DNA of 64,000 nucleotides, taken from contig JACQWX010000005.1 in NCBI GenBank assembly GCA_016209035.1, positions 6,688-70,687 of the forward strand, read 5' to 3'. Under the pieces are notes generated by a model. That model saw only the letters and a list, made by a program, of their open reading frames with translations. It was not told the origin of the DNA and made no database searches. Numbering within the stretch: the first letter of the stretch is position 1; every line of letters begins with the position of its first letter. The DNA is from Elusimicrobiota bacterium (lineage in GTDB: Bacteria > Elusimicrobiota > Elusimicrobia > UBA1565 > UBA9628). This document shows, piece after piece, positions 1 through 64,000 of the stretch. A program made the translations under genes and the position numbers.

Positions 1-142
1 GCTGGTACTCGCGGAAGTATTTGCGCCGCCACGTGGGCCAGCACTTGCGGTGGACCCTCTGGTTGCAGTACCAGGGCCAGAGCGGCTTTCCACAGTGCTT
101 GCAGACCCGCATGGGCCGGCCTGCGCTCTTGGGCTCACTCAT
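1..142 (-). CDS. small Cys/His-rich zinc-ribbon-like protein, 3'-partial (runs off the window start)
   Basis: Reverse-strand translation from ATG (cat at 140-142): MSEPKSAGRPMRVCKHCGKPLWPWYCNQRVHRKCWPTWRRKYFREYQ...; CxxC...HxxC spacing; no stop before position 1. Confidence 0.35.
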   Translation of the reverse strand, partial: MSEPKSAGRPMRVCKHCGKPLWPWYCNQRVHRKCWPTWRRKYFREYQ

Positions 143-179
143 GTTTTAATCCGGGATGCCATACGATGTCCATGAACAC

Positions 180-542
180 TCAAACTGTTGACGCGGCCGG
201 GCCGGTCTTCACGTCCACGACCTCGGCCCTTCCGTCCGCGTGGTGAATCCTGTAGACCCCCGCGCGCAGGTGCTCCCAGACCTCAGCCTTGGGCCAGACC
301 GAGAAAGCTTTGGCCTTGCGGACCGCGACCGCGCCGGAGGTGACCTGGATGAAGCGCACCTCGCCCGGAGGTTTCAAGGCCGCGATATCGAACGCGCCGA
401 AGAGGTCCCTGGCGCAGAATACGAGCCCCCGGCCGGGCCTCCAGCCGGGCTTGCCGAAGCTCCGCTCGACTTGATAGCCCTGGGCTTTGAGGTAGTCAGC
501 GACCTTCTTCTCGTGCAGCGCGCCCTTGGAGCGGTTGCTCAT
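180..542 (-). CDS. Hjc/RecU-like PD-(D/E)xK nuclease-fold protein (possible Holliday junction resolvase), tentative
   Basis: Real-looking C-terminal 120 aa of the 340-aa track ORF, starting at ATG (cat 540-542): MSNRSKGALHEKKVADYLKAQGYQVERS...FDIAALKPPGEVRFIQVTSG. The ...D...EV(R/K) pattern resembles archaeal/phage Hjc. The upstream part of the track ORF is R/G-rich junk. Confidence 0.4.
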   Translation of the reverse strand: MSNRSKGALHEKKVADYLKAQGYQVERSFGKPGWRPGRGLVFCARDLFGAFDIAALKPPGEVRFIQVTSGAVAVRKAKAFSVWPKAEVWEHLRAGVYRIHHADGRAEVVDVKTGPAASTV

Positions 543-838
543 TTTGGCCCTCCCTGCGGGAAGCTCTCGAAGCGATGGGCGATGTCCCAGAAGAGGACTG
601 GGAGGCCTCGCTTGTATATTTCCCAGGCCCGGCCGCCCTTGCATCCTGCCGGCCGCGAGGCCCCAGGCGAAGGTCCAGCGGAGGGTTGCCGGAAGAAAAA
701 TGCCGGAGAAATCAGGATAGTGCCGGATCGTGCCGCTTCTGCTCGTTATCGGCGTCACGCGCGCGCGTACGCGCGCGCAACAGGGATTTCCAGCAAGACC
801 GGCACTATCCGGCACTGATTTGGGGAAAGGGCTGGAAC

Positions 839-2935
839 TCACAGCATTTCCTCCTGGGTCTCCTCGCTCCGCAACAGCAGGCCCCGGAACCCCTTCTTGC
901 GGCCGCTGCGCCAGCGCTGAAAGCCGTGCTTGGCCAGATCCTCCGCGAACTTCTTCATCGAGCCCACGTACTCGCCCTGCTTCTCGGCCCAGGCCTTCCA
1001 TGCGCCGTAGGCCTCCTCGGTCGTGACCGTGGCCCGGTCCGACTTGCCGCACTCCTCCTCCAGCCAGCGCCCCAGGGCGTCCTGCGACTCGAAGTACTCC
1101 TCGGTCGCTGCCAGGACGCACGGCGGGGGCTTGAGCCCTGCCCGACGCCACTCTGCGCAGCCTTGGACCGCCCAGCCCAGGATGCCGTCCCTCTCGGCCC
1201 AAAGGCGCTCCGGGAGGGCTTGGTCGCGTTTCTCCGTCGGGATGGTGACGGTGAAAGGAATCAGGTGCAGCCGCCGCCGCATGGCCTCATCCACGTTTCT
1301 CAAGGAGGGCTTGTGGTTGCCCGCGATCATGAGCTTGAACTGGGGCTTGTAGTCGAAGAAGTCCTGCCGCATGAACCGGGCCGAGATCGTGTCCCCGCCG
1401 GTCAGGGCCTTGATCTTCGCCTCGTCCCAACGCCGGCCCTGGCCCACCTCGGTGGCGATGACGAGCCTTGCGCCACGGAGCTTCGCCAGGTCCGTCGGGT
1501 GGCGCTCGCCCCGGATCTCCATGAAGGCGTCCATGGGCGCGTGGGTCGCGTAGTCGCCCCAGACCGAGGCGAGGGTGTTGACGAACACGGACTTGCCGTT
1601 CGCTCCCGTGCCGTAGAGAAAGAACATCACATGCTCGGTCGTAACCCCGGTCAGACAGTAGCCCGCGACCCGGGCAAGGTAGCGCTGAAGCTCCTCGTCG
1701 CCGGCCGTGATGTCCGCGAGGAATTTGCGCCACGCCGGGCAATGCGTCCCGGGAGACGCCGCAGCCATTCTGGTCATGTAGTCCTCCCGCCTGTGCGGTC
1801 TGAGCCCCGCGCCGGCCTCCTCCGTTCCGAGCGCCGTTTCACCTGAGGGCATGTTGAGAAGCCAGGCGTCCGTGTCCCACTGCTCCGCTGTGGCCGCGTG
1901 CCTGCGGTCCGCCCGGGCGAGCCTCTCCACCGCGGCCACGGTCGGCGCGCTTGCGATCTTGGCCGCGATCTTGGGATGCTGGCAGCGGGCGGAAGCCTCG
2001 CGACATGTCCGCCGGGCGAGATCGAAGGCCTTGAGAGTGGTCTCCTTGAGCCAGCGAGGGCCTTCCCAGTGCAGCCAGTATCCCCACGCCGCGACGTAGC
2101 GCCAGTCCTCGGCGTGTTTGGTCGTGAACTCGAGTGCCAAAGCGTCGTCGGTGAATCCCGGCGGCCGGACGTCGTCGTCCTCGCAGGGCGCTGTCTGCGG
2201 CGGGCCGGGACCCTCGGCCGGCGGATACCTGGAGATGCTCGCGGCTACGGCCTCCACCTCGGCCTCCGGAAGGGGCGGCTTGCAGCGTTTGGCGTTGACC
2301 ACCTTGAGGGCAGCGGCTATGGCCTCCGGGTCCATGCCGCGCTTGCGCATGGAGCCGGCCATGCTGGCCAAGGTCGCGTTGCGCAGACCTTCCGGGATGT
2401 CGCCGCCCGGCTCCGGGGCCGGGCTTGGCTTCGGGCCGGTTCCGTTTCGCATGAGCGCGATCACCGCGTCCGGCACGGCCATGATGTGCGCCTCGGGGTC
2501 GAGCCACTCGTAATCCCTGCCGTCTATGCGCGAGCCCGGGGCGACCACGTAGCCGCCGTCGGCCTTCACGTCCACGCCGGGCAGAAGGCCGTTCCTGCTT
2601 CGCATGCCGCCCTCGGGCCAGGCGTAGTAGAGGTGCCAGCCGCCGCTCGGGGTCGCGGCCGTAAGGGTCGGCGTCATGCCCTTGATGGAGGCCAGGGACT
2701 CCCGGCCCTTGGCACCATTCTTCACGTCCACGTCCACCACAGCCAGGCCCGAGGCCTCGCCCGTGGCGATGCCGATGTTGGCGTCCGGCCGCTCGGTCCA
2801 CCACTTGCGGACCAGGTAGGCGGATTTGGCCGCGTCCTTGAAGCCGTTCTTGGTCAGGGGCTTCTTGGCGTTGGGGACAAGCGGGAACACGGCCCAGCCC
2901 AGCTCGATGTAGCCGAGGGCGCGCTCCAGCATCAC
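839..2935 (-). CDS. phage/plasmid primase-helicase: N-terminal bifunctional Prim-Pol domain plus P4/D5-type P-loop NTPase
   Basis: N-terminus VFPLVPNAKKPLTKNGFKDA...ANIGIATGEASGLAVVDVDV (Prim-Pol). C-terminal region FFLYGTGANGKSVFVNTL (P4-family primase C-terminal Walker A). 698 aa. Confidence 0.85.
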   Translation of the reverse strand: MMLERALGYIELGWAVFPLVPNAKKPLTKNGFKDAAKSAYLVRKWWTERPDANIGIATGEASGLAVVDVDVKNGAKGRESLASIKGMTPTLTAATPSGGWHLYYAWPEGGMRSRNGLLPGVDVKADGGYVVAPGSRIDGRDYEWLDPEAHIMAVPDAVIALMRNGTGPKPSPAPEPGGDIPEGLRNATLASMAGSMRKRGMDPEAIAAALKVVNAKRCKPPLPEAEVEAVAASISRYPPAEGPGPPQTAPCEDDDVRPPGFTDDALALEFTTKHAEDWRYVAAWGYWLHWEGPRWLKETTLKAFDLARRTCREASARCQHPKIAAKIASAPTVAAVERLARADRRHAATAEQWDTDAWLLNMPSGETALGTEEAGAGLRPHRREDYMTRMAAASPGTHCPAWRKFLADITAGDEELQRYLARVAGYCLTGVTTEHVMFFLYGTGANGKSVFVNTLASVWGDYATHAPMDAFMEIRGERHPTDLAKLRGARLVIATEVGQGRRWDEAKIKALTGGDTISARFMRQDFFDYKPQFKLMIAGNHKPSLRNVDEAMRRRLHLIPFTVTIPTEKRDQALPERLWAERDGILGWAVQGCAEWRRAGLKPPPCVLAATEEYFESQDALGRWLEEECGKSDRATVTTEEAYGAWKAWAEKQGEYVGSMKKFAEDLAKHGFQRWRSGRKKGFRGLLLRSEETQEEML

Positions 2936-4611
2936 CGCGCGCCCCCTGACCCGGATCTGCGCGTCCCGGCAAGGGCGGCCTCGATGCGCCGGCGGTTGAA
3001 GCTGTGGGCCAGTACGCAGGAGGCCTGGTAGCGGGTTGAGACGAGGCTTCGGAAGGCGGCCGGCAGGTACTTGAGCTGCTTCTCGGTGGGCGGCTGGCCG
3101 AGCCAGCGCCTGGACTTGTGCGCCGCGTCCTCGGTCTCGTTGACGCTGAGCCAGTCGTCGGCCGAGGCCAGGCAGGCCAGGCGGTCGCCCACGTAGAGGA
3201 CCTTTGCCGGCGCGGTCTCAGCCCCGCCCACCGCGTACCAGCGGCCGCCCCGTTGGAATATGCCGCCCCAGGCCTCGAAGCCCGTGGCCATGACGATGGA
3301 GCCATCGTCGGCGATGGGGCACCACTGGAAGGGTGAGCGTCGCAGGAGGTCCACCTCGGCCATCTCGAAGTCGGCCAGCTCGCGCCCGGCCTTGGCAGCC
3401 GCCTGGAACTCGTGATTGCAGAACGGGCACTCGCGGGCCGCGATGGGGACCTCGGCATGGCAGTTCGGGCAGACCTTCATCGGGGCCTCGCCCTTTCCCT
3501 CGCGGTCCCAGGCCTCCAAGTCCACCCGTTGCTCCAGGCAGCCGTGGATCAAGGCCGAGGTCCCGAAGTCCAGGACCACGCAGTCGGTCTTGACCAGGCC
3601 GGGATAGCGCTCCGGCTCGATCTTCCGGAGACCCCGGCCGATCATCTGGATCATGGTGGACTTGTGCGAGCAGGGCCGAAGCAGCACCACGCAGGAGACC
3701 GGCGGGCAGTCCCAGCCCTCGGTTGCCACGGCCACGTTGACCAGGACCTGGGTTTCGCCAGTGTCGAGCCTGCGGAATATTCCTGCGCGCTCGTCCTCCG
3801 GGGTCTCGGCCGTTACAAGCTCGGCAGCCGTCCCGGCGGACCTGAAGGCCCCGGCCGTGTGCTCCGCGTGCGCCACGGTGGAGCAGAAGGCCACGGTGCG
3901 CCGCTCCCCGGCCTTTTCGCGCCAGTGCCGGACCACGGCCTCGACGAGCGGCCTGCGGTCCATGATGGCCTCGACCTCGGCCATGTCGTAGTCGTCCGCC
4001 AGGCGGCGCACGGCCTTCAGATCGTCCTGCACCCCCAGGTCTATGACGAAGGTGCGCGGCCTGACCAACTGGCCCGAGGCGATCATCTCGGCCAAAGTGA
4101 TCTGGTCCGCGCAGTTGTCGAAGATGTGCCGCAGGCTCCTGCCGTCGCCCCGGTTCGGCGTGGCCGTGACGCCGTATATCCTCACCCCTGGGTTCAGCCG
4201 CTTGGCCGCCTCGATGATGCGCAGGTAGGTCTCGGCCCGGGCGTGGTGCGCCTCGTCTATGACCAGAAGCTCCAAAGGCGGCATCCGATCGAGGTTGCGG
4301 CCCCTGGCCAAAGTCTGCACCATGGCGAAGACGGTCTTGCCGGACCAGGACTTCTGCCGCGAGTCCACGACCGAGACCGGCATTCCCGGATTGACCTTGA
4401 GGAACTTGTCCAGGTTCTGTGCCGTAATCTCGTCGCGGTGGGCCAGGACGCAGGCCTTGGAGCCGTTTCGGTCCAGCATCCTGCCCACCACGGCCGAGAG
4501 CATGACGGTCTTGCCCGAGCCCGTGGGCGCGACAGCCAGGGTGTTGCCTTTCTCCAGCAGCCTCTGGACGCTTCTTTGGACAAACGCCTTCTGCCGCTCG
4601 CGCAGTATCAT
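2932..4611 (-). CDS. superfamily-2 DEAD/DEAH-box helicase with C-terminal zinc ribbon
   Basis: Motif I AVAPTGSGKT, motif II LLVIDEAHHA, motif III VTATPNR, motif VI QMIGRGLR; CPNCHAEV...CPFCNHEF ribbon; 4-nt overlap with the primase gene. Confidence 0.8.
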   Translation of the reverse strand: MILRERQKAFVQRSVQRLLEKGNTLAVAPTGSGKTVMLSAVVGRMLDRNGSKACVLAHRDEITAQNLDKFLKVNPGMPVSVVDSRQKSWSGKTVFAMVQTLARGRNLDRMPPLELLVIDEAHHARAETYLRIIEAAKRLNPGVRIYGVTATPNRGDGRSLRHIFDNCADQITLAEMIASGQLVRPRTFVIDLGVQDDLKAVRRLADDYDMAEVEAIMDRRPLVEAVVRHWREKAGERRTVAFCSTVAHAEHTAGAFRSAGTAAELVTAETPEDERAGIFRRLDTGETQVLVNVAVATEGWDCPPVSCVVLLRPCSHKSTMIQMIGRGLRKIEPERYPGLVKTDCVVLDFGTSALIHGCLEQRVDLEAWDREGKGEAPMKVCPNCHAEVPIAARECPFCNHEFQAAAKAGRELADFEMAEVDLLRRSPFQWCPIADDGSIVMATGFEAWGGIFQRGGRWYAVGGAETAPAKVLYVGDRLACLASADDWLSVNETEDAAHKSRRWLGQPPTEKQLKYLPAAFRSLVSTRYQASCVLAHSFNRRRIEAALAGTRRSGSGGAR

Positions 4612-4627
4612 CGCCGCCCGGCCGCGC

Positions 4628-5101
4628 CTAGAAACCTACCGAAGGGTCGCGTCCGGCTTTCTTCGCCTCCGGCCTGGCGGCCGGCTGCGCCGCGGTCTTG
4701 GACGCCTGCTCCTGCTCCTCGGTGTAGAAGCGGCTGATCTTATTGCGCTCCTTGCCCTGCCACTCGTCCACGATCACGCGCGCGCGGCAGTACTTGTGGA
4801 GATACCCGTCCGTGTCGAAGTCGAGCTCTCCGTCGTAAGGCATGCCCAGGCTGTGGTTGATGTGCAGCCAGATCCCATGGCCGGGCTCGCCCTCGGGGAT
4901 GAACGTGACCGTGTGCCAGGCCTTGCCCACGGACTTGCCCTCCGGCGTCATGATGTCGAAGAGGAGGTCCACCTTCTGCCGGTTCGTGTCCTTGGTGGTC
5001 CCGTCCTTCTTGTCCACGACCTCCACGACGTAGTCGCCCTCCGGCGCTATCGGGAAGCCGGCGCTTTCTTGCGACGAGTCCGCCTTCATCTGAACTCTCA
5101 T
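4628..5101 (-). CDS. DUF669-like phage protein (SSB-like partner of Sak4-type ATPases)
   Basis: 157 aa, acidic, directly upstream of and overlapping the AAA_24-like ATPase gene, which is the arrangement typical of DUF669/Sak4 pairs. Family assigned from context and general resemblance only. Confidence 0.5.
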
Positions 5102-5907
5102 CGCTTGCCTCCTGCCTTGGCGGGCTTGGTCTCCTGCGAAGCCGGCTTGGCCGGCGCTTCCGCCTTGAACACCGCCTCGAACGCCGAGTAGGGGTTCTCG
5201 CGCGGAAGCTGCAGGGTCTTGTCGTTGAGTTCGTCCACGCGCGAGCCCCAGGTGCCAAGCGGCCCGCCCTGGAAGGTGACGAAGTAGGCGGTCCCGCTGC
5301 CCAAGGGCTTCTTGAAGCAGTAGCCGATCATGTCCGCCTGGGCCGCGATGAACGCGCCCGCCTTGCCCGGCATGTTGATGCCGGCCGGGGACACGAGGTT
5401 GCCGCCCGAGTCGAGCTTGGGCTCCTTGCAGTGGGCGATCAAGATGACGAGCTTCCGAGATGCCTTGAGGTAGGCTACCAGGGCCTCGATGCGCTTTCTG
5501 TACTCGCCCCAGAGTTCGAAGCCGTCCACGCCCTGCTTGCGCTCCGTGATGGAGTCCAGGCCCCTGGCCCGGGCGATCTCGTCCTCGAGCCAGTCCGAGA
5601 GCACGTCCAGGCTGTCGATGACCACGGTCTTGATCGCAGGCTCGCGCATCACAGCCTTGAGCGTCTCGCGGAACTCAGCGACGTTTGCGATGTCGTGGAT
5701 GCGGCCGGCCACGCGGTCGCCGCCGCCGAGTTCGCACTCCAGCACGTAGGCGCCTTCGAACGACGCCCCGAACGTCGTCTTGCCGGACTTCGGCTGGCCG
5801 ACCAGGATGGCGAGGCCCTCCGTCGGGAGCCCCGTCTTCCTCCTCGGCCGCGGCGCAACGAGCTGCACGCCGGCCGGCTGCTGGGACTGCTGGTTTTCTT
5901 GGGTCAT
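5098..5907 (-). CDS. Sak4-like RecA-fold ATPase (AAA_24 family), phage recombination
   Basis: Walker [20 protein letters not shown]; Walker B-like [10 protein letters not shown]; size 269 aa; sits between DUF669 and an exonuclease. Confidence 0.65.
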
Positions 5908-5942
5908 GCGTTATCCTCCATGGTTTTGGGTTGCGGATCGGT

Positions 5943-6716
5943 TCACCATTCGATGAACTGCGGCTGCTCCAGGGACTCTTTGAGCGCCTTGGCGGCGAGG
6001 AAAGCCTCGAAGGACCGGTTGAGGTCCGCGATCTCCTTGCGCTCGAAGTCTACGGGCAGCTTCTTGCCGAAGCGGACGATCACGGCCTCGTCGCAGGCGA
6101 TGCCGTAGGTCTCCTTGAAAGCCTGCGCGTAGGCCGCGACCTGCAGGGCATACTCGGCGTAGATGCCGTTCGAGGTCTTCCAGTCCAGGATGACGAGCTT
6201 CCCGTTGCGCCGGCCGAGCGCGTCCAGGCTGCCGCCGAACTTATGCTCGCGCGATGCGACCTTGGTATCCCCGAGCAGGAGCTCGATCTTCGTGGACTTC
6301 CACCAGTCTCTGAAGGCGCGGACCGGGGCCTCGATCTCGGGCGGGACCTTCCCCGGCTCCTCGCCCCGGATGATGCGGTCTATGAAGGCATGGGCCTGGG
6401 AGCCCAGGTCCGCGGCCTCGGTCTTGAGCTTGTCGGGCCGCTTCTTGGCCTCAATAAGGACCGACGAGATCCAGGCCTTGTTGAGCACGATCCTGGCGGA
6501 CCTGCGGCCGTCCAGGCGGGTCATGAGCGCGGCCTCGACCAAAGACAGAGCCTCGCGCTTGGCCCAGGGGACCAGGGCGGGCTTGTTGATGACCGAGAGC
6601 ATGCCGGTCACGCCCGGGTAGCGGTCTTGGCCGCCATTCCAGGCCACGTCGTAGAGGTGGCTGTTGCCCTCAACCACCAAGTCCACCTTGTAGAGCGGCT
6701 GAAGGCCTTCGGCCAT
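5943..6716 (-). CDS. PD-(D/E)xK phage-type exonuclease (RecB-nuclease/Cas4-like fold, no 4-Cys cluster)
   Basis: Motifs ILDWKTS and YALQVAAYAQAF (D...EXK plus QxxxY); probable start MAEGLQ. Confidence 0.6.
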   Translation of the reverse strand: MAEGLQPLYKVDLVVEGNSHLYDVAWNGGQDRYPGVTGMLSVINKPALVPWAKREALSLVEAALMTRLDGRRSARIVLNKAWISSVLIEAKKRPDKLKTEAADLGSQAHAFIDRIIRGEEPGKVPPEIEAPVRAFRDWWKSTKIELLLGDTKVASREHKFGGSLDALGRRNGKLVILDWKTSNGIYAEYALQVAAYAQAFKETYGIACDEAVIVRFGKKLPVDFERKEIADLNRSFEAFLAAKALKESLEQPQFIEW

Positions 6717-6717
6717 G

Positions 6718-7017
6718 CTATCCTCCCTTCCCATTCCGGAGCCTCTGGACCCGGAAGCCGAACTCGCCCACCTGCTTGATGAGGAACCCGGCCAGGAGTT
6801 TGGCCAGGTGCTCGCCGCACTCTGTCCCGCCCTCGATCACGCACACGGGCTTGGCCGCGGAGACGTCGTAGCCCGCCTCGAGCTTGAGCCGCGCCTTGCC
6901 GAAGATGATCTCTGTTTCCTTGACGGCCAGGGCGAGCACGGCCTTGAGAAGCCCGGGCTTTGAGCCCGGCCGGGTGAGGCTGAAGCGGTACGAGGTGCCT
7001 GCGGATGCCTGTTCCAT
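6718..7017 (-). CDS. hypothetical protein
   Basis: Protein-like composition from MEQASAGTSYRFSLTRPGSKPGLLKAV...; the overlapping 6608-7054 ORF is R-rich junk. Confidence 0.35.
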   Translation of the reverse strand: MEQASAGTSYRFSLTRPGSKPGLLKAVLALAVKETEIIFGKARLKLEAGYDVSAAKPVCVIEGGTECGEHLAKLLAGFLIKQVGEFGFRVQRLRNGKGG

Positions 7018-7069
7018 GCTCCCTCCACCAAGACCGACGCACGGGGGGGCCCAAAATGGCGAAACCATC

Positions 7070-7609
7070 TCAGTCCCCGCCGAGGCCGCGCCTCTTCAGG
7101 GCCTTGCTGATCTTGGATATCCAGTACTCGACCGTCTTCCTGGGCCGGCCCAGCCGCCTGGCTGCCGCGGCCTTGTTGCCCTGCTCCTCGACCATGATGT
7201 CCCATAGCTCGCGCAGCTCCTGGGACAGCTCGTCCCAGACCGCGCCCACGGCAAGCCTCAGGTCCGCCGGCTCCTCCGGGGCCGCGAGGACTTCCTCCAG
7301 GGTAGGCGAGTCCTCGCCGCCGCCTGTGGGCGCGTCGAGAGGCGTCAGGCGCTTGTGGCGGGACTCCCAGCGGCGGATGTGGTCTATGCCGGCGTTGTAG
7401 AGGGAGCGGGCCAGGAAGTCCCGCCAACTGGCCACGGCCGGCGGGCGGCCGCGGGACTTGATCTCGATGAGGCGGCGGAAGAGCTCCGCCTCCAGGTCGT
7501 CGTGCTCGGAGAAGCCGCGGAAGGACCGGGCCACGCTTCTGGCCACCTCGATCTCCCACGGCTCGATGCGGACGGACTGCGGACGTGCGTCACGGCGTGA
7601 TCCAGCCAC
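7070..7609 (-). CDS. ECF / sigma-70 family RNA polymerase sigma factor
   Basis: Region-2-like FLARSLYNAGIDHIRRWESRHKR and region-4 HTH GNKAAAARRLGRPRKTVEYWISKISKALK. Confidence 0.6.
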   Translation of the reverse strand: MAGSRRDARPQSVRIEPWEIEVARSVARSFRGFSEHDDLEAELFRRLIEIKSRGRPPAVASWRDFLARSLYNAGIDHIRRWESRHKRLTPLDAPTGGGEDSPTLEEVLAAPEEPADLRLAVGAVWDELSQELRELWDIMVEEQGNKAAAARRLGRPRKTVEYWISKISKALKRRGLGGD

Positions 7610-7827
7610 GGGCCACCTCGCGCGAAGGGCACGTTCCGCGCGAGGCGCAGATGCTCGGCGACCACGAAAAGAAAAAGCCCGGCCGCTAAGACGGGAACGT
7701 GTCCCGAATTAACGACCAGGCTCAAGCGGGCGCTGGCCCTCAGGGGGCTCGGTCCCGCTACGGTGGCTCTTTTAAGGTCGCCGGATCACGCGGCCTTGGC
7801 CGCGAGTCCGAAAACTAAGACGATGAT

Positions 7828-8553
7828 CTATCCCATCCCCATGTGGTTGTTCTCCTCGCAGGAGAGCTCCCAGGCCCTCAACTCGTAGGTCTCGGCTCCT
7901 TCCCGGACGAAAGGATCGGCCTTGGCGATTCCCACGGCATCGTCCAGCGACGCGGCCTTGACGATCACCATCCCGCCCTTGTGGTCCTGGAAGGGACCGC
8001 ACAGGACGAGCCGTCCCTGCCGGTCGAGCTCCTTGAGGTGCGCCACGTGTTTTCGCACCAGGGCCTCGGTCATGGGCTTGTCCGTGCGGATGAGCGTGAT
8101 GACGTACCGGGTCCATCGGCCCTCATCCTTGGCCGCCTGTGTTTTGTCTGCTTCAGCCCGCATAGGGGACCAGTGGGTCTGGATGATCCCCCACCCGCCG
8201 TCGATGCGGGCGTAGACCTCGGTGCAGTTCCAGCGCGATTCGGTCGTCTTCCCTCCGGCCGTGCTCCACGAGACGTAGTTGAAGGTCAGCACCGCGACAT
8301 CGCCGTGGACCTGCACCTTCGGATTGATAAGCTCATAGCGGTCGATGCGAATTTTCCCGGCCAGCGAGGCGTAGTAGTCCCTGAGGGCATCCCGCCCGTC
8401 GATGCGTCGTTCCAGGTACGGATCAAAATAGGTGACTTCGGGCGCGCTCAACTCGACGAACCCTCCAGGGTCGCCATTGCCCCATCGGTCCAACGCTCTC
8501 CGTTCCTTGGTGACGATTTCGGAGGCGATGTTTTCTTTCAATGCTTCAGCCAT
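7828..8553 (-). CDS. two-domain protein: SnoaL/NTF2-like (DUF4440-like) N-terminus plus YciI-like C-terminus
   Basis: C-terminus LDRQGRLVLCGPFQD...GMVIVKAASLDDAVGIAKADPFVREG is YciI-like; N-terminal 130 aa has an NTF2-like pattern. Confidence 0.55.
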   Translation of the reverse strand: MAEALKENIASEIVTKERRALDRWGNGDPGGFVELSAPEVTYFDPYLERRIDGRDALRDYYASLAGKIRIDRYELINPKVQVHGDVAVLTFNYVSWSTAGGKTTESRWNCTEVYARIDGGWGIIQTHWSPMRAEADKTQAAKDEGRWTRYVITLIRTDKPMTEALVRKHVAHLKELDRQGRLVLCGPFQDHKGGMVIVKAASLDDAVGIAKADPFVREGAETYELRAWELSCEENNHMGMG

Positions 8554-8572
8554 GGTGTGTTGTCCTCTCTTT

Positions 8573-8755
8573 TTAGGATTCTCCCGGTTTTTCCTGCGCG
8601 CCTTTGTTGCCGGCGGAGACGTTGATTACCGCCTCGAACTCGCAGCCGCAGCTCTTGCACTTCAACTCCATATCGCAGGTCCGGACCCTGGCGACCTTAT
8701 GGCCGCACTTCGGGCAGGCGACCCAGGTGTTCCGCTTCGTTGTAATCGTCTCCAT
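8573..8755 (-). CDS. small zinc-ribbon protein
   Basis: 60 aa with CPKCGH...CKSCGC (two CxxC pairs). Confidence 0.45.
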   Translation of the reverse strand: METITTKRNTWVACPKCGHKVARVRTCDMELKCKSCGCEFEAVINVSAGNKGAQEKPGES

Positions 8756-8783
8756 ACATCACCCCCAGCCGGAACTCCCGGCG

Positions 8784-9398
8784 TCAGAGCCGTCGAATGA
8801 CGGCGATCACCTTTCCAGCGACCTCGAACGGTTGCGGGATTGGAGCGTACTTGGGATTGGCGGCTTCAAGGGAAAGTCGCCCGTCCTTCCGGCGGAGGGT
8901 CTTCACGGTGCCTTCGCCGTCCGGCGTAGCTGCGACCACGACATCCCCGGAGTCCGCAACCTTCTGCGGCTTCACGACCACGAGATCGCCTTCCAGAATC
9001 CCCAGGCCCACCATCGAGTCGCCCTTGACCCTGAGCAGGTAGGAATCCTTCGCCCGGCTGATCCTCTCGTCCAACCAGAGGATGTCTTCCACGTTCTCTT
9101 CCACCAAGTTGGGCCGGCCGGCTGGTACGCTTCCCAGTATTGGATGGCCCCGCGTTCCGATCCCTGCGATGCCAAACGTGGCGGGGGCGGCGGCCAACCG
9201 CAGGTCGCGAGCGCGGGAAGAGCCGCGCTCCAGCTTCTCCTTCTTGATGAGGACCCGGAGGTAGTAGGCCACGGTGCTAGATTTGATGCCGCCAAGGGCT
9301 GCCCCGATCTCGCGGACGGTCGGAGGGAAGCCGTGCTCCCTGGCGAAATCCGCGATAAAACGAAGAACCCGCTCCTGGCTCTTGGTCAGCGACTGCAC
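8784..9398 (-). CDS. lexA: LexA-family repressor (LexA winged-HTH plus S24 peptidase)
   Basis: VQSLTKSQERVLRFIADFAREHGFPPTVREIGAALG...; C-terminus LLRVKGDSMVGLGILEGDLVVVKPQ (Ser-Lys dyad region). Probable GTG start at 9398 (cac 9396-9398). Confidence 0.8.
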   Translation of the reverse strand: MQSLTKSQERVLRFIADFAREHGFPPTVREIGAALGGIKSSTVAYYLRVLIKKEKLERGSSRARDLRLAAAPATFGIAGIGTRGHPILGSVPAGRPNLVEENVEDILWLDERISRAKDSYLLRVKGDSMVGLGILEGDLVVVKPQKVADSGDVVVAATPDGEGTVKTLRRKDGRLSLEAANPKYAPIPQPFEVAGKVIAVIRRL

Positions 9399-9404
9399 AT
9401 GAGC

Positions 9405-9433
9405 AGTATAGCTTACAAACGTTAGATAGTCAA
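9405..9433 (-). promoter_or_regulatory. sigma70-like promoter of the lexA-like gene (TTGACT-17-TATACT); the -10 ends 7 nt from the GTG, implying a leaderless mRNA
   Basis: Reverse strand reads TTGACTatctaacgtttgtaagcTATACTgctcatGTG. Confidence 0.45.
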
Positions 9434-9436
9434 GTG

Positions 9437-9448
9437 GAACAAAATTTC
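9437..9448. promoter_or_regulatory. candidate LexA (Cheo-box-like) operator GAAC-N4-TTTC between divergent -35 elements
   Basis: GGAACAAAATTTCG; one mismatch from the palindrome GAAC-N4-GTTC. Confidence 0.3.
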
Positions 9449-9450
9449 GC

Positions 9451-9480
9451 TTGACAAGAAGCAAATGGTGGGGCTATAAT
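9451..9480 (+). promoter_or_regulatory. sigma70 promoter TTGACA-18-TATAAT divergent from lexA
   Basis: cgcTTGACAagaagcaaatggtggggcTATAATaaa. Confidence 0.5.
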
Positions 9481-9486
9481 AAACTT

Positions 9487-9549
9487 AGAATCTGAACTGA
9501 AGAACGACTAGACCTTACTTTGCCTAGCCCCCGTTTGGGGGCTTTTTTT
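9487..9549 (+). ncRNA. candidate ~60-nt small RNA (promoter-to-terminator unit with no ORF)
   Basis: Starts about 7 nt after the TATAAT and ends at the intrinsic terminator 9527-9549. No plausible ORF inside. Confidence 0.35.
9527..9549 (+). terminator. rho-independent terminator GCCCCCgtttGGGGGC plus T7
   Basis: 6-bp GC stem, 4-nt loop, TTTTTTT run. The T-run overlaps the stop codon of the convergent NYN gene. Confidence 0.6.
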
Positions 9550-10351
9550 ATGGCAGGTATCCGAGGCTCTTGGCCGTGGCCTCGTCCAGGTGGGTGACCG
9601 GAAGCCGTCCTCGATTAGGAACATCCTGTTCCCGCTTGACCAAAACGCCCTCCCGTTCCAGTTGGCCAATCGCGTCTCGCTTATCCTTCGCCGTTCCGGG
9701 GATTGCCTGTCTCTTGTCTTGTGCCCAACTGTCAATCAATTTGAAAGTCCAGTACTTCAGTGGCGCAGGGCCCTTGTGGACCATTGCCACAATCATCTTC
9801 CGGACTTCCAAGGGGTCGGCCGCTACAACCCGGGGGACTTCAACGGGGTCTTGAGGTTCCCCAGTGGCTGCCACGAGGTCTGCGGCCATGCTCCCCGGCA
9901 CTCCGATGGCGATGACGCGTTGGCCGAATTGAAAGCGAAGAAGCGTTACCAGCTTGACATAGTCGCGGTCCCCTGCAACGAGGAGAAATATTTTCTTTTC
10001 ACCATTCTTATCCGCATCTCTAGCCTGCATCACTGCATCCAGAGCAAGAACCATGTCAGCCGCATTCTTTACTCTCTCTATTGGTTTCCCGCCCGGGCCT
10101 GGTTTGGTGGTCCGCTTGACGGTCACGTTTATCGCTTCTATCCCGGCGACATCAAGCCGCCGGCGAAGTTCGGGCGGATGTTCACTGAAGTCGGCGTATG
10201 CTCTCATCACAGATGGGCGGCCATATTTCATAGCCTTGCTCACCAAGGCACCGAAATCGGGTTCCTGGCCGTGTAGATTAAGGAGGCTGTATCGAAGGTT
10301 CTCGAAGTCGATGAACATTGCGACGAACGTTTCTTTTTTCTCTTCTGGCAC
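9548..10351 (-). CDS. NYN-domain (LabA/YacP-like) protein
   Basis: N-terminus FVAMFIDFENLRYS and ...LLVAGDRDYVKLV (NYN/PIN-like). Confidence 0.7.
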   Translation of the reverse strand: MPEEKKETFVAMFIDFENLRYSLLNLHGQEPDFGALVSKAMKYGRPSVMRAYADFSEHPPELRRRLDVAGIEAINVTVKRTTKPGPGGKPIERVKNAADMVLALDAVMQARDADKNGEKKIFLLVAGDRDYVKLVTLLRFQFGQRVIAIGVPGSMAADLVAATGEPQDPVEVPRVVAADPLEVRKMIVAMVHKGPAPLKYWTFKLIDSWAQDKRQAIPGTAKDKRDAIGQLEREGVLVKREQDVPNRGRLPVTHLDEATAKSLGYLP

Positions 10352-10556
10352 AGGGACTTCCTCCTGAAATTACCTTGTGAAGTTCAATGAGAACTTCATT
10401 AAGGTATTTTACCACAATCCACGCCTCGCACATTTGTAATTTCTGCGTCGAATCCTAGTTGACGTGTCTCTCCGGCTTTCGCCGTTTCCGCACCGCATCT
10501 TCCGACTTGAGCGACTCGGGGGGAGGAAGGTAGGCTGTGGTCTGAGGTGCTGCGCC

Positions 10557-10859
10557 ATGATGCGAAGCGAACCGAAAGAAAGGATCACCGTCGGGGCGGC
10601 GAAGGCGCTACTGGCCCGGGCCAAGCAGGCCTACGAGGTCGGAGACGTCCTCACGGCCCACAGGCTGGCGGTCAAGGCGTTGCTCTGGGCCAACGACTGC
10701 CTGCATTCGCTCCAGTTGAGGAAGGCGGCGTTCAGGGACAACACCCTGTACGTCAGGAAACTCGGGCTGGGGCCGAAGGGGAAGGGCTGGAGCGTGACCG
10801 GCGCGGCCCGGGACGGCAAGTCCCTGGTGTGGACCCGGCCGGCGCGCAAGCCTCGGTAA
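10557..10859 (+). CDS. hypothetical basic protein
   Basis: MMRSEPKERITVGAAKALLARAKQAYEVGDVLTAHRLAVKALLWANDCLHSLQLRK...; protein-like composition. Confidence 0.35.
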   Translation: MMRSEPKERITVGAAKALLARAKQAYEVGDVLTAHRLAVKALLWANDCLHSLQLRKAAFRDNTLYVRKLGLGPKGKGWSVTGAARDGKSLVWTRPARKPR

Positions 10860-10916
10860 TTCGCAAGCCTTCGCCATTCTTGGCCGCCTCCTGCGTCGGT
10901 ATGGGCAGGGGGCGGC

Positions 10917-11159
10917 ATGGACTACCTGCTCAAGGACCCGGACGAGATGTCGCCAGGGGAGCGGCTGGATGCTCTGGCCGAGGTCCTGGCTGAGGGTTTC
11001 GTCTACCTGGCCGCAAACGGACTCCTGGACGACGTGCTCGGGAAAGTGGCCGAAGCGGGGCAGGGGGAATCCGCGAAGAAGGCCGCGGAATCGCCTTGCT
11101 TTCCAGCCGAACACCGTCTATCCTTCCTTCCTGACAAGGGAGGTGGACCGAGCGAATGA
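10917..11159 (+). CDS. small acidic protein translationally coupled (ATGA) to the serine recombinase; candidate recombination directionality factor
   Basis: MDYLLKDPDEMSPGERLDALAEVLAEGFVYLAANGLLDDVLGKVAEAG...; its stop overlaps the integrase ATG. Confidence 0.4.
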   Translation: MDYLLKDPDEMSPGERLDALAEVLAEGFVYLAANGLLDDVLGKVAEAGQGESAKKAAESPCFPAEHRLSFLPDKGGGPSE

Positions 11160-12985
11160 GCACGAACAACGAGTCCGGGAACGGGAACGGCAAGGCGGGG
11201 CCGGTCTGGATCGCGGTCTACACGCGCAAGTCGAACGACGAGAACCTCAATATCGAGGTGACGTCCATCGACAACCAGAAGGCCTGCTGCCGCAGCTACA
11301 TCGAAATCCAGAAGCAGAAGGGCTGGCGGGAGTACCCCGAGACCTTCGACGACCCGGCCCAGTCGGGCAAGAGCCTGGAGCGGCCGGCCATGAAGCGCAT
11401 CCTGCAGCGCATCCAGGAGGGCAAGGTCCAGGGCGTCATCGTCTACAAGCTCGACCGCCTGACGCGCAACTCAAGGGATTTCCACGGCCTGCTGGAGCTC
11501 TTCGAGAAGCACGGCGTGGCCTTCATCTCGGCCACGGAGTCCATTGACACGAAGAGCCCGCAGGGCAGGCTCATGACCGCCATCATGGTCCAGTTCGCCC
11601 AGTACGACCGCGAGCTGGACCAGGAGAGGTCCAGGGATACGCACCTCGCCCGGGCGCGCAAAGGGCTTTGGTGCGCGGGCCTGCCTCCCCTGGGGTACGA
11701 CATCAAGGACAAGCTCCTGGTGGTCAACCCGCAGGAGGCGGAGCTTGTGCGCGAGATTTTCGGGCTCTACCTCAGGCACAAGTCCACCTTGGTCGTGGCC
11801 AAGGAGCTCAACCGCCTGAATTACCGGCGCAAGACCTACAAGGCGCAGGACGGGAGACTCTTGGGCGGCAAGCCATTCGACCCGGACACGGTCTGCGGGA
11901 TTCTGCGGCGCAAGGTCTACATCGGGATCATCACGAACGGGAGAAGCGGCCAGGAGTTCCCGGGCCTGCACACGCCCCTGGTGAGCCCCCGGGTGTTCGA
12001 GAAGGTCCAGGCCATCCTGGCCGGCCACCGCCTGCGCGAGGAGGCGACGCAGTACGCCAACAACAAGCACGGCTTCCTGCTCAAGGGCCTGGTCCGCTGC
12101 GGCGAGTGCGACGCGGCCATGGTCGGGTTCGTGCAGCCGAAGAAGGACAGGCGCTATCGCTACTACCGCTGCATCGGCAGGGACAATGGCCGGCGCTCCT
12201 TCTGCCCGGTCAAGTGCATCGGGGCGGACAAGATCGAGGAATTCGTGATAGAGAAGCTGGCAGTCATCGGCAGCGACCGCCCGTTCCTGGAGAGGGTGGT
12301 CGCCAAGGTCTCGAAGGAGTCCAAGAGCAAGATCCGGCCCATGAAGCGGGAGATACGGCGAATCGAGGAGCGGATTCGCGCGACCCGGCGGGAGACGCAG
12401 AACCTGCTGAACATGGTCAAGTCCGGCGGGTCTTCCCAGGAGGCCTCGGCTGAGATCAAGCGGTTGGAGGACGCCAAGCGGGAGTTGGAGGCCCGCTCGG
12501 CCGGGCTACAGGCGCAGGTCAGCCAGCGCCAGAGGGTGGTCTACGACGTGGACGCCATCGAGGGCGCGCTGCGCCGCTTCGCCAGGTTCATCTACCGGAT
12601 GCCGCGGGCCTTGCAGGTGCTGGTGTTCCGCATCCTGGTCAAACGGGTCGTTCTGCACCGGAACAAGATATCGGTGGAAATCCACGAGCTGCCTATAGGC
12701 GCTCTGGAGATGGTCATGGACAAGAGGCTCTTGGAGGCCCCCAGGGGCCTGGGCCACTGGAAGAACAACGGGGCGAACACGGGCCAGGAGGATGCTGCGG
12801 CGGCGGGTGTCGCGGGCAACGGCGGGCCGGCTGCGGGGGAACAGGCAGGGGCGGGGGACCGGGACGCGGCGGATTCGCCCATAAAAGGGCCAGTCCTCCG
12901 CCAACTCGCCACCGGAACACCGGTTTGTGAATTGGGGGAGGACTGGCGGGGTCAACGGGATTTGAACCCGCGGTCTCTGCCTTGA
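11156..12985 (+). CDS. large serine recombinase (integrase)
   Basis: N-terminus VWIAVYTRKSNDENLNIEVTSIDNQK...YKLDRLTRNSRDF (resolvase catalytic domain); recombinase domain; zinc ribbon CGECDAAM...YYRC; coiled coil. The low-complexity tail overlaps tRNA-Asp. Confidence 0.85.
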   Translation: MSTNNESGNGNGKAGPVWIAVYTRKSNDENLNIEVTSIDNQKACCRSYIEIQKQKGWREYPETFDDPAQSGKSLERPAMKRILQRIQEGKVQGVIVYKLDRLTRNSRDFHGLLELFEKHGVAFISATESIDTKSPQGRLMTAIMVQFAQYDRELDQERSRDTHLARARKGLWCAGLPPLGYDIKDKLLVVNPQEAELVREIFGLYLRHKSTLVVAKELNRLNYRRKTYKAQDGRLLGGKPFDPDTVCGILRRKVYIGIITNGRSGQEFPGLHTPLVSPRVFEKVQAILAGHRLREEATQYANNKHGFLLKGLVRCGECDAAMVGFVQPKKDRRYRYYRCIGRDNGRRSFCPVKCIGADKIEEFVIEKLAVIGSDRPFLERVVAKVSKESKSKIRPMKREIRRIEERIRATRRETQNLLNMVKSGGSSQEASAEIKRLEDAKRELEARSAGLQAQVSQRQRVVYDVDAIEGALRRFARFIYRMPRALQVLVFRILVKRVVLHRNKISVEIHELPIGALEMVMDKRLLEAPRGLGHWKNNGANTGQEDAAAAGVAGNGGPAAGEQAGAGDRDAADSPIKGPVLRQLATGTPVCELGEDWRGQRDLNPRSLP

Positions 12986-13022
12986 CAGGGCAGCGTGTTA
13001 GACCAGGCTACACCATGACCCC
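12944..13022 (-). tRNA. tRNA-Asp (anticodon GUC)
   Basis: Reverse complement is GGGGTCATGGTGTAGCCTGGTCTAACACGCTGCCCTGTCAAGGCAGAGACCGCGGGTTCAAATCCCGTTGACCCCGCCA. Cloverleaf checked by hand: 7-bp acceptor, anticodon loop CU-GUC-AA, T-loop TTCAAAT, encoded CCA. Confidence 0.85.
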
Positions 13023-13027
13023 TTGAA

Positions 13028-13054
13028 CCGAGAGGGAACGAAGCCCCCTCTCGG
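13028..13054. terminator. perfect 9-bp stem-loop (CCGAGAGGG-N9-CCCTCTCGG) between the giant gene and tRNA-Asp; possible terminator
   Basis: Followed on the + strand by agatattatgaTTTTT. The T-run is displaced, so this is a weak call. Confidence 0.3.
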
Positions 13055-13113
13055 AGATATTATGATTTTTCCTTCCTCCGCTCAAGCCGACGCCGCGGCG
13101 TCCGCGCCGTCGC

Positions 13114-16100
13114 TCATCTCGACGCGTAGACGTAGCCGACCGTGGCGTGCATGTCCTTGAAGGCCACGGACTCGCTCGAGGGAAGCGTGATCCCCGAGTC
13201 GCCGGCCGTGGTCTTTCGCAGGCTCTCCACGCCGCGGACCACCACGATGCCGGGCTCTCCGGGCTTGCCAGGGAGCTCGCGGGTCAGGACGACCAGGGTG
13301 TCGAACATGTCGTACGAGGGGAGCTTCAGGCCCTCGCGAAGGTTGTCGATGTCCTGGGGCTTGGGGCCTTGGTCGCCGTACCAGTTCTCGCGGCCGCGGG
13401 CCATCCGGCGGCCGTGTTGGTCGGAGAACCCGGCCTTGGAGTAGGCGCGCTGGGCGGCCTTGAACTTGGCCTTGTAGTCCGCGCCTTCGAATGAGTTGAG
13501 GCCTTCGTTGAGAGGCGTCTCCCCTTTGGGGGTCGCGGGGCCGCGGGTGTTGAGGTAGCGGATGGCGCCGAGGAGCGAGCCGGCGCCGAGGGCGAGCGCC
13601 CCGGCGAGGAAGCTGCCGGCGAGGATGAGCTGGCCGCCCGCGGCGAGCAGGCCGCCCGTCAGGGCGCCGACCACGGCGCCCGGCAGGTCGAACTGCCAGC
13701 CGCCGTTCTCGCCTCGCGGCACGCTTCCGAGGAGGAACCCCAAGAAGGCGCCGACGCCGGCTGCGATCTTGGTCGCGGTCGTGATCGAGGCGCCCAGGCC
13801 GGCGAGGGATCCGCCGCTGGTCGCGAGGCTGCCTGCCAGCAAGGTCCCGGTTGCCGCGCCGGCGATGAGGGGCCAGCCGAGGAGGGCCGCCGCCAGCAGC
13901 AGGGCTCCGACGGTCAGCGCGATGGCAGCTCCCTTGCCCAGGGCGGGGTCGGACTTCTTCACGAAGGAGGCCGGGGCGGGGGTGGGCTCATCGCCCGGCG
14001 CGGAATAGGGGTCCCAGAACCGGAAGGGATCCTCGGCCCTCTCGTTGGGCTTGCCTTTGGTGGCGTTGTAGATGCCGAAGGCCAGGGCCATGACGAGGCC
14101 CACGGGCAGGAGGAACGCCATCTTCAGCAGGTAGAACGCCTGGCCGAGCCTGAACATGACGAAGCTCACGCCCGCCTTGACGGTGGGCCGGCCGCTGGGG
14201 CTCGCGGACTTCTCGTCCATGGCCTTGAGGAAGCCCCGGGAGTAGTACTTGAAGAACTCCTGGGAGCTGTCTCCCTCGACCATGGACTCCCAGACGCGGG
14301 CCGTGCCGGAGAAGAACCGGGTCGCGCGGGAGTCGGGCCAGAGCTCGTGCGACAGGCCCCACAGGAAGTTCAGGGGCGCGCGGACGACGCCGAGAGCCAG
14401 GCCCACCGCGCCGGCCAGCACGAACTCCACGAGCTGGCTGATCCACATGGGCACCCAGATGACCGAGAGCCACGCCCCGTTCCACACGGTCTTGTCGAGC
14501 CAGTAGCTCGCGTGGGACCGCAGGTTGCGGTAGAACTTGGTGTCGTGGTTCCAGGAGCTGAAGAGCTCGTAGGAATTGCGGACGCTGGCGTAGATGCGGT
14601 AGAAGACGGCCCCCAGGCCCGTGAAGATGGGCTTGGGCAGGTGCATGAGCAGGAGCGGGCTCAGCAGATAGGCGCCCGCGGTGAGCGCCGTGGCCACGAG
14701 GCCGGTCGCGCCGGTGAAGACGAGGCCCGCCCCGGTCATGAGCGCCAGCGCCCCGAAGTAGGCGCCGATGCGCTCGCCCGAGTCCATGGAGAACTCGTCG
14801 GGGTCCTCGGCCTTGCGGCTCAGGAACCGCATGAGGCCCCACCCGCCCAGGATGTTCGCCACCGACATCCAGAAGGCGTTGGTCTTGGCCGTGGCCAGGA
14901 GCAGCGCGCCGATGCCGATGGGCCCGACCATGAAGGTCAGGTAGGGGATGAGAACCCCCTGCAGAATCATGAGCACGCCCGGCAGGATGCGCAGGACCTT
15001 GGCGGTCTTGGCCGGCATGAAGGGCAGGAGCGCCAGGCTCAGGGTGACGGCGCCGTAGAACACGCCGACCATCGGGGACGCGAGGTAGAGCGGCCAGCCG
15101 AGGAACACGGCCGGGAGCAGTGCGATGGCGGAGGCGATGAGGCGCGGGACCAACGTGCTGCCCGGAGGCGGCGCGGGCTGGTCCGGGTCCGCGGGCTCCT
15201 CGGGCTTCTCGCCCGGGCTGTCGTCGGTGTCGACGCGCAGGGAGGAGGGGCTGTGCTTCGCGGGGTCGTAGGCCTCCGAGGTCTTGGCGAAGGCGAAGGC
15301 GACCCCGCCGAGGAACAGGAACGGCGTGGCCGCCACGGCCAGGACCGCCGCGCCCAACGACATCAGGTAGATGCCCAGGGTGGCCGGGATGCTCAGGGCC
15401 TTGGACTTGGAGTTGGCCGCGCCGATGAGGAGCTTCTCAGCCCGGTTGAAGAGGGCTTTCTTGGCGCCTTGGACATTGTCGAACATGAAGTGCGCCACGG
15501 CCGCGAAGTACTTGGTAACGCGCGATTCCCTGGAGAGGCGGTGCGAGGCGCCCCAGAGGAACATGACAGGCGCCTGCATGGCCGAGAGGGCCAGCCACGA
15601 GACGATGCCGGCGGCCCAGCCGACCATCTGGAGGGTCCAGACCGGGATCCAGAGGCCCGCGAGCCAGACCGCGTTCCACTTGGAAACCTTCAGATGCCTC
15701 TCGGAAAAGGCCTTCAGGCGGTCGACGAGCGGGGTGTCGCGCCAGGCCGCTCCCATGATGCGTCCCACGCCTTTGACGCCGTAGTACGCGGCGCCGAAGG
15801 CGGTGCTGATGCCGTAGCCGACCCAGCTCGGCAGGTGCATGAGCAGGAGAGCGGCCATGGGATAGGACAAGACGGTGAAGCCCAGCGCTATCCAGCCGGC
15901 CGGGCCGATGAGGGCCAGGGCCGCGCCGGTCAGCGCGCCGACGCCTCCGAAGTACGCGCTCAGCGCGGCCTCGGTGTCCCAGCGGTCGCGGACGCTCTTG
16001 CCGAGGCCGTAGCGGACGAGTCCCCAGCCGCCGAGGGCGGCCAAGGCGCCGATCCAAAGGCCGCTCCCGCCGGTCAGGGCATTGAAGACCGTGAAAGCCC

Positions 16101-17031
16101 CGAGGGCCGCGAGCGAGAAGCCGGGGATGGCACGGATCGCCTTCGGTGTGCCCTCGCCCATGAAGGGAAGGGCGGCCATCAGGACGCTGGTGGCGATGAC
16201 CGCGCCGCCCGCGTAGAGGGCGCCGGCCGCGAGCAGCGGCCAGCCCAGGATCGCGGCGGGGAGGAGCGCCAGGGCCGAAGCGAAGATCCTCGCGCCCAGG
16301 GGTTGCTTGCGGGACCGCGGAGCCTGCGGCTCGGCGTCAGAGACGGAGGGCTGGGCCTCGGGGTTGGGAGAGACCTCGGCCGGGGAGGGCGCCGCGTCCG
16401 GCGCCGCGAGCCGGGACACCCCGGCGCTGGCGTTGAGGTCGCCGAACTTGGCGGACGACGGGACGAGGGCGACATCAGAGGAGAAAGCCTGCTTGGCGCG
16501 GGTGATGATGGAGTCGAGCTTCATGCCGAGGCCATGCGCGCCCTCGGTCCGGGCTTTGGAGATGTCGCCCGTGGCCTCGAGGGCCTGGCCGACTTCCCCG
16601 GACATGCCGGCGAGCGTATCCTCGATGCTCTGGACCGGCGCGGCTTCCTGCACGGTCTCGGGCGCCGCGATGGGGACTACGGGCAGTCGGACCGGCGTCT
16701 GGAACATCACCGGCACGGCCACGGGGAGCCCCGCGTGGGACTCCAGGGTTTGGACCGGAGTCTCCTTGATAGAGGGCGCCGCGACGCCGGGGAGCGTGCT
16801 CCCGAGGTTCGCGGTGTCGAGCGTCAAAGGCGAGACCGTCATGGACCCGCCGGTGAGGACCTTGATGGTCCCGACCTGGCCCGAGCCTGGGGTCGCGGCC
16901 TGGTAGCCGACCTTGGTCCCCGTGACCTGCTGGGCCGCGGCTTCGTAGGCCGCGAAGCCCGGGCTCAGGACGACGAGGGAAAGGGAGATGACGACGGCGA
17001 CGACGGACTTGAAGATAGAGACGCGACGCAT
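13114..17031 (-). CDS. giant (~1305 aa) secreted polytopic membrane protein with three diverged tandem copies of a multi-TM module and a soluble C-terminal domain
   Basis: Start MRRVSIFKSVVAVVISLSLVVLS (signal peptide; RBS AGGAGGAG upstream). Repeated blocks: KWNAVWLAGLWIPVWTLQMVGWAAG vs VWNGAWLSVIWVPMWISQLVEFVLAG; LLLMHLPSWVGYG vs LLLMHLPKPIFTG; APVMFLWGASHRLSRESRVTKYF vs APLNFLWGLSHELWPDSRATRFF. Confidence 0.7.
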   Translation of the reverse strand: MRRVSIFKSVVAVVISLSLVVLSPGFAAYEAAAQQVTGTKVGYQAATPGSGQVGTIKVLTGGSMTVSPLTLDTANLGSTLPGVAAPSIKETPVQTLESHAGLPVAVPVMFQTPVRLPVVPIAAPETVQEAAPVQSIEDTLAGMSGEVGQALEATGDISKARTEGAHGLGMKLDSIITRAKQAFSSDVALVPSSAKFGDLNASAGVSRLAAPDAAPSPAEVSPNPEAQPSVSDAEPQAPRSRKQPLGARIFASALALLPAAILGWPLLAAGALYAGGAVIATSVLMAALPFMGEGTPKAIRAIPGFSLAALGAFTVFNALTGGSGLWIGALAALGGWGLVRYGLGKSVRDRWDTEAALSAYFGGVGALTGAALALIGPAGWIALGFTVLSYPMAALLLMHLPSWVGYGISTAFGAAYYGVKGVGRIMGAAWRDTPLVDRLKAFSERHLKVSKWNAVWLAGLWIPVWTLQMVGWAAGIVSWLALSAMQAPVMFLWGASHRLSRESRVTKYFAAVAHFMFDNVQGAKKALFNRAEKLLIGAANSKSKALSIPATLGIYLMSLGAAVLAVAATPFLFLGGVAFAFAKTSEAYDPAKHSPSSLRVDTDDSPGEKPEEPADPDQPAPPPGSTLVPRLIASAIALLPAVFLGWPLYLASPMVGVFYGAVTLSLALLPFMPAKTAKVLRILPGVLMILQGVLIPYLTFMVGPIGIGALLLATAKTNAFWMSVANILGGWGLMRFLSRKAEDPDEFSMDSGERIGAYFGALALMTGAGLVFTGATGLVATALTAGAYLLSPLLLMHLPKPIFTGLGAVFYRIYASVRNSYELFSSWNHDTKFYRNLRSHASYWLDKTVWNGAWLSVIWVPMWISQLVEFVLAGAVGLALGVVRAPLNFLWGLSHELWPDSRATRFFSGTARVWESMVEGDSSQEFFKYYSRGFLKAMDEKSASPSGRPTVKAGVSFVMFRLGQAFYLLKMAFLLPVGLVMALAFGIYNATKGKPNERAEDPFRFWDPYSAPGDEPTPAPASFVKKSDPALGKGAAIALTVGALLLAAALLGWPLIAGAATGTLLAGSLATSGGSLAGLGASITTATKIAAGVGAFLGFLLGSVPRGENGGWQFDLPGAVVGALTGGLLAAGGQLILAGSFLAGALALGAGSLLGAIRYLNTRGPATPKGETPLNEGLNSFEGADYKAKFKAAQRAYSKAGFSDQHGRRMARGRENWYGDQGPKPQDIDNLREGLKLPSYDMFDTLVVLTRELPGKPGEPGIVVVRGVESLRKTTAGDSGITLPSSESVAFKDMHATVGYVYASR

Positions 17032-17196
17032 GGACTTTGCTCCTCCTGCCTGATTTTCTGGAACCATTATCCGAAAGTCGCCTGCATGGCTGGATGGGTC
17101 CAGAGGGGAGATTCCAGGAGGATTTGGGCCTACGGTGATTTGCACCGACTGCCAGGCGAGGTCCCAGAAACCTCGGGCCTTGGGTCCTGGGTGCGC

Positions 17197-17661
17197 CTAG
17201 GGGGCCGGCTCCTTCGGATCCGAGGGCTTCGCGGACCCGCGCAGGGCCCAAAGGCGGTAGAGGATGGGGGACGCTCCGAGCACGACCCCGGAGAGGATGC
17301 CGAACCTGACCTGGCCGGCGGGCGTCGGGAACCAAGTCTCAGCGAGGACGATCCCGAAGAAGCAGCCGGCCGCGGCCATGAACAAAGCCAGCAGGCCCGC
17401 GGCGAACCAATCCGCGAAGAATCGGAACGGCTTGCTCTCCATGATCCTGTTGACCCACGGTATCTCCGAGACGGCTCCCAGGGCAAGACCGATGCCGACG
17501 AGGGCCGCGAGGATGCCCACGAAGACGGCGACGGCGATGACCGCGGCCAGGATGCCGCGGCCGATGGAGGGCTGGCGGATCGCGGCGGCCAAGGCGACCA
17601 CGATGAGCGCGACGAGCAGGGGGAGCTCGTAGAGGGTGCCCCGCTGGTCGTTCAGCCGCAT
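17197..17661 (-). CDS. small integral membrane protein (3-4 TM)
   Basis: MRLNDQRGTLYELPLLVALIVVALAAAI...; hydrophobic segments. Confidence 0.5.
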   Translation of the reverse strand: MRLNDQRGTLYELPLLVALIVVALAAAIRQPSIGRGILAAVIAVAVFVGILAALVGIGLALGAVSEIPWVNRIMESKPFRFFADWFAAGLLALFMAAAGCFFGIVLAETWFPTPAGQVRFGILSGVVLGASPILYRLWALRGSAKPSDPKEPAP

Positions 17662-17686
17662 GGGTTCCGGCGGCCTCCTCCCGGGG

Positions 17687-18196
17687 TCACTCCGGGTCCC
17701 CGCCCTGGATGTCGGCGATGGTGGACCCTGGCGGGAGGTCCTTGACCTGCTTGTGGACCTGGCCGAGCATGGACAGGTGGACCTGCCAGTCGGTCGGTTC
17801 GAAGTTGTCGGGGGTCAGGTTCCCTCCGAGCACGATGGGATGCTTGGCGGAGAGGCATTGCCCGGCTCCGAGCTTCGCCCCCCTGTCCAGGAGCCTGCGG
17901 ACCAGGTCCACGCGCAGCCACCCGGCCGCTTGCGGCGAAGTCCTGAGGGCGGCCGGCAGGTCCCCCGGAGCCAATCCCGTCCTGACGAAGGTCCCTGTGA
18001 AGGTGTCGAGGAAGTAGACCACTTCCGCGCGGCTGAAGAACCCCTCGGTCTTGACCACGAAAGCGTCTCCCATCGCGGTCACGAGCAGAGGACGCGCGCC
18101 GCGGCCCATCAGCCACCGCCAGTCATCGAGAGCGCCTTGCGCAGAGAGGTCGGCGATCTGCGCGACGAGCTTCGAGAGGTCCGGGTCCTGCGCCAT
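17687..18196 (-). CDS. hypothetical protein
   Basis: 169 aa with protein-like composition; no family recognised with confidence. Confidence 0.45.
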   Translation of the reverse strand: MAQDPDLSKLVAQIADLSAQGALDDWRWLMGRGARPLLVTAMGDAFVVKTEGFFSRAEVVYFLDTFTGTFVRTGLAPGDLPAALRTSPQAAGWLRVDLVRRLLDRGAKLGAGQCLSAKHPIVLGGNLTPDNFEPTDWQVHLSMLGQVHKQVKDLPPGSTIADIQGGDPE

Positions 18197-18218
18197 GAGG
18201 CCTCCTGGCCGATGATCG

Positions 18219-18292
18219 TGGTGGGCCGTGCAGGATTCGAACCTGCGACCCTTCGCGTGTAAGGCGAATGCTCTACCGCTGAGCTAACGGCC
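18219..18292 (-). tRNA. tRNA-Val (anticodon UAC)
   Basis: Reverse complement is GGGCCGTTAGCTCAGCGGTAGAGCATTCGCCTTACACGCGAAGGGTCGCAGGTTCGAATCCTGCACGGCCCACCA; anticodon loop CU-UAC-AC. Confidence 0.85.
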
Positions 18293-18385
18293 CGATTCGC
18301 TCTCATTCTACAACACTTACCATGAGTTGGGGGCGGTCGGCGGGAGGGGCAATGACATCTGTACACTTTTCTGTTACTTTGGGCT

Positions 18386-18694
18386 GTGGCGATACATACC
18401 CTGCCGACAACCGAAGCCCGGAGCAGGTTCCTCTCCATGGTCAAGGACGTGGACAAGACCTTCACGCGCTATGTCATCACCCACAGGGGTAAGCCCCAGG
18501 CCGTGATGATGGCCGTCGACGAGTACGAAGGGTGGCTTGAGACCCTGGAGATCTTCCGCTCGGAATCCTGGACGCGCGCGCTCTCCAGGGCGCGGCGCGA
18601 GGAGCGCGCGGGCCGCAGGCTCTCCTACGAAGCCGTGGTCGGCCCCACGGCCTCCGTCCGCGCTTCCCGCGAGAAAACCGCCGCCCGCCGGTGA
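18386..18694 (+). CDS. Phd/YefM-family antitoxin
   Basis: TTEARSRFLSMVKDVDKTFTRYVITHRGKPQAVMMAVDEYEGWLETLEI; GTG start; 4-nt overlap with the toxin gene. Confidence 0.7.
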   Translation: MAIHTLPTTEARSRFLSMVKDVDKTFTRYVITHRGKPQAVMMAVDEYEGWLETLEIFRSESWTRALSRARREERAGRRLSYEAVVGPTASVRASREKTAARR

Positions 18695-18948
18695 GCTGGC
18701 TTCACATCGAGTTCCTGCCCTCGGCGGCGGCGGACTTCCGCGCGCTCCCATCGGACATCAAATCCCGGGTCATCCTGTCCCTCGATATCATCGGCCGCGA
18801 TCCCAATGCCGGCAAGCCCCTGCAGGGCCCCTACTCGGGCCTGCGCTCTTTGCCGGTCGGCGACTACCGGGTCGTCTACCGGTGGGACGCTAGGAACTGG
18901 GTCGTCCTCATCCAGTGCATCGGCCACCGGAGGGACATCGACCGCTGA
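18691..18948 (+). CDS. RelE/ParE-family toxin
   Basis: 85 aa; ...LRSLPVGDYRVVYRWDARNWVVLIQCIGHRRDI. Confidence 0.7.
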   Translation: MSWLHIEFLPSAAADFRALPSDIKSRVILSLDIIGRDPNAGKPLQGPYSGLRSLPVGDYRVVYRWDARNWVVLIQCIGHRRDIDR

Positions 18949-18992
18949 TCTCAGGCGGATGGATATGCGCATTTTGTAGTATTCTCCCCATC

Positions 18993-21530
18993 ATGTGCGG
19001 CGTCATCGGGCTGCGGTGCGCTGGTGACCGGGACGACCTAGGCCTGGCGGCCTCGAGGCTGCTGCGGATGCTCGAGTATCGGGGCTACGACTCTACCGGC
19101 GCGGCCATCCAGACGCACGCCGGCGCGGTCACCCTGCTCAAGGACGTGGGCTCGCCCACGGTGGTCACCAAGAAGCTGGGCATCCACGGGCTCTCGGGCA
19201 AGATATTCTGCGGACAAGTGCGCTGGGCGACCTTCGGGATCGTCACCAAGGAGAACGCCCAGCCGCATGAGGTGCGCTGCAAGGCCCACCTCTACGGCGC
19301 CCACAACGGGAACGTCACCAACTGCGACCAGCTCAAGGACTGGCTGACCGGTCAAGGGCACCGGGTCGTCAGCGACAACGACGGCGAGATGCTGGTCCAC
19401 ACCATCGAGCATTTCTTCGCCCAGGAACTGCGCCGGACTTCCCGCAGGGACGAGGCCTTCAGGAAGGCGATCCTCGCCGCCGCCAGGAAGATGGTGGGCT
19501 CCTACGCGGCCGTCGTCGTGGACCCGGTCACGCACCTGGTGGCCGCCATCAAGGCCGGGAGCTCCCTCTACATGGGCGTCGGCCGCGACGCGGCGCACGG
19601 GCCCTTCACCATCGCGTCCTCGGACCTGGCGACCGTCTTGTCGCTCACCAAGATCCTCCTGCCCATCAGCGAGGACGAGTTCACGTTCTACACCCACGAC
19701 CACGCCCGGTTCTTCCATCTGCGCTCCGGCCGGCGGCTGGAGAAAGAGCCCGTGCGCAGCCGCCTCAGGGTGGAGGAGACCGAGCTCAAGGAACCCTTCC
19801 GGTACTTCATGCAGCAGGAGATATTCAGCCAGCCCGCGGCTGTTCGGAAGGTGATCGGCCTCTTCCTGCGGCGCTCTCCTCTCCTGAAGCTCTCGGGGGG
19901 CTTGGCCCGCCGGCATCCCGGCCTCGTCCGGCAGGCGCGCGCGGCCATCGGGCGCCTCTCCGCGCTGACCGACGCCGGGAAGATAGAGAAGGAGTTCGGC
20001 CGCTTCCTGAAGGGCGGTTTGTGCGCGAAGCTCTCGCGGATGACCCGCGGCCTGGGCTCCTGGCCCAGGGGCCGGAGAGCGGGTCCGGAAAGCTTCGAGT
20101 CCTCCACGGGAGGCTTCCTGGAGGAGCTCTCGGCGAAGACCCCGAAGGGCCTGCTCCCGGTCATGCGGCTCCTAGACGGCTGGTGCCTGCTCGACGAGGC
20201 GGACGAGGTCGCGGCCAGGTCCGGCGAGTTCGTGCGGAGGCTGGTCCGGGCCAAGCGAGACGGGCGCTGCGTCTACATGCTGGCCTGCGGCACCTCCTTC
20301 CACGCGGCCAAGGTGGCCTCCGTCTTCTTCAACAAGATCGCGGGCATCCGGGTGACCGCCATGCTGCCCGGCGATTTCAGGGCCGAGAGCGCGGAGTCTT
20401 TGGCCGACGGGGACCTCGTCATCGGCATCAGCCAGAGCGGGGAGACCAAGGACCTCATCGACGTCATCAACCTCATCCGCCGCTCGAGGCGCGAGGTCGG
20501 CGTCGTCACCGTGGTCAACAACGTCAACTCGACGCTGGCGCTGGAGAAGGCCGACCTCTGCCTGCCCCTGTCCTGCGGGCCGGAGATCGCGGTGCCCGCG
20601 ACCAAGAGCTTCATGAACCAGCTCGCGGTGCTCTACGTCTTGGCGCTCAAGGCCGCCGAGAGGACCCGGCCCGGCGGGGAGACCCGCAGGCGGCTCGACA
20701 ACCTCTTGAGGGTGCCGGCCCTGCTGGAGGAGACGGCGGCCTCCACCCGGGACGCGGTCGACCAGGCCGCCCTGGCCCTCTTCATGGAGCCGAGCATCCA
20801 CATCCTGGCCACGGGCATGCAGGGCGTGGCCAAGGAAGGCGCGCTCAAGGTCCGCGAGGTGGTCTTGAACCACACCGAGGGCTACGAGGGCGCGGAGTTC
20901 AAGCACGGCCCCAACACCATCCTCGGGGTCAACACCGTGTTCGGGCTGGAGGCGGTGCGCTCCATCCTGGGCTCCTTCGCGCGGTTCTCTGACGAGCTCG
21001 CCCGCAGGCGGTCGCTCTCGGCCAAGAGCCTGGCGAAGCTCTACAAAGCCGTGGCGGACTACGCCTTCGATGACATCGAGCCCTCGGGCCTCGACCGGGC
21101 GCAGAGCCACGCCTTCCGGCGCGTCTTCGAGAAGCACGACTTCTTCGCGAGCCTCTACACCAACTACCCGCTGGTGTTCGTGACCGGCCCCGCGGAGCGC
21201 GACGTCAACCTCACCATCTCGCAGATCAACACCCACAAGATCCGCGGCGCCGACGTCACCATCATCGCGGAAGACAACGCCGCTCTGCGCGACGCGGTGA
21301 GCCGCCCCCAGCCCACCCGGTTCGACAAGGAGTACCGGTTCGGCTACATCCGACTGCCCCGGACGGACGACGACCTCCTGCCCTTCTTCACCAGCACCAT
21401 CGCGCTCCAACTCCTGGCGCTCCACATGAGCGTGCGCAAGCTCACCCTGCTCGACAAGCTGGAGATCCTCGACCACGGCGTGCACCCGGACTCTCCTAAG
21501 AACGTCAGCAAGTCCATCACGGTGGACTGA
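18993..21530 (+). CDS. GlmS-like glutamine--fructose-6-phosphate aminotransferase homolog with large insertions (~846 aa)
   Basis: N-terminus MCGVIGL (class II GATase nucleophile Cys2); SIS motifs CVYMLACGTSFHAAK and GISQSGETKD; GlmS-like C-terminus KNVSKSITVD. About 230 aa longer than typical GlmS. Confidence 0.7.
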   Translation: MCGVIGLRCAGDRDDLGLAASRLLRMLEYRGYDSTGAAIQTHAGAVTLLKDVGSPTVVTKKLGIHGLSGKIFCGQVRWATFGIVTKENAQPHEVRCKAHLYGAHNGNVTNCDQLKDWLTGQGHRVVSDNDGEMLVHTIEHFFAQELRRTSRRDEAFRKAILAAARKMVGSYAAVVVDPVTHLVAAIKAGSSLYMGVGRDAAHGPFTIASSDLATVLSLTKILLPISEDEFTFYTHDHARFFHLRSGRRLEKEPVRSRLRVEETELKEPFRYFMQQEIFSQPAAVRKVIGLFLRRSPLLKLSGGLARRHPGLVRQARAAIGRLSALTDAGKIEKEFGRFLKGGLCAKLSRMTRGLGSWPRGRRAGPESFESSTGGFLEELSAKTPKGLLPVMRLLDGWCLLDEADEVAARSGEFVRRLVRAKRDGRCVYMLACGTSFHAAKVASVFFNKIAGIRVTAMLPGDFRAESAESLADGDLVIGISQSGETKDLIDVINLIRRSRREVGVVTVVNNVNSTLALEKADLCLPLSCGPEIAVPATKSFMNQLAVLYVLALKAAERTRPGGETRRRLDNLLRVPALLEETAASTRDAVDQAALALFMEPSIHILATGMQGVAKEGALKVREVVLNHTEGYEGAEFKHGPNTILGVNTVFGLEAVRSILGSFARFSDELARRRSLSAKSLAKLYKAVADYAFDDIEPSGLDRAQSHAFRRVFEKHDFFASLYTNYPLVFVTGPAERDVNLTISQINTHKIRGADVTIIAEDNAALRDAVSRPQPTRFDKEYRFGYIRLPRTDDDLLPFFTSTIALQLLALHMSVRKLTLLDKLEILDHGVHPDSPKNVSKSITVD

Positions 21531-21595
21531 CGGGTTTCCGGCCGACGAGTCCGAAATGAAAAGGCGGCAGGTCCATGACCGGGCCGTCACATTGT

Positions 21596-22570
21596 TCATG
21601 GGGAGCCGAACACGGGCGGCCGCTCGAGCAGGGAGACCGCTCCGACCTCGGCTTCTCCGACGGTGAAGAGGAACCGCTTGTCCACGATGCCCTGGTCCGC
21701 GAAGATGGCGTAGACGCGGTAGTGCCGCTTGCCGAAGGCCACCGGCACCACGGCCTGCACGTCCTGGATCTCGGTCGGCCCGGTCCAGGCCTTGCCGAAC
21801 CAGTAGTCCTGGAAGGAGGCTCGGCCGGCCTCGCGTAGCACCGTGACGTCGCGGGTGTAGAACGCTCCCCTGAGGCCGGACGCGAGAAGGACCGCGGACC
21901 ACGCCATGAGCATGATCCACAAGCCCAGCCGGCCGAATCCTCTGACCGCGGCGCCCGCCCAGGCCGCGACCCCCGGCGCGGACGGTCTCCTTTCGCCCGG
22001 TGCCAGCGCGCCCAAGGAAGGCGCGCAGGCGCCCGGCGAGCGGGCGAGCTCCCTGCGCGTCTCGGAGCTGGAGTCGACCGCGAAATGGAAGGAGATGAGG
22101 AACGCCAGCAGCCCGGCCACGGCCGCCACGGGCATGACGAACCAGCGCTCCCAGGGTTTCTTCTCCATGTGGATGAGGACGGAGTCCTTCAAGACCCGCA
22201 GGGTCGTCTTCACCTTGGTGGTGGCCAGGACATGGACGCCGGGAGCCGCTGGGAAGCCGGGCAGGGTCAGGCGTGCCTCAGTGACCGAGCCCGTCCGGAC
22301 GAACCTCATCGGGACTCGGAGGTGGTTGCCGGGGTCGTCGCATTGGAAGACCCAGGCGCCGGCCCCGCTCAGGATCCGGTAGGGCCTTCCGCCGGCGGGG
22401 CACAGGGAGCCGCCGCCCCGCAGGCCCGACGCCGCGGCGGCCAGGTTGGTCAGGCACCGCAGGTTGGCGCCGGACCGGTAGAGGTCGCGCAATTCCAAGG
22501 CCTTCGAAAGGACGGGCCACGCGACGAGCGCGATCAGCCAGATCGTGACCGCGTCCCGCAAGGCCCTCAT
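21596..22570 (-). CDS. membrane protein (3 TM), translationally coupled to the YfhO-like gene
   Basis: Starts at MRALRDAVTIWLIALVAWPVLS. Only the C-terminal 324 aa of the 1102-aa track ORF look real. The ATG at 22568-22570 overlaps the YfhO stop. Confidence 0.55.
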   Translation of the reverse strand: MRALRDAVTIWLIALVAWPVLSKALELRDLYRSGANLRCLTNLAAAASGLRGGGSLCPAGGRPYRILSGAGAWVFQCDDPGNHLRVPMRFVRTGSVTEARLTLPGFPAAPGVHVLATTKVKTTLRVLKDSVLIHMEKKPWERWFVMPVAAVAGLLAFLISFHFAVDSSSETRRELARSPGACAPSLGALAPGERRPSAPGVAAWAGAAVRGFGRLGLWIMLMAWSAVLLASGLRGAFYTRDVTVLREAGRASFQDYWFGKAWTGPTEIQDVQAVVPVAFGKRHYRVYAIFADQGIVDKRFLFTVGEAEVGAVSLLERPPVFGSP

Positions 22571-24954
22571 GTCGAGGCGCCGCGCAAGGCCCTGCTGGCC
22601 GCCGCCGCGGCCAGCAGGCAGAAGACGGCCAGCGACGCGATGGAGGTCCACGCCCCGACGGCGAAAGCGGTCGGCCGGTACTCGAGCTTCAGCACGTGCC
22701 GTCCTGCTTCGAGCGGCACGGCCATCAGGGTATGGTTCGCCGGCAGTATCTGGAAGCTCCTCTGGCTGGACTCGACGGGGTGGAGCTTCCAGCCCCGGCT
22801 GAAATTGTCCGTGACCAGCAGGATGGAAGGTTCTTTGAGGACCACCTCCATCTCGGCGCCATCGGTAGAGGAACGCAGGAGGCGGACGTCGCCCTGGATG
22901 CCGGAGCGTCCCTTGCGGGGACGGGCCGGAACGGGCCTCGGTTCCGTTTCCAAGATGACCTTCTTCCTCGGGTCGAAGCCCGGCCGCAGGAGGACCGCGA
23001 GCCTTTCCTCCTTCCCCGGGATGACCTGGTAGTCCTGGAGCAGGTTGAGGCGCGGCATGTCGCCAGCTGCCCGCTGAGGAGGACGCCGAGGATCCTTCAG
23101 GACGTATCTGAGCCGCAGCATGGAGAAGACCTTGGGAAGAACGTTCACGGGCGGATACCGTTCGACCCGGCCGGCATCGGCGCCTTGCGAGGCGGCGATG
23201 AACTCGGCGTAGCGCTTGAGGCTCAGCTGAGAGTAGCCCATGAGATCGTAGAGTCCGAGGCGCATCGCGACGTTGGGATGGACGCTCCAATCGTGCAGGA
23301 CGCGGTAGTCCCCGGGGTCGGCCCGCAGTACCGCGCGCCAGCGCTCGGGGTACTGCGCCCCGGTCGACATGAGCCCTCGGGCGAGCCGGGAGAAGGCGCC
23401 CAGTTCCAGGACGGCCAGGAGCGCCAAGCCGTAGACGGCCATGGGGCGCGCGGCGGCGCCAAGACGGGGCCTGGACGCTGCGCCGGGCGCCCAAGCATGT
23501 CCTGATGGCGCCCGGCACGGCGGGCCATCCGGCCTGGACGCCGCGCTTGCCGCGAACAGCAGGGCCGCGACGGCGGCCATGACCCATGCCGCGTTGAAGA
23601 GCTCCTTGGCCGCGAAGGAGCCGGAGAGCTCGGCGAACTTGGGTCCGCTCGGCGTCCCCGCGGGGGCGAAGGTTTCCTGGGCACTCTCGATGTGCCGAAG
23701 CCACTCGCCCCAGCGGCCCTTGTCCTTGAGGCGGGCCGACGAGGACAGCCCGGCGGCTGAGACCATCATGGCGGCGGCGAGCACGAGGGCTGCCAGGGAG
23801 AGGTTCCGCGGCACGGCGCCCTGCTTGAGCCGGTCGAGGCCGGCGCCCGCGAGGGCCGAGAGGAAAAGGCAGGCGAGGAAGCCGAACTTGGCCGTCCCGC
23901 GGAAGAGGTCGTAGCCCGGGAGGGTGTGGTAGAGTGCCTTGTAGAGGGGCAGCCTCGCTCCCAAGGCGAGGATGAGCATGACGGCCGCCATGGCGGCGGG
24001 CATCCGCCAAGGCCGTTTGTCGCGGGCGAGGAGCGCGCTCGCCGCCAAGACGCAGCCCGCGAGGCTCACGAAGAGGGAGCCTTCCCAGATGTAGCAGCGG
24101 CCGAAGTAATGGAACCGATGGATGTCTCCCAGGAACCAGGGGACCGCGAGCGTGACGAGGTTCTCGGGAGGCAGCGAGAAGCTGGAGGCGAACGCGAAAG
24201 GAAGGCCGCCCGCCCTCACGGATTCGCGGGCGGCGTCGACGCCTGCCAGGAGCTGGACGGCTGTCAGGGCTGCTCCGCAAAAATACATGGTCGTCGTTCC
24301 GATCAGCGGAGCAGCCCTTCTCTCCGCCGTCGCCGTCCCCGCCGCCACGAGGAACGCCGCCATCGCCGTGTAATACACGTATTGCGGGTTGCCCGCGAGG
24401 ACCTGCATCGCGACCGCCGTCGCGCCGAAGAGCAGCCACCCGACCTTGCCGCGGCGGGAATGGCCCTCCAGGGCCAGGAGGATCCCCGGCGCCCAGGTCA
24501 TGGCGGCCAAAGGGGGCAGATGGCCGGCGTAGGCGTGGAGGAGCACGGGCCCTGAGAGCATGAACATGAGGCCCGCCAGCGTGGACGCGGCGGGACTCAA
24601 GTCCCGCATCCTGCACCAGGCATAGGTCAGGAGGCCCGCCAGGAAGACGTGGAAGGCGATGGTGAAGTTGAGGGCCGAATGAAGAGGGAAGACCAGGTGG
24701 ACCCAGTTGGGCGGGTAGAGCAGGGCGGATTCGAAGGCCCCGAAGAACGGCGCTCCCCCGAACACATGAGGGTTCCAGAGAGCGAGGTTCCCCCGGCCGA
24801 GTTCCCGGAAACCGAATTCCCGCCACGGCAGGAACTGGGAGGCGAGGTCGTTTGGGGCTCCGGACAAGACGAAGCCTGGGCCCGAGAACAGGGCCGGACC
24901 GCAATGGAGGACCGCGGCCGCGAGCAGGACCAGCGCGGGCGCGGTCCTCCTCAT
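22567..24954 (-). CDS. YfhO-family polytopic membrane protein (GT-C-like glycosyltransferase family)
   Basis: Starts at MRRTAPALVLLAAAVLH; N-terminal pattern ...DLASQFLPWREFGF...GNLALWNPHVFGGAPFFG is typical of YfhO; many TM segments; 795 aa. Confidence 0.7.
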   Translation of the reverse strand: MRRTAPALVLLAAAVLHCGPALFSGPGFVLSGAPNDLASQFLPWREFGFRELGRGNLALWNPHVFGGAPFFGAFESALLYPPNWVHLVFPLHSALNFTIAFHVFLAGLLTYAWCRMRDLSPAASTLAGLMFMLSGPVLLHAYAGHLPPLAAMTWAPGILLALEGHSRRGKVGWLLFGATAVAMQVLAGNPQYVYYTAMAAFLVAAGTATAERRAAPLIGTTTMYFCGAALTAVQLLAGVDAARESVRAGGLPFAFASSFSLPPENLVTLAVPWFLGDIHRFHYFGRCYIWEGSLFVSLAGCVLAASALLARDKRPWRMPAAMAAVMLILALGARLPLYKALYHTLPGYDLFRGTAKFGFLACLFLSALAGAGLDRLKQGAVPRNLSLAALVLAAAMMVSAAGLSSSARLKDKGRWGEWLRHIESAQETFAPAGTPSGPKFAELSGSFAAKELFNAAWVMAAVAALLFAASAASRPDGPPCRAPSGHAWAPGAASRPRLGAAARPMAVYGLALLAVLELGAFSRLARGLMSTGAQYPERWRAVLRADPGDYRVLHDWSVHPNVAMRLGLYDLMGYSQLSLKRYAEFIAASQGADAGRVERYPPVNVLPKVFSMLRLRYVLKDPRRPPQRAAGDMPRLNLLQDYQVIPGKEERLAVLLRPGFDPRKKVILETEPRPVPARPRKGRSGIQGDVRLLRSSTDGAEMEVVLKEPSILLVTDNFSRGWKLHPVESSQRSFQILPANHTLMAVPLEAGRHVLKLEYRPTAFAVGAWTSIASLAVFCLLAAAAASRALRGAST

Positions 24955-25301
24955 CTTCCGGAAGGCATGTACCGGATGTCGTCGACTTCGTAGACGGAGA
25001 GCCGCATCCTCTTGGAGGCTCTCTTCAGGATGCCTTTGAGCTCGGCGATTGACAGCCTCCCGTTGGCCTTGACCGTGATGACCACGGTCTGCTGCTCGAA
25101 ATCGGCCTCTGCCTTCGTGATCATGGGGTGGCGGGAGAACTCGGCCTGGATGGCCCTGCCGCAGGCATGGGTGAGCATCCCCTTGATCTTGATGAGATAG
25201 GGCCCGGGGGTCAGGTCCTTGTAGAGCTCCTTGGGCAGCGGGGCTCCAAGGGCGCCGGTCGTCGACAGAAGGCATGCGAGGAGGGCCGATCTCTTTAGCA
25301 T
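24951..25301 (-). CDS. small secreted protein with HMA-like (beta-alpha-beta-beta-alpha-beta) pattern but only one Cys
   Basis: Signal peptide MLKRSALLACLLSTTGALGA; GMLTHACGRAIQAEF...VVITVKANG; stop overlaps the YfhO start (ATGA). Confidence 0.5.
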   Translation of the reverse strand: MLKRSALLACLLSTTGALGAPLPKELYKDLTPGPYLIKIKGMLTHACGRAIQAEFSRHPMITKAEADFEQQTVVITVKANGRLSIAELKGILKRASKRMRLSVYEVDDIRYMPSGR

Positions 25302-25372
25302 GGCGAGATTATATCACAGAGATGCCAGGCATTGACTTCTTTGACTTCTCCGGCCTCACTTTCTGGAAAGTG

Positions 25373-25401
25373 TTGACAGAACGAGATTCTTCCGATAAAC
25401 T
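25373..25401 (+). promoter_or_regulatory. sigma70-like promoter TTGACA-17-TAAACT upstream of the kinase gene
   Basis: gtgTTGACAgaacgagattcttccgaTAAACT; the -10 ends 10 nt before the ATG at 25412. Confidence 0.4.
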
Positions 25402-25411
25402 ACTTCCTCAC

Positions 25412-28400
25412 ATGGGCAAGAAAGGTTGGGTGATGGACTTGGTCATCGGGCTCCTCCTGAGCCTTTTCGTGGCGGCCTGCTACCTGCTTCCTCCGGTCCT
25501 GCCGTTCATCGAAGCGCTCGAGCTCAAGTCGTTCGACATGCGCTCCACCTGGAGGCAGACCGCGGAACCTTCCCGCGAGATCGTCCTGGTGTCCATCGAC
25601 GATTCCGCGTTGGCGCAGGTCGGGCGCTGGCCCTGGCCCAGGTGGCGCATCGCGGCCCTGGTGGACAAGCTCTCCGGGGCGGGCTCCAAGGTCATCGGCC
25701 TCAACATCCTGCTCTCCGAGGAGGAGCAGAACGAGGGTTTGAAGGAGATCCAGAGGCTCCAGTCCCAGTACGAGGCGTTCGTCGCGTCCCGCAACATCGT
25801 CGAGAGGGGGGTCGCCTTCAGCGCGGAGTTCTCGTCCGCCGCGGTCCGGCTCGACACGGACTCTCGCCTGCTGGCCTCCATCCAAGGGGCAGGGAACGTG
25901 GTCCTGCCCATGTTCTTCGATCTTGGCGGGCTGGCCAAGCCCGAGCCGCTGCCGGCCGCGGTCTCGAGCTCGGTGGTGACCTACGCGGTGGTGCAGGGCT
26001 CCCAGGAATCCGAGATTCCGGACGGGAGCAAGGCCACCTACCCCATCGTCAGGCTCGCCGAGGCCGCGGCGGGCGTGGGGCACGTGAACGTCTACAGCGA
26101 CATCGACGGCTCGGTCCGGCGCGAGATCCCGGTCGTCAAGTACGGCGAGAGCTACTACCCGTCCTACGCCCTGAGGCTGATCATGGCCTACATGGGGCTG
26201 CCCACGACGGACGCGGTCTTCACCCCCGGGGTGAGGCTGCAGGCGGGCAAACTCGAGGTCCCGCTCGACTCGTCCAACGGGATGCTCGTCTCGTTCGTGG
26301 GCCCGGTGGGGACCTTCCAGTCCTACTCCTATCGGGAGGTGATGAAGGAGGATTTTCCGACGGACACCTTCAAGGGGAAGATCGTCATCGTCGGCCTCAC
26401 CGCCGCCGGGGTGGGGACCCTCTACGTCACGCCCGCGGCCCCTGCCCTCCCTTCCATCGAGCTGACCGCCAACGTCATCGAGAACATCCTCAACCGCAGG
26501 TTCCTGACCAGGCCGCCGTGGGCCGCGCGGGCCGAGCTCGGGCTCCTGGGGCTCGTCGCCCTGTTCCTGATGGTCGTCTACCCGAGGCTCAAGGCCTTGT
26601 GGGGCAACCTCCTGGCCCTCGTGCTCCTGATCTGCATCCCGACCGGCGGCTTCTTCCTCTTCCAGCAGGGCCTCTGGCTCAAGGTCACCTACCCGGTGAC
26701 GCTCCTGTTCTGCGGGTGTCTGGTCAGCCTCGCGCGCAGGCTCATCGGAACCGAGAAGGGCAAGGAGCTCGTGGAGGCCTCGGCCATCGAGCAGGCCCGG
26801 ATGCTGGGACTCTCCTTCCAGGGGCAGGGCATGCTTGACATGGCCTTCGACAAGTTCCGCCAGTGTCCCGTCGACGACAACCTCAAGGACGCCCTCTACA
26901 ACCTGGCCCTGGACTTCGAGCGCAAGCGCCAGTACGCCAAGGCCGTCTCGGTGATGGAGCACATCGCGGTCACGGACCCCGCGTACAAGGACATTCCGGA
27001 GAAGATGAAGCTCCTTAAGGCGGCCAGCGAAGGCGCGGTCTTCGGCGGCGTGGGCCAGTCGAAGAAGGAGGGCACGGTCCTCATCACCGGCGGGGCGACC
27101 AAGCCCACCCTGGGCCGCTACGAGATCGAGAAGGAGCTCGGGCGCGGCGCCATGGGCGTCGTCTACCTCGGCCGCGACCCCAAGATCAACCGCATGGTCG
27201 CCATCAAGACCATGATGATGGAGGAGGGCACCGACGCCGCGGCCGCCAAGGAGATCAAGGAGCGCTTCTTCCGCGAGGCCGAGTCCGCGGGCACCCTCAA
27301 CCACCCCAACATCATCCGCATCTTCGACGCGGGCGAGGAATCCGACGTATGCTACATCGCGATGGAGCTCCTCGAGGGCAACGACCTGACGCAGTTCACG
27401 GCCAAGGACAAGCTCCTGCCGCCCGTCCAGACCATGGAGTACGTCGCCCTGGTGGCGGACGCCCTGGACTTCGCCCATGCCCAGGGCATCGTGCACCGCG
27501 ACATCAAGCCGGCCAACATCATGCTGCTCAAGGACGGCACCATCCGCGTGGCGGATTTCGGCATCGCGCGCATCACCGCCTCCTCCAAGACCGCGACCGG
27601 CACGATCATGGGCACCCCGTCCTACATGAGCCCGGAGCAGGTGGCGGGCAAGAAGGTGGACGGCCGGTCCGACCTGTTCTCGCTCACCGTCGCGCTCTAT
27701 GAGTTCCTGACCGGCGAGAAGCCTTTCAAGGGCGGCGAGGGGATCGGCACGCTCCTCTTCCAGATCGCCAACGACCCCCATCCCGACCCCGTGACCATCA
27801 GGGGTGACCTGCCTCCCGGCATCAAGCCGATCATCGACAAGGGGCTGGCCAAGAACCCGGATCAGCGCTATGCCCGGGGTTCCCTCATGGCCGCGGATTT
27901 GCGCGCGCTGATCGCGGCGATCAAGTCAGGAAAGCCGACCGGGCCCGCTGACCCGGCCTCCGGCCGGGCGCCCCCGGCCCCCGCGGTCCAGGCTCCGCAG
28001 GCAGTGCCGCCGCTCCCTCCGCCCGAGGCCCCGCTGACGCAGGTCGTGGAGACGCCGCCGTCAGCCCCGATCAAGATTCCCGCGTTCGTGGGCGAGGACT
28101 CGTCTTCCGGATTGGCGCATCTTCTTGCGGCCGCGTCGGCCGCGCCGGCTCGGTCGCCCAGCGAGGTGACGGATCCGGGCATTCCCCTGGCTCCTGCCCG
28201 AGAAAGGAAGGCTGCGGAAATCCCGTCTCTAGAGCCCCCTGTCGAGGCGGCTCCGACGCCTGAGCCGGTGGTGGAAGCTCCGGCGCCCGAGCCCGCGCTT
28301 GAGCCTGCTCCCGCGGTCGAGCCGGCCCCGGAGCCCGGTGCCCCGGCGTATTCGGCCGCGGAAGAGGAGACCATCGTGATGGCGCCCGGCAGCATCCCGG

Positions 28401-28792
28401 TGATCTCGCCGGAGCTGATGAACGCGCCTGCGCCTGAGCCCGCCCCGGCGGTCGAGCCGGCCCCGGAGGCGCCCCCGACGGTCGAGATGCCCCCGGTCTG
28501 CGAGCCTGCGGGTGAAGGCGAATTCAAGATCGCGTTGGAGCCCCGTGCGACTCTCAAGCCGGCTTCGAAGCCGGAAACAGCCCCCACCGCCCTGCCGGGG
28601 CCGGTGCCTCCTCCGCCTTCTGCCGGTGAGCAGCCGTCGTCTGATTCGGAGTTCAAGATCGTGCTGGAGCCGCGGGCGACCATCAAGTCCGAGCCCGAAG
28701 CGGGCCCGCCGGCGCCGTCCTCGGACAAGACCGTCGTGCTTCCGCCGGGGTGGAAGCCGCCCGGGACGCCCGCGGAGGAGAAACCGGCATGA
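25412..28792 (+). CDS. CHASE2 extracellular sensor fused to a Hanks-type Ser/Thr protein kinase with a Pro/Ala/Glu-rich repetitive tail
   Basis: CHASE2 region VSIDDSALAQVGRWPWPR; TM segments; kinase motifs GRGAMGVVYLG...VAIK, HRDIKPANIML, DFGIA, GTPSYMSPE. Tail repeats: APAPEPA(L)EPAPAVEPAPE twice and EFKI(A/V)LEPRAT(L/I)K twice. Start could also be 25433. Confidence 0.8.
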   Translation: MGKKGWVMDLVIGLLLSLFVAACYLLPPVLPFIEALELKSFDMRSTWRQTAEPSREIVLVSIDDSALAQVGRWPWPRWRIAALVDKLSGAGSKVIGLNILLSEEEQNEGLKEIQRLQSQYEAFVASRNIVERGVAFSAEFSSAAVRLDTDSRLLASIQGAGNVVLPMFFDLGGLAKPEPLPAAVSSSVVTYAVVQGSQESEIPDGSKATYPIVRLAEAAAGVGHVNVYSDIDGSVRREIPVVKYGESYYPSYALRLIMAYMGLPTTDAVFTPGVRLQAGKLEVPLDSSNGMLVSFVGPVGTFQSYSYREVMKEDFPTDTFKGKIVIVGLTAAGVGTLYVTPAAPALPSIELTANVIENILNRRFLTRPPWAARAELGLLGLVALFLMVVYPRLKALWGNLLALVLLICIPTGGFFLFQQGLWLKVTYPVTLLFCGCLVSLARRLIGTEKGKELVEASAIEQARMLGLSFQGQGMLDMAFDKFRQCPVDDNLKDALYNLALDFERKRQYAKAVSVMEHIAVTDPAYKDIPEKMKLLKAASEGAVFGGVGQSKKEGTVLITGGATKPTLGRYEIEKELGRGAMGVVYLGRDPKINRMVAIKTMMMEEGTDAAAAKEIKERFFREAESAGTLNHPNIIRIFDAGEESDVCYIAMELLEGNDLTQFTAKDKLLPPVQTMEYVALVADALDFAHAQGIVHRDIKPANIMLLKDGTIRVADFGIARITASSKTATGTIMGTPSYMSPEQVAGKKVDGRSDLFSLTVALYEFLTGEKPFKGGEGIGTLLFQIANDPHPDPVTIRGDLPPGIKPIIDKGLAKNPDQRYARGSLMAADLRALIAAIKSGKPTGPADPASGRAPPAPAVQAPQAVPPLPPPEAPLTQVVETPPSAPIKIPAFVGEDSSSGLAHLLAAASAAPARSPSEVTDPGIPLAPARERKAAEIPSLEPPVEAAPTPEPVVEAPAPEPALEPAPAVEPAPEPGAPAYSAAEEETIVMAPGSIPVISPELMNAPAPEPAPAVEPAPEAPPTVEMPPVCEPAGEGEFKIALEPRATLKPASKPETAPTALPGPVPPPPSAGEQPSSDSEFKIVLEPRATIKSEPEAGPPAPSSDKTVVLPPGWKPPGTPAEEKPA

Positions 28793-29616
28793 CGAAGTCT
28801 TCCCTCGAGACCTGGGGGCGGACGGACCGCGGGTGCGTGCGCGAGGTGAACGAGGACAACCTCATCATCGATGACGACATCGGCCTGCTGGCGGTGGCCG
28901 ATGGGATGGGCGGGCACAACGCCGGTGAGGTGGCCAGCTCCATCGCGGTCTCCCAGATCCGCGACCTCGCCCGGAGGGCTCTCGGCGGGACCCAGGACAT
29001 CGTCCCGGAGGGCCCCAACCCGAACCTTTCTCGGCGCGGGCGGCAGCTCGAATGGTTTGTCAAGAACGCGAACACCATCATCTTCAAGAAGGGGCGCGAG
29101 GCGGCGAAGCAGTACGGGATGGGCACGACCGTCGTGGCCGTCCTCGCCGACGGGCGCTCGCTCACCGTCGCCCATGTCGGCGACAGCCGTCTCTACCTCT
29201 TCAGGAAGGGCGCGCTAACCCAGCTCACGGAGGACCATTCCCTGGTCAGCGACCAGGTGCGCAAAGGGCTCCTGACCGCGGACGAGGCGTCGCGCTCGAC
29301 CTTGCAGAACATCCTCACCCGGGCGCTGGGGACCGAGGAGGACGTCCAGGTGGACGTCGCGGACCATCCCCTGCTGGAGGGGGACGTCCTTCTGCTCGCC
29401 TCGGACGGGCTGACCAAGGAAGTGACGGAGGAGCAGATCAGGCGCACGATCGAGAAAAACCCCTCGCCGAACGCCTTCGTGGACCGGCTGGTGGACATGG
29501 CCCGCGACCACGGCGGGCACGACAACATCACGGTGGTCGCGTGCCGCGTGCCTTCGCCGGGCTGGCGGCAGGTGATCGAGGGTCTCAAGAAGATGGTGTT
29601 GGGGAGAGGTGCTTGA
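28788..29616 (+). CDS. PP2C-family Ser/Thr phosphatase
   Basis: LAVADGMGGHNAGEVAS...DNITVVA; ATGA overlap with the kinase stop. Confidence 0.85.
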
Positions 29617-29620
29617 TCCC

Positions 29621-30361
29621 ATGCCAAAATTCCTCCTGAAATTCAACGCTGCGGTCATCAAAGAGGTCCCGATGGCCAAGGAGAGCCTCACGGTGGGCCG
29701 CAAGGCGGACAACGACGTCGTCATCGACAACCCGGCCGTTTCCGGGCACCACTGCAAGATCAGCGTGCAGGGCGGCACCTGTTTCGTGGAGGACCTCGAT
29801 TCCACGAACGGCACCTACGTCAACGAGAAGCGGATCAAGAAGGCCGGGCTGCACCACAACGACGTCGTCGGGGTCGCCCGGCACGCCCTCGTCTTCATCG
29901 AAGACACCGTTCCCATCGATCCGGCCGCTGCCCCGGCGCCCAAGTCCGCGGACGCCACCGTGGCGATCCCTCCCGAGAAGCAGGCTGAGATCGCCGCGGC
30001 GCAGGCCGCGACGCAGGAGGCCAGCCAGAAGCTTGGGGTCCTCAAGGTCCTCAAGGGCGAGGTGGGAGCGAAAGAATACGAGCTCAAGGGCATGTCCACC
30101 TACCTCGGCAAGTCCGACCGGGTGCAGGTGCCCATCAAGGGCTCGGGCCTCTTCGGGTCGGCTCCCGAGGTGGCCGCCTCCATCCACCGCAAGCCCGACG
30201 GGTACTACCTGCTGGCCATAGAGGAGGGCTACCCGGCCGTCAATGGGGTCAAGGTCTCCGGGAGCATGCTCCTCAAGGACGGCGACCTCATCGAATGCGG
30301 AGGGACGACGATCCAGTTCAACCTCAAGGATATCCGTCCCGACGCCACGAAGGCCCCGTAG
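29621..30361 (+). CDS. protein with two FHA domains
   Basis: LTVGRKADNDVVIDNPAVSGHHCKI...STNGTYVNEKRI and a second LGKSDRVQVPI...GYPAVNGVKVSGSMLLKDGDLIECGG; RBS GGGGAGAGG. Confidence 0.75.
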   Translation: MPKFLLKFNAAVIKEVPMAKESLTVGRKADNDVVIDNPAVSGHHCKISVQGGTCFVEDLDSTNGTYVNEKRIKKAGLHHNDVVGVARHALVFIEDTVPIDPAAAPAPKSADATVAIPPEKQAEIAAAQAATQEASQKLGVLKVLKGEVGAKEYELKGMSTYLGKSDRVQVPIKGSGLFGSAPEVAASIHRKPDGYYLLAIEEGYPAVNGVKVSGSMLLKDGDLIECGGTTIQFNLKDIRPDATKAP

Positions 30362-31105
30362 CTACTTCGTCCCCGCGGGGTTGGTCGTATCGGCCGCCGC
30401 AGGGCTGGTCGTGCCGGCGGCAGGGGCGGCCTGCAACATCTTGCTCAAGTCCATGCCCGGCATCATGTTCTTCATCATGGCGTTGGGGTCCATGCCGGGG
30501 GGCATCCCGCCTTGAGGCATGCCGGGCATCCCAGGCGACACCTGGGAGCCGCCGACCCCCTTGGCTCCCTTGTCCGTCGACCAGGAGACAGGCTTCAAGC
30601 CCGACTGCCTCGTGCCCAGCTTGGGCGGGGCCCACGACTTCTTCGCCGGCGGCTGGGCCTTGGCAGCCTTGGGGACGACCGCTTCGAGGTCGACGCTCTG
30701 TTCCGGCTGGGCCTGCGCTTGCGGCGGCTGGGGCTTCATCTGGGACTCCCGGCTGCCCGCGACGAATCCCAAGGAGCTCGTCGCCGAGGACGCTTCCGTC
30801 CCGAAGTCCATGACGACGGGCTTGGCCAGGGAGTCCTGCTTCGCGATCGGAGGGGCCGTCACGATGGGGCTGGGCTGGACCGGCCCGCGGCCCTCGCGTT
30901 TCTCGAAGACCGTCATGATGTTGGCGCCGGGGGTGCCGCTCTTCGTGGTGTCGGTCATGCGCAGGTACGCGACCACGAGGAGAGGGATGACGAGGAGGAG
31001 CGCCACCGCCGCCAAGAGCATGTAGGTCCTGCGCGCTCGGGCGGCTTCCAGGTCCTGCGGGGTAGGCTCCATTAAGGTGATTTCTTGGAGACTTTCCGAC
31101 GCCAT
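30362..31105 (-). CDS. single-pass membrane-anchored protein with Met/Pro/Gly-rich low-complexity C-terminus
   Basis: MASESLQEITLMEPTPQDLEAARARRTYMLLAAVALLLVIPLLVVAYL (TM); tail GMPGMPQGGMPPGMDPNAMMKNMMPGMD; its stop abuts the FHA gene stop (TAGCTA). Confidence 0.5.
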   Translation of the reverse strand: MASESLQEITLMEPTPQDLEAARARRTYMLLAAVALLLVIPLLVVAYLRMTDTTKSGTPGANIMTVFEKREGRGPVQPSPIVTAPPIAKQDSLAKPVVMDFGTEASSATSSLGFVAGSRESQMKPQPPQAQAQPEQSVDLEAVVPKAAKAQPPAKKSWAPPKLGTRQSGLKPVSWSTDKGAKGVGGSQVSPGMPGMPQGGMPPGMDPNAMMKNMMPGMDLSKMLQAAPAAGTTSPAAADTTNPAGTK

Positions 31106-31149
31106 AGTGTAGCACCGGGAGGGCTGGTTTTCAAGGGGAAATTGGGCCC

Positions 31150-31177
31150 TTGACAACCAGCGGATTCCTGTTATACT
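31150..31177 (+). promoter_or_regulatory. sigma70 promoter TTGACA-16-TATACT with a ~160-nt structured leader
   Basis: cccTTGACAaccagcggattcctgtTATACT; the leader contains a cUUCGg hairpin CUCCCuucgGGGAG. Confidence 0.45.
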
Positions 31178-31344
31178 TAATGCAGCAACATCCCGAACGC
31201 GCGAGGCGCCGTTTGCGGGCCTTGGGGTTGGGTCCGCGGCCGCGGCGTCATGCGTAGCGCGCTAGGGCGATAAAGGCAAACCCGCTGCAAGGCGGGGGCG
31301 CAAAGCCAGACTCCCTTCGGGGAGGGTCAGGTTGCCGAACAAAA

Positions 31345-32157
31345 ATGGCCAATCATGAGGCCAAGGGCCAGGCCCTTGGGCAGATTCGCCGTCCTGCAGC
31401 GGCCCTGTCAGCCGCGGCAGGATTCTTTTTTGGGGCGCTGGCCTTGACGCCGTCCCAGACCTTCGGCCGCGAGGTCGGCGGACAAGTCGGCTCCTTCCTG
31501 TTCTACGGCGTCGGCGGCCGGGCACTGGCCATGGGCGGCGCCTACTACGGCATCTCCGACGACGCCAGCGCGGTCTACTGGAACCCTGCGGGCTTGACCC
31601 TCCTCCAGCGCAAGGAGGTCACCCTGATGCAGGCGACGCTGCCCACCGAGGCGAAGATGATGTTCTTCAGCTACGCCCACCCGACGAAGAAGGGGAGCGT
31701 CTTCGGGGTCGGCATGACGCAGATGAGCGCGAGCGGCTTCGAGAAGGTCGACGTGGTCTACGACCCGGACGACCTCACCCAGGAGCGGACGGTCAGCCGG
31801 GCCGGCTCGTTCGACGCCAAGGAGCAGGCCATGGCCTTCGCCTGGGGCAAGAACATCACCGAGACCCTGGCCTTCGGCCTGACCCTCAAGCAGGTTACCC
31901 GCGCCCTGGGCGGCAAGTCGGATAACAACAAGACCCTCGACGTCGGCATGATGAAGGGCATGGGCCCGTACTACCGTGTCGGGTTCGGCATCCAGAACGT
32001 GTTCGCGCTGCGCAAGGGAGAGACCGACGACCGGCTCCCCGTGGTCGTCCGGGTCGGCAACTCCTTCCGGTTCTTCAAGGACCGGCTCACCATCGCGCTG
32101 GACGCGACCAAGCCCATGACCGGCGACGTGGACGTGCGCTTCGGCGGGGAGTACTAG
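31345..32157 (+). CDS. outer-membrane beta-barrel protein, PorV/UPF0164-like, N-terminal part; ends at an in-frame TAG
   Basis: Signal peptide, then GGRALAMGGAYYGISDDASAVYWNPAGL signature; ends ...VDVRFGGEY*. Confidence 0.6.
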   Translation: MANHEAKGQALGQIRRPAAALSAAAGFFFGALALTPSQTFGREVGGQVGSFLFYGVGGRALAMGGAYYGISDDASAVYWNPAGLTLLQRKEVTLMQATLPTEAKMMFFSYAHPTKKGSVFGVGMTQMSASGFEKVDVVYDPDDLTQERTVSRAGSFDAKEQAMAFAWGKNITETLAFGLTLKQVTRALGGKSDNNKTLDVGMMKGMGPYYRVGFGIQNVFALRKGETDDRLPVVVRVGNSFRFFKDRLTIALDATKPMTGDVDVRFGGEY

Positions 32158-32973
32158 GTGGTGCGGTGGTTCGCCTTCCGGTTCGGGCTCATGGGCATCC
32201 CGGACATCCAGGAGACCGACTTCGGGTTCGGGCTGAAGTTCAACAGCTTCAGCCTCGACATCGCCCAGGGCATCCACGACCTCGGCGCTTCCGCGAGCAC
32301 CAGGATGGGGGTCTCCTTCCGGTTCGGCCAGTCCAAGGAGGACCGGGCGAGCATCCAGGTCCGCGAGTTCGTCGGCCAGGGCCAGGAGGCCTTCACCGAG
32401 GGCAACTTCGCGCTCGCGGCCCAGAAGCTCAACTTGGCCATCGACGCCCAGCCCGGCAACAAGCAGGTCGAGGCCATGCTCGCGCGCGTGATGGCCGCCA
32501 CCTCCTTCGTGCCGCAGGCCATGGGCGGCGAGGAAATCCAGAGCCACGTGCGCAAGGGCGTCATCTCCTACGTGGACGGCAGGGACCTGCGCAACTCCGT
32601 CAACGCCCTGCGCCACGCCTTCAACAAGAACGTCAAGGACGAGAAGGTCCTGGGCCTGCTGAACATGGTGGAGAAGGAGGCGGGCGTGGTCGAGATCACC
32701 CGCCGCATCGACGGGCCCGAGCAGTTCACCTGGGTGGACCAGAAGATCTTCGACGCCCGGCAGTCCGTCTACGACGGCAAATACGACATGGCGGTCCGGC
32801 GCAGCCAGGACGTCCTCGACCTCGAGCCCAACAACATCACCGCTTTGGAGGTCATGGGGAGCGGCTTCTTCATGATGGAGCGGAAGGAGAAGGCGCTCGC
32901 CGTCTGGCGGCGGGTCCTGGAGCTCGACCCGAACAACCAGGCGGTCAAGGAGTTCATCCAGAGGCTGAAGTAA
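32158..32973 (+). CDS. beta-strand continuation plus TPR domain; in the same frame as the preceding ORF and separated from it only by TAG
   Basis: (GTG)VRWFAFRFGLMGIPDIQETDFGFGLKFNSFSLDIAQ... then TPR-like FVGQGQEAFTEGNFALAAQKLNLAIDAQP...; (32158-31345) is a multiple of 3. Confidence 0.5.
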   Translation: MVRWFAFRFGLMGIPDIQETDFGFGLKFNSFSLDIAQGIHDLGASASTRMGVSFRFGQSKEDRASIQVREFVGQGQEAFTEGNFALAAQKLNLAIDAQPGNKQVEAMLARVMAATSFVPQAMGGEEIQSHVRKGVISYVDGRDLRNSVNALRHAFNKNVKDEKVLGLLNMVEKEAGVVEITRRIDGPEQFTWVDQKIFDARQSVYDGKYDMAVRRSQDVLDLEPNNITALEVMGSGFFMMERKEKALAVWRRVLELDPNNQAVKEFIQRLK

Positions 32974-33068
32974 GGGGCGCGGCTCCTGGTGACCGCACGA
33001 GCGCCCCTTGCCCTCCCCTAGTGCGCCGGTCGCAGGACCGGTGGGCCGGAAATCAATATTTAACAAGG

Positions 33069-35057
33069 ATGGCTTACACTTTCATCCGCATGGCAAGCTC
33101 CATGCCGTACATGGTCATGATGGCCTTCGTCGCCGCCGCGGCAGCGGCTGGGGGCGGATCCGGGATCCAGTCTCCCGACCTGGGGCTCCTGCAGGAGCAG
33201 AACCGCATCAAGGCCGAATCCGAGTCGAAGATCCAGCGCGACATCCTCGACCCCATGCTCGGGGAGGGGAAGGCCAAGGTCTTCGTCGACGTGGAGATGG
33301 AGGTCAAGATCGAGCGCGAGGAGGCCAAGCGCAGCGGCCTGGGCTTGGCGGAGCGCTACAAGGAGAAGCAGGGCGCTCAGAAGGGCCTGGGCGCCGACAC
33401 CCTCTACGTCCTGCCCGGGATCCCCAAGCCCAAGACCATCAGCCAGGGCCTCAGCACCGACAAGCCCGAGTCCCTGCTCGCCCGGCAATCGGAGCAGACC
33501 AAGGGCATCGAGGAGGAGCGCTACGCCCAGAAGCCGGTCTTCAAGCGGATGGAGGTCAAGGTCTTACACGACGCCACGGTGCTGACGACCGCGGTTGAGC
33601 AGAAGCCCGTGCGGGACAGCATCGTCGACGCGATGGGGCAGTACCAGCTCACGCAGGACCAGGTGGTCTTCAGGGCCATGAAGTTCAATAGGGTCCTCAT
33701 CAACTGGGTCGACGACCTCAAGAAGCCTTCGGTCTACCTCCCGCTCCTCTACGCGTTCCTGCTGCTCCTGCTGCTGTTGTTCCTGTTCGGGCCGCTGGCC
33801 CGGTTCCTGCGCCAGTACGTGGCCGCCCTGAGAGAGAAGCCCGCGGCCGAGGTCAACGTCGAGTCGAAGATGGAAGCTCCGGAAGAGAAGGGGAAGGAGG
33901 AAGAGGGCTTGAATGAGGGCGCGCTCGACATCACCCTCCAAAGAAAGCCCTCCGAGTCGCAGGAGGACGAGTCCATGAAGAAATTCGAGCCCTTCTCCTA
34001 CATCAACGAGGAGAACATCAAGAGGCTGGTCTACATGTTCCTCCTGCGCAAGGAGGAGCCCTGGATCATCGCGGTGGTGGCCAGCTACCTGCGGCCCGAG
34101 TTCGCCCGGGCCCTTCTGACCGCGCTGCCGGTCGAGCTCCAGTCCAAGGTGGCCCTGGAAGCCCTCACGGTGCGATCGTTGACCAAGGAGCAGGTGCAGG
34201 CCATCGACGGCGAAATCAAGGAGAAGGTGGATTTCGTGGTGGGAGGGATCGAGCGGCTGGTCTCCATGCTCGACGAGGCCGACGTCGCGACCCGCAACAA
34301 CATCCTCAACTACCTCAAAGACGAAAAGCCTTCCTTGTACGAGAAGGTCCGGAAGTTCATCATGATCTTCGACGACATCGTCGGGTTCTCGGACCGCGAC
34401 GTCCAGACCATCGTGCGCGAGCTCAAGCCCGACAGCATGGCCAAGGCCCTCCAGAACGCCTCGCCCGAACTGGTCAACAAGTTCTTCTCGAACATGTCCG
34501 CCGGCGCGGGGAGCCTCCTGAGGGAGGCCATGGAGTACGTCACGGGCCTGACCGAGGAAAAGATCGAGGAGGAGAGGTCCAAGATCATCGAGACCGTAAA
34601 GGTGCTCGACAAGGAGGGCAGGATCGCGGTGCGGGCCAAGGTCGACGAGAGCATGGGGTTCGAGGCCCTGCAGGAGGAGCTCTCCTCCCGTGAGAGGCGC
34701 GAGCGCTCAGGCCCCGGGCCTTCGGCCCAGGCCGCGGCCCCGGCGCCGTCCGCGGGGCCTGCGCCCGCGCCTCAGGCGGTCGTGCCCGAAGAACAGGCCG
34801 CGCAGGCGCAAGGCTATCTCCAGAGCGGCATCTCCTATCACGACTCCGGGCAGCTGGATGCCGCCGTCCAGTACCTCGAATACGCGTTGACGCTGGACCC
34901 TTCGCTGTGGCAGGCGCACCAGTATCTGGGGGGCATCTGCTATCAGATGGGGCGGACCGCCGAGGCCCTGACGCACTACGAGAGACTCTTGGAGCTCCAT
35001 CCCGACCCTCAGATGCAGCAGTGGGTGGAGAGCTTCAAGTCCCAGGCAGGTAAATGA
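33069..35057 (+). CDS. fusion protein: signal/TM, a periplasmic FliF-like region, a second TM, cytoplasmic FliG middle and C-terminal domains, and C-terminal TPR
   Basis: TM2 LPLLYAFLLLLLLLFLFGPLARFL. FliG-like block: EENIKRLVYMFLLRKEEPWIIAVVASYLRPEFARALLTALP...LTKEQVQAIDGEI...IMIFDDIVGFSDRDVQTIVRELKPDSMAKALQNASPELVNKFFSNMSAGAGSLLREAMEY. TPR at the end. The N-terminal 300 aa of the track ORF are junk. Confidence 0.7.
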   Translation: MAYTFIRMASSMPYMVMMAFVAAAAAAGGGSGIQSPDLGLLQEQNRIKAESESKIQRDILDPMLGEGKAKVFVDVEMEVKIEREEAKRSGLGLAERYKEKQGAQKGLGADTLYVLPGIPKPKTISQGLSTDKPESLLARQSEQTKGIEEERYAQKPVFKRMEVKVLHDATVLTTAVEQKPVRDSIVDAMGQYQLTQDQVVFRAMKFNRVLINWVDDLKKPSVYLPLLYAFLLLLLLLFLFGPLARFLRQYVAALREKPAAEVNVESKMEAPEEKGKEEEGLNEGALDITLQRKPSESQEDESMKKFEPFSYINEENIKRLVYMFLLRKEEPWIIAVVASYLRPEFARALLTALPVELQSKVALEALTVRSLTKEQVQAIDGEIKEKVDFVVGGIERLVSMLDEADVATRNNILNYLKDEKPSLYEKVRKFIMIFDDIVGFSDRDVQTIVRELKPDSMAKALQNASPELVNKFFSNMSAGAGSLLREAMEYVTGLTEEKIEEERSKIIETVKVLDKEGRIAVRAKVDESMGFEALQEELSSRERRERSGPGPSAQAAAPAPSAGPAPAPQAVVPEEQAAQAQGYLQSGISYHDSGQLDAAVQYLEYALTLDPSLWQAHQYLGGICYQMGRTAEALTHYERLLELHPDPQMQQWVESFKSQAGK

Positions 35058-37075
35058 CCATGGCCGACGAACGACAACACGATCCCAACGAACCGGTGCC
35101 GCCTCCCTTGCCGCCCTTCGCGGGGCGCCCCGGCCAGCCGCCGCCTCTTCCAGGGGGCCAGCCTCCGGGGGCGCCGCCGCCTGCCCTGCCGGGCCCTCCG
35201 CCTTCGGTGCCGCTTTCGCTGCCTTCCGGTTTTCCTCCACCCGGCACGGCGCCCATGCCTTCGGTGCCGCAGGTGCCGCCTCCCGGCCCCGCGTCCATGG
35301 CGCCCGCGCCAGGACGGTTACCCCCGCCGCCTGGTCCTGCGCCCATGGCGCAGGCGCCTCAGACGCCCAGGCCGCCGGCCGCGCCCTTCGCTCCGATGAT
35401 GCCCGCCAGGGGCGTGGCGTCTCCGCCCGCCCCGCCCTTCGCAGCGGCGCCGGCGCCGCAGGCGCAGCCGCCGAAGGGGACGGACCCCGCGGCCGTCAAG
35501 GAGGAATACGAGAGGAAGCTGGCCGCGATGGAGAAGCGCCTGCAGGAGGAGCGGGAGAAGGTCCTCCTCGCCAACCTCAAGAGCCAGTCTGAGGCCGCGA
35601 CCGCGGCCAAGGTCGAGGTCGCCATCAAAGAGCTGCAGGACAAGATCCGCCGGGATCGGCGCGACCAGGAGTCCGAGGAGCTCAAGCACAAGCTCGACAC
35701 GAGGGTGGTTGAGCTCGAGACCAGGCTCGCCCAGGAGCGCGAGACCTGGCTCGTGACCCTCAAGAACCAGATGACCCAGCGCGAGGTCCAGGACAAGGAC
35801 TTCGAGTCCCAGCTCGCCGGGCGGCTCCAGGAGATGGAGCGGCGTTGGCTGGAGGAGAAGGCGGTCTGGCAGAAGACGGTAGGCGCCAAGGACGACGAGA
35901 TCCGCAACCTCAGGAACCTCGCGGAGAAGCTCAAGGGGGTCGAGGTCGAATGGGGGAAGGTATCGAGCGAGAAGAAGAACCTCGAGGAGAGGCTGGCCGA
36001 ACTCGTGAAGGAGAAGGCCGACTCCCAGCTCAAGGCGCAGAAGGGGCTGGAGGCCGAGAAGGAGGCGATCGGGCTTCGCGCCGAGCTCTCCGTGGCGAGG
36101 CAGCAGCTCGCCTCGGTGTCGGAGAGGCTCGAGCGCGACCTTCAGGCCATGCGCCAGTCGGCGCGGGAGCGGGAGGACCGGCTGACCTACGAGGTGGACC
36201 GGCTGCAGCGGGAGCTCTCGGGCCTGGGCCAGCGCATGAGGATGGAGCACGAGGCCGAGCTCAAGCGGGCCAAGGACCAGGGCGAGTCCGAGAAGAGCCA
36301 ATATAAGGAAAAGGCGGACAAGTCCGCGGCGGACGTCGCGAAGCTCAAGGCCATCCTGGCCGCCATGGAGCGGCAGGCCGCGATGAGCCGCGCCCAGGTC
36401 ATGCAGCTGCGCAAGTCGGCGTCCGAGTGGGAGAAGACCCAGGAGCACTACAAGGCCGAGTTCGTGGTGCTCCAGAGGCGCTGGGCCGACCGGGAGCGGG
36501 AGATCCGCTCCGAGGTCGAGGCGAACCTTTCCCGGGTCTTCGCGGCGGACATGGACAAGGCCCGGGCGGTGTTCGAGGAGAGGCTCAAGAAGGAGACCGA
36601 GGCCCTCAACGAGAAGACGGGCTCCCAGGGCCGCGAAGCCATGATGGAGAAGGAGAAGGAGATCATGGCCCTGCAGCGGACCATCGAGGATCTCTCCAAG
36701 GCGAAGACCGGCGAGGAGGAGGAGAAGCGCTCGACCAAGGCCGCCTTGGAGGAGTCCCAGCGCGGCTCTCGGGAGGGCGCCGCCAGGCTCGATGCGTCCC
36801 TTCGGACCCTCCAGGAGGAGGCGGGCGCGCTCAAGGCCGACCTGGCCGACGCCCGCGAGAGGCTCGAGATCGCGGAGAAGGCCGGGGCCTCGATGGCCTC
36901 GGAGAAGTCCGAGCTCCAGCGTCTCTCCATGGCCCAGGCCGCGGAGATCAAGAACATGCAGGACGCCTTCTTCGGCCTGCGCGGCCAGCTCGCCAAGGAC
37001 GCCCAGTTGGCGAAGTCCTTCATGGAGGAGCGGGAGAGGCTGGAGAGGCGGATCAGGGAGCTGGAGGGGAGATGA
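35054..37075 (+). CDS. proline-rich N-terminus followed by a ~480-aa coiled-coil protein
   Basis: PPPLPPFAGRPGQPPPLPGG... then heptad-rich EEYERKLAAMEKRLQEEREKVLLANLKSQ...; ATGA overlaps at both ends. Confidence 0.65.
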   Translation: MTMADERQHDPNEPVPPPLPPFAGRPGQPPPLPGGQPPGAPPPALPGPPPSVPLSLPSGFPPPGTAPMPSVPQVPPPGPASMAPAPGRLPPPPGPAPMAQAPQTPRPPAAPFAPMMPARGVASPPAPPFAAAPAPQAQPPKGTDPAAVKEEYERKLAAMEKRLQEEREKVLLANLKSQSEAATAAKVEVAIKELQDKIRRDRRDQESEELKHKLDTRVVELETRLAQERETWLVTLKNQMTQREVQDKDFESQLAGRLQEMERRWLEEKAVWQKTVGAKDDEIRNLRNLAEKLKGVEVEWGKVSSEKKNLEERLAELVKEKADSQLKAQKGLEAEKEAIGLRAELSVARQQLASVSERLERDLQAMRQSAREREDRLTYEVDRLQRELSGLGQRMRMEHEAELKRAKDQGESEKSQYKEKADKSAADVAKLKAILAAMERQAAMSRAQVMQLRKSASEWEKTQEHYKAEFVVLQRRWADREREIRSEVEANLSRVFAADMDKARAVFEERLKKETEALNEKTGSQGREAMMEKEKEIMALQRTIEDLSKAKTGEEEEKRSTKAALEESQRGSREGAARLDASLRTLQEEAGALKADLADARERLEIAEKAGASMASEKSELQRLSMAQAAEIKNMQDAFFGLRGQLAKDAQLAKSFMEERERLERRIRELEGR

Positions 37076-37299
37076 TCTCGCTCCACAAGCTCAACGGCGC
37101 CCAATTCGTCCTCAACGCGGAGCTCATCGAGAGCGTCGAGCCCGGGCAGTCCCAGTGCCTGGTGTGCCTTGCGACCAGCAACAAGTTCGTGGTCAGGGAA
37201 TCGGCGGAGGAGGTCGTCCAAAAGGTGATAGAATACCGAAAGAAGGTCAACGCCGAGGCCAAGGTGGTCAACCCCATCGCCGGCTTCAAGAGGGAGTGA
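37072..37299 (+). CDS. flbD: FlbD-family protein (small flagellar/stator-associated protein)
   Basis: MISLHKLNGAQFVLNAELIESVEPG...LATSNKFVVRESAEEVVQKVIEYRKKV fits the FlbD pattern MI.LTRLNG..F.lN.dLIE.iee.pDTvI.LtnGkk.vVkEs.eEvi.KiieYkr. Confidence 0.7.
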   Translation: MISLHKLNGAQFVLNAELIESVEPGQSQCLVCLATSNKFVVRESAEEVVQKVIEYRKKVNAEAKVVNPIAGFKRE

Positions 37300-37303
37300 T
37301 CCG

Positions 37304-38089
37304 ATGGACATTGCGACCGTGATGGGCATCATCGTCTTCATGGGCCTGGCCGTGACCGCGATCTTCATCCAGGAGGGGAAGGCGGGCTTCGTCCCGTTCC
37401 TGAATTTGGAGGCGTTCCTCCTCATCGCGGGCGGGACCTTCTGCTCCACCCTGGTGAACTACCCCTTGAAGCAGATCGTGGGCCTCGGCAGGATCCTGCG
37501 CAAGGTGCTCTTGAGCTCGGGAGAGGAGACCGCCGACATCGTGGGGACTTTCGTGAGCCTCTCGCAGAAGGCCAAGAAGGAAGGCTTCCTGGCGCTCCAG
37601 GCCGACGTGAGCGCCCTCAAGGACGACTTCATGCGCCGCGCCGTCCAGCTCGTCATCGACGGCCAGGACCAGGAGTTCATCCGCTCCATGCTCGAGACCG
37701 AGATCGGCTTCATCCGGGAGCGCCACAAGGTCGGCCAGGAGATCTTCAACGCCATGGGCACCTATTCCCCGGCCTTCGGCATCATCGGCACGGTCCTGGC
37801 CATGATCCTGATGCTCTCCAGCATCTCCGACGTCTCGGCGGTGCCGCGGCGCATGGCCTTGGCCCTGGCGTCCGCCTTCTACGGGCTGACCGCCGGCTAC
37901 CTCGTGTTCCTGCCCATGGGAGGCAAGCTCAGGCGCCGCTCGGAGGAGGAGCTCCTGGTCAAGGAGATCGTCATCCGCGGGGTCCTGCTCCTGCAGAGCA
38001 ACGCCACCCCCAGCGTCGTGGAAGCGAACCTCAAGGCCTACCTCGAGCCCGCCAAGAGGACGAGCGTGAAGGGGACGGCCGGAGCTTGA
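37304..38089 (+). CDS. motA: MotA/PomA-family stator protein (MotA/TolQ/ExbB superfamily)
   Basis: 4-TM pattern; ...AFGIIGTVLAMILMLSSISD...FYGLTAGYLVFLPMGGKL; the FlbD-MotA-MotB order supports MotA. Confidence 0.8.
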   Translation: MDIATVMGIIVFMGLAVTAIFIQEGKAGFVPFLNLEAFLLIAGGTFCSTLVNYPLKQIVGLGRILRKVLLSSGEETADIVGTFVSLSQKAKKEGFLALQADVSALKDDFMRRAVQLVIDGQDQEFIRSMLETEIGFIRERHKVGQEIFNAMGTYSPAFGIIGTVLAMILMLSSISDVSAVPRRMALALASAFYGLTAGYLVFLPMGGKLRRRSEEELLVKEIVIRGVLLLQSNATPSVVEANLKAYLEPAKRTSVKGTAGA

Positions 38090-38095
38090 TCCCCC

Positions 38096-38920
38096 ATGTC
38101 TCTGCGAGCCCCGAAGGGATTCATCGACGAGTCGGACCCCAAGGTCTGCCAGATCGGGCACCCGGCTCCGCCCTGGCTGGTCAACTACGCCGACCTCATG
38201 ACCGAGATGGTCTGCTTCTTCGTGATCCTCTACGCCCTCTCGGCCGCGCTCAACAAGGATGTGCAGGACGCGAAGTCCAGGGTCGAGAAGATGATGCAGA
38301 AGGGCCAGATGAAGGGCGAGGTGAAGATCGACCAGGAGGGCTTGAAGATATCCCTGGAGGAGGAGGGCAAGATGTCCTTCTTTGAGAGCGGCTCCGCGGA
38401 CCTCACCCCCGGCATGAAGGAGATCCTCGTCAAGCTCTCCCCCATCCTGATGAAGCTGACGGGCAAGCAGGACATCATTATCGAGGGGCACACGGACAAC
38501 AAGTACATCTCCAACGACTACTTCGATTCCAATTGGGAGCTCTCGACGGCCCGCGCCACCAATGTCGTGCGCACCCTGATCGACAAGCACGGGTTCCCGC
38601 CCAACAAAATGGCGGCCATGGGCTACGGCGAGTTCCGGCCCCAGGCGCCGAACGACTCGCCGGACAACATGGCCAAGAACCGCAGGGTCGTCTTCTTCGT
38701 GAAGAACGTTCCGTTCAAGGCCGAGGAACCCAAGCCGGAGAAGGCTCCGCCCATGACGCCCAAGGAACGCGTCGGGCGTCAGGACGGGCCGGCTGCCGCC
38801 GGCCCGCCAGGGGAGGCCCCGGCCGCCGACGTCGTTCCGGAAGGCCAGGGCGCCGCTCCCGCCGGTGAGGCGAGCCCTGAGGAGGCCCCGCCCATGGCGC
38901 CCGAGGAGTCACCGCAATGA
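38096..38920 (+). CDS. motB: MotB-family stator protein with OmpA-like peptidoglycan-binding domain
   Basis: PWLVNYADLMTEMVCFFVILYA (MotB TM with conserved Asp in YADLMT); OmpA-like IIIEGHTDNKYISNDYFDSNWELSTARATNV...GYGEFRP. Confidence 0.8.
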   Translation: MSLRAPKGFIDESDPKVCQIGHPAPPWLVNYADLMTEMVCFFVILYALSAALNKDVQDAKSRVEKMMQKGQMKGEVKIDQEGLKISLEEEGKMSFFESGSADLTPGMKEILVKLSPILMKLTGKQDIIIEGHTDNKYISNDYFDSNWELSTARATNVVRTLIDKHGFPPNKMAAMGYGEFRPQAPNDSPDNMAKNRRVVFFVKNVPFKAEEPKPEKAPPMTPKERVGRQDGPAAAGPPGEAPAADVVPEGQGAAPAGEASPEEAPPMAPEESPQ

Positions 38921-39756
38921 ACGCACCACCTGATGGTCGTCGCCGGCCGCCGACGCCCTTTCTGAGGGCGGCCGGGACCTGGCCCTCCAATATCCTGGAA
39001 GGCCAGGGCCTCCGGCCTCGACCGCGTCGATGGCTGGGCGCGACGGCTTGCGCCGCCGCCGCCGTCTTGTGCGTGGCGGCGGCCGGCTGCACCGGGATGA
39101 GGATGGGCCGGGGGGCGAAGAAGGTCGTCAGCGAGGACTTCGCCGAAGGGCGCGTGGTGGACGTGTCGATCACGGAGAGGATCACCGGGAACCGCGAGAT
39201 GCTCTTCATGTCCATGCCCAGGAAGACCCTCTTCCTCGACGGCTACATCCAGGGCGTCATCACCGACTACCTGGACAATCCGGTGCAGGGCGTGGTGGTC
39301 CGGGCCGTGGCCGTGGGCGAGGGGGCTCAGAAGGAGGAGACCGGGGAGCGGCGGTCGGGCTTCGCCGGCAGCTCCTTCGACCCCGGGGTGAGCGACACCA
39401 ACGGCTTCTACCGCATCCGGTTCAGCCTGCCCATTATCGACGGCGTCGTCGACGTCCGTGGCCGCGTCCTCTACAGCCCGGGCTGGGAGCAGGAGAGGGA
39501 CAACCTGGGCAAGGCCTACGAGCCCCAGCAGAAGCAGAGCCAGTTCCGCGTCTACTACGAGCTCAAGCGCGCCCGCATCACCTTCACCGAGGGCATCCGC
39601 AAGACGGTCGTGGCGCCCGTCACCAGCGGTGCGCCGCCCAAGGCCGCCGCCCTGCCCAGCGCGGGCAAGCCCGCCGTGGAGAAGGCGCCGGGCGCCCCGG
39701 CGGAGGGAGGCGGCGATGAGGACCTCTTCAAAGGTTTCGGGTTCGAGGGTCCCTAA
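38917..39756 (+). CDS. lipoprotein (CarboxypepD_reg-like fold possible)
   Basis: Lipobox ...AAAVLCVAAAGC; TNGFYRIRFSLP; overlaps the motB stop. Confidence 0.5.
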   Translation: MNAPPDGRRRPPTPFLRAAGTWPSNILEGQGLRPRPRRWLGATACAAAAVLCVAAAGCTGMRMGRGAKKVVSEDFAEGRVVDVSITERITGNREMLFMSMPRKTLFLDGYIQGVITDYLDNPVQGVVVRAVAVGEGAQKEETGERRSGFAGSSFDPGVSDTNGFYRIRFSLPIIDGVVDVRGRVLYSPGWEQERDNLGKAYEPQQKQSQFRVYYELKRARITFTEGIRKTVVAPVTSGAPPKAAALPSAGKPAVEKAPGAPAEGGGDEDLFKGFGFEGP

Positions 39757-39757
39757 T

Positions 39758-39863
39758 GGTGTCAGGCATCAAGTTATCAAGTTGTTGGCCTTGTTCCGGA
39801 GGCTGACATCCGCGCCCATAACTTGATAGACTTGAAGAACTTGATAACTTGATGCCTGACACC
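39758..39863. repeat. 26-bp perfect inverted repeat flanking a 54-nt loop; tandem 8-mer iterons ATCAAGTT/AACTTGAT (6 copies); AT-rich
   Basis: Left arm ggtgtcaggcATCAAGTTATCAAGTT (39758-39783). Right arm AACTTGATAACTTGATgcctgacacc (39838-39863). The loop holds AACTTGATagACTTGAag. Confidence 0.7.
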
Positions 39864-39881
39864 GGAGGAATTGTGAAAGGG

Positions 39882-40331
39882 ATGGCATGCGTGGCGGCGT
39901 TGGCGCTCCTGGCCGGCTGCCAGACCATCGGCGAGGAGCGGCCTGCGGTGGAGCTCGACCAGGAGGCTACCGATGTGGACTTCCAGGTCAAGGAGAGCAA
40001 GGCGCTCTCGCATCTGGCCAAGCTCGAGACGGCCGTCGCGGACTACTACAAGATCGAGCACAAGGTCCCGGCCAAGTTGACCGACCTCATCCCCAAGTAT
40101 CTCGCCGACATCCCAATCGTCGAGATCGTGGGGGCCAGGCACAAGGACACCAGCGCGGTCCAGTACTATCCCGGCGACATCATCCTGGACGGCCGCATCG
40201 ATGGGACCCGGTTGAAGGACTCCGGGAGGTGGGGCTACGCCTACACGGAGAAGCAGGTCATCATCTTCATCGACTGCACCCACCGGAACCCCAAGGGCCT
40301 CCCTTGGTACCAGGCGCGGGGGATCTACTAG
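39882..40331 (+). CDS. small lipoprotein
   Basis: MACVAALALLAGCQTIGE...; RBS GGAGG at 39864-39868. Confidence 0.5.
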   Translation: MACVAALALLAGCQTIGEERPAVELDQEATDVDFQVKESKALSHLAKLETAVADYYKIEHKVPAKLTDLIPKYLADIPIVEIVGARHKDTSAVQYYPGDIILDGRIDGTRLKDSGRWGYAYTEKQVIIFIDCTHRNPKGLPWYQARGIY

Positions 40332-41392
40332 TGGGGCGCAAGCTCCGCGTCGCGGTCCTGTTCGGCGGCCGATCCTCCGAGCACGAGGTGTCGCTGGCCT
40401 CGGCCAAGACCGTCATGGGCGGTCTCGACCCGGCGCGCTACGAGGTCAGGCCGATCCGCATCGACCGCGAGGGCCGGTGGCTGCTGGAGGACTCCGGCTC
40501 GAAGACCGCGGGGCTCTTGCCTTTCCGGGGCCTCGAGAGCCGCAGGGGCGACGGGTCTTCGCGGCGCTCTCTCCTGGCTGTGGACGTCGTTTTCCCGGTC
40601 CTTCACGGCCCCATGGGGGAGGACGGCACGGTGCAGGGCCTCCTCGAGGTCGCGAGGATCCCCTACGTGGGCTGCGGCGTGCTGGCCTCGGCGGTCGGGA
40701 TGGACAAGGACGTCGCCAAGAGGCTGGCCCTGCAGGCGGGCGTCCCGGTCCTGCCGCACATCCTTTTGCGCTCGCCCGGGGAACTGTCTGGCAAGAGGGC
40801 TCTTTTGCGGGGAATGAAGGTCCCGGTCTTCGTCAAGCCCGGGTGCCTGGGCTCCTCGGTGGGGGTGCGCAAGGTCAAAGATTTCTCCGAGCTCGGCGCC
40901 GCGGTCCGCTACGCCTTCCGCTTCGACACCAAGGTCATCGTGGAGCAGGGCGTCGACGGCCAGGAGATCTGCTGCGCGGTCCTGGGCAAGCCCGGGGACC
41001 TGGAGACCTCGGTCTGCGGCGAGGTCGTGGTCACCGGCGGTCACGAGTTCTTCGACTACTCCGCCAAGTACACGGACAAGGCGGGCCACGAACTGCTCAT
41101 CCCGGCGAGGCTCGCGCACGAGGAATCCCGCTTCATCCGCGGCCTCTCCGAGCGCGTCTTCGAGGCGTTCGACGGCAACGGCATGGCCCGGGTGGATTTT
41201 TTCATGGACCGCCGCTCGCGGCGGGCCTTCTTCGGCGAGATCAATACGATCCCGGGCTTCACGGACCAGAGCCTCTACCCCGCGCTCTTCCAGGAGTCCG
41301 GGCTCACCATCCCGAAGATCCTCGACCGCCTGATCGCGCTCGCCCTCGAGCGCAGCCGCCGGCGAGGGGCCTTGAGAACCTCGCGGCGCTAA
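40331..41392 (+). CDS. ddl: D-alanine--D-alanine ligase
   Basis: VAVLFGGRSSEHEVSLASA...VFPVLHGPMGEDGTVQGLLE...; ATP-grasp pattern; GTG start overlapping the upstream stop. Confidence 0.85.
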   Translation: MGRKLRVAVLFGGRSSEHEVSLASAKTVMGGLDPARYEVRPIRIDREGRWLLEDSGSKTAGLLPFRGLESRRGDGSSRRSLLAVDVVFPVLHGPMGEDGTVQGLLEVARIPYVGCGVLASAVGMDKDVAKRLALQAGVPVLPHILLRSPGELSGKRALLRGMKVPVFVKPGCLGSSVGVRKVKDFSELGAAVRYAFRFDTKVIVEQGVDGQEICCAVLGKPGDLETSVCGEVVVTGGHEFFDYSAKYTDKAGHELLIPARLAHEESRFIRGLSERVFEAFDGNGMARVDFFMDRRSRRAFFGEINTIPGFTDQSLYPALFQESGLTIPKILDRLIALALERSRRRGALRTSRR

Positions 41393-41651
41393 GGGCTCGT
41401 TAAGAATTAAGTGACACACTTCGCCGAGGGCGATTTTGGCGCGAGCCGAGGAGTGAGGAGCATAGCTGGCTATGTGAGCGACGAACGACGAAGGCGCAGC
41501 CCAAAAGCGCCCCGGGCCTTCGGGGAGACCCGCTGTCGGCCGATTTCGTCGTTGCTCCTCGGTCCCATGGCTCGCCATGCTCCCTCGTCGCGCCTAGAAA
41601 TCGTCTCGACATCGGGTCTCCGAAGTGTGTCACTTAATTCTTAACGAGCCC
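41393..41651. repeat. ~260-bp nested-palindromic MITE-like repeat element, copy 1, with 31-bp perfect terminal inverted repeats
   Basis: TIRs gggctcgttaagaattaagtgacacacttcg (41393-41423) and its exact reverse complement (41621-41651). Fills the ddl/TPR-gene intergenic gap. Core is homologous to 57045-57244. Confidence 0.65.
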
Positions 41652-41657
41652 TAAGGT

Positions 41658-42965
41658 TCAGCGCTTCCTTCTAATCAGCAGGCGGACGGTGTCCGCGCCG
41701 ACATCCTCCACCTTGGCGTCCCACTGGCCGTCGATAGGGAACTCAAGGCCGGCGGCGTAGACGCCCTTGCGGACCAGGGTCCCGTCGGGGTCGAAGCGGA
41801 CCTGGACCGGCGGGATCCTCCTGAGCTCGATGGAAACCAGGCCGGGCCCCGAGGGCTGCGCGATGAACCGGTAGTTCGGCGTGGTGAAGAGGGCCCAGAG
41901 GAGCTTCCTGCCGCCGAGGCGGATGGTGAACGGGAAGTTGTCCGGGTCGGCCAGGGTCTCCATGGGCAGGGGCTCGAGGTGCTTGGAAGAGGTCCACTTG
42001 ATCGCTATCTTGGAGTAGGCGCCCCTGACGGAGGTCGTAGACGGGCCGACCTGCCAGCCCGATGCCGTCTTCGAGGAGGTGGCCATGAGCATGGTCCGTC
42101 CGACGGGCTCGCGCTCGAGGAACGGGACGAGGGGGGAGAGGATGAGGCCCACGGTCTTGAGAGGCGCCAGGTAGAGCTTGCCCACCTTCTCCAAGTTGCG
42201 CTCCCAGTTCCTCCTGCCCTCCTTGTCGCTCAGGATGAGGAGGACGTCCTCGGCCTCCTGGAGCTCGGGCTTGAGGTCCAGGGCCTGCTTGCGGAGGGTC
42301 TCGACCTCGTCGGCGGGCAGGCCTTTGGCCGCGAGCGCCAGGGCCAGGAGGCGCCTAGCCTCGGCGTAGTCGGGGTCGATCCCCAGGGCCTTCCTGAGGG
42401 ATGCGACCGCGTCATCGAAGCGCCCCTGGTCGTAGCGGACGGCGCCGATCTCGAAGTGCGCCTCCGCGTAGGCGGCGCTCAAGTCCGCGGCCGTCTGGAA
42501 CTGCCTGAGGGCGGCGTCGGTCCGGCCGGCGTGCAGGAGCATGAGCCCGTAGTTGAGATGGATGTGGGGGTCGCTCTTCCTGCTCTTGGCCGCGGCCCTG
42601 CGCAAGGCCGCCAGCTCCGCGGGGTCTCCCGGGGGAGTGAGGGTCCGCAGGTAGTACCAGGTCTGGGGGAAGGACCGGTCGAGCTTGGCGGAAAGATTCA
42701 ACTCGGCCAAGGCCTGCCGCGTCTCGCCTGCGTGGGCCAGGCACAGGCCCAGCGCGTAGCGCAGGAGCGCGTGGTTCGGCGTCTTCTTCAGCTCGGCCCT
42801 GAGGGGCTCGATGGCGCGTTCGAGCTGGTCCTCCTTGAGGAGGTTCCACGCGACGTCCACGGCGGACGGCTGGGCCTGGGCCTGCGGCCCAGGCCCAGGG
42901 GCCGCAGGCCAGGCTGCCCAGGCGGAGGCCGACACGACCGAAATGACTAGGAAGGTTCTCTTCAT
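41658..42965 (-). CDS. secreted TPR-repeat protein
   Basis: Signal peptide MKRTFLVISVVSASAWA; TPR-like repeats. Confidence 0.65.
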   Translation of the reverse strand: MKRTFLVISVVSASAWAAWPAAPGPGPQAQAQPSAVDVAWNLLKEDQLERAIEPLRAELKKTPNHALLRYALGLCLAHAGETRQALAELNLSAKLDRSFPQTWYYLRTLTPPGDPAELAALRRAAAKSRKSDPHIHLNYGLMLLHAGRTDAALRQFQTAADLSAAYAEAHFEIGAVRYDQGRFDDAVASLRKALGIDPDYAEARRLLALALAAKGLPADEVETLRKQALDLKPELQEAEDVLLILSDKEGRRNWERNLEKVGKLYLAPLKTVGLILSPLVPFLEREPVGRTMLMATSSKTASGWQVGPSTTSVRGAYSKIAIKWTSSKHLEPLPMETLADPDNFPFTIRLGGRKLLWALFTTPNYRFIAQPSGPGLVSIELRRIPPVQVRFDPDGTLVRKGVYAAGLEFPIDGQWDAKVEDVGADTVRLLIRRKR

Positions 42966-44902
42966 CTGCGCCTCTTGAAAAGGCCCTCGATCAGCTTCTT
43001 GGCGGGCTCGACCGCCTTGCCGATGGGCTGGGACACGATGGTCGAGGCCTTGATGCGGGTCTTGGGCTGGTCGAAGGTGCCGGTCACGTCGATGCCGATG
43101 GGGGCGAGCCTGCCCACCTGGGACATGACCGTGATCGCGAGCGTAGACCGGGGCAGGTTCGCCGAGCCGGTGGCCGTGACGTTGGCGACCGAGCTCTTCA
43201 TGCCGCAGCTGCGCAGGGTCATCACGCCCCGCTCGAAGACGTAGTCGCCGATGATCTCGGAGAAGGTCACGGTGTTGAACTCGGGCATGATCTTGTTGAG
43301 CATCGGGATCTTCCCGATCTTCTGCAGCACGATGAAAGGCAGGGCGAGGACCTTGAGGACCTTGGACCGGGCCGCCAGGGAATCAAGAGCGCTGAAGTGG
43401 CCGTCCGCGACCTTCATGGTGGCGTAGCCGGCCAGGCGGTCGAGCTCCGGCGTGATGCCCTTGAGGTCCCAATCCAGCTTGATGTCCTTGGCTTTGGCGA
43501 ACTGGTGGCGGACCTCGCCGACGGTGATGCGGCCGCTCGTGCTCATCGCAGGGGTGGGCGGGCCGCCGGGGGCCTTAGGTCCGGCTTCGGGGTGCGCGGC
43601 GGCCGGCGTCTGGGCGGGCGCCTTGGCGGCCGAGGGCTTGCCCGGAGGGGGCGCCACCGTCGTCGCTTCGTTGGCGGCGAGGAGCTTCTCAAGGTCGACG
43701 GATGTGAGATCGGCCTCCAGCCGGATGTCGGGTGAGGCGGCGTAGTCCTTCACTTTGAGCAAGCCCGTGAGCTTGCCCCCCAAGAGCGCTCCCTCGATCC
43801 GGGTCAGCGAGGCCTGCTTGGGGTTCAGGGAGACCTTCATCGAGAGGTCCGCCTTGAGGCCCGCGGCCTCGAGGCTCAGGCTGTGGAGGTCCGCCGACGC
43901 GATCCCCTCCGCGATCCGCGAGACATCGAGCCTGGTCAAGAGCTTGGCCAGGCCTCGGGCTCGCCTGGACCCGGACTTCCCGTCGAACTCCATGGACCCG
44001 GCGGCCTCGAAGGGTTCGTCGAGCTTCGCTTCGTCGATGGTCGCGCGCAGGCCCGACACCTTGGCGTCCAGGCCCGCGGAAGGGTCCGTGACGCTCATGG
44101 AGAGCTCGGTCTTCAAGCCGGAGACGCCCACCGGGATGGCGCCGGCCGCGGCCCTCTTCATCCTCGACAGGTCGAATCTGGCCCCGGCGGACGCGTCGAC
44201 CGCGAGGCGCTTGGCCCCGGCGCGGCCGTTGAGCTGAAACGAGAGTCTCGCCCCGAACGGCCGCTCAAGGCTGACGCCGTCGGCCGAGACCTGGAGGCCC
44301 GAGACGGTCATCTCGATCCCCGCGCCGGGGTCGGCGTACAAGAGCTTGCCGTCGCTGATCCGCGCTCGCTTGACGTCCAGGACGAACGGCAGGTCCAGGG
44401 GCGAGGCCGGGGGGGGCTGGGCGGTCTTGGAAGGCTCGGGAGCGGAGGGCTCAGGCCCCCTCGATGCTCGCCTCCCCGTGGGGGAGGCTCGCGAAAAAAG
44501 GTCCGAGAAATTGAAGGAGCCGTCCTTGGCCTTGACGATCCTCGCCGAGGGTCCGGCCACCACGACGCGGTCGATGATGACGCGTTTGGACAGGAGCGGC
44601 ATGAGCTGGATCCTGAAGTCGAAGGAATCGACGCTGACGAAGGCGCCGGCCTTGAAATCGGGCTTCTCCGAGACCTCGACACCCTCGACGCGCAGGCCCT
44701 GCAGGAGACCCGCGGAGGCGTTCTTGATCCTGACCTCGCGGCCGAGGAACTTGCCGGCCTCCTGGGCGATGAGGCTCTTGATCTTCTCGGGCGGGAGCAG
44801 CATCTTGAGCGCTAACGTCGCAGCCGCCAAGGCGGCGATGCAGGCCCCGATGAAGACCGCGACGATCTTGAGGAACCGGTGCGGCTCGGCATCTTGCGCC
44901 AT
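42962..44902 (-). CDS. AsmA-family protein
   Basis: N-terminal TM MAQDAEPHRFLKIVAVFIGACIAALAAATL...; long beta-rich body; ATGA overlap with the downstream gene. Confidence 0.65.
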   Translation of the reverse strand: MAQDAEPHRFLKIVAVFIGACIAALAAATLALKMLLPPEKIKSLIAQEAGKFLGREVRIKNASAGLLQGLRVEGVEVSEKPDFKAGAFVSVDSFDFRIQLMPLLSKRVIIDRVVVAGPSARIVKAKDGSFNFSDLFSRASPTGRRASRGPEPSAPEPSKTAQPPPASPLDLPFVLDVKRARISDGKLLYADPGAGIEMTVSGLQVSADGVSLERPFGARLSFQLNGRAGAKRLAVDASAGARFDLSRMKRAAAGAIPVGVSGLKTELSMSVTDPSAGLDAKVSGLRATIDEAKLDEPFEAAGSMEFDGKSGSRRARGLAKLLTRLDVSRIAEGIASADLHSLSLEAAGLKADLSMKVSLNPKQASLTRIEGALLGGKLTGLLKVKDYAASPDIRLEADLTSVDLEKLLAANEATTVAPPPGKPSAAKAPAQTPAAAHPEAGPKAPGGPPTPAMSTSGRITVGEVRHQFAKAKDIKLDWDLKGITPELDRLAGYATMKVADGHFSALDSLAARSKVLKVLALPFIVLQKIGKIPMLNKIMPEFNTVTFSEIIGDYVFERGVMTLRSCGMKSSVANVTATGSANLPRSTLAITVMSQVGRLAPIGIDVTGTFDQPKTRIKASTIVSQPIGKAVEPAKKLIEGLFKRRR

Positions 44903-45102
44903 GCGGAGATTCTAACAAAATGCCCGGAACGATTCATCGGAAGTGGGAGCCGAACCCGGCCGATGACGGCGGCGTCGAACCTCCGGGGCCCGGCGGTCAT
45001 GGGGCCGACGGCGCTTCGATCGTCCTCATGGCGGGGTATCGTAGCATTTGCGCCTAGGTCTTACGGCGGGGATTTCCCCCGCCGGGGCGTCCGGAGGACA
45101 AA

Positions 45103-45111
45103 TGATATAAT
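45103..45111 (+). promoter_or_regulatory. extended -10 (TGaTATAAT) 6 nt upstream of the PBP1A ATG; leaderless candidate
   Basis: aaaTGaTATAATccgcagATG. Confidence 0.4.
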
Positions 45112-45117
45112 CCGCAG

Positions 45118-47382
45118 ATGCCCAGGAGGCGGTTCTACCTCTACGCCGCCTTGGCGGCGGTCTGCATCTTGGCCGTGGGCTTGACCCTGAGGAGCCTCCT
45201 GGCGGGCCTGCCGGCCACCCACAGCCTCGACGAGTACACGCCGGCCCTCACCACCCGGATCTTCGACTGGCGCGACGAACTCGTGGCCGAGCTGTCCATC
45301 GAGAAGCGGGCGCTCCTGCCGCTCTCCAAGATCCCGGTGGACCTCCAGAACGCCGTCCTGGCCATCGAGGACGACGCGTTCTTCAAGCATTGGGGGGTCT
45401 CCCCGCGGGGCATCTTCCGCTCGGCGGTCGCGAACTTCTTCGCGGGCCGTTTCGTCCAGGGGGGCTCGACCATCACCCAGCAGCTCTCCAAGCAGATCTT
45501 CCTCACACGGGAGAGGACCATCGCGCGCAAGATCAGGGAGATCCTGCTGGCGGTCCAGATCGAGCGCGAGTTCTCCAAGCAGGAGATCCTCCAGCTCTAC
45601 CTCAACCAGGTCTACTTCGGGGAGGGGGCCTACGGGGTGCAGGCGGCGGCCCGCATCTACTTCGGCAAGGAGGTCGGAGGCTTGAACCTCGCGGAATGCG
45701 CCCTGCTGGCGGGCCTCATCCGGGCCCCGCGCGGGTATTGCCCCTTCAACCACCCGGACCGCGCCCGGCGCCGCCGGGCCGTCGTGCTCGACCGGATGCA
45801 GTCGGAGGGCTTCATCAACGATGGTGAGAAGACCGAGGCCCTCAAGCCCGAGGTCCCGCTCTCGAGGCCCCTGGACATGACCACGCAGGCGCCGTATTTC
45901 GTGGAGCACGTCCGCTCGCGCCTGGAGCGCAAATACGGGACCAACGCGGTCTGGCGGGGAGGCTTGAAGGTCTACACGACCCTCGACCTCAAGATGCAGA
46001 AGATCGCCGAGGAGGTCATGGAGAAGGGGCTCTCCGATTTCGACGAGAAGGCGGCCAAGGACTGGGAAGCCAAGCTCAAGGAGGACGCTGCCGCGGCCGA
46101 AGCCGACGGAGAGGAGGGGGTCGAGGTGTCGACCACGCTTCCCAAGATCCAGGGAGCCTTCATCGCCATCGACGTCAAGACGGGCGCCGTCCGGGCCATG
46201 ATCGGCGGGCGGGACTCCAAGTTCAACCGGGCGGTCCAGGCCTACCGCCAGCCCGGCTCGACCTTCAAGCCCTTCGTCTGGGCCGCGGCCTTGAACGCGG
46301 GCATGACCGGGGCCTCCCTGGTGGAGGACAATCCCCTGGCCTTCTACTTCGACGGCCGGGACTGGCGGCTCCTGGAGGGCGCCACCGACCAGTACTCCAT
46401 CGACCTGGCCACGGCCCCGTTCGCCGAGTCGCCCGACTTCAAGATCTGGGTCCCCAACGATTTCGACGGGAAGTTCCTGGGAGTCATCACCCTGCGCAAG
46501 GCCCTGGCCCTGTCGCGCAACATCGCCTCCATCAACCTCATCAACCAGATCGGGCCGCCCTTGGTCGTGGACATCGCCCACCGGGCTGGGATACGCTCCG
46601 AGCTCGAGCCCGTGCCGGCCCTGGGTCTGGGCGCGTCGGTGGTGAGCCCCCTGGAGATGACGAGCGCTTTCGGCACCTTCGCCAACGGAGGCATCTACGT
46701 CCTGCCCTACACGGCCGTTCGGGTGGAGGACAGCCAGGGAAAGGAGCTCGAGCGCTACGTCCCCACCGAGAGGGAGGCGACGACCCCCCAGCTCGCCTAC
46801 CTGATGACGGACCTCCTGAAGACGGTGGTCACCGGCGGGACGGGCCGCTACGCCCGCTTCCTCGCCGCGAAGCATCCCATGGCGGGCAAGACCGGCACCT
46901 CCAACGACAACCGCGACCTGTGGTTCATCGGCTACACCCCGGAGCTCGTGGCCGGCGCCTGGATGGGCTACGACGACTTCGGCTCCTTGGGCAAGAAGGA
47001 CTGGACCGGCGGCTCGACGGTCGTGCCCTGGTGGACCGCGATCATGGAGCGGGTGCTCCAGGAGTCTCCCAAGAAGGACTTCCCCATCCCGCCCGGGATC
47101 GTCTTCCAGAGCGTGTGCGCGGACACCGGGCTCCTGGCCTTGCCGAGCTGCCCGCGCAAGGTGTCACAGTCCTTCATGGAGAACTCCCAGCCGACGGAGT
47201 ACTGCGCGGCCGACCATTCCAGGCCCTTGGAGCTCGCGCCAGGCGCCGCTTCGGGCGCGGTCCAGCTCCCCCGGCCGACGACCGGGCAGGCCTTGGAGGG
47301 GGAGGAGGGCCTCTACCCCTTGCCCAGCGAGGAGGAGATCCTGGGCCAGCCGGAGACCGAGGACCCGAACTTCATCGAGTAG
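45118..47382 (+). CDS. class A penicillin-binding protein (PBP1A-type transglycosylase/transpeptidase)
   Basis: GT51 motifs EDDAFFKHWGV, GGSTITQQL, RKIRE; transpeptidase STFKP, SRN, KTGT. Confidence 0.85.
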   Translation: MPRRRFYLYAALAAVCILAVGLTLRSLLAGLPATHSLDEYTPALTTRIFDWRDELVAELSIEKRALLPLSKIPVDLQNAVLAIEDDAFFKHWGVSPRGIFRSAVANFFAGRFVQGGSTITQQLSKQIFLTRERTIARKIREILLAVQIEREFSKQEILQLYLNQVYFGEGAYGVQAAARIYFGKEVGGLNLAECALLAGLIRAPRGYCPFNHPDRARRRRAVVLDRMQSEGFINDGEKTEALKPEVPLSRPLDMTTQAPYFVEHVRSRLERKYGTNAVWRGGLKVYTTLDLKMQKIAEEVMEKGLSDFDEKAAKDWEAKLKEDAAAAEADGEEGVEVSTTLPKIQGAFIAIDVKTGAVRAMIGGRDSKFNRAVQAYRQPGSTFKPFVWAAALNAGMTGASLVEDNPLAFYFDGRDWRLLEGATDQYSIDLATAPFAESPDFKIWVPNDFDGKFLGVITLRKALALSRNIASINLINQIGPPLVVDIAHRAGIRSELEPVPALGLGASVVSPLEMTSAFGTFANGGIYVLPYTAVRVEDSQGKELERYVPTEREATTPQLAYLMTDLLKTVVTGGTGRYARFLAAKHPMAGKTGTSNDNRDLWFIGYTPELVAGAWMGYDDFGSLGKKDWTGGSTVVPWWTAIMERVLQESPKKDFPIPPGIVFQSVCADTGLLALPSCPRKVSQSFMENSQPTEYCAADHSRPLELAPGAASGAVQLPRPTTGQALEGEEGLYPLPSEEEILGQPETEDPNFIE

Positions 47383-47403
47383 CGCCGGCAAATGTTATAA
47401 TCC

Positions 47404-47427
47404 AGGCGCCAGGCATGCCTGGCGCCT
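47404..47427. promoter_or_regulatory. 24-nt perfect palindrome AGGCGCCAGGCATGCCTGGCGCCT immediately downstream of the TGtTATAAT -10 of the YtxH-like gene
   Basis: Seen directly in sequence; lies between the -10 (47396-47401) and the RBS GAGGAGG. Confidence 0.4.
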
Positions 47428-47449
47428 AGGAGCGCCGAGGAGGCTGAAA

Positions 47450-47692
47450 ATGTCGGACACGAAAGAAACCTGCTGCGAGACTTCCAACACGACGGGGTCG
47501 TTCTTCTGGTTGCTGACCGGCGTCACGGTCGGCGCCGCGCTGGCCGTCCTGCTGGCCCCGAAGTCGGGGCGCGAGACCCGCGGGCAGATCGGGGATTGGT
47601 GGCGCGACGCGCGCGACAAGTTCCGTTTCAACCGGTCTCCCGAGGACCTCGACACCCGCAAAGAAGAGCAGGAAGAGCTCGTCGAGGCGTAG
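47450..47692 (+). CDS. YtxH-like (DUF948) small membrane-associated protein
   Basis: GSFFWLLTGVTVGAALAVLLAPKSGRETRGQI. Confidence 0.6.
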   Translation: MSDTKETCCETSNTTGSFFWLLTGVTVGAALAVLLAPKSGRETRGQIGDWWRDARDKFRFNRSPEDLDTRKEEQEELVEA

Positions 47693-47703
47693 AGGACGGA
47701 CTC

Positions 47704-48690
47704 CTAGCGGAAGCGCTTCCTGATCGCCCGGAGCGCGGCCGCGTCCGAGCCCTTGGGCCCCGCCTGCGTCTTGAACGGGCACGCCGGGGACCGGTCGAAG
47801 ATCTCGAACTTTCGGTTGCCCATCATGTAGGCGCCGGGCGGGTCCTCGGAGCGGATGGTGCCCGCCTTGACCAGGTTCTCCCAGGTCGGAGCGGGCCGGA
47901 GCTCTGCGAGCTCGGCGTTGACGACGTCGAGGCTGTCGAGGGGGTCCGTCTGGAGGAGGGCTTCCCTGCGGAACACGTAACCGTAGCGGTACTGCGCGAG
48001 GGCGTAGCGGCCGCTTTCTTTCGAGATGTGGAGGTCGAGCCCCTTCTCCGGCAGCTGCAGGACGATGCCTCGCCTGGCAGGGTCCGGGGTGAAGAACCCA
48101 GCGATCTCGTCCTCCGTGACCTTGCGCCCGGGCTCATACACTCCCGGGTCCACCAGGAGGGCCTTCTTGGCCTTGGGGTCGCGCACCTCTATGAGCGCGT
48201 GGCCAGCCGGGCTGGGGCTCTTCTTCTTCCGTGGTTCGAGTCCGCCGTCGCGGGCGGCCTCCCAATCGAAGGAGCTGACGAAGAGCGTGGGGAGGCCGGG
48301 CGCCGAGGCCTTGAGGAGCTCCTGGAAGACCTTGGCGATCTCCACGCAGCCGTTGTAGTTGCCGGCCGCGAGCACGGCCTTGGCGGACCACTGGCAGCAG
48401 TCGCGCGCTTGGGAGGCGGGGAGGGGACCGGTGGCGAAGCGCAGATTGTCGTGCATGAAGCGCAGGACCTCCAGCACGGCATCCTGACTGCCGGACGGGC
48501 CGGAGGGCAGCCGGGCTTTGAGCCGCGCGACCGCGTAGGAGAAGGCGGCGTCCTCGAGGTGGGGCCTCGCGGAGGCCGGGGCCGAGGCGTACTCGCGCTG
48601 GATGCCTTCGAGCACGCGGACGCCCTCGGCGGCGTGCGCACAGGGCAGGCCGAGCAGGAACGGCAGAAAAAGCAGGAGCGTCATGGTCAT
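47704..48690 (-). CDS. secreted protein, possibly a transglutaminase-like cysteine protease fold
   Basis: Signal peptide MTMTLLLFLPFLLGLPCAHA; candidate Cys/His/Asp in DCCQWSAKAV / GHALIEV / DPG; weak call. Confidence 0.4.
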   Translation of the reverse strand: MTMTLLLFLPFLLGLPCAHAAEGVRVLEGIQREYASAPASARPHLEDAAFSYAVARLKARLPSGPSGSQDAVLEVLRFMHDNLRFATGPLPASQARDCCQWSAKAVLAAGNYNGCVEIAKVFQELLKASAPGLPTLFVSSFDWEAARDGGLEPRKKKSPSPAGHALIEVRDPKAKKALLVDPGVYEPGRKVTEDEIAGFFTPDPARRGIVLQLPEKGLDLHISKESGRYALAQYRYGYVFRREALLQTDPLDSLDVVNAELAELRPAPTWENLVKAGTIRSEDPPGAYMMGNRKFEIFDRSPACPFKTQAGPKGSDAAALRAIRKRFR

Positions 48691-48710
48691 GGCCGGGAAT
48701 CTAGCATTTC

Positions 48711-49355
48711 TTAGGGAGCCTTCAGCATCGCGGCGATCTTGACGCGGCCCCGGGACACGGCGTAGTCGTAGGCCGTCTCGCCGGAGCCGTTCTTGATGCG
48801 CGGGTCGGCCCCGGCTTCCAGCAGGACCTTCACCGTCTCGATGCTGCGGGTCGCGGCCGCGAACATGAGCGGGCTGGCTCCGTCCGTCCGCTGGGCGTTC
48901 ACGTCCGCCCCGGCATCGAGGAGCAATCTCAGCAGGGCGGGATCGCCCCTCAGCGCGGCCCGGTGCAAGGCCGTGGTGGAGAACTCGCTGGCATGACGGA
49001 CTCTGGCGCCGCGGGCCAAGAGCAGCTCGGCGTTGTCGCGGCGGCCCTGCTGCGCGGCCAGTTCGAGGGCCGAGACGCCGCGGTCGTTGACGGCGTTGGG
49101 GTCGGCCCCGCGGTCGAGCAGGAGCCGGACCGTCTCGGTCCGGGCCGCGCCGGCCGCCATGAGCAAGGGCCTCACGCCGCCCTGCTGCTGGTCGACTTCC
49201 ATGCCCTGGTCGAGGAGTCCGGCGATGCGCCGCTCGTCGTTCTCAGCGATGGCGCAGATGAGCGGGGTCTTCTCCGTGGGGCATCGTCCGGAGAGCGACG
49301 CGCATCCTGAGGCCGCCAGCAGGGCCAAGGGCCACAGCCGGGGCCTGCGCATCAT
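48711..49355 (-). CDS. ankyrin-repeat lipoprotein
   Basis: MMRRPRLWPLALLAASGCA lipobox; four or more ANK repeats (...LLLDRGADPNAVNDRGVSALELAAQQG...). Confidence 0.7.
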   Translation of the reverse strand: MMRRPRLWPLALLAASGCASLSGRCPTEKTPLICAIAENDERRIAGLLDQGMEVDQQQGGVRPLLMAAGAARTETVRLLLDRGADPNAVNDRGVSALELAAQQGRRDNAELLLARGARVRHASEFSTTALHRAALRGDPALLRLLLDAGADVNAQRTDGASPLMFAAATRSIETVKVLLEAGADPRIKNGSGETAYDYAVSRGRVKIAAMLKAP

Positions 49356-51343
49356 AGCTCCGCGATCTCCTTCTTCAGGCCGCTCGAGAGGATGGGGAAG
49401 CGGCACCAGCTCCTGGGGTCCACGTTCTGGTCGTCGAGGTGGAAGGAGGGGGCGTAGCGCTCCCGCTTCCATTGGTTCTGGCACCAAAGGCTGAAGAAGC
49501 GGCCCACCCACGCCTTGAGGTCGGCCTCGCAGTGTTGAGGGAACCTGGCCTTGACCTCCCGCAGGGCATCGGCCGGGGAGCGCTTCTCAAGGATGAAGGC
49601 GCGCTCGACCGCGTCGAGCACCTCGTAGGGCATGAGGTCATCCTCCGCCGCCTGGGATGCCGACGGCGGGCGGAGCTCCGGCGTGGGCCTCTGGCAGGTC
49701 ACGGCCGCGAGCTCCGGGACGGGCCCGAGGCCTTCTGGGCCCTTCTTCTCCAGCCAAGCAAGCCACGACAGCAGGAAGGTCTTGTCCACGCCCGCGACGG
49801 GCGAAAGCCCTCCGCAGGTGTCGCCGTCCATGGTGGCGTAGCCGACCGCGGCCTCGGAGCGGTCGGAGGTCGCCAGGAGCAGGCTCTTGCGCAGGTTGGC
49901 GAGGAGCCAGACGCCCGGCGCCCTCGAGCGGGCCTGGATGTTCTGGAGGGCGACGTCGTCCTCGCGCCAGGTCAGCGGCCGCCCGAGCGCCTTGGAGACC
50001 AGGTCGACGTAGGCGGCATTGACGGGCCCGACATCCCATTCGATGAGATCGGCGCCGATCCCGCGCGCCACGGCCCGGGCCGCCTCCCGGCTGGCCTGGG
50101 AGCTGTTCTCGGTCCCCTGATAGACGCAGGTGAGCAGCCTCTTGGTCAGAGTCCGTCCCTCCGCGGCCGCGCCCAGCCCACGGACGTGCCGGAGCTTCTC
50201 CGCGAGCCCCTTGGGACCGAGGTCCGAGAGAGCCAGCCTCAACGAGAACGCCGCCAGGCAGGTCGTGGCCGAGGAATCGGCTCCCCCGCTCAAGGAGACG
50301 ACGAACCCGTGGGACCTGGACCGGCGCAGGTAGTCGAAGAGCCCCAGGGCCACGGCCCTGGTGAACTCCTCCTCCTTCAAGGCCGGCCCGGACTCCCACG
50401 CGGCCGCGGCCGCGGGGTCGGCCGCCGGGGCGGTCCGGATCTCGGGGAAGGAGAAGGGGCGGCTCACGACCTGACCCTCCGAGGAAGCCGAGCCTGGAGC
50501 GCAGCTCCAGGGGGCGAAACTCGCGGAGCGCGCCCTGCCCATGCGGTTCTGCGTGAGGTCGACGTCGGCCCAGGTCAAGGAGCAGTCGGCGAAGCCGAAC
50601 CTGCGGCCCGACGCCAGGATGCGGCCCTCTGAGGCGACCAGGCAGCTCCCGTCGTAGATGACGCGGCCGGCCTCGTTGCCCAGGAGGTTGGCGTAGCAGT
50701 AGGCCGCGCCGAAGGCCCGCGAGCCTTCGATGACGAACCGGCGGCGCGTCTCCATCTTGCCGAAGGCGAAGTGGCTGGCGCTGGGGTTGAGGATGATGTC
50801 CACGCCCTTGGCCGCGAGCGCCGCGCCGGGGCGGTTGGGGACCCAGGCCTCCTCGCAAATCTCGAACCCGATGCCCGCCTCGCCGCACCGGAACATGAGG
50901 TCGCCGAAGGGGACCTTTGAGCCCGCCCGCCGGAGATGGTCGACGGCGCCGGGGGCCCAGGCCTTGAACCACCGGGGCTCGTAGTGGATGCCGTCCCCGG
51001 CCAAGTACTTCTTCGCGGCTACGCCCAGGAGTTCGCCGCCGCAGAGGAGGGCGGCGGCGTCGAAAAGCGCGCTCCCGTGGAACACCGGCAGGCCCAGGCC
51101 CACGATGATGCCCTTGGTGCGGGGGAGGAGCTTCTCGAGCTGGGCCCAGGCGGTCTCGTGCACGAACTCGGCGTGGAAGGCGTCCTCGCACCCGTAGCCC
51201 GTGATGCAGGCCTCGGGCAGGCAGAGGACCGAGACGCGCGCTCGGCGAGCGGCCTCGATGGACGACTCGATCCTGGCCAGGTTGCCCTCCCAATCGAGGG
51301 GCGTCTGGTTGAGCGCGGCCGCGCCGACCCTGATGGTTTTCAC
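49352..51343 (-). CDS. nadE: glutamine-dependent NAD+ synthetase (nitrilase domain plus NadE domain)
   Basis: GTG start with RBS GGAAGGAGGAAA; CN-hydrolase N-terminus (VLCLPEACITGY); SLSGGADSS PP-loop. Confidence 0.8.
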   Translation of the reverse strand: MKTIRVGAAALNQTPLDWEGNLARIESSIEAARRARVSVLCLPEACITGYGCEDAFHAEFVHETAWAQLEKLLPRTKGIIVGLGLPVFHGSALFDAAALLCGGELLGVAAKKYLAGDGIHYEPRWFKAWAPGAVDHLRRAGSKVPFGDLMFRCGEAGIGFEICEEAWVPNRPGAALAAKGVDIILNPSASHFAFGKMETRRRFVIEGSRAFGAAYCYANLLGNEAGRVIYDGSCLVASEGRILASGRRFGFADCSLTWADVDLTQNRMGRARSASFAPWSCAPGSASSEGQVVSRPFSFPEIRTAPAADPAAAAAWESGPALKEEEFTRAVALGLFDYLRRSRSHGFVVSLSGGADSSATTCLAAFSLRLALSDLGPKGLAEKLRHVRGLGAAAEGRTLTKRLLTCVYQGTENSSQASREAARAVARGIGADLIEWDVGPVNAAYVDLVSKALGRPLTWREDDVALQNIQARSRAPGVWLLANLRKSLLLATSDRSEAAVGYATMDGDTCGGLSPVAGVDKTFLLSWLAWLEKKGPEGLGPVPELAAVTCQRPTPELRPPSASQAAEDDLMPYEVLDAVERAFILEKRSPADALREVKARFPQHCEADLKAWVGRFFSLWCQNQWKRERYAPSFHLDDQNVDPRSWCRFPILSSGLKKEIAEL

Positions 51344-52377
51344 TTTCCTCCTTCCTCGGCCATCTCGAACATCCGCTCGATCGCTTTGCGCGCCCGGTCC
51401 TGAACGCCGGGGTCCACCTCGACGGCGTCGGCGGCCGAGGGCTTCTCGAGCACGGCCAAGACCCGCTCGAGCGTCACGGCCTTCATGTAGGGGCACAGCC
51501 GGCACATGGGCAGGAAGCGCTTGCCCGGGAACCGCGTGCGGGCGAGCTCGCCCAAGCCGCACTCGGTAACCAGCATGTAGAAGGGCGCGTCGGTGGACTC
51601 GACGAAGCGCATCATGTCGCCCGTGCCGCCCACGAAGTCCACGACCGAGACCAGGCCAGGGCTGCACTCGGAGTGCGCCAGGATCATGACCCCGGGGTAC
51701 ATCCTGCGGTAGAGCCCGACGGAGGCGGAGTCGAAGTTGTCGTGCACGATGCAGGTGCCCTTCCAGAGGATGATGTCCTTGCCCGGGGTCTTGCCGAGCT
51801 GCATGGCCAGGTTCTGGCCCATGAGCTTGTCCGGCAGGAAGACGACCTTGCGGTGGTCCCTGTAGAGCTTGCGCAGGATGCGGCCGGCGTTGGCCGAGGT
51901 CACGATCACGTCGGACTCGGCCTTGGCCTCGGCCGTGGTGTTGATGTAGGTCGCGACCGGGGCGCCGGGGTGGCGGGCCTTGACGCGACGGATGTCGGCG
52001 GCCGTGATGCTCTCGGAGAGGGAGCACCCGGCCTCGGGAGCGGGCAGGAGCACGGTCTTGTCGGGGCTCAGTATCTTGGCCGTCTCGGCCATGAAGCTGA
52101 CCCCGCAGAACACGATGGCCGCGGCCTTGGTCTCGGAGCACAGCTTGGAGAGCTTGTAGGAGTCGCCCACGAAGTCGGCGATCCCGTGGATGACCTCCGG
52201 CCTCTGGTAGACGTGGACCGGGATGACGGCGTTCTTCTGAGCCTTGAGCTCCTTGATCCGGACGATGAGGCGGGCGGCGCGCTCGAGCTCGGCGTCCGCG
52301 TAGCCTAGGTCCGAGAGCCCCTTGGACGAGAGCCGGGCGGCTTCGGCCTCGACGGCGGCGCGCGCCGGCTCAGACAT
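51340..52377 (-). CDS. nadA: quinolinate synthase A
   Basis: ...VIPVHVYQRPEV...ILAHSECSPG...; conserved Cys; GTGA overlap with nadE. Confidence 0.85.
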   Translation of the reverse strand: MSEPARAAVEAEAARLSSKGLSDLGYADAELERAARLIVRIKELKAQKNAVIPVHVYQRPEVIHGIADFVGDSYKLSKLCSETKAAAIVFCGVSFMAETAKILSPDKTVLLPAPEAGCSLSESITAADIRRVKARHPGAPVATYINTTAEAKAESDVIVTSANAGRILRKLYRDHRKVVFLPDKLMGQNLAMQLGKTPGKDIILWKGTCIVHDNFDSASVGLYRRMYPGVMILAHSECSPGLVSVVDFVGGTGDMMRFVESTDAPFYMLVTECGLGELARTRFPGKRFLPMCRLCPYMKAVTLERVLAVLEKPSAADAVEVDPGVQDRARKAIERMFEMAEEGGK

Positions 52378-53434
52378 AGACCCTCGGCAGGTGGCTGCTG
52401 GCGGCGGTCCGGCGCACGGGCAGGAGCGCCTCGTCGCCGACCCGCGCCCCAGGGGTCGCGCTCACGTCGAGCAGGGTGTGGGAGATGGCGGTGTGGCCGA
52501 TGAAAGGCGCTTTCCTGCCCCTGAGCATCGCCCAATACTGGTAGCCCGCGCCCAGGCTGATGTCCCTCTTCTCCGGCACCATGGTCAGTCCGTCCGAGTA
52601 GCCGACCGGGACCGTGGCCACGAGCATCCTGCGGGGGGCGACGTACTCGCTGGCGTAACCGATGGAGCTTCCTTTGGCGACCCGGCGCAGGGCGATCACG
52701 CGGGCGTGGAAGCGCCAGGGGTCCTTCAAGGGGGCCTTCTTCCAGACCGAAGGGTTGATTCCGTACATCAGGTTGCCTATCCGCGCCATGTCGAACTGCC
52801 AATGGGGGAAGTCCATGAGCACCGAGCTGTTGGCGGCGTGGCAGACGAGGCCTGGGAACCGGCGCTTCAAGGCCCGGCCGATGCGGCCGAAAGCCGCCAG
52901 CTTCTCCTCGGCCTCGACGGCGTTCTTCCCCGCGACGTAGTCGATGTGGGCGGAGAGGCCCGCCAGTCGGACCTTCCTCATGCTGGACAAGGCCGACACG
53001 AAGCCCCGCAGGCTCCCGGGCGGGATGCCCCACCGGCCCAGCCCGAAGTCGAGGTCCAGGTGGACGGGGAAGCCCGCGCCCTTCCTGGCGGCGCCCGCGG
53101 CCGCGTCGAAGGCCCGGGCAACCGCCAGGGTGTCGCTGGTGGGGGCGAGCCTCCAACGGACCGCCTCGGCCGCAGCCTCCGGGAGCATGGGAGAGAGCAG
53201 GTGCACCGGGAGCTTCAAGCCGGCCTGCCGCAGGGCCCTTCCTTCCTCCACGGTGAGGACCCCGAGGCGGTGCGCCCCGCAGTCCGCGGCGGCCTTGGCC
53301 ACCTGCGCGGCCCCGTGGCCGTAGCCGTCCGCCTTGACCACGGCCATGAGCCGGACGCCGGTCCCGAGCCTGGAGAGCGTCCAACGGATGTTGGCCCGGA
53401 CCGCGTCCAAGTCGATCTCGATCCACTTCAGCAT
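52370..53434 (-). CDS. alr: alanine racemase
   Basis: AVVKADGYGHG PLP-lysine motif; start MLKWIEIDLDAVRANI. Confidence 0.8.
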   Translation of the reverse strand: MLKWIEIDLDAVRANIRWTLSRLGTGVRLMAVVKADGYGHGAAQVAKAAADCGAHRLGVLTVEEGRALRQAGLKLPVHLLSPMLPEAAAEAVRWRLAPTSDTLAVARAFDAAAGAARKGAGFPVHLDLDFGLGRWGIPPGSLRGFVSALSSMRKVRLAGLSAHIDYVAGKNAVEAEEKLAAFGRIGRALKRRFPGLVCHAANSSVLMDFPHWQFDMARIGNLMYGINPSVWKKAPLKDPWRFHARVIALRRVAKGSSIGYASEYVAPRRMLVATVPVGYSDGLTMVPEKRDISLGAGYQYWAMLRGRKAPFIGHTAISHTLLDVSATPGARVGDEALLPVRRTAASSHLPRVYV

Positions 53435-53553
53435 GTGCCTGCCCTCGCGCTGAAGATGGTACCATTCTTTCTGCAATTCGGCGCGGCGCGTCCGGACGCA
53501 CTAGTACCCCCGGCGATGAATTCGCAGCGAGACGGGACCGGGCCAGCGGGAGC

Positions 53554-54231
53554 CTACCAGCCCCGGAGCTGGCTGAAGAGGCCGTCCCCGCGCACGAGGA
53601 AGACCGACGCGCCGGCGTGCTCCCGGCCCTGGCCCCTGACGCGCCATCTCGCGGCCAGCACGATGGCCGCGACCGGGTCACGCGCCGTGCCCACGTTGTT
53701 GACGGCGAGGACCTCGGCCTCCATGGACGCCTTGTAGCCGGCCTTGGCCTCGATGCGGATCGGCAGGACCGAGACGCCGGTCAGGAACCTGCCCTTGCCC
53801 GCGTAGCGTCCTCCCGTGATCCGGGTGACCTGGTAGGTCACGCGGACCGCGGGCCGGCCGAGGAGGTCCTTGGTCTCGAACTCGAACCGGTCGCCTTCGG
53901 CCGGGGACCATTGGCACAGCCGCCTCCCATCCCCCAGGCCCTCGGGGATGGCGGAGGCGAAGCGCTTCCCGCAGTCCGGGAGCGCGGCATTGTCGTCGAT
54001 GACCTTCCACTTGGTCCGGCCGGCATTGACGAGGGACGCGAGGTCGATCTCCCCGTCGAAGGCGCGGCGCATGATGCAGCTCTCGGAGAGCCCCATGAGG
54101 AGGCCCCGCACGCCCGGGCCCGTGGCGTCGAAATCGACCCCCGGAAGGTCCCCGAGGCCGCCTGCCGCCGGCGCCAGCGCCGACGACGCGGTCCATGCCG
54201 CCGTGAACAAGACGCCCGTGATCCCTCTCAT
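53554..54231 (-). CDS. secreted hypothetical protein
   Basis: Signal peptide MRGITGVLFTAAWTASSALA. Confidence 0.45.
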   Translation of the reverse strand: MRGITGVLFTAAWTASSALAPAAGGLGDLPGVDFDATGPGVRGLLMGLSESCIMRRAFDGEIDLASLVNAGRTKWKVIDDNAALPDCGKRFASAIPEGLGDGRRLCQWSPAEGDRFEFETKDLLGRPAVRVTYQVTRITGGRYAGKGRFLTGVSVLPIRIEAKAGYKASMEAEVLAVNNVGTARDPVAAIVLAARWRVRGQGREHAGASVFLVRGDGLFSQLRGW

Positions 54232-54311
54232 GCTCTCCCCTCCCCGGTCGCCGGGGGATCGAGCCGGCGCCGCCTGGTGAGAGCGGCGCCGGCGACCCCT
54301 CGCGCGAAGAC

Positions 54312-54334
54312 TTGACAGCGCATCACACTGTCAA
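54312..54334. promoter_or_regulatory. inverted repeat TTGACAG-N9-CTGTCAA in the tetR/divergent-gene intergenic region; candidate TetR operator
   Basis: acTTGACAGcgcatcacaCTGTCAAaac. Confidence 0.35.
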
Positions 54335-54423
54335 AACTACGTACTACATGGTAGCATGGCGAAGAATCCCTGTCAAGGGCCCTAGGGCCCAGAGGCCCGG
54401 AAAATAGGTAGAATGCCCTCGCC

Positions 54424-55092
54424 ATGGCCAGGGCGGTGCTCCCCAAGGGCGAGAGGACGCGCCAACGCATCATCCAGACGGCGCTGCGGCTCGTCTCCAA
54501 GCACGGCTTCAGCGAGACCAGCTTCCAGATGATCGCGGACCGCCTGGCCCTGAGCCAGTCCGCGGTCCTGTATCACTTCGGGAGCAAGAACGCGCTCTTC
54601 GAGGAGATCATCAAGGCCATCGTCCAGCACAATCACGAGACGGTGAGCGCCCTCATCCAGATGACGGACGACGCCGGACAGAGGCTCGTCAAGCATTGCC
54701 TGGGCAACGTCCTCTGGGCCCTCCGCTACAGGGCCGACGGCCCGGTCCTCATCCTCCTCTACTCCCTGTCCTGCTTCGACGGGAAGTTCACGGCCCTCTT
54801 CACCCAGATGATGCAGCGCGGTCGCGAGAGGCTCATGGTGCACTTGCTGGCGGGCCGGCGGGAGGGCCTGTTCCGGCTGAAGGTGGAGCCGGCCATGGCG
54901 GCCGAGATCCTGCAGGACGCGCTCTTCGGCGCCATGCTCTACGCGATCTCGGCGCCGGAAGGCAGCGTCGACCCCGGCCGGCTCGAGGGGAAGTGGCGGC
55001 GGGTGGTCGCGGCGCACACCGGCTGGGCCGACCCGCGGCCCGTCCCGGTCGTCCTTCCGCCGACGCCGGCCTCGGGCCGGGTCTCTGGGTGA
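54424..55092 (+). CDS. TetR-family transcriptional regulator
   Basis: TRQRIIQTALRLVSKHGFSETSFQMIADRLALSQSAVLYHFGSKNALF. Confidence 0.75.
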   Translation: MARAVLPKGERTRQRIIQTALRLVSKHGFSETSFQMIADRLALSQSAVLYHFGSKNALFEEIIKAIVQHNHETVSALIQMTDDAGQRLVKHCLGNVLWALRYRADGPVLILLYSLSCFDGKFTALFTQMMQRGRERLMVHLLAGRREGLFRLKVEPAMAAEILQDALFGAMLYAISAPEGSVDPGRLEGKWRRVVAAHTGWADPRPVPVVLPPTPASGRVSG

Positions 55093-55186
55093 GACGAGAA
55101 GTGACAAGAGGGACGCCGGGCCGCTCAAATGAGGTAGCCATAGGGGCGGTGAAAATTGATATCCTACACCTATCAAGAGGGGACTC

Positions 55187-56026
55187 ATGGAAAACAGCGC
55201 GACCGACAATACGAACATGTCGTTGATGGCGATTTGGGATCGGTTGGATTCCCTTTGCAGGAGATTCTGGCAGGAGGACCGGGTGTCCGCGGTCGCCCTC
55301 CAGGCGGTGTTGGAGGAATTCCGCGGCGAGATCTCCAGGCTCGATCGGTTGGAGGAATCCTATGCCGAATTGCGCACCCAGCTCAAGAAGGAATATGACG
55401 CCGCGTACATGAAACGCTTCAAGGCCGTCGAGGAGGAGCTGGCTACCTGGCGGGAGCGCGCCGGGCCCTTGGAGGCGGCGCTCTCCGCCGAAAGGGAGCG
55501 CGTGGAGACGTTGGCGAAGGAGCTGGATGAGCAGCAAGAGGCCAACAGCGAATTCAAGGAGAAATTCTTGAAGCTGGAGTCGGAAAGAGACGCTACGCGC
55601 GCCAAGAAGATGCAGGAGTTCTATGAGGACCTCCAGCGTCGTTCGGAGCTGCTCGAGGTCAATTGGGAGGAGCGCCATCGGCACTTGGAGGCCGAATACG
55701 AGAAGAAGATCGGAGATCTGGAGAAGCTGCATGATGAGCGCGAGAAGACCCTGGAGGTCAAGAAGGAGGAGTTGTCGCATTCGTACGAGCAGCTGCTGAA
55801 GAACATCGACGCCAGGGAATCGCGGTCCATCAAGCTGGAGGAGTCCGTCCGCCAAAGGGAAGACGCCCTCAACCAGCGCACGCGGGACCTCGAAGGCGCC
55901 TATCAGGACAGGCGCCGCGAACTCGACACGCTGAAGGAGAAGCTCCAGAACGAACTCTCCGCCGTCGTGCGCGAGTATCACGGCAAGCTGGCCGCTCTGG
56001 AATCTCGGGCAGAACGGCCAAAGTAG
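55187..56026 (+). CDS. coiled-coil protein
   Basis: 279 aa, E/K/R/L-rich heptads. Confidence 0.55.
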   Translation: MENSATDNTNMSLMAIWDRLDSLCRRFWQEDRVSAVALQAVLEEFRGEISRLDRLEESYAELRTQLKKEYDAAYMKRFKAVEEELATWRERAGPLEAALSAERERVETLAKELDEQQEANSEFKEKFLKLESERDATRAKKMQEFYEDLQRRSELLEVNWEERHRHLEAEYEKKIGDLEKLHDEREKTLEVKKEELSHSYEQLLKNIDARESRSIKLEESVRQREDALNQRTRDLEGAYQDRRRELDTLKEKLQNELSAVVREYHGKLAALESRAERPK

Positions 56027-56029
56027 GCG

Positions 56030-56944
56030 ATGGGAGACGACCCGGATTCGCCGGACCGGCTGGATGGCCTTCTGCAGGAGATGAAGCGGCGGATCCAGGC
56101 GGTCCAGCTGGATCCTCCCGGGACCGCCGCCAAGCGCCCATCCTCGCCGGGAGCCCTTTCCACGGACGCATCCTCCGAGGGGGGGCCCGCGGGCGGTAGG
56201 GCGCCGCCGGGGGCGCCACGGCGGCGCCGGCTTCTCGTCTGGGCGGGAAGCGCGCTCTTGGCGGCGTCCGCCTTCGGCGCCTGGCGGCTCGGCTGGCGGG
56301 GGCGGGAGCATCGTATCCCTTGCGCCCACCCCAGCGCTCTTGCCTGGCAAGGGGATTCCCTGTGGATATCCGATTGGCATGACCAGGCGGTTTATCGGAT
56401 GAGCAAGACCCTTCTCGGTCTGCGCATGCGCCGACGGTATTCCCTGAAGGGCTCCCACATCATGGGCATGGCCGTGGCCGAGGATGCCCTGTTCGCCGTC
56501 GACTCGTGGAGTCGGCAGATCCAGCGCCGGCGTTTGGACGATCAGCTCAGCCTTGAGCGGGCTTGGCCCAGCCCGGGCCCCAATCCTTCGGCCCTCTGTT
56601 TCGATGGGAAGTACTTGTGGTCCGTCGACAAGGACCGGCGGCTCCTCTATCAGCATGCCCTCGATGAGCGGCTGACGGTGCTCAACTCCTACCCCTTGGA
56701 ACACGCCCCGATCGGGATCTCTCTGAGAAAGGGATGCTTCTGGACCGTGGACGAGAGGGCCCGCACGTTCTATCTCCTCAGGGCGACCCAGCAGACGCAA
56801 GCCGGAGCCTTCGGCTTGGCGGAGCTCGACGGCGTGTCCGCCCCGCTCTCGTCTTTCTCTTGGCGCGGGGACAGTCTCTGGATCGGCTTCGATGGTCTGG
56901 CTCGACTCATCGAGCGTCCCAAGCGGCGCTTGGGCCGGCGATAG
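56030..56944 (+). CDS. membrane-anchored protein with four W-x-GDSLW-like repeats (small beta-propeller-like)
   Basis: WQGDSLWISDW, FDGKYLWSVDKD, KGCFWTVDER, WRGDSLWIGFDG. Confidence 0.5.
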   Translation: MGDDPDSPDRLDGLLQEMKRRIQAVQLDPPGTAAKRPSSPGALSTDASSEGGPAGGRAPPGAPRRRRLLVWAGSALLAASAFGAWRLGWRGREHRIPCAHPSALAWQGDSLWISDWHDQAVYRMSKTLLGLRMRRRYSLKGSHIMGMAVAEDALFAVDSWSRQIQRRRLDDQLSLERAWPSPGPNPSALCFDGKYLWSVDKDRRLLYQHALDERLTVLNSYPLEHAPIGISLRKGCFWTVDERARTFYLLRATQQTQAGAFGLAELDGVSAPLSSFSWRGDSLWIGFDGLARLIERPKRRLGRR

Positions 56945-57011
56945 GGGCGGGGGTCCCGGGCGGCGCGGCCTGCGGTCCTTGACAACGTAACAGCCATGGG
57001 GTAGCCTAGTA

Positions 57012-57277
57012 AGGGCCTGTCAAACAATAACATGGTTAATTTGGAGGGCCGAGCTTGAGATGATTTCGAGGCGCGAGGAGGGAACATGGCGGGCCATGTG
57101 ACCGACGAGCAACGAAGAAATCGGCCAAGATCGGCCCTCCCCGAAGGGGCCGGGCGCTTTTGGGCTGCGCCTGCGTCGCTCGTCACTCGCATACGTTCAG
57201 TATTCTCGCTCCTCGCTCCTTGGCTCGCTCCAAAATCGCCTCGGCCAAATTGACCATGTTATTGTTTGACAGGCCCT
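57012..57277. repeat. MITE-like nested-palindromic repeat, copy 2, with 33-bp terminal inverted repeats (1 mismatch)
   Basis: agggcctgtcaaacaataacatggttaatttgg (57012-57044) against ccaaattgaccatgttattgtttgacaggccct (57245-57277). Core ~80% identical to the reverse complement of copy 1; ends 4 nt before the ATG of the next gene. Confidence 0.65.
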
Positions 57278-57281
57278 AAAC

Positions 57282-58082
57282 ATGGACCCGAGGCAGGTCG
57301 ACCCATCAGAGATCGAATCCATCAACAGCCTTGAGACCGCCAGGATCGCTTTGCGTTGGGCGTTGGAGCGCATCCGGCTCCTCGAACAAGGCGGGGCCCG
57401 CAAGGGGGGCGACTCCGTCGCCGCGGCCTACTACCGGCGGATGGATGCTCTGATCTCTGATTTCACCCATCGGAGGCTCGATGTGGGGAAGCTTCTTGAG
57501 AGAGAGGCGGAGGTCGAGGTCCTCGAGCAGCGGCTCCGCGCCCGCCGACTGGAGCTTGAACACGACGGGCTGGATAGGACCACGCGCCTGGAGGAGCAGT
57601 ATCAGCGCCTAAGGAGGGAGCTCGAGACCAGGCTGCGGAGGGAGACCGAGGCTCTCTGGAAGGATTTTTCGGCGGAGTATGATGCGTGGCGCGCGCGCGT
57701 GGCGGAGCAAGAGCGAACCTCCCGCGCGGCGGGCATGGCCCTGGAGGCCCAGAAGAAGGCCTGGATCGAAGAGGCCGTGAAGTTCGACCAGGCAGCGCAG
57801 ACGGAGCGCGGCCGCAGCATGGAGTCCTTGGCCCAGTTTCGCCATGCCACGGAGGACCTGCTGGCCCGACGCCTCGGTGACCTCGAGGCCGAGATGAAGC
57901 GGCGCGAGGAGGCGTGGAGGGCCGAGGAAGAGCGGTTGCGGTCCAGGGACCGGGAGTGGCATGACCGCCAGTCCCGGCTCGAGCACGACTATCTGAGCAA
58001 GTCCGCGGAGCTCGAGGATCTCAAGGCTGAGATGCTCCGGGCCATGCGGGGCAAAGGCAAGGAAGAGCACCCTCCGCCCTGA
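57282..58082 (+). CDS. coiled-coil protein
   Basis: 266 aa, R/E/L-rich heptads. Confidence 0.55.
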   Translation: MDPRQVDPSEIESINSLETARIALRWALERIRLLEQGGARKGGDSVAAAYYRRMDALISDFTHRRLDVGKLLEREAEVEVLEQRLRARRLELEHDGLDRTTRLEEQYQRLRRELETRLRRETEALWKDFSAEYDAWRARVAEQERTSRAAGMALEAQKKAWIEEAVKFDQAAQTERGRSMESLAQFRHATEDLLARRLGDLEAEMKRREEAWRAEEERLRSRDREWHDRQSRLEHDYLSKSAELEDLKAEMLRAMRGKGKEEHPPP

Positions 58083-58088
58083 CGCCCA

Positions 58089-60320
58089 ATGAAGGCCCGC
58101 GCGGCGAGCGTCATCGGTGCCGCCGGCCTGGCGGCCTGGCTGGCCGCCGGCGCTGCCTTCCTCGTGAGGGGCCGAGGCCATCTGCCTGGCCCGGAACAGG
58201 ACCAGAGCCCTCAGGTCGCGGTGGACTATGCCGAGCGCGGGGAAGCGCTCATCCACGGCCTGCCCGTGGACCCGGACCTGCACATGAACCTGCCGGTGTC
58301 CACGGTCTGGGCGGCCTTGGCCTTCGACCATTGGGGAGCCTCCCTCAGGTGCTACAAGACCGCTGTCCTGGCCGCGTTCCTGGTCCTGCTCGGCGCGGTC
58401 TGCGCGGCGCTCTGCCCAGGTTCTCCCTGGCCTGCCGCCATGGCGGCGGCTCTCGCGGCTTGGTGCCTGTCGCCCGACTTTCTCGTATATCCCCAGTTGG
58501 AATACGCGGTCCTGGTCGGGCTTGCGGCGGGGGCCCTGGTCTGGCGCAGTCGTCAGCCGTCTTGGCGGCGGACGCTGGTATTCTCCCTGGCCGTGGGAGC
58601 GACCCTGCTGTTCCGCTCCCCCCTGGCCTTCTTCCCGCCTTTGCTGGCGCTCGACGAATGGATCCGCATCCGGCGCAGCCGCGCAGCGCCGTACTGGCGG
58701 CGCGGCCTCATCCTGTGCGTGGTCCCGTACCTCTTCCTCATCCCGTGGACGAGGATGAACTGGCTGCTGCGCCATCAGGTCGTCGTGTTCGAGGGGGGGC
58801 AGGCCTCCACCAACATCGTCACCGGAGCCCTGGGCCTGGTGCAGACCATCGAGGGGGATTGGACCATGCTGGTGGACCCCTCCGTGGACGCGAGCCGGCC
58901 GTCCGCGGTCCTGGCTTGGGCCGCCCGGGAAGTTGGAAAGCATCCCCTGCGGTACGTCGAAGCCGTGGTCCGCAGGGCCCACCTTTGCTTGAGTCAGTTC
59001 CCGGTGCTGTGGTTCCTCGCGTTCGCGGCGTGGTGGCGGTTCCGGCGGCGGCCAGGGCATCGGCAGCTGGGGCTTCTCGCCGCGTATTTCGTCCTCATCC
59101 ACTGCGCCATGAGCGTGGACCTGCGGTACCTGACGCCGCTCTGGCCGCTCCTGGCGGTGCTGGCCGCGTCCTTGGCCGAGTTGCCGGCGTCCCCGAAGGC
59201 GGACGGGGAGCCTTGGCCGGCCCGCGCAGGCGCGGCCGCGATCCTGGCCGGCGTCCTTCTCACGCTGGGACTGACCGGCTACACCATGGCCAAAGTGTGG
59301 GCCATGGCAGGCGCCGCCGGTCTTCCCTGGAGCGACGAGGCTTGGCTCAAGAAGCTGGGGTCGTCGCCCAGGGATGCATGGCTTCTGGCCCAGAGGGCGG
59401 GCCAGCGCCTGGAGGCCGGGGACGCCGCGACCGCGGCCGAGAATCTGGCCCGGGCCGTGGGCCTGCGGCCCGACCGGGTGGACTACAGCCTCAAGCTGGA
59501 GTGGGTCCGCAACCTGAGCGGCAGGGGCGGACGCATCCTGGAGTGGCGGCTTCCTTCCACGGTCGTGGATTTCCGCGTCAAGATGGCGTTCCGGCTGTAC
59601 CGGGCCCACGCCCTCATGAGGAAGGGAGACCGCAAGGCCGCTCTGGAGGAAATCCGCAAGGCCAAGGCCATCTTCGAGGCGACCATCCGGGTCCACGGCG
59701 CCCCTGCGGAGCGCGAGAGACTGCTGGCCGAGATGCTGGTGTCCCGGGACGAGCGGTTCCCGGGCGTGGCCATGGGGTTCATGGTCGGCCTGCCGGCTCG
59801 CGAGGCCCTCTCGTTCTGCCGGGAGCTGGCCAAGGTCGAGGCCTCGGCCGATCGGCAATGCCTCGGCCTCATCGAGGCCGCGGCCGCCAGCGACCCAGGA
59901 TTCGCGGCGCAAGCCGCGAAACAAGCCGATCCTTCCGGCCTGCCGCCAACGGGACAGCATCGCCTGGCCCTGCTGCGCCAGCGCGTCGGCGACTACCGGG
60001 GCGCGGTGCGCATCCTCAAGGAGCTCGTCAAGCGGCACCCGGGCGAGGGGGTCTACTTCAGCGACCTCGGCGTCAACGAGTTCCTGGCAGGCTCCGCTGA
60101 CCAGGCTGTCGCGGACCTCAAGGTTGCGATCCGGCTCTCCCCTGACCGGCTGGCGCCGTACGCGTCCTTGGCCGCGGTCTATGCCCGACAAGGCAGGAAT
60201 GTCGAAGCCCTCAGGGTCTATGACGCGGCCCTGTCGGTCCGAGGCCAGGTCCGAGACCCCAGTGTGCGCGACGACATCGTCAAAGCCAGGAAGCTCATCC
60301 TCGAGCAGCAGGAACGATAG
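58089..60320 (+). CDS. polytopic membrane protein (GT-C/PMT-like fold possible) with C-terminal TPR domain
   Basis: At least 10 hydrophobic segments, then TPR-like repeats in the last ~250 aa. Confidence 0.55.
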   Translation: MKARAASVIGAAGLAAWLAAGAAFLVRGRGHLPGPEQDQSPQVAVDYAERGEALIHGLPVDPDLHMNLPVSTVWAALAFDHWGASLRCYKTAVLAAFLVLLGAVCAALCPGSPWPAAMAAALAAWCLSPDFLVYPQLEYAVLVGLAAGALVWRSRQPSWRRTLVFSLAVGATLLFRSPLAFFPPLLALDEWIRIRRSRAAPYWRRGLILCVVPYLFLIPWTRMNWLLRHQVVVFEGGQASTNIVTGALGLVQTIEGDWTMLVDPSVDASRPSAVLAWAAREVGKHPLRYVEAVVRRAHLCLSQFPVLWFLAFAAWWRFRRRPGHRQLGLLAAYFVLIHCAMSVDLRYLTPLWPLLAVLAASLAELPASPKADGEPWPARAGAAAILAGVLLTLGLTGYTMAKVWAMAGAAGLPWSDEAWLKKLGSSPRDAWLLAQRAGQRLEAGDAATAAENLARAVGLRPDRVDYSLKLEWVRNLSGRGGRILEWRLPSTVVDFRVKMAFRLYRAHALMRKGDRKAALEEIRKAKAIFEATIRVHGAPAERERLLAEMLVSRDERFPGVAMGFMVGLPAREALSFCRELAKVEASADRQCLGLIEAAAASDPGFAAQAAKQADPSGLPPTGQHRLALLRQRVGDYRGAVRILKELVKRHPGEGVYFSDLGVNEFLAGSADQAVADLKVAIRLSPDRLAPYASLAAVYARQGRNVEALRVYDAALSVRGQVRDPSVRDDIVKARKLILEQQER

Positions 60321-60361
60321 GGGTAGCCCAGTATTGGAAATGTAATCTGCGTATTCCATCC

Positions 60362-61162
60362 TTGGGCGTGGCCCGGCGAACTCGATTCCCGGCAGGGCGC
60401 CGTGCCGGCCGGCCTTGGGAACGGCGTTGCCGGCCGGCCCGGCGACTGTTCCTGTCGGCGGCGGCTGTCCTTTTCTGCTGCTTCTTCCCCCCGGTCTCGG
60501 CCGGCTGGGAGAACGAGTTCGATCTGAGCCTCAGTCCCGGCGCCCTGTATCCTTTCCTCGAGAGCCAGGGGATGATCAGGAAGTCCTTCACCCTGGGGCT
60601 TTGCGCCGACTGGTGGCTCGCGGACCAGATCGCGGTCGGTTTCGAGCTCCAGCAGGTCGTGGGGCACAAAGTGCCCGCCTCGTACAAGGCGCTCTTCAGG
60701 CCTGAACCGATGCTGGATTGGGAGCGCCTGCTCCGGGACCTCCGCGTCGAACTGGGCCGATCGGGCTTGGGCTACGAGATCTCCCCGGACTTCGGCGGCA
60801 GCCTCAAGCGCACGGGCTTCTCCTTCATCCCGAACCTGAAATTCGGCAAGACCATCGAGGGCTACAGGTCCATCGTGCGGGTCTACGCCTCGCTCGGGGT
60901 CGGGCTCGACCACAACGAGCTCAAGGGATCCATCTCCTTCAAGGGGAGCTACTCGGACGGAGGCTCCTTCAGCAAGACCCTGCCCATCGAGGAGATGCGC
61001 CGCAACGACATGGGGGTGAGCCTCGGGGTGGGCTTCATGATGCGGGGGATGGATTCCAGGATGTTGTGGGGGATGGACCTGCGCTACTACCGCATCATCA
61101 GGGACAACTCCGCGCCGGACGTCTTCCTCGCGCCGTCCCTCAAGTTCGGGTTCAAGTGGTAG
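60362..61162 (+). CDS. outer-membrane beta-barrel protein
   Basis: Alternating beta pattern; C-terminal ...SLKFGFKW aromatic terminus. Confidence 0.5.
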   Translation: MGVARRTRFPAGRRAGRPWERRCRPARRLFLSAAAVLFCCFFPPVSAGWENEFDLSLSPGALYPFLESQGMIRKSFTLGLCADWWLADQIAVGFELQQVVGHKVPASYKALFRPEPMLDWERLLRDLRVELGRSGLGYEISPDFGGSLKRTGFSFIPNLKFGKTIEGYRSIVRVYASLGVGLDHNELKGSISFKGSYSDGGSFSKTLPIEEMRRNDMGVSLGVGFMMRGMDSRMLWGMDLRYYRIIRDNSAPDVFLAPSLKFGFKW

Positions 61163-61186
61163 CGCCGCTCTCCTTAATAATACTCC

Positions 61187-61783
61187 ATGGCTTCCTTCTT
61201 TTGCGGGGCTTCCGTGTTCGGCCAAGCCAGCATCAGCGCGAGAAGCGGGACGGTCGAGACCTCTCCCGGGGGGGCCGTTTGGAAGCGAGTGAAGAGCATC
61301 CCCGCTCGTGTCGAGGCGTCCCAGCGGGTGCGCACCGGCCTGAAATCGTGGGCCACGCTGTCCTTTCCGGACAAGACCCGAATCGAGATGGGGGCCAACT
61401 CCTACGTGACCCTCGCCCCCGCCGACGAGACAGGGGCCGAATTGTCCCTCGACCTCGGCACCATCCATGCGTGGGTCGTGAAGCTTGTCACTCGGAAGAG
61501 GTTCATTGTACATACGCCTGCCGTGGACATGGCGGTGCGGGGCACGGAATTCACGGTCGAGATCGGAGACGGCAGGCCCTTGCGCAGTCTGCATGTTTTC
61601 TCCTGGCGTCCCTCATCGGGAGTCCGTTTGATGCCGCCACGATCAGCTGGACCGGCGCCGCCGGCGACAATAATTGGTACTCGGCCGGCAATTGGAGCCC
61701 GGCGCAGGTCCCGGCCGGGGCCGACGCCGCCGCCATCGACGCCAATGTCGCCGTCACGGTCAGCGCGAGTTCGCCCGCCATAA
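61187..61783 (+). CDS. FecR-domain protein; the reading frame appears to shift near 61590 into a W-x-G...NW...NW repeat segment (frameshift or assembly error)
   Basis: FecR-like VRTGLKSWATLSFPDKTRIEMGANSYVTL...AVRGTEFTVEI; a +2 frame then encodes ISWTGAAGDNNWYSAGNWSPAQVPAGADAAAIDANVAVTV up to 61836. Confidence 0.4.
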   Translation: MASFFCGASVFGQASISARSGTVETSPGGAVWKRVKSIPARVEASQRVRTGLKSWATLSFPDKTRIEMGANSYVTLAPADETGAELSLDLGTIHAWVVKLVTRKRFIVHTPAVDMAVRGTEFTVEIGDGRPLRSLHVFSWRPSSGVRLMPPRSAGPAPPATIIGTRPAIGARRRSRPGPTPPPSTPMSPSRSARVRPP

Positions 61784-61854
61784 GGTACAACTACACCCTG
61801 ATGAGCCATCTCGTGGGGTTCTCCTACTCGTACTGAACCAGGCGCCGGCGGGGC

Positions 61855-63159
61855 TTAGAGCCGCGCGTAGAGCGGCAGGAAATGGAGCTTCCCCCGGCGC
61901 TCCGCGCGGACGTTCTCCGAGGACAGCACGACGGCCCTCCTGCAGGCTGGGTGCTCGGTGAGAAAGACCTGCAGGCTCCGCAGCCGTCCTGCCGGGCCGC
62001 TCTTCACCTCGACCGGGATGATCTCGCCGCGGCGCGAGAGCATGAAGTCCACCTCCGCCTCGGAGCTCTTGGCGGCCCGGCGCCAATAGTAAAGACGGTT
62101 GTTCTCCGAGCCATCTCCCCAGGAGAGCAATTGCTGTCCCACCAGTTGTTCGGCCACGGCCCCCCGGTAGACCGCGAGCAGGTCGCCTTGGGTGAGGATC
62201 TCCTTGGCCGGCAGCCCGCTGACATGCTGCATGAGGCCGACGTCGAGAAAGACGGCTTTGAACACCTTGGCGGACGCCGACGCCCCCAAGGGGAGGCCTT
62301 GGGCGGTCGTGGATCTGACCGCCTGCAGGATGCAAGCCTGCTCGAGGACCCGCAAGCAGATCTTGACCGTCTCGGTCCTGCTTTCCGGATCGAGGGAGGA
62401 GTACTTGATCTGGCAGCCGCAGAGACGGGGGAGCCGTTCGAAGACCTGCTGGAGGCAGTCCCGGTTGGCGCGCGGCGAATGCTTGGCGAAGTCCTGAAGA
62501 TACGCCGCGGCAAGGCTCCGATGAATCGAGGACACCTCGGCGAGGGAGCGCTTCTCCGAAAAAACGACGACGGCCTCGGGCATGCCGCCGATGACGGCGT
62601 AGAGCTTGAGCTGGTCGAGGAGCTTCCCATGGATCGCGTCCGGAACAGGGGCGGATTGCGCGAGGGAGGGGATGTGGCCGGCGAGGCGCTCCATGCCGGC
62701 CGCCCAGAGAAATTCTTCGAAGGAAAGAGGGCGCATCCATTCGAACTCGACGCGGCCCACCGGGAACGAGATGTCCTCCAAGGCGAACTCCAACAGGGAT
62801 CCGGCGGCAACGACATGCAGATCGGGCATTTCCTCATGAAAATATCGCAGCGCCATGAGCGCCCGGGGACACGCCTGGATCTCATCGAGGAAAAGGAGGG
62901 TCTCTCCGGGGACGAGCGGTTGACCTGTCGACGCCTCGATCAGGACCTTCAGGTGCCGTGCGGAAAGGTCGCTGCCGAAGATCTTGTGCAGGTTCCGGTC
63001 CTTTTCGAGATCAAGGATGATCTGGTATCGGAATTGCTCGCGGCCGAACCGAGTCACGGACCAGGTCTTGCCCACTTGACGGGCGCCGCGCATCACCAGA
63101 GGCTTGTGAAGAGGCCGGTTCTTCCACTCGATCAGGACAGACTCAATCTGCCGTTTCAC
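61855..63159 (-). CDS. AAA-family ATPase with DUF4143 C-terminal domain
   Basis: Walker A MRGARQVGKT; Walker B LLFLDEIQ; DUF4143-like C-terminus. Confidence 0.75.
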   Translation of the reverse strand: MKRQIESVLIEWKNRPLHKPLVMRGARQVGKTWSVTRFGREQFRYQIILDLEKDRNLHKIFGSDLSARHLKVLIEASTGQPLVPGETLLFLDEIQACPRALMALRYFHEEMPDLHVVAAGSLLEFALEDISFPVGRVEFEWMRPLSFEEFLWAAGMERLAGHIPSLAQSAPVPDAIHGKLLDQLKLYAVIGGMPEAVVVFSEKRSLAEVSSIHRSLAAAYLQDFAKHSPRANRDCLQQVFERLPRLCGCQIKYSSLDPESRTETVKICLRVLEQACILQAVRSTTAQGLPLGASASAKVFKAVFLDVGLMQHVSGLPAKEILTQGDLLAVYRGAVAEQLVGQQLLSWGDGSENNRLYYWRRAAKSSEAEVDFMLSRRGEIIPVEVKSGPAGRLRSLQVFLTEHPACRRAVVLSSENVRAERRGKLHFLPLYARL

Positions 63160-63234
63160 TGTAATTATACAGGAGTATTATGTCACTATTAATGTAATTA
63201 TACAACCAATTAATTACATTGTCAATGGGTCGTC
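63160..63234. promoter_or_regulatory. AT-rich promoter/operator region with three copies of TGTAATTA(TACA) (two direct, one inverted)
   Basis: ctGTAATTATACAgg ... atGTAATTATACAacc ... TAATTACAttg. Confidence 0.35.
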
Positions 63235-63999
63235 TCAAGCCTTGTGCTGGGGCCGCTCCTGGATGGAGTCGAGGCGGCAGGCCGCGCCCGGAGAGATTTC
63301 GGCCGCGTTGGCCTCGTCCGTGTCGAGGTGCAGCTCCAGCCTGAAGTCTGGGTGCACGCGCACGAGAACGTCGCCGTAGACGAGCGAGCGGGGCCCTTCG
63401 ACGCGCACGCGCACGACGTCCTTGTCGCGCAGGGCGAAGGCGAGGGCGTCCGCCGGCGACATGTGGATGTGGCGCCGGGCGTTGATGACGCCCTTGGTCA
63501 GCGTCACCGACCCCGCGGGGCCCTCGAGCGTGATGCCGGGACTCCCGACGATGTCCCCGGAGGCCCGGATCGGGGCGTCCAGGCCCAGCTTGAACTCCTC
63601 GGTCCGGGAAATCTCGACCTGGGACTCGGGCCTCACCGGGCCCAGCACGCGCACGCGCTCGATGCGGGCCTTGGGCCCCACCAGCGTCACAGCCTCCTCG
63701 GCCGCGAACTGCCCGGGCTGGGTCAGGTCCGAGTGCGGGGTGAGCGAGCGGCCGGCCCCGAAGAGGGCCGAAACGTGAGCCTGGGTGAGGTGGACATGGT
63801 GGGCGGAGACCCCGATGGGGATGGAGCTCTCCTTCCGGCTTTCGAGCACCTTGGCGACGCCCATGCGGCCGACGGCCTGGACGGACTGCCGGGCGATCAT
63901 GCGCTCCTCGTCCGTGCCGACCACGAGGACGCGCGTGCTCGATTCGCGGTCCGCGACGTCGACGACCTCTCCAGGCCCCACCTTGGCCGCCCGGTTCAA
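63235..63999 (-). CDS. PduL/EutD-like phosphate acyltransferase, 5'-partial (start beyond window end)
   Basis: ...IPIGVSAHHVHLTQAHVSALFG... and a second PTAC-like repeat. Confidence 0.55.
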   Translation of the reverse strand: MNRAAKVGPGEVVDVADRESSTRVLVVGTDEERMIARQSVQAVGRMGVAKVLESRKESSIPIGVSAHHVHLTQAHVSALFGAGRSLTPHSDLTQPGQFAAEEAVTLVGPKARIERVRVLGPVRPESQVEISRTEEFKLGLDAPIRASGDIVGSPGITLEGPAGSVTLTKGVINARRHIHMSPADALAFALRDKDVVRVRVEGPRSLVYGDVLVRVHPDFRLELHLDTDEANAAEISPGAACRLDSIQERPQHKA

Positions 64000-64000
64000 G

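What the first reader, a model, noticed from the sequence alone, without database searches (positions are those of the whole stretch)
13114..17031. Giant secreted membrane protein built from three tandem polytopic modules, next to tRNA-Asp
The ~1305-aa protein has a signal peptide, then a ~260-aa Ala/Pro/Ser-rich region, then three diverged copies of a ~300-aa multi-TM module. Modules 1 and 2 align block by block (W-rich helices such as KWNAVWLAGLWIPVWTLQMVGW against VWNGAWLSVIWVPMWISQLVEF). The third is degenerate and Gly/Ala-rich. Each module is preceded by an acidic Pro-rich linker. A ~130-aa soluble C-terminal domain follows. I recognise no known family. Its position directly beside the tRNA integration hotspot, with a small membrane protein and a hypothetical downstream, suggests an accessory surface or effector function.
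Basis: seen in the sequence. Interest (0 to 1): 0.6.

Follow-up and report, generated by a model that had tools for sequence, protein, structure and literature searches.

The report
Two-module Elusimicrobia membrane protein, orphan tail
This is a real gene for a large membrane protein found only in Elusimicrobia, built from two (not three) ancient copies of a helical module that matches no known family or solved fold; it is an inherited gene with a strain-specific tail, not cargo of the mobile element beside the tRNA.

Summary
The ORF is real: window 13114-17031, minus strand, 1,305 aa, with an AGGAGG ribosome-binding site before the ATG at 17031.

It has a Sec-type signal peptide and an Ala/Pro/Ser/Val-rich region of about 200 aa. 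Two homologous all-helical membrane modules follow, at aa 224-610 and 600-1004. They are 30% identical (BLASTP E 2e-41), and a module HMM scores them E 1e-144 and 1e-151.

The proposed third module is not a copy. Its score against the module profile is no better than shuffled controls.

The last ~300 aa are a 0.9-kb insertion relative to the closest relative, which is otherwise colinear. They hold about four Gly/Ala-rich helices and a 148-aa soluble domain with no homolog found.

The two-module core is shared by about 100 proteins and 35 GTDB species, all Elusimicrobiota, in varied gene neighbourhoods. It has no Pfam, NCBIfam or PDB sequence match. A confident AlphaFold model (pLDDT 87.7) has no Foldseek match in the PDB.

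The N-terminal leader also occurs on S41, S8, M50 and Rce1-like peptidases of the phylum.

The serine-recombinase island lies on the other side of tRNA-Asp.

Function is inferred only. I favour an envelope housekeeping enzyme or processing factor with one His/Asp/Arg/Asn site per module. It is a new family with moderate interest.

The parts
13114..17031 (-). Whole gene, 1,305 codons plus stop. The mechanical ORF extends to a GTG at 17145.
   Evidence: ORF. (translation). (GC3 0.90-0.98). (AGGAGG about 9 nt before the ATG at 17031). (homolog N-termini align to aa 2-8).
16930..17031 (-). Sec-type signal peptide, aa 1-34. It has the family motif LSPG(F/L)xxY(E/Q)AxA and a possible AxA|Q cleavage site.
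   Evidence: hydrophobic segment aa 11-23. (motif conserved in the family and in other leader-bearing proteins). Cleavage is inferred, not tested.
16312..16929 (-). Leader, aa 35-240: an Ala/Val/Pro/Ser-rich spacer, a conserved ~40-aa motif (aa ~141-185, nt 16477-16611; V..LExAGxIxxAxxExAxGxGxxLxxxLTG in consensus), then an acidic Pro-rich linker.
   Evidence: composition. (alignment A3). (same leader on S41/PDZ, S8, M50, Rce1-like and Bax1-I proteins).
15283..16311 (-). Module 1, aa 241-583 (HMM match aa 224-610). It has three tight helical hairpins (H1-H6), an amphipathic segment and two long helices of 47 and 40 aa. Conserved residues: G334-G-W-G-x2-R340, H399-L-P, D432-T433, W452-N-x2-W-L-x3-W-x-P463.
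   Evidence: (AF2 pLDDT mostly above 85).
15154..15282 (-). Acidic Pro-rich linker between the modules, aa 584-626.
   Evidence: Pro 23%, Asp 14%, net charge -7. (no regular structure; pLDDT drops to about 60).
14056..15153 (-). Module 2, aa 627-992 (HMM match aa 600-1004). It is a paralog of module 1 with the same conserved set: G729-G-W-G-x2-R735, H797-L-P, D830-T831, W850-N-x2-W-L-x3-W-x-P861.
   Evidence: 30% identity, E 2e-41. (E 1.8e-151)..
13117..14006 (-). Strain-specific C-terminal tail, aa ~1009-1305: a Pro-rich linker, about four Gly/Ala/Leu-rich hydrophobic helices (aa 1037-1157, nt 13561-13923) and an orphan 148-aa soluble region (aa 1158-1305, nt 13117-13560).
   Evidence: window 13105-14006 has no counterpart in L001, where 16 nt separate the flanks. 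(not a module). (no homolog of the soluble part). (AF2 pLDDT 52, uninformative). (GC3 0.90-0.95, so it is coding).
12944..13022 (-). tRNA-Asp (GTC), 91 nt after the stop codon. It is syntenic with L001.
17197..17661 (-). Upstream gene for a 154-aa protein with four membrane helices. It is conserved only in the closest relative.
   Evidence: (55% identity in L001/L006 only). (no Pfam hit).

Best explanation
Shown:
- The gene encodes a membrane protein of a small family confined to Elusimicrobiota.
- A Sec-type signal peptide and a ~200-aa Ala/Pro-rich leader precede two homologous ~380-aa all-helical membrane modules.
- The modules arose by an old internal duplication. Both copies keep the same conserved residues: GGWG-x2-R, H-L-P, D-T and W-N-x2-W-L-x3-W-x-P.
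- The last ~300 aa are a strain-specific tail added by a 0.9-kb insertion at the 3' end of the gene.

Inferred:
- The protein sits in the cytoplasmic membrane with the leader in the periplasm.
- Each module crosses the membrane about eight times, and the two modules pack side by side as a fused pseudo-dimer.
- The conserved polar residues lie at helix ends and in the loops after helix 6, not in mid-membrane. I therefore favour a housekeeping envelope enzyme or processing factor that acts at the membrane-water interface, with one His/Asp/Arg/Asn site per module.
- It may work in the same envelope context as the peptidases that share its leader.

My confidence in the anatomy and evolutionary history is about 0.9. 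My confidence in the interface-enzyme function is about 0.35. The confidence value given for this explanation (0.4) is for the whole statement, function included.
For: - Gene reality and start site.
- Duplication: E 2e-41; two HMM matches, E 1e-144 and 1e-151.
- The same residues are conserved in at least 85% of 80 module sequences.
- All-helical model of aa 241-1020 with pLDDT 87.7 and pTM 0.68.
- Helix, loop and charge layout giving an even number of membrane passes per module, so both modules share one orientation.
- Restricted, single-copy, vertically inherited family: 106 hits among 1.84 billion representatives; 35 species, all Elusimicrobiota.
- Colinearity with L001.
- Variable neighbourhoods elsewhere, with no conserved partner gene.
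- Leader shared with PDZ-S41, S8, M50 and Rce1-like peptidases and a Bax1-I protein.
- The tail is an insertion and an orphan.
- Other members have no tail or unrelated tails.
Against: - No catalytic motif of any known enzyme class was recognised.
- No sequence or fold match exists to any enzyme or transporter.
- Orientation in the membrane is unresolved. The short loops that carry Lys/Arg are on the side that the signal peptide would place in the periplasm, which goes against the positive-inside rule.
- Model coordinates could not be inspected, so clustering of the conserved residues in space is not shown.
- The link to peptidases rests only on a shared leader.
Confidence: 0.4

Rival explanations
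1. A secondary transporter or channel. The two homologous modules would form the two halves of a pseudo-symmetric permease, as in many transporters that arose by internal duplication. It would move an envelope precursor, lipid or solute.
For: - Tandem duplicated membrane-spanning modules.
- No partner ATPase is conserved nearby.
- A complete one-module ortholog (P0096) exists in a neighbourhood with the same flanking genes (in a different order) and could act as a homodimer.
- 8 of 40 family members give weak, sub-threshold hits to the DMT-clan family TMEM144, best E 0.0015.
Against: - No conserved charged or polar residue lies in mid-membrane.
- The TMEM144 hits are below any curated cut-off and absent from the window protein.
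- Foldseek finds no transporter fold in the PDB. The best hit has E 0.2 and TM-score about 0.1.
- The profile search against PDB sequences found no significant match (best E 0.14, none a transporter).
Confidence: 0.25
2. A structural envelope scaffold or tether. The membrane modules would anchor a long Ala/Pro-rich periplasmic leader whose conserved 40-aa motif docks to a common partner. This would gather leader-bearing peptidases and this protein at one envelope site.
For: - The leader motif is conserved on proteins with unrelated payloads.
- Pro-rich spacers are the kind of element that spans the periplasm in TonB and TolA (established knowledge, by analogy only).
Against: - About 760 aa of well-conserved membrane-spanning sequence, with invariant His/Asp/Arg/Asn in both modules, is far more than an anchor needs.
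- No partner was identified.
- No other leader-bearing ORF lies within the window or in loci L001-L005.
Confidence: 0.15
3. A polymorphic-toxin-like effector. The conserved body would deliver a strain-variable C-terminal toxin. The window-specific Tdi1_C-like gene (17687-18196) would be its immunity protein.
For: - The C-terminal tail differs from the closest relative and varies across the family.
- A gene matching the immunity family T6SS_Tdi1_C (E 3.3e-11) is also a window-specific insertion two genes upstream.
Against: - The tail matches no toxin family.
- No gene follows the tail; tRNA-Asp comes next.
- The candidate immunity gene is upstream and separated by another gene.
- The body is a membrane protein with many helices and no known secretion-system domain.
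- Most family members have no tail at all.
Confidence: 0.05
4. An artefact: a collapsed-repeat or chimeric assembly, or a chance long ORF in high-GC DNA.
For: - High-GC DNA yields long spurious ORFs. The antisense ORF 14347-17745 (1,132 aa) is an example.
- The tail has no homolog anywhere.
Against: - The GC1/GC2/GC3 pattern is typical of coding sequence throughout, tail included.
- Homologs at 30-72% identity occur in more than 50 independent assemblies.
- The module DNAs are only about 71% identical over at most 131 nt.
- Both flanks of the tail are syntenic with L001.
Confidence: 0.03

Closest known systems
Pseudo-symmetric membrane proteins made by internal tandem duplication (for example MFS 6+6 or DMT 5+5 such as TMEM144/EamA)
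   Same: Two homologous multi-helix modules sit in one polypeptide and probably share one membrane orientation. A one-module ortholog also exists.
   Different: - There is no sequence or fold match.
- Each module has about eight passes plus amphipathic helices and two very long helices of 40-47 aa.
- The conserved polar residues are at interfaces, not in mid-membrane.
- The TMEM144 hits are sub-threshold and appear in only 8 of 40 members.
Polymorphic toxin proteins (Rhs, CdiA and similar), which have a conserved body and a variable C-terminal domain
   Same: The body is conserved and the C-terminal tail is strain-variable. A predicted immunity-family gene lies nearby.
   Different: - There is no toxin domain, no downstream immunity gene and no secretion-system domain.
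- The body is an integral membrane protein.
- Most members lack a tail.
Lineage-specific N-terminal export or sorting leaders (for example the ESPR extended signal peptide or YSIRK-type signal peptides) and Pro-rich periplasm-spanning spacers (TonB, TolA)
   Same: A conserved signal-peptide motif, a low-complexity spacer and a short conserved motif are shared by proteins with unrelated payloads in one phylum.
   Different: - There is no sequence relation to any described leader, and NCBIfam has no model for it.
- The leader is attached both to soluble peptidases and to multi-pass membrane proteins.
- Its function is untested.
- The comparison with ESPR, YSIRK and TonB comes from general knowledge, not from a test made here.
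Heme-handling proteins with a W-rich WWD motif flanked by conserved His (CcmC, CcmF, CcsA)
   Same: Each module has a Trp-rich conserved helix start (W-N-x2-W-L-x3-W-x-P) about 50 residues after a conserved His at a helix end. This resemblance was recalled from memory.
   Different: - The motif is not WWD.
- No Pfam hit to the cytochrome c assembly families was found.
- No CcsBA or CcmF structure appears among the Foldseek matches listed.
- I treat it as a lead only.

Membership tests
Any curated protein family (Pfam-A, NCBIfam, PADLOC, PHROGs) | A score above the family's threshold against its profile HMM | tested here: not met
   The 1,305-aa protein gave no family at E up to 1 in Pfam or NCBIfam. 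PADLOC gave nothing. PHROGs gave nothing for the C-terminal domain. Scanning 40 family members gave only sub-threshold TMEM144 hits in 8 of them.
DMT superfamily / TMEM144-like transporters | A Pfam gathering-level match and the 5+5-helix DMT fold | tested here: not met
   The best E is 0.0015 in 8 of 40 members, with none in the window protein. No DMT structure appears among the Foldseek PDB matches listed.
Proteins of known three-dimensional fold (PDB) | Significant sequence or structure similarity to a solved chain | tested here: not met
Polymorphic toxin systems | The C-terminal domain varies between close relatives | tested here: met
   The tail is absent from L001, which is 76% identical in DNA over the rest of the gene. 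Other members carry unrelated tails.
Polymorphic toxin systems | A recognisable toxin domain and an immunity gene immediately downstream | tested here: not met
   No family or homolog was found for aa 1158-1305. The stop codon is followed by 91 nt and then tRNA-Asp. The Tdi1_C-like gene is two genes upstream.
Polymorphic toxin systems | An N-terminal trafficking domain of a known secretion system (T5SS, T6SS, T7SS and others) | tested here: not met
   No Pfam or NCBIfam hit was found. The N-terminal part is a Sec-type signal plus a phylum-specific leader.
Cargo of a tRNA-integrated genomic island | Lies between the integrase and the att site on the 3' side of the tRNA, is absent from close relatives, and has atypical composition | tested here: not met
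   The recombinase (11156-12985) and the low-GC stretch are on the 3' side of tRNA-Asp, while this gene is on the 5' side. The gene is syntenic in L001. Its GC and GC3 match its neighbours. Only the 0.9-kb tail is strain-specific.
The new two-module family itself (Elusimicrobiota 'hypothetical proteins', about 1,000 aa) | A leader, two modules with the GGWG-R / HLP / DT / WN-WL-W-P motifs, and full-length alignment to the other members | tested here: met
   The window protein aligns over aa 2-1018 at 72% identity to P0001 and at 30-68% to 54 others. All motif residues are present in both modules.

The most novel reading that the evidence does not exclude
The module would be a previously unseen membrane-protein fold with an interfacial His/Asp/Arg/Asn active site, present twice per protein. 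The shared N-terminal leader (the LSPGxxxYxAxA signal motif plus the ~40-aa LExAGxI...GxGxxLxxxLTG motif) would be an Elusimicrobiota-specific sorting or tethering signal. That signal would assemble this protein with S41, S8, M50 and Rce1-like peptidases into a phylum-specific envelope processing machine. Strain-variable C-terminal tails would tune its specificity.
Probability: 0.15. Interest if true: 0.7.

Novelty: new variant of a known kind. Interest (0 to 1): 0.4.

Why it matters
Elusimicrobiota are almost entirely uncultured, and their envelope biology is essentially unknown.

- This family is single-copy and conserved across the phylum.
- It has a confident predicted structure that matches no solved fold, which makes it a concrete target for structural and functional work.
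- The leader it shares with several classes of envelope peptidases may be a phylum-specific sorting or tethering signal. If so, it would define a set of envelope proteins that function together.
- The finding also shows how a strain-specific C-terminal tail can be grafted onto a conserved membrane protein by an insertion 82 nt from a tRNA gene.

If the function turns out to be an ordinary transporter, the result is simply a new family annotation.

Tried and rejected
1. Third module. This was rejected by BLASTP, a module-profile HMM with 200 shuffled controls, and hmmsearch. DNA comparison of the tail with the rest of the gene gave only a 33-nt match at 79% identity (E 0.008) at the LLGWPL helix.
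2. Known families. Pfam, NCBIfam, PADLOC, PHROGs, and PDB sequences searched with both a single sequence and a profile all gave nothing.
4. C-terminal domain.
   - The word-index search of 5.8 billion clusters found nothing.
   - The JGI metagenome scan found nothing.
   - tblastn against all 43 fetched loci found nothing.
   - The single-sequence AF2 model was too poor (pLDDT 52) to search with.
5. Conserved partner genes.
   - Clustering neighbours over 36 loci showed only synteny within one subclade: pilin-like, response regulator and saccharopine dehydrogenase genes.
   - YfhO, Wzy_C or PMT_2-like genes lie near the gene in several loci, but without fixed position or orientation. I judged this too weak to use.
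   - The upstream four-helix protein occurs only in the closest relative.
6. Leader census by word-index search. This failed because low-complexity words saturated the candidate list. The census therefore rests on the exhaustive HMM search.
7. att repeat of the tRNA-Asp island. No convincing direct repeat was found in 7000-13100.
8. Literature. A full-text search for Elusimicrobia lineage-specific protein families found nothing about this protein.
9. Heme-handling (WWD) resemblance. This was recalled from memory, and no search supported it.
10. Topology from charge bias. It conflicts with the signal peptide, so orientation is left open.


Full report
**Is it there?**

The minus strand carries an uninterrupted ORF at 13114-17145. 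GC at codon position 3 is 0.90-0.98 along its whole length, against about 0.5 at position 2, and this holds for the last 300 codons too. The ORF is therefore coding and not a chance high-GC frame. The 1,132-aa ORF on the opposite strand (14347-17745) is its shadow.

The ATG at 17031 follows AGGAGG at the usual spacing. Homolog N-termini align to residues 2-8.

The protein starts with MRR, a 14-residue hydrophobic core and SPGFAAYEAAAQ. A region of about 200 aa follows, rich in Ala 15%, Val 10%, Pro 10% and Ser 10%.

**Modules**

Residues ~248-610 and ~630-1016 align at 30% identity over 390 columns, E 2e-41. I built a profile from 80 module sequences of the family. It finds exactly two modules in the window protein, at aa 224-610 (E 9e-144) and aa 600-1004 (E 2e-151).

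The proposed third module fails every test:
- BLASTP against aa 1021-1305 gives E of 0.39 or worse.
- The module profile scores the tail at -11.9 bits. Two hundred composition-matched shuffles gave a mean of -5.2 and a maximum of +2.6.
- At the DNA level only 33 nt around the 'LLGWPL' helix resemble module 2.

The tail does begin like a module, with an acidic Pro-rich linker and then a helix carrying LLGWPL. A partial, long-decayed duplication of the module start is possible but cannot be demonstrated.

The module DNAs are at most 71% identical over 131 nt. That excludes a collapsed-repeat artefact.

**Family and distribution**

- A word-index search returned 55 homologs at 31-72% identity, and every hit that a source names by organism is labelled Elusimicrobia or Elusimicrobiota; one is labelled only 'bacterium'. 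Most are about 1,000 aa and end at query residue ~1000-1018.
- An exhaustive profile search of 1.84 billion cluster representatives found only 106 proteins, 53 of them below E 1e-30.
- In the GTDB species genomes, 35 loci carry the gene, each on a different species' MAG; 34 record titles name Elusimicrobia/Elusimicrobiota (one of these titled Endomicrobium trichonymphae) and one says only 'bacterium'.
- Seventy-nine family proteins have two full modules and none has three.
- P0096 is a complete one-module version. It has the same two neighbours, a response regulator and a saccharopine dehydrogenase, as the two-module gene of L005, although the response regulator lies upstream in L042 and downstream in L005.

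**Genomic context**

Window 24914-12944 is colinear with the contig of the closest relative, L001, which is about 76% identical in DNA. The shared order is YfhO-like, GlmS-like, ParE/Phd, tRNA-Val, a small four-helix membrane protein, the giant gene and tRNA-Asp.

There are three insertion/deletion differences:
- L001 alone has a DNA_alkylation gene.
- The window alone has 17650-18220. This insertion starts right at the 3' end of tRNA-Val and carries a 169-aa gene matching T6SS_Tdi1_C (E 3e-11).
- The window alone has 13105-14006, which encodes residues ~1009-1305 of the giant protein.

The large serine recombinase (11156-12985) and the low-GC stretch (8-12 kb) lie on the 3' side of tRNA-Asp, away from this gene.

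In more distant relatives the neighbourhood is different each time. Clustering neighbours over 36 loci revealed only synteny within one subclade and no constant partner. The core gene is therefore inherited vertically and is not island cargo.

**The tail**

About one member in five has a C-terminal extension, of at least four unrelated kinds:
- Gly/Ala-rich multi-helix tails (P0013, P0007, P0028, P0031, P0048).
- A ~110-aa soluble domain (P0022, P0050, P0052).
- A ~150-aa soluble domain (P0095).
- The window's own tail.

The window tail has about four hydrophobic helices made of 64% Gly, Ala and Leu. A 148-aa region follows for which no homolog was found. The word-index search of 5.8 billion clusters, the JGI metagenome scan and the 43 fetched loci all gave nothing. 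No family matched either. Single-sequence AlphaFold gave pLDDT 52, and below 50 for the soluble part, so no fold search was attempted.

**Structure of the core**

AlphaFold2 on aa 241-1020, with a 56-sequence alignment, gave mean pLDDT 87.7 and pTM 0.68. The model is entirely helical.

Each module has this layout:
- Three tight hairpins, H1-H6, with uncharged turns of 3-4 residues.
- The conserved H-L-P at the end of H6.
- An amphipathic helix and a Lys/Arg-rich segment carrying R-D-T.
- A 34-47-residue Trp-rich helix that starts W-N-x2-W-L-x3-W-x-P.
- Two amphipathic Lys/Arg-rich helices.
- A 40-residue hydrophobic helix.

If H1-H6 and the two long helices each cross the membrane once, a module has eight passes. 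Both modules and both linkers then share one orientation.

The residues conserved in at least 85% of all 80 module copies are Gly, Pro and Trp within helices. The only polar ones are R340/R735, H399/H797, D432/D830, T433/T831 and N453/N851. All five lie at helix ends or in loops.

**The leader**

The exhaustive search also returned about 40 proteins that match only profile positions ~4-230.

They share two elements:
- The signal-peptide motif LSPG(L/F)xxY(E/Q)AxA.
- After a low-complexity spacer, a ~40-aa motif, V..LExAGxIxxAxxExAxGxGxxLxxxLTG.

Their payloads are varied:
- PDZ_4 plus Peptidase_S41: 8 with PDZ_4, 7 of them also with S41.
- Peptidase_S8: 3.
- Peptidase_M50: 2.
- Rce1-like: 1.
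- Bax1-I: 1.
- Several unannotated membrane proteins.

One S41 member ends in a membrane helix followed by a Lys/Arg tail. That places its leader and peptidase domain outside the cytoplasm. No second leader-bearing ORF lies in the window.

**Unresolved topology**

The signal peptide and the leader's association with exported peptidases put the start of H1 in the periplasm. Yet Lys/Arg residues sit in the short loops on that same side, and the turns on the opposite side are uncharged. This goes against the positive-inside rule. The same Lys/Arg-rich junction precedes the first membrane helix in the other leader-bearing membrane proteins. I leave the orientation open.

**Mechanism**

What is shown: the architecture, the duplication, the conservation pattern, the distribution and the history of the tail.

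What is inferred: a cytoplasmic-membrane location, pseudo-dimeric packing and the function.

Two observations guide the functional guess. The conserved polar residues are interfacial and present in both modules. The leader is otherwise found mainly on peptidases. I therefore favour an envelope enzyme or processing factor acting at the membrane surface (about 0.35). The alternatives are:
- A pseudo-symmetric transporter (0.25), whose only specific support is sub-threshold TMEM144 hits in 8 of 40 members.
- A scaffold or tether (0.15).
- A polymorphic-toxin-like effector whose immunity protein would be the Tdi1_C-like gene (0.05).
- An artefact (0.03).

**Comparison with known families, and verdict**

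The protein belongs to no curated family and to no solved fold that could be tested here. It resembles duplicated membrane permeases in architecture only, and polymorphic toxins only in having a variable tail.

The sequences already sit in public databases as 'hypothetical protein', so what is new is the description, not the sequences. I rate it a new family within the broad, well-known class of internally duplicated membrane proteins.

The 'accessory effector beside a tRNA hotspot' reading is not supported for the core gene.

Interest is moderate at 0.4. It comes mainly from the confident model without a fold match and from the shared leader.

Noticed in passing
window 16477-17031 (minus strand; aa 1-185 of the giant protein); also P0116-P0148: The N-terminal leader, made of the LSPGxxxYxAxA signal motif, an A/P-rich spacer and a ~40-aa LExAGxI...GxGxxLxxxLTG motif, is shared with PDZ-S41, S8, M50 and Rce1-like peptidases, a Bax1-I protein and unannotated membrane proteins. 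It may be a sorting or tethering signal specific to this lineage; the taxonomy of these other leader-bearing proteins was not checked.
   Followed up: partly
window 17650-18220 (gene 17687-18196, minus strand): A 169-aa gene matches the immunity family T6SS_Tdi1_C (E 3.3e-11). It lies in a 570-bp insertion relative to L001 that starts right at the 3' end of tRNA-Val (18219-18293). No toxin gene is recognisable beside it.
   Followed up: partly
window 8000-12985: A large serine recombinase (11156-12985, plus strand; Resolvase, Recombinase and Zn_ribbon_recom domains) has a 3' end that overlaps tRNA-Asp by 42 nt. A lower-GC stretch (0.60-0.61) containing a NYN-domain gene (9548-10351) lies next to it. 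It looks like an element integrated at tRNA-Asp. No att repeat was found, and L001 has different genes at this position.
   Followed up: partly
window 18386-18948 (plus strand): A Phd/YefM antitoxin and ParE toxin pair, conserved at the same place in L001.
   Followed up: no
window 14347-17745 (plus strand): A 1,132-aa ORF lies antisense to the giant gene. It is a shadow ORF typical of high-GC DNA and not a gene: it was not among the ORFs that passed the GC3/GC2 coding filter, and the homologs found match the minus-strand product.
   Followed up: yes
L041/L042 (P0096); compare L005: A complete ortholog (604 aa) has the leader plus only one module. It has the same neighbours, a response regulator and a saccharopine dehydrogenase, as a two-module member, though in a different order. 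The number of modules therefore varies within the family.
   Followed up: partly
window 13972-16311 (aa 241-1020): The charge bias of the short loops contradicts the membrane orientation implied by the signal peptide. The same Lys/Arg-rich junction precedes the first membrane helix in other leader-bearing membrane proteins.
   Followed up: partly
window 18915-21530 (plus strand): The GlmS-like ORF (GATase plus SIS domains) is 871 aa, much longer than a typical GlmS of about 610 aa (general knowledge). L001 has an 860-aa counterpart.
   Followed up: no

Follow-up and report, generated by a model that had tools for sequence, protein, structure and literature searches.

Actinobacterial GarA and OdhI are FHA regulators of 2-oxoglutarate dehydrogenase, GDH, and GOGAT that are switched off by PknG/PknB phosphorylation of an ETTS motif (PMC12321487, PMC2784874), and GarA has been described as unique to Actinobacteria (PMC12321487). 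In the Mycobacterium tuberculosis ABC transporter Rv1747, a PknF substrate, FHA-1 is followed by a disordered linker bearing pT152 and pT210 and then by FHA-2 (PMC8339232). The T6SS threonine phosphorylation pathway consists of PpkA, PppA, and Fha1 (PMC5995506).

In the window, a 64,000-nt stretch of an Elusimicrobiota contig, we confirmed a trio of genes on the + strand encoding a CHASE2 receptor Ser/Thr kinase (25412-28792; 1126 aa; Pfam, catalytic motifs, and TM segments), a PP2C phosphatase (28789-29616; 275 aa), and an adaptor with two FHA-fold domains (29621-30361; 246 aa). The PP2C ATG and the kinase TGA share an ATGA overlap, and the PP2C is, as read from the sequence, translationally coupled to the kinase; 4 nt separate the PP2C stop from the start of the FHA gene. 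Upstream, a small HMA-like protein is divergently transcribed (24951-25301, - strand; Pfam and synteny). The trio is, judging from gene order, a phylum-wide Elusimicrobiota signaling operon: across nonredundant loci with enough flank, it holds the kinase in 54/54 and the PP2C in 65/65, and adaptor identity across the phylum is 64-83%. The upstream neighbors are also fairly conserved, with HMA in 25 and BioY in 24 of 44 loci.

The kinase, whose sequence matches that of an NCBI Elusimicrobia MAG protein (P0001) at 100% identity, combines a CHASE2 domain (aa 24-380; Pfam E 6.5e-56) with a Pkinase domain (aa 570-822; E 2.5e-52) whose VAIK, HRDIKPAN, and DFG motifs are intact. TM1 lies at aa 7-26, and three further TM helices (aa 376-441) follow the CHASE2 domain; a helical linker then precedes the Hanks domain, after which comes a Pro/Ala-rich tail of ~280 aa. 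The predicted topology is that of a four-pass membrane protein in which the CHASE2 sensor is extracytoplasmic and the Hanks domain cytoplasmic. The PP2C, detected by Pfam, retains the metal-binding motifs DGMGGH, SDG, and DN and passes the NCBIfam model NF033484 (245.8 bits versus a cutoff of 230), which places it in the Stp1/IreP family.

The N-terminal domain of the adaptor (FHA1; 29621-29905) is a canonical phosphothreonine-binding FHA domain by Pfam, alignments, and AlphaFold, and its residues G26-R27, S41..H44, and S61-T-N-G-T65 are invariant across orthologs. GarA/OdhI is its nearest solved relative by both fold and sequence profile, with a small profile lead over other FHA domains (54 versus 52 and 49 bits), and the FHA-1 domain of Rv1747 ranks third among its PDB sequence matches (E 4.3e-13). 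The preliminary description called the protein dual FHA. Both halves do have the FHA fold, but Pfam sees the N-terminal FHA alone, and the C-terminal one (FHA2; 30026-30334) is a divergent domain for which Pfam gives only a subthreshold Yop-YscD_cpl match (E 0.0024). A profile comparison of FHA2 with FHA1 found no similarity, while its AlphaFold model (pLDDT 87), searched with Foldseek, matches FHA domains with TM scores of 0.7-0.86; on this modeled structure, the second FHA domain is detectable by fold only. Conserved within it are G163, K164, R190, and N208, and the canonical Ser/His are not conserved family-wide. Between the two domains lies a linker of low pLDDT (disordered) with the motif SADATVAIPP (29945-29974), picked out by alignments, in which T113, near-invariant in Elusimicrobiota, stands in a [D/E]-x-T-hydrophobic-x-hydrophobic context. 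The motif was found in 44/69 family representatives; it also recurs in Comamonadaceae, Desulfuromonadales, Gammaproteobacteria, and Acidobacteria, in homologs of 31-39% identity. T113 is a candidate regulatory phospho-acceptor. By alignment, a clade-specific C-terminal extension, PDATKAP (30338-30358), carries a further D-A-T motif.

Receptor Hanks kinases most commonly serve in modules for envelope growth and division (PknB/PrkC/Stk1). The trio could accordingly be read as a PknB/PstP/FhaA-FhaB-like module of this kind, with CHASE2 detecting a cue from the envelope or from outside the cell and the adaptor bringing in proteins of envelope synthesis. The PP2C family fits, FhaA is among the structural matches, and the best NCBIfam match of FHA1 is FhaB/FipA, but its 72.7 bits fall far under the cutoff of 125, and the kinase has no PASTA domains. 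The window also holds genes for a YfhO-like protein, PBP1A, an AsmA-like protein, and alanine racemase, none of which is a conserved operon neighbor across relatives. We regard this reading as unlikely.

Our preferred reading, held with moderate confidence and drawn from sequence comparison, is that the trio is a phospho-switch adaptor module whose probable point of action is the 2-oxoacid/succinyl-CoA node. Downstream of the trio, genes for a 2-oxoacid:ferredoxin oxidoreductase and/or succinyl-CoA synthetase (SucCD) occur in 38/51 loci, the enzymes having been identified as 2-oxoacid:acceptor oxidoreductase alpha/beta and SucC/SucD. The adjacency survives rearrangement: the genes lie on the same strand at 32 loci (8 of them with gaps of 93-184 nt) and are inverted at 10, SucCD is directly 3' of the FHA gene at 2, and an independent order, sucC-sucD-PP2C-FHA, is found in Comamonadaceae (Giesbergeria, Simplicispira, Acidovorax, and relatives). 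The conserved neighborhood, and that only, points to the oxidoreductase/succinyl-CoA synthetase node as the most likely output. Phylogenetic inertia may account for some of the synteny, and the oxidoreductase/SucCD genes were not found within the 64-kb window, which leaves the trio without linkage to its proposed target here. At other Elusimicrobiota loci the downstream genes are unrelated; in the deepest branches of the phylum and several other clades, genes for a FecR protein, AccC, or ribosomal proteins replace the metabolic neighbors. Outside the phylum, the neighbors of the PP2C-FHA pair are PilT-like ATPases, cyclases, or cNMP-binding or GAF-HD-GYP proteins; because these neighbors differ, the family has no single universal target.

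The preliminary description had placed the trio near a motor cluster, and the ORFs, the ATGA overlap, and the adjacency were all verified in the window: a TPR/FliG-like/coiled-coil/FlbD/MotA/MotB cluster lies 0.7-8 kb downstream. It further proposed that the trio works like the T6SS threonine phosphorylation pathway (PpkA/PppA/Fha1) but is positioned to gate the assembly or activity of this cluster. A convergent gene stands between the two, so they do not form one operon, and direct adjacency is confined to the window and its closest relative (L004/L007), that is, 1/51 informative relatives. The motor block does recur farther off, at +7 to +10 kb, at 8 further loci, but it usually sits beyond the metabolic genes: of the 9 Elusimicrobiota loci with a FliG block within 10 kb of the trio, oxidoreductase/SucCD genes intervene in 8. 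Loci such as L011 and L027 show the order FHA, KOR, SucCD, unk264, OMP, TPR, FliG, which is the window order plus ~6.2 kb, and at the locus of another close relative (P0004; 75% identity) the genes that follow encode ribosomal proteins. The contact seen here is most parsimoniously explained by loss or relocation of the ~6.2-kb metabolic block in this lineage; since the adjacency amounts to the absence of the usual separating block, the trio probably does not serve as a dedicated motor switch. The FHA family does have motility outputs, as in some Gammaproteobacteria the homologous protein is operonic with two PilT-like motor ATPases. Nevertheless, no motor-cluster protein of the window contains the [D/E]xT-hydrophobic-x-hydrophobic docking motif, no T6SS genes are present near the trio, and the score of the FHA protein against the T6SS TagH/Fha model TIGR03354 is below the cutoff (44.4 versus 120.25 bits). 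Motor gating is poorly supported, and we consider it quite improbable; the generic three-part logic of Hanks kinase, PP2C, and phosphothreonine reader was rightly recognized.

The phospho-switch reading also draws on the kinase tail (27944-28789), a disordered-looking Pro/Ala/Glu-rich region (40% Pro+Ala) that remains coding-like in GC by codon position and in which translation, composition, and motif statistics reveal repeated short motifs. An A/P-rich sequence occurs as APAPEPALEPAPAVEPAPE (28277-28333) and APAPEPAPAVEPAPE (28424-28468), 87% identical in DNA; the second copy is 4 aa shorter. Between them lies EEETIVMAPGSIPVISPELM (28361-28420), whose T987 (EEETIVM) matches the family-wide [D/E]-x-T-hydrophobic-x-hydrophobic context and which corresponds to the (S)DKT[IV]V[LM]xPGS motif repeated in the closest relatives. 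Both EFKI(A/V)LEPRAT(L/I)K copies were located, as EFKIALEPRATLK (28520-28558; aa 1037-1049; T1047) and EFKIVLEPRATIK (28649-28687; aa 1080-1092; T1090), at a spacing of 129 nt; over a 56-nt repeat (28503-28558 versus 28632-28687) their DNA is 73% identical. The tail ends with SDKTVVLPPGWKPPG, whose T1107 (SDKTVVL) again matches the family motif, and a conserved C-terminal ...EEKPA (28721-28789). The earlier term DNA-level tandem repeats does not hold, as the described copies are spaced 129-135 nt apart and diverged, and Tandem Repeats Finder returned only two trivial 7-9-nt arrays. Across the 13 EFKI codons, the copies differ by 5 synonymous and 2 conservative changes; because the differences are mostly synonymous, EFKI is better viewed as a selected peptide motif than as an artifact of assembly or tandemly repeated DNA.

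Among kinase orthologs, tail length ranges from 15 to ~550 aa, repeat copy number varies, and the exact EFKI motif is kept in only 3/120, though R-A-T-hydrophobic-[K/R] is intact in 8/8 copies from three genomes. In contrast, T-hydrophobic-x-hydrophobic occurs 243 times in the tails versus 17.2 +/- 4.0 in shuffled sequences (~14-fold), D/E occupies -2 at 49% of tail threonines, and the motif is present at least once in 101/120 and at least twice in 85/120 tails. The proposal that tail threonines are docking sites therefore finds support from comparison, in a modified form, for this acidic motif, which the FHA linker shares, but not for EFKI..RAT, whose context (R at -2, P/S at +3) departs from it; T987 and T1107 fit better. 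That the tail is instead a fast-evolving low-complexity spacer with no signaling role, its repeats being products of replication slippage or assembly, would suit its variable length, its composition, and the rarity of EFKI, but is the least probable reading, as the 5 synonymous EFKI differences leave the peptide unchanged, which argues for selection rather than recent slippage or assembly collapse, and the R-A-T core, the Thr-centered enrichment, and the same motif in adaptor linkers across phyla all speak against it.

In the phospho-switch module that we propose, a signal at CHASE2 would activate the kinase, which would phosphorylate threonines in its own tail, with T987 and T1107 as the best and the clade-specific R-A-T sites T1047 and T1090 as secondary candidates. 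FHA1 of the adaptor could then dock on the phosphorylated tail, and the docked adaptor would be phosphorylated at the matching linker motif, D-A-T113-V-A-I. Binding of the phospho-linker by the adaptor's own FHA domain, intra- or intermolecularly, might switch the availability of the adaptor for its target, as in GarA/OdhI and the FHA1-linker-FHA2 module of Rv1747, and the PP2C would reset the system.

The locus resembles the PpkA/PppA/Fha1 pathway in grouping the genes for a membrane Hanks kinase whose sensor domain is extracytoplasmic, for its cognate PP2C, and for an FHA protein that is likely both kinase substrate and phosphothreonine reader. It differs in having CHASE2 in place of the PpkA vWA sensor, a much shorter FHA protein that falls outside the TagH model, and no T6SS structural genes nearby, the adjacent machinery not being a conserved partner. 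With actinobacterial PknB-PstP-FhaA/FhaB and Firmicute Stk1/Stp1 it shares a receptor Hanks kinase that has TxT in its activation loop, an Stp1/IreP-family PP2C, and FHA adaptors encoded alongside, but PASTA repeats and rodA/pbpA-type neighbors are lacking and the adaptor architecture differs. As in Rv1747, a canonical FHA domain is followed by an unstructured linker with a Thr (here a candidate phospho-acceptor) and a more divergent FHA domain; unlike Rv1747, the adaptor is a free-standing protein of 246 aa rather than the N terminus of an ABC transporter, has a dedicated PP2C partner, and carries in its linker one conserved Thr, a predicted phosphosite, followed by a helix. Relative to GarA/OdhI, the adaptor has two FHA-fold domains instead of one, in place of an N-terminal ETTS its Thr motif is D-A-T-V in the interdomain linker, its score against the OdhI equivalog model falls short (46 versus 200 bits), its kinase is a CHASE2 receptor unlike PknG, and the 2-oxoacid oxidoreductase encoded next to it depends on ferredoxin and is not related to the GarA target KGD/OdhA. 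Yet the adaptor shares with GarA/OdhI its small size, its stand-alone form, and the placing of a conserved Thr motif in disordered sequence beside an FHA domain, and in most Elusimicrobiota and in Comamonadaceae it has a genomic tie to enzymes leading from 2-oxoacids to succinyl-CoA.

The trio at window positions 25412 to 30361 comprises three co-directional genes in a high-GC Elusimicrobiota MAG, encoding a CHASE2 kinase (25412 to 28792), a PP2C phosphatase (28789 to 29616), and an FHA protein (29621 to 30361; here called the adaptor). The kinase (1126 aa; 100% identical to NCBI [quoted passage not shown]) runs from an N-terminal hydrophobic segment through CHASE2, three hydrophobic segments, a helical linker, and a Hanks-type Ser/Thr kinase domain into a tail of ~280 aa, of which Pro and Ala make up 40%. 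Its kinase domain (aa 570 to 822; PF00069; 178.3 bits versus a gathering threshold of 31.7; E = 2.5e-52) retains intact catalytic motifs (VAIK, aa 596 to 599; HRDIKPAN, aa 695 to 702; DFG, aa 715 to 717) and an intact TxT activation loop. The CHASE2 domain (aa 24 to 380; PF05226; 190.2 bits versus 26.3; E = 6.5e-56) is bounded, as is characteristic of this sensor class, by one N-terminal and three C-terminal hydrophobic segments, which are candidate transmembrane segments read off the sequence (aa 7 to 26, 376 to 391, 400 to 417, and 425 to 441). The ATG of the PP2C gene overlaps the kinase TGA as ATGA, and its product scores 245.8 bits against the Stp1/IreP equivalog NF033484 of NCBIfam (cutoff, 230) and displays the metal-binding Asp motifs DGMGGH, SDG, and DN. 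The adaptor (246 aa) starts 4 nt past the PP2C stop, and its own stop codon abuts that of a convergent 264-aa gene at 30361/30362 with zero intergenic bases. Upstream of the kinase lies a small, divergently transcribed HMA-like gene. The three-gene arrangement recognized in the preliminary description is upheld by Pfam, NCBIfam, and the sequence itself, and sequence analysis establishes the translational coupling of kinase and PP2C, the domain architecture and Thr-motif conservation of the trio, and the intactness of its catalytic and phosphothreonine-binding residues. Further upstream, at 18915 to 21530 (+), lies the gene for an 871-aa protein that combines SIS and glutamine amidotransferase domains and exceeds the usual length of GlmS by ~260 aa; its place ahead of the operon is conserved in the closest relatives.

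The kinase tail does contain both of the peptide repeats reported earlier (EFKI and A/P-rich), but they are not tandem repeats at the DNA level: Tandem Repeats Finder returned just two trivial 7- to 9-nt arrays and nothing relevant to these repeats, the EFKI copies, 129 nt apart, are 73% identical in DNA, and the A/P-rich copies, 135 nt apart, are 87% identical, the second being 4 residues shorter. Copy against copy, the 13 EFKI codons show five synonymous and two conservative differences. As this divergence is mostly synonymous, it points to selection on the peptide rather than recent slippage or misassembly, and we rejected a tandem-repeat DNA origin or assembly artefact at 28.2 to 28.7 kb. 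Since the EFKI motif is present three times, as part of a regular unit of 46 aa, in the orthologue from the closest relative (P0002; 72% identity) and another orthologue (P0004) has three copies of EFQI(M/V)LE(P/R)RAT(L/F)(K/R), the window tail holds a tandem of two units that has decayed and exists only at the protein level.

Conservation of the repeats among orthologues, on which the earlier docking proposal had been made to depend, proved mixed: just 3 of the 120 top-ranked kinase orthologues carry the exact motif EF[KQ]I.LE.RAT, but several Thr-centred motifs unlike the EFKI motif are a general feature of the tails of this family. Residues enriched around these threonines are D/E at -2 (49%), K/R at -1, I/M/L/V at +1, R at +2, I/L/V at +3, and P at +5. 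The pattern T-hydrophobic-x-hydrophobic was observed 243 times in the orthologue tails versus 17.2 ± 4.0 in composition-preserving shuffles, and with a [DEGR]x prefix 172 times versus 2.1 ± 1.6; at least one copy is present in 101 of the 120 tails and at least two in 85 (typically SPDATIRIKP, DGTMRIEP, and SDKTISIGPEITIPGLND). Many FHA domains classically prefer a hydrophobic residue at +3. In the window kinase, T987 (EEE-T-IVM) and T1107 (SDK-T-VVL) fit the family motif, and their counterparts, of the form (S)DKT[IV]V[LM]xPGS, are repeated 2 to 6 times in the closest relatives. The RAT threonines of the EFKI repeats, T1047 and T1090, miss the motif, both having R at -2 and P/S at +3.

The adaptor is better conserved than the kinase (64 to 83% identity over the full length in 120 homologues). 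Its FHA1 domain (aa 1 to 95) is recognized by PF00498 (82.6 bits versus 20.7) and has invariant phosphothreonine-binding residues (G26-R27, S41..H44, and S61-T-N-G-T65, including N63 and G64). FHA2 (aa 136 to 238) has a confident AlphaFold model (pLDDT of 87) that matches the FHA domains of FhaA, OdhI, Ki67, and GarA in Foldseek (TM of 0.72 to 0.86). The description of a two-FHA protein is therefore correct at the level of the fold, but not by sequence, as FHA2 gave no PF00498 match and only Yop-YscD_cpl at 18.5 bits versus 33.2 (E = 0.0024). A profile comparison of FHA2 with FHA1 in hhalign found no similarity (probability, 0.5%), and we accordingly rejected a duplication of FHA1 visible in the sequence. 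An alignment of 96 diverse family members shows that FHA2 conserves G163 (100%), K164 (73%), R190 (69%, with K in another 20%), and N208 (99%) but not the canonical Ser/His.

The linker joining the two domains combines a disordered stretch (pLDDT below 50) with a helix, and the disordered part bears a near-invariant D-A-T113-[M/V]-x-[I/L], of the same motif class as those in the kinase tails. This motif is kept in homologues at 31 to 39% identity (EKTMIF/AKTMVF in Comamonadaceae, DRTMVL in Desulfuromonadales, EPTMFI in Gammaproteobacteria, and GGTVIL in Vicinamibacteraceae). Searching 1.8 billion proteins with the FHA2 profile recovered 501 representatives (50% clusters), mostly of 225 to 275 aa with the same layout; a T-hydrophobic-x-hydrophobic motif is found in the linker of 44 out of 69 family representatives. 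A C-terminal extension, PDATK(M)A(P/I), at window positions 30338 to 30358 is shared by three adaptor homologues (P0122, P0124, and P0183, the last with PDSTQMA) and is limited to the clade whose kinases bear the EFKI..RAT repeats; tail and adaptor may thus have co-evolved.

We then considered gene neighborhoods, using one genome per species and tblastn mapping (542 relatives, 80 loci kept), with an Elusimicrobiota set of 66 nonredundant loci, 51 of which have the flank of at least 3 kb used for downstream counts. Wherever the flank allows, the kinase (54/54) and PP2C (65/65) precede the FHA gene in this set, and the upstream neighbors HMA (25/44) and BioY (24/44) are moderately conserved too. 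Downstream, 38 of the 51 loci encode a 2-oxoacid:acceptor oxidoreductase (KOR; alpha and beta subunits, TIGR03710/TIGR02177) and/or the succinyl-CoA synthetase SucCD. The oxidoreductase is on the same strand in 32 loci, 8 of them with gaps of just 93 to 184 nt, and inverted yet adjacent in 10, and SucCD is immediately 3' of the FHA gene in 2. An independent order, sucC-sucD-PP2C-FHA, is found in Giesbergeria, Simplicispira, Acidovorax, and their relatives. The junction at 30361/30362 is the exact site of the ~6.2-kb oxidoreductase-SucCD block in most relatives, which indicates a clean rearrangement. Taken from neighborhood alone, the most likely output of the trio in Elusimicrobiota is this oxidoreductase/SucCD node, whose genes are absent from the 64-kb window. 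In a slightly more distant relative, the trio is followed by rpsF-ssb-rpsR-rplI-dnaB instead. One locus (L001) has a 134-aa ORF separating FHA from the oxidoreductase genes; being poorly conserved and of low complexity, it is probably not a real gene. In deep-branching Elusimicrobiota (L063, 10702 to 13619; also L062), metabolic genes are absent from the position following the trio, and 2 nt beyond FHA comes a co-directional gene for a 564-aa FecR-domain protein, overlapped by a 407-aa gene.

The alternative put forward in the preliminary description, that the trio is placed to gate the FliG/MotAB cluster, is poorly supported. An OMP/TPR/FliG-like block lies within 10 kb of the trio in 9 loci, and the metabolic block intervenes in 8 of these; two loci (L011 and L027) have the order FHA, KOR, SucCD, unk264 (reverse), OMP, TPR, FliG, which is the window order plus ~6.2 kb, and besides the window only its nearest relative (L004/L007) is without the intervening block. 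The docking motif [D/E]xT-hydrophobic-x-hydrophobic occurs in none of the 10 motor-cluster proteins. That the kinase trio sits beside a motor is probably an accident of local gene order. As to the cluster itself, the "FliG" gene (~33066 to 35057, +) encodes ~660 aa with two hydrophobic segments around a presumably periplasmic ~190-aa domain, followed by FliG_M, FliG_C, and C-terminal TPRs; the protein looks like a miniature FliF-like/FliG fusion and falls under the FliG equivalog cutoff (102.7 versus 226.7 bits). Next come a 673-aa Pro-rich coiled-coil protein (35054 to 37075), FlbD (37072 to 37299), MotA (37304 to 38089), and MotB (38096 to 38920), with no further flagellar genes in the 64-kb window. 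The cluster is conserved across several genomes of Elusimicrobiota and possibly constitutes a FliG/stator machine that is not flagellar.

The likeness drawn in the preliminary description to T6SS threonine phosphorylation holds in that the module belongs to the broad class of Hanks kinase/PP2C/FHA systems, but the module is not such a pathway, because the adaptor scores 44.4 bits against the TagH/Fha model TIGR03354 (cutoff, 120.25) and Pfam scans found no Tss proteins among the window genes, the only related match being a Tdi1_C-like immunity domain (17687 to 18196). The gene with that T6SS_Tdi1_C domain is one of two small genes following a 1343-aa protein without a Pfam match (13114 to 18196, -), and these genes may constitute a polymorphic toxin/immunity pair unrelated to any T6SS apparatus in the window. 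The adjoining region (839 to 12985) resembles a prophage remnant or another integrated mobile element: its genes specify a large serine recombinase (11156 to 12985), a Prim-Pol/D5-type primase-helicase, an SNF2/ResIII helicase, AAA_24, an HTH protein, and a PD-(D/E)XK nuclease, and GC falls to 0.60 to 0.61 at 8 to 12 kb.

Beyond Elusimicrobiota, the PP2C-FHA pair is found beside PilT-like ATPases, a cyclase, a cNMP-binding protein, or GAF-HD-GYP proteins. We rejected a single conserved target for the whole FHA2 family, as these neighbors and FecR vary by phylum; its constant core is PP2C plus the tandem-FHA adaptor, with kinase type and output differing by lineage. In some Gammaproteobacteria (L079, 5311 to 10663; also L080 and L081), a HEAT-repeat kinase and two PilT-like T2SSE ATPases form an apparent operon with the tandem-FHA homologue last, giving the adaptor family a motility-type context in another lineage. 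GAF-HD_5 (HD-GYP-like) proteins occur near the pair in three unrelated lineages (L082, 10688 to 12283; L086, 17726 to 18874; L087, 36 to 2030), and family members also lie beside a guanylate/adenylate cyclase and an MshEN-T2SSE ATPase (L089) or a cNMP-binding protein and a PDEase_II-like hydrolase (L091/L092). These recurrent neighbors hint at a link between the adaptor family and nucleotide second messengers.

We infer a scheme in which CHASE2-dependent activation would lead the kinase to autophosphorylate its tail threonines, on which FHA1 would dock; T113 of the linker would then be phosphorylated and the phospho-linker would self-associate with an FHA domain, altering the binding partners of the adaptor, until PP2C resets the system. 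The self-association step is proposed because of the precedents of GarA/OdhI (ETTS switch) and Rv1747 (FHA-linker-FHA). A more specific version, which we offer tentatively and consider rather unlikely, is that the tandem-FHA protein is a GarA-like phospho-switch on ferredoxin-dependent 2-oxoacid oxidoreductase and/or succinyl-CoA synthetase outside Actinobacteria. Here, the unphosphorylated adaptor would bind and modulate one or both enzymes, the CHASE2 kinase would release it by phosphorylating the linker Thr, and the multi-motif kinase tail would serve as a docking platform concentrating the adaptor at the membrane. If so, an extracellular signal would be directly coupled to 2-oxoglutarate/succinyl-CoA flux in Elusimicrobiota, and in Comamonadaceae via other kinases, which would offer a tangible way into how Elusimicrobiota regulate their metabolism. 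Post-translational control of the TCA cycle through FHA proteins is at present held to be an actinobacterial speciality; an FHA adaptor of different architecture with a conserved internal Thr switch would make such control more widespread or of multiple origin, as suggested by the KOR/SucCD gene link in an uncultured phylum and the independent sucCD link in Betaproteobacteria. The adaptor family is open to testing in cultured Comamonadaceae, e.g., Giesbergeria and Acidovorax.

Among known systems, GarA provides the best match of FHA1 in both structure (E = 5.9e-9; TMt of 0.93) and sequence (1.3e-13), with a small margin over EmbR, Rv1747, and FhaA. Nevertheless, the adaptor is not a member of the GarA/OdhI family, because it scores 46.4 bits against the OdhI equivalog model (cutoff, 200) and its architecture differs: GarA/OdhI have a single FHA domain with an N-terminal ETTS, whose phosphorylation turns off enzyme binding (PMC12321487, PMC2784874), whereas the adaptor has two FHA-fold domains with D-A-T-V in the linker. 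GarA has been called "unique to the Actinobacteria" (PMC12321487). In Rv1747, a linker with pT152/pT210 connects two FHA domains (PMC8339232). Predicted structure and alignments indicate a comparable layout in the adaptor, with two FHA folds and a disordered linker carrying a conserved candidate phospho-acceptor Thr; unlike Rv1747, it has no ABC transporter fusion. Among the papers searched, none dealt specifically with this adaptor family, CHASE2-kinase/FHA modules, or Elusimicrobia FliG/MotA. What is new in relation to these systems is the combination of a CHASE2 sensor, a putative multi-motif docking tail, a free-standing FHA-linker(Thr)-FHA adaptor family, and a recurrent link to sucCD.

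Follow-up and report, generated by a model that had tools for sequence, protein, structure and literature searches.

A FliF RBM3–FliG–TPR fusion protein encoded with MotA and MotB in a conserved operon of Elusimicrobiota

The origin of the flagellar motor is a long-standing question, part of which is whether rotor and stator could persist and function as a pair without the type III export machine, the rod, and the filament. The Elusimicrobiota, a phylum reportedly mostly without flagella, retain a compact operon in which a fusion of the S-ring piece of FliF with the middle and C-terminal domains of FliG (FliG_MC) is encoded together with FlbD, MotA, MotB, and non-flagellar envelope partners. 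A preprint noted that structural flagellar genes are missing from most free-living Elusimicrobiota, which still carry motAB, flbD, and fliG, the role of which was called "enigmatic," and that a few possess complete flagellar sets; beyond this remark, the literature searched contained no description of the fusion or the operon. We analyzed one such locus within a 64,000-nucleotide stretch of an Elusimicrobiota genome, hereafter the window.

Domain architecture of the fusion protein

The fusion gene is an open reading frame (ORF) on the forward strand that begins with an ATG at 33069 and whose stop codon ends at 35057, giving a 662-aa product; an alternative start, Met8, is the usual start in most orthologs. 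A first-pass annotation, made from sequence alone, had proposed that this product comprises five parts, i.e., a signal/transmembrane (TM) segment, a periplasmic region of ~230 aa, a second TM segment, the FliG middle and C-terminal domains, and a tetratricopeptide repeat (TPR) region. All parts were found in that order, with the periplasmic region, an RBM3-type domain, corrected to about 190 aa (aa 30-220). The features are as follows:

33069..35057, + strand: fusion protein FliF(RBM3)-TM-FliG(M,C)-TPR, 662 aa (ORF, Pfam, NCBIfam, orthologs)
33069..33158, + strand: aa 1-30, N-terminal signal peptide or first TM (hydropathy scan; orthologs with Ala-rich, signal-peptide-like ends)
33174..33686, + strand: aa 36-206, periplasmic RBM3-type ring-building motif resembling that of FliF
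33729..33803, + strand: aa 221-245, TM helix with an invariant LFGPL motif, followed by cytoplasmic-side basic residues (hydropathy, orthologs, AF2 model)
33978..34268, + strand: aa 304-400, FliG middle domain, beginning at the invariant KKFxPFxYI (Pfam, PDB match, family columns)
34314..34634, + strand: aa 416-522, FliG C-terminal domain (Pfam FliG_C, 86.6 bits; PDB 1lkv, 3ajc)
34494..34553, + strand: aa 476-495, torque-helix equivalent MSAGAGSLLREAMEYVTGLT (alignment to Thermotoga maritima FliG; family column counts)
34794..35018, + strand: aa 576-650, cytoplasmic C-terminal TPR repeats (Pfam, orthologs)

The hydropathy scan marked aa 15-33 and aa 222-240 as hydrophobic, and the former segment resembles a cleavable signal peptide in orthologs. 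An acidic linker and the TM helix stand directly before FliG_M, and Pfam TPR_1/TPR_2 matched aa 580-648 above the cut-off. Because orthologs from independent assemblies, representing at least 127 species-level Elusimicrobiota genomes, have the same layout, the full architecture is neither a chance nor an assembly product, and the assembly chimera that the first-pass annotation had listed as a possible refutation is excluded. More than 120 full-length relatives share 53-77% identity, with many residues invariant in every domain. Compared with its three closest orthologs, the gene had a Nei-Gojobori dN/dS of 0.24-0.31 overall and no more than 0.41 in any segment; the fusion is under purifying selection. 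None of the named homologs could be traced to a cultured organism, and an Elusimicrobiaceae ortholog used as the query retrieved only proteins of metagenome-assembled genomes. Current databases name these proteins "tetratricopeptide repeat protein," "FliG C-terminal domain-containing protein," or "flagellar motor switch protein FliG," a routine annotation that the present finding corrects.

The N-terminal part of the fusion is a homolog of FliF RBM3. Pfam YscJ_FliF_C (PF08345) aligned to aa 60-206 over its entire 147-position profile with 20.9 bits against a cut-off of 23.8; the window protein falls 1-3 bits short of this cut-off, while 11 of 15 family members match the model and TPR-less relatives exceed the cut-off, e.g., P0253 at 46.5 bits. 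A profile built from the family, searched against 1.84 billion proteins, matched canonical FliFs over exactly their RBM3-to-TM2 region, including residues 231-439 of P0234, a protein that carries a FliF annotation (E 3.9e-5), and residues 239-462 of P0243 (E 1.2e-4). The AF2 model of the N-terminal part shows a helix-strand-insert-strand-helix-strand order (helix 38-64, strand 69-83, insertion 84-150, strand 152-167, helix 175-192, strand 199-205), and the insertion is placed after the first strand, like the beta-collar of FliF. When this model was used as a Foldseek query, all of the top 18 hits were FliF ring structures, mainly of the RBM3/collar or S-ring. The insertion itself is modeled at low confidence, and neither a collar nor a ring can be shown from this prediction. 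Neither FliF nor SctJ came up when PDB sequences were searched with a profile of the first 262 aa, the sole match being a chance hit to rhodopsin (E ~1); the homology was detected only by Pfam, in the 1.84-billion-protein library, and by comparison of folds.

The family satisfies the criterion of a FliF-type RBM3/beta-collar domain followed by a second TM helix, and the MS-ring-like anchor proposed in the first-pass annotation holds to that extent only. The FliF-like portion consists of RBM3/collar plus TM2 and is not a complete MS-ring protein. No match to RBM1-RBM2 (PF01514) was detected in the fusion or in the 15 family members, and merely ~35 residues stand before the RBM3-like helix. The C-terminal cytoplasmic tail of FliF, the non-covalent binder of FliG_N, is missing, with a covalent link to FliG_M instead.

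The FliG identity of the cytoplasmic part is likewise shown. Pfam FliG_M (PF14841) matched aa 325-388 with 42.2 bits (cut-off 25) and FliG_C (PF01706) matched aa 416-520 with 86.6 bits (cut-off 23.3); aa 287-544 aligned to the T. maritima FliG structures 3ajc (E 1.3e-32) and 1lkv (E 2.5e-32). FliG_N is absent, as the match to the FliG equivalog model TIGR00207 (102.8 bits, under its cut-off of 226.7) begins at profile position 112 and PF14842 gave only E 0.056 in the wrong region. The Gly-Gly hinge of FliG_M (FVVGG) is retained. The EHPQR motif, the FliM-binding surface motif of FliG_M, is not kept; it reads E-(E/D)-P-W...E, with Glu364 at the Arg position.

A natural FliF–FliG fusion has a precedent in the Chlamydiaceae (CT719 family; Bergeron 2016, PMC4768692), also a non-flagellated lineage. 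The chlamydial protein shares the signal/TM segment, a short periplasmic RBM-like region, a TM near residue 250, and a cytoplasmic FliG-like region, but it is ~330 aa long, its periplasmic part is homologous to RBM2 of SctJ, and it has FliG_M only, whereas the Elusimicrobiota protein has RBM3/collar, complete FliG_M and FliG_C, a TPR, and its own MotAB/FlbD. Covalent 1:1 FliF:FliG linkage is also known from engineered fusions of Salmonella and Vibrio (PDB 8z4d, 8z4g): those of Vibrio assembled into rings that were purified and solved, and C rings still form in Salmonella fusion strains, including a deletion fusion which, like the window protein, lacks most of FliG_N. The Vibrio fusion was matched by both the FliG part and the N-terminal model of the window protein. 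These engineered proteins differ in being laboratory constructs inside complete flagella, with full-length FliF from RBM1 to RBM3.

A conserved operon with flagellar-type stator genes

The fusion gene is the second of a tight operon, the genes of which overlap or nearly abut; apart from the fusion itself, its features are as follows:

31150..31177, + strand: sigma-70-like promoter candidate TTGACA-16-TATACT ahead of the first module gene (11/12 consensus matches; supported by consensus match only)
31345..32973, + strand: PorV/PorQ-like outer membrane (OM) beta-barrel with periplasmic TPR (NCBIfam PorV_fam, 87.3 bits against a cut-off of 90; Pfam TPR)
35054..37075, + strand: 673-aa protein with a Pro-rich N terminus (~150 aa) and then a long coiled coil (74/81 loci)
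37072..37299, + strand: FlbD, 75 aa (Pfam FlbD, 67.2 bits, E 9e-19; 70/81 loci)
37304..38089, + strand: MotA, flagellar-type, 261 aa (PDB MotA/PomA matches, Pfam)
38096..38920, + strand: MotB, 274 aa, with plug, channel Asp (YAD33LMT), and OmpA-like peptidoglycan-binding domain
38917..39756, + strand: predicted lipoprotein, 279 aa, lipobox AAAGC, whose start overlaps the motB stop (57/81 loci)

The operon is conserved: among the 80 species-level loci, almost all whose length allows the order to be read have PorV-like barrel-TPR, fusion, Pro-rich coiled coil, FlbD, MotA, MotB, lipoprotein. The carriers include the complete genome CP096137.1 and the 3.1-Mb contig CBDIQC010000001.1. Upstream of the fusion, the barrel half of the PorV-like protein is present in 73 of 81 loci and the TPR half in 77. 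Even in a distant relative (locus L082, 30% identity), the PorV-TPR, fusion, MotA, MotB, and coiled-coil genes stay together despite rearrangement. In the window assembly, an in-frame TAG at 32155-32157 interrupts the PorV-like gene; it is a single ORF in orthologs (520 aa in locus L001), and all 10 orthologs read have a Trp codon at this position. The coiled-coil gene has a start codon that overlaps the fusion's stop codon, and its product has no TM segment, is most conserved at aa ~150-300, and varies from 425 to 947 aa across orthologs. Neither this protein, the 279-aa lipoprotein, nor a 160-aa lipoprotein had a match in Pfam or NCBIfam, and an AF2 model of the 279-aa lipoprotein from a 28-sequence alignment was unusable (pLDDT 56).

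The operon MotA matched MotA structures over its full length (PDB 8ucs and 6ysf, E 6e-49), as well as PomA (1e-42), and the stator domains PF01618, PF13677, and PF00691 are present in MotA/MotB, with YADLMT kept in every locus that has MotB. The pair satisfies the criteria for a stator, i.e., a rotor-contacting MotA and a MotB with plug, Asp, and peptidoglycan-binding domain. Because the NCBIfam equivalog cut-offs were not reached (212 versus 394), we regard it as a divergent member of flagellar MotA/MotB.

Is the fusion, then, an ordinary flagellar component of a flagellated organism in which FliF and FliG are merely joined? Complete flagellar sets in a few Elusimicrobiota, the existence of some flagellins labeled Elusimicrobia, and the assembly of motor rings in engineered FliF–FliG fusion strains are compatible with this. 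The locus shares with the flagellar MS-ring/C-ring rotor and MotA5B2 stator an RBM3/collar-type domain followed by a TM helix, the FliG middle and C-terminal domains with their Gly-Gly hinge, and the flagellar-type MotA and MotB described above; the gene order FlbD-MotA-MotB also occurs in spirochaete and Firmicute flagellar operons. We nonetheless consider this explanation unlikely. RBM1 and RBM2, which make the inner MS ring around the export gate, are missing, and the FliM-binding EHPQR is lost along with FliG_N. No other flagellar genes were found in the 64-kb window or within ±10 kb in loci L001 and L082, and none for FliM/FliN, the export apparatus, rod, hook, or filament stands near the fusion. 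The fusion adds a C-terminal TPR, its partners (PorV-like barrel-TPR, Pro-rich coiled coil, lipoprotein) are non-flagellar, and the preprint reported motAB/flbD/fliG from genomes without structural flagellar genes.

Two further readings, a type III secretion (T3SS) accessory, as proposed for the Chlamydia fusion, and an anti-phage system of the Zorya type that uses a MotAB homolog, are very unlikely. The layout resembles that of the chlamydial fusion and there is a weak match to its NCBIfam model, PRK05934, but this reached 18.7 bits against a cut-off of 297 (E 7.6e-4) over only ~45 residues of FliG_M, and no T3SS genes were found in the window or the loci examined. For a Zorya-like system, MotB matches ZorB models, and a long coiled coil recalls the ZorA tail. 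A Zorya or other defence system was rejected; MotA, the fusion, and the coiled-coil protein did not match PADLOC models, and the similarity is the generic one of MotB and ZorB.

Parallel changes in the FliG torque helix and MotA

The first-pass annotation had placed the torque-generating face of FliG in the fusion; FliG_C held, and one of the five canonical torque-helix charges is left. This is E486, the equivalent of Escherichia coli D288 and an invariant Glu in the family. The equivalents of K264, R281, D289, and R297 are uncharged across the family (Q/A, G, S/A/I, and T/S/N, respectively), the window protein having G479 for R281, A487 for D289, and T495 for R297; the E. coli numbering of these positions agrees with the pairs quoted in the literature where these are given. 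With four of five charges lost, engagement of MotA is not assured.

According to the literature, the canonical charge pairs join MotA R90 with FliG D288-D289 and MotA E98 with FliG R281. In the operon MotA, the R90 position is an invariant Lys (K91 in the window), whereas the E98 position (99 in the window) is Gln in 53 and Glu in 12 sequences, a loss of charge that mirrors the loss of R281 in FliG, where Gly stands. This pattern, G/E in FliG with K/Q in MotA, is present in both deep branches of the family. Altogether, the results show that MotA and FliG were altered in parallel, one charge pair being retained and one lost on both sides.

These data also bear on the possibility that the fusion is merely a decaying, functionless remnant from a flagellated ancestor. 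Most of the phylum has no flagella, a number of canonical motifs have degenerated, and the adjacent PorV-like gene has a premature stop in the window assembly. Still, this reading is very unlikely and is contradicted by the present data, since the full-length fusion is intact in at least 127 species-level genomes, with invariant residues throughout, the operon order is kept, dN/dS is low (0.24-0.31), and there are newly acquired components (TPR, PorV-like partner, coiled coil).

A possible flagellum-independent rotor of the cell envelope

The explanation that we favor, with moderate confidence, is that the fusion serves as the rotor subunit in a MotAB machine of the envelope that is driven by protons and independent of any flagellum; this is inferred, and flagellar genes were not surveyed genome-wide. 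In this model, the FliF-RBM3-like periplasmic domain would assemble within the inner membrane into a ring resembling the S-ring, each subunit of which would be joined covalently, 1:1, by its single TM helix to a FliG middle and C-terminal unit on the cytoplasmic face; given this link, the FliF tail and FliG_N would not be needed. The MotA/MotB stator, encoded three genes downstream and held to peptidoglycan by MotB, would push on the altered helix of FliG_C, transmitting force through the only charge pair left, MotA K91 and FliG E486. As such a ring has no export apparatus, rod, hook, filament, or FliM/FliN switch, its output would not be a flagellum; it would most likely act on the operon partners, i.e., the PorV-like barrel with its periplasmic TPR, the lipoprotein, and/or the coiled-coil protein, the last of which is cytoplasmic and Pro-rich and could dock on the C-terminal TPR of the fusion. 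Ring formation, stator engagement, rotation, and output are all inferred. Against the rotor model, no experiment or image exists, a rod-less ring has no obvious route to deliver work, and the PorV-like partner gene carries its in-frame stop in the window assembly.

Proton-driven, stator-type units that energize an OM or surface process are known without a flagellum, namely GldLM/PorLM of the type IX secretion system (T9SS), ExbBD-TonB, TolQR, AglRQS, and ZorAB, and the fusion operon encodes a PorV/PorQ-like barrel, although its score is just under the PorV_fam cut-off; no named match to T9SS core components was found among the genes scanned in the window or listed for loci L001 and L082. Unlike the fusion operon, these non-flagellar 5:2 ion-driven motors have no FliG or FliF ring, and the operon MotA falls in the flagellar clade, with a rotor-contact domain and no ZorA match. 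A less likely possibility is that the fusion is a static energizing platform, a fixed inner-membrane scaffold whose FliG merely recruits MotAB, with the proton-driven MotA pentamer doing work on the envelope in Tol-Pal/TonB fashion, through the PorV-like barrel/TPR or the coiled-coil protein. The missing rod or axle, the loss of most torque-helix charges, the TPR modules on both the fusion and its OM partner, and the conserved OM barrel and lipoprotein, which hint at a trans-envelope assembly, all speak for this. Against it, MotA is of the flagellar type with its rotor-contacting cytoplasmic domain rather than of the ExbB/TolQ type, and there is strict conservation of FliG_C, its torque helix, and a single complementary charge pair, as expected if FliG still receives force.

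The locus offers a natural minimal system for testing single-polypeptide ring assembly, 1:1 FliF:FliG stoichiometry, the minimal electrostatic needs of stator-rotor coupling, and which other processes a MotAB-driven ring may power. A bolder version of the rotor model, which we offer tentatively and hold to be rather more doubtful than likely, is an undescribed rotary nanomachine in which an RBM3/FliG fusion ring, turned by MotAB with the assistance of FlbD and without type III export, rod, or filament, would be coupled through TPR modules to the PorV-like barrel and the coiled coil, powering a surface or envelope process, e.g., gliding, secretion, or envelope remodeling. If true, this would be the first natural case of the flagellar torque generator as an independent module, with direct relevance to the question of whether motor and export apparatus could have originated separately in evolution.

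Domain architecture of the fusion protein

The first-pass annotation had proposed a natural fusion of FliF-like, FliG-like and TPR parts, and every element that it listed was found by Pfam matching and by the location of hydrophobic segments.

33069-35057, + strand: fusion ORF, 662 aa
aa 60-206: YscJ_FliF_C (Pfam; whole profile matched, sub-threshold score)
aa 325-388: FliG_M (Pfam)
aa 416-520: FliG_C (Pfam)
aa 580-648: TPR repeats (Pfam)

Codon-position GC around the gene was that of real genes, in a window of ~67% GC. The FliF-like region is flanked by two hydrophobic segments (aa 15-33 and 222-240), and because basic residues follow the second of these, the N-terminal domain is predicted to be periplasmic, with the FliG and TPR parts in the cytoplasm.

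Four independent lines of evidence, i.e., Pfam matches, a large-library profile search, an AF2 model and a fold comparison, agree that the N terminus is FliF-like. PF08345 was matched by 11 of 15 family members (best E 8e-6), and TPR-less relatives exceeded the Pfam cut-off, e.g., P0253 with 46.5 bits and P0227 with 34.3 bits. In a library of 1.84 billion representative proteins, with E-values given for the whole library, the profile built from aa 1-262 matched canonical FliF outside its own family at residues 231-439 of 562 (E 3.9e-5) and a second canonical FliF at residues 239-462 of 530 (E 1.2e-4). Both proteins contain PF01514 and PF08345, one is annotated as FliF from an Oscillospiraceae bacterium, and the matched stretch in each runs from RBM3 through the second TM helix. 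The AF2 model (pLDDT 70) shows the ring-building-motif order of helix 38-64, strand 69-83, strand 152-167, helix 175-192 and strand 199-205. A poorly modeled 65-residue insertion, unresolved in the model, follows the first strand, at the same place as the FliF beta-collar. In a Foldseek comparison, the 18 best matches were all FliF ring structures, mostly RBM3/collar or S-ring. No match was found in a PDB sequence-profile search with the N terminus; hence, the similarity to FliF is remote. As it lacks RBM1 and RBM2 (PF01514), the domain corresponds only to the S-ring part of FliF, and the proposed FliF-likeness held when narrowed to RBM3 and collar.

Two other proteins matched by this profile carry parts of the domain in different settings. 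P0181 (333 aa, from an Elusimicrobia MAG) is a MotA_ExbB-family protein whose N terminus matches the periplasmic helix region (profile positions 31-94), while P0225 (851 aa) matches positions 146-248, the second RBM half through the TM helix, followed by a long coiled coil. These proteins may reflect further shuffling of the FliF-like domain.

More than 120 full-length proteins (640-690 aa, 53-77% identity) were found in many independent assemblies, ruling out the concern that the fusion was an assembly chimera or a one-off. All named full-length relatives are labeled Elusimicrobia or Elusimicrobiota, with no cultured carrier among the named matches. A scan with one genome per species detected the fusion in 127 genomes, one of them a complete chromosome of 3.8 Mb, and hundreds more clusters came from a second search that started from the Elusimicrobiales branch. 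The phylum, Endomicrobiales included, also has shorter TPR-less versions (473-545 aa). Compared to its three closest orthologs, the fusion showed a dN/dS of 0.24-0.31, with no segment above 0.41. That it is a decaying relic is poorly supported and very unlikely.

The FliG region and its predicted stator contact

Structures of T. maritima FliG align with aa 287-544 of the fusion (E ~1e-32). FliG_N is absent, as the NCBIfam FliG model aligns only from model position 112 onward. The Gly-Gly hinge (FVVGG) and hydrophobic core motifs are retained; the FliM-binding EHPQR motif is not kept, the fusion having E-(E/D)-P-W...E. In the torque helix region, only one of five classical charged residues is left, namely the D288 equivalent (E486, invariant). 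At the R281 position the family has Gly almost without exception, and the K264, D289 and R297 positions are uncharged. Absence of these charges, which the first-pass annotation had said would refute its claim, is thus half met, and the torque face is modified.

In canonical MotA/FliG pairs, R90 is matched with D288-D289 and E98 with R281. The MotA encoded next to the fusion has an invariant Lys at the R90 position, and Gln takes the E98 position in 53 of the 65 sequences; a relative only 30-35% identical carries the same MotA K...Q and FliG G...E signature. MotA therefore changes in step with FliG, one pair being lost on both sides and the other strictly retained, as continued stator-rotor contact predicts, the contact itself being inferred. 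The main rival, in which a static ring serves as a platform and the work is done by MotAB, as in Tol or TonB systems, remains possible.

The conserved operon and its surroundings

Almost all loci of sufficient length share one gene order, and in the window the genes at 33069-39756 overlap or stand less than 10 nt apart.

31150-31177: best promoter-like site, ahead of the barrel gene
31345-39756, + strand, in conserved order: PorV/PorQ-like outer-membrane barrel-TPR protein, fusion, Pro-rich long coiled-coil protein, FlbD, MotA, MotB, lipoprotein

MotA belongs to the flagellar type (E 6e-49 against a MotA structure from Clostridium, 1e-42 against PomA); MotB has a plug, an OmpA-like domain and the channel Asp (YADLMT, kept in all loci that carry MotB); and FlbD is a clear Pfam member. 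The barrel protein scored 87.3 bits against a PorV/PorQ model with a cut-off of 90. Its gene (31345-32973) is divided into two ORFs by an in-frame TAG at 32155-32157, a TGG-to-TAG change at a Trp codon conserved in 10 of 10 orthologs read (RFGGEYW-VARWFAFRFG), which may be a real nonsense mutation of this population or an error in the MAG consensus. Modeling of the lipoprotein structure was unsuccessful. The coiled-coil partner (35054-37075) varies in length across species (425-947 aa); its conserved parts are an N-terminal PPPLPP motif and a Trp-containing segment at aa ~150-300 (...ERETWL...RRWLEEKAVWQK...).

At the distant locus L082, whose relative is ~30% identical, the barrel-TPR gene, fusion, MotA, two MotB genes and coiled-coil gene are still together, with the stator genes relocated to the opposite strand. 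Within this region (L082:1341-15843), the fusion variant is TPR-less (499 aa), and the two MotB paralogs adjoin MotA. A 2329-aa protein with DUF2341, BNR-like and FlgD_ig-like matches is encoded upstream of the PorV-TPR gene; that it is surface cargo is speculation.

No flagellar or T3SS gene was seen among the genes scanned elsewhere in the 64-kb window, nor in the gene lists (±10 kb) of L082 and the ortholog locus L001. Both the view that the fusion is an ordinary flagellar part and the view that it is a T3SS accessory or belongs to a Zorya-like defence system are poorly supported and very unlikely.

Downstream, a second predicted lipoprotein (39849-40331, 160 aa, lipobox LLAGC), with a weak promoter-like site of its own (39803-39832), has homologs in 31 of 81 loci, mostly ~3 kb beyond the module. 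Just upstream, 25274-30361 encodes a CHASE2-Ser/Thr kinase (1172 aa), a PP2C phosphatase and an FHA-domain protein; about 9 of 80 related loci also have PP2C and FHA genes in the 10 kb upstream, and a regulatory link to the module is conceivable, albeit unproven. Farther away, a 1343-aa ORF (13114-17145, - strand) has gene-like codon statistics with no Pfam match, GC falls to ~0.60 at 8-12 kb versus ~0.67 elsewhere, and 839-12985 resembles a mobile element.

839-2935, - strand: Prim-Pol/D5 primase-helicase
2932-4611, - strand: ResIII helicase
5098-5907, - strand: AAA_24 ATPase
5943-6734, - strand: PD-(D/E)XK nuclease
11156-12985, + strand: large serine recombinase

Known fusions and a proposed rotor-stator module

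A natural FliF–FliG fusion of about 330 aa was described in Chlamydiaceae (Bergeron, 2016), comprising an SctJ-RBM2-like unit, a second RBM-like unit, a second TM and a cytoplasmic FliG_M-like region; the chlamydial NCBIfam model matches our fusion only weakly. Altogether, the natural fusion noted in the first-pass annotation is confirmed in its architecture, and its interpretation is supported with three refinements: restriction to RBM3/collar, the modified torque face and the Chlamydiaceae precedent. Among engineered proteins, Vibrio FliF–FliG fusions have been assembled into MS-rings, purified and solved, and Salmonella fusion strains form C rings, including a deletion fusion without most of FliG_N.

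The best-supported reading, which we favor by a modest margin, is a flagellum-independent rotor-stator module whose ring formation, rotation and output are inferred. The RBM3-like domain would drive oligomerization into an inner-membrane ring, with one FliG_MC unit per subunit facing peptidoglycan-anchored MotAB. Obvious candidate targets of the ring would be the strictly syntenic outer-membrane barrel-TPR protein, lipoprotein and coiled-coil protein, and docking could plausibly occur at the TPR of the fusion itself. Because RBM1/2, FliG_N, EHPQR, FliM/N and all axial genes are absent (genes as judged in the window and loci examined, not whole genomes), the output would not be a flagellum. Without a phylogeny, we infer that the module more likely arose from a flagellar gene set than that it is ancestral, given the presence of FlbD, the FlbD-MotA-MotB order and closest matches to FliG and MotA of the Thermotoga/Clostridium type.

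A 2022 preprint on magnetotactic Elusimicrobiota reported complete flagellar gene sets in few genomes of the phylum, and nevertheless motAB, flbD and fliG in most free-living members, with an "enigmatic" role; the FliF-like domain, fusion and operon were not described there. No paper describing the module was found in the literature searched. The novelty lies in the full architecture and in a dedicated, phylum-wide operon that joins it to MotAB/FlbD and non-flagellar envelope partners.
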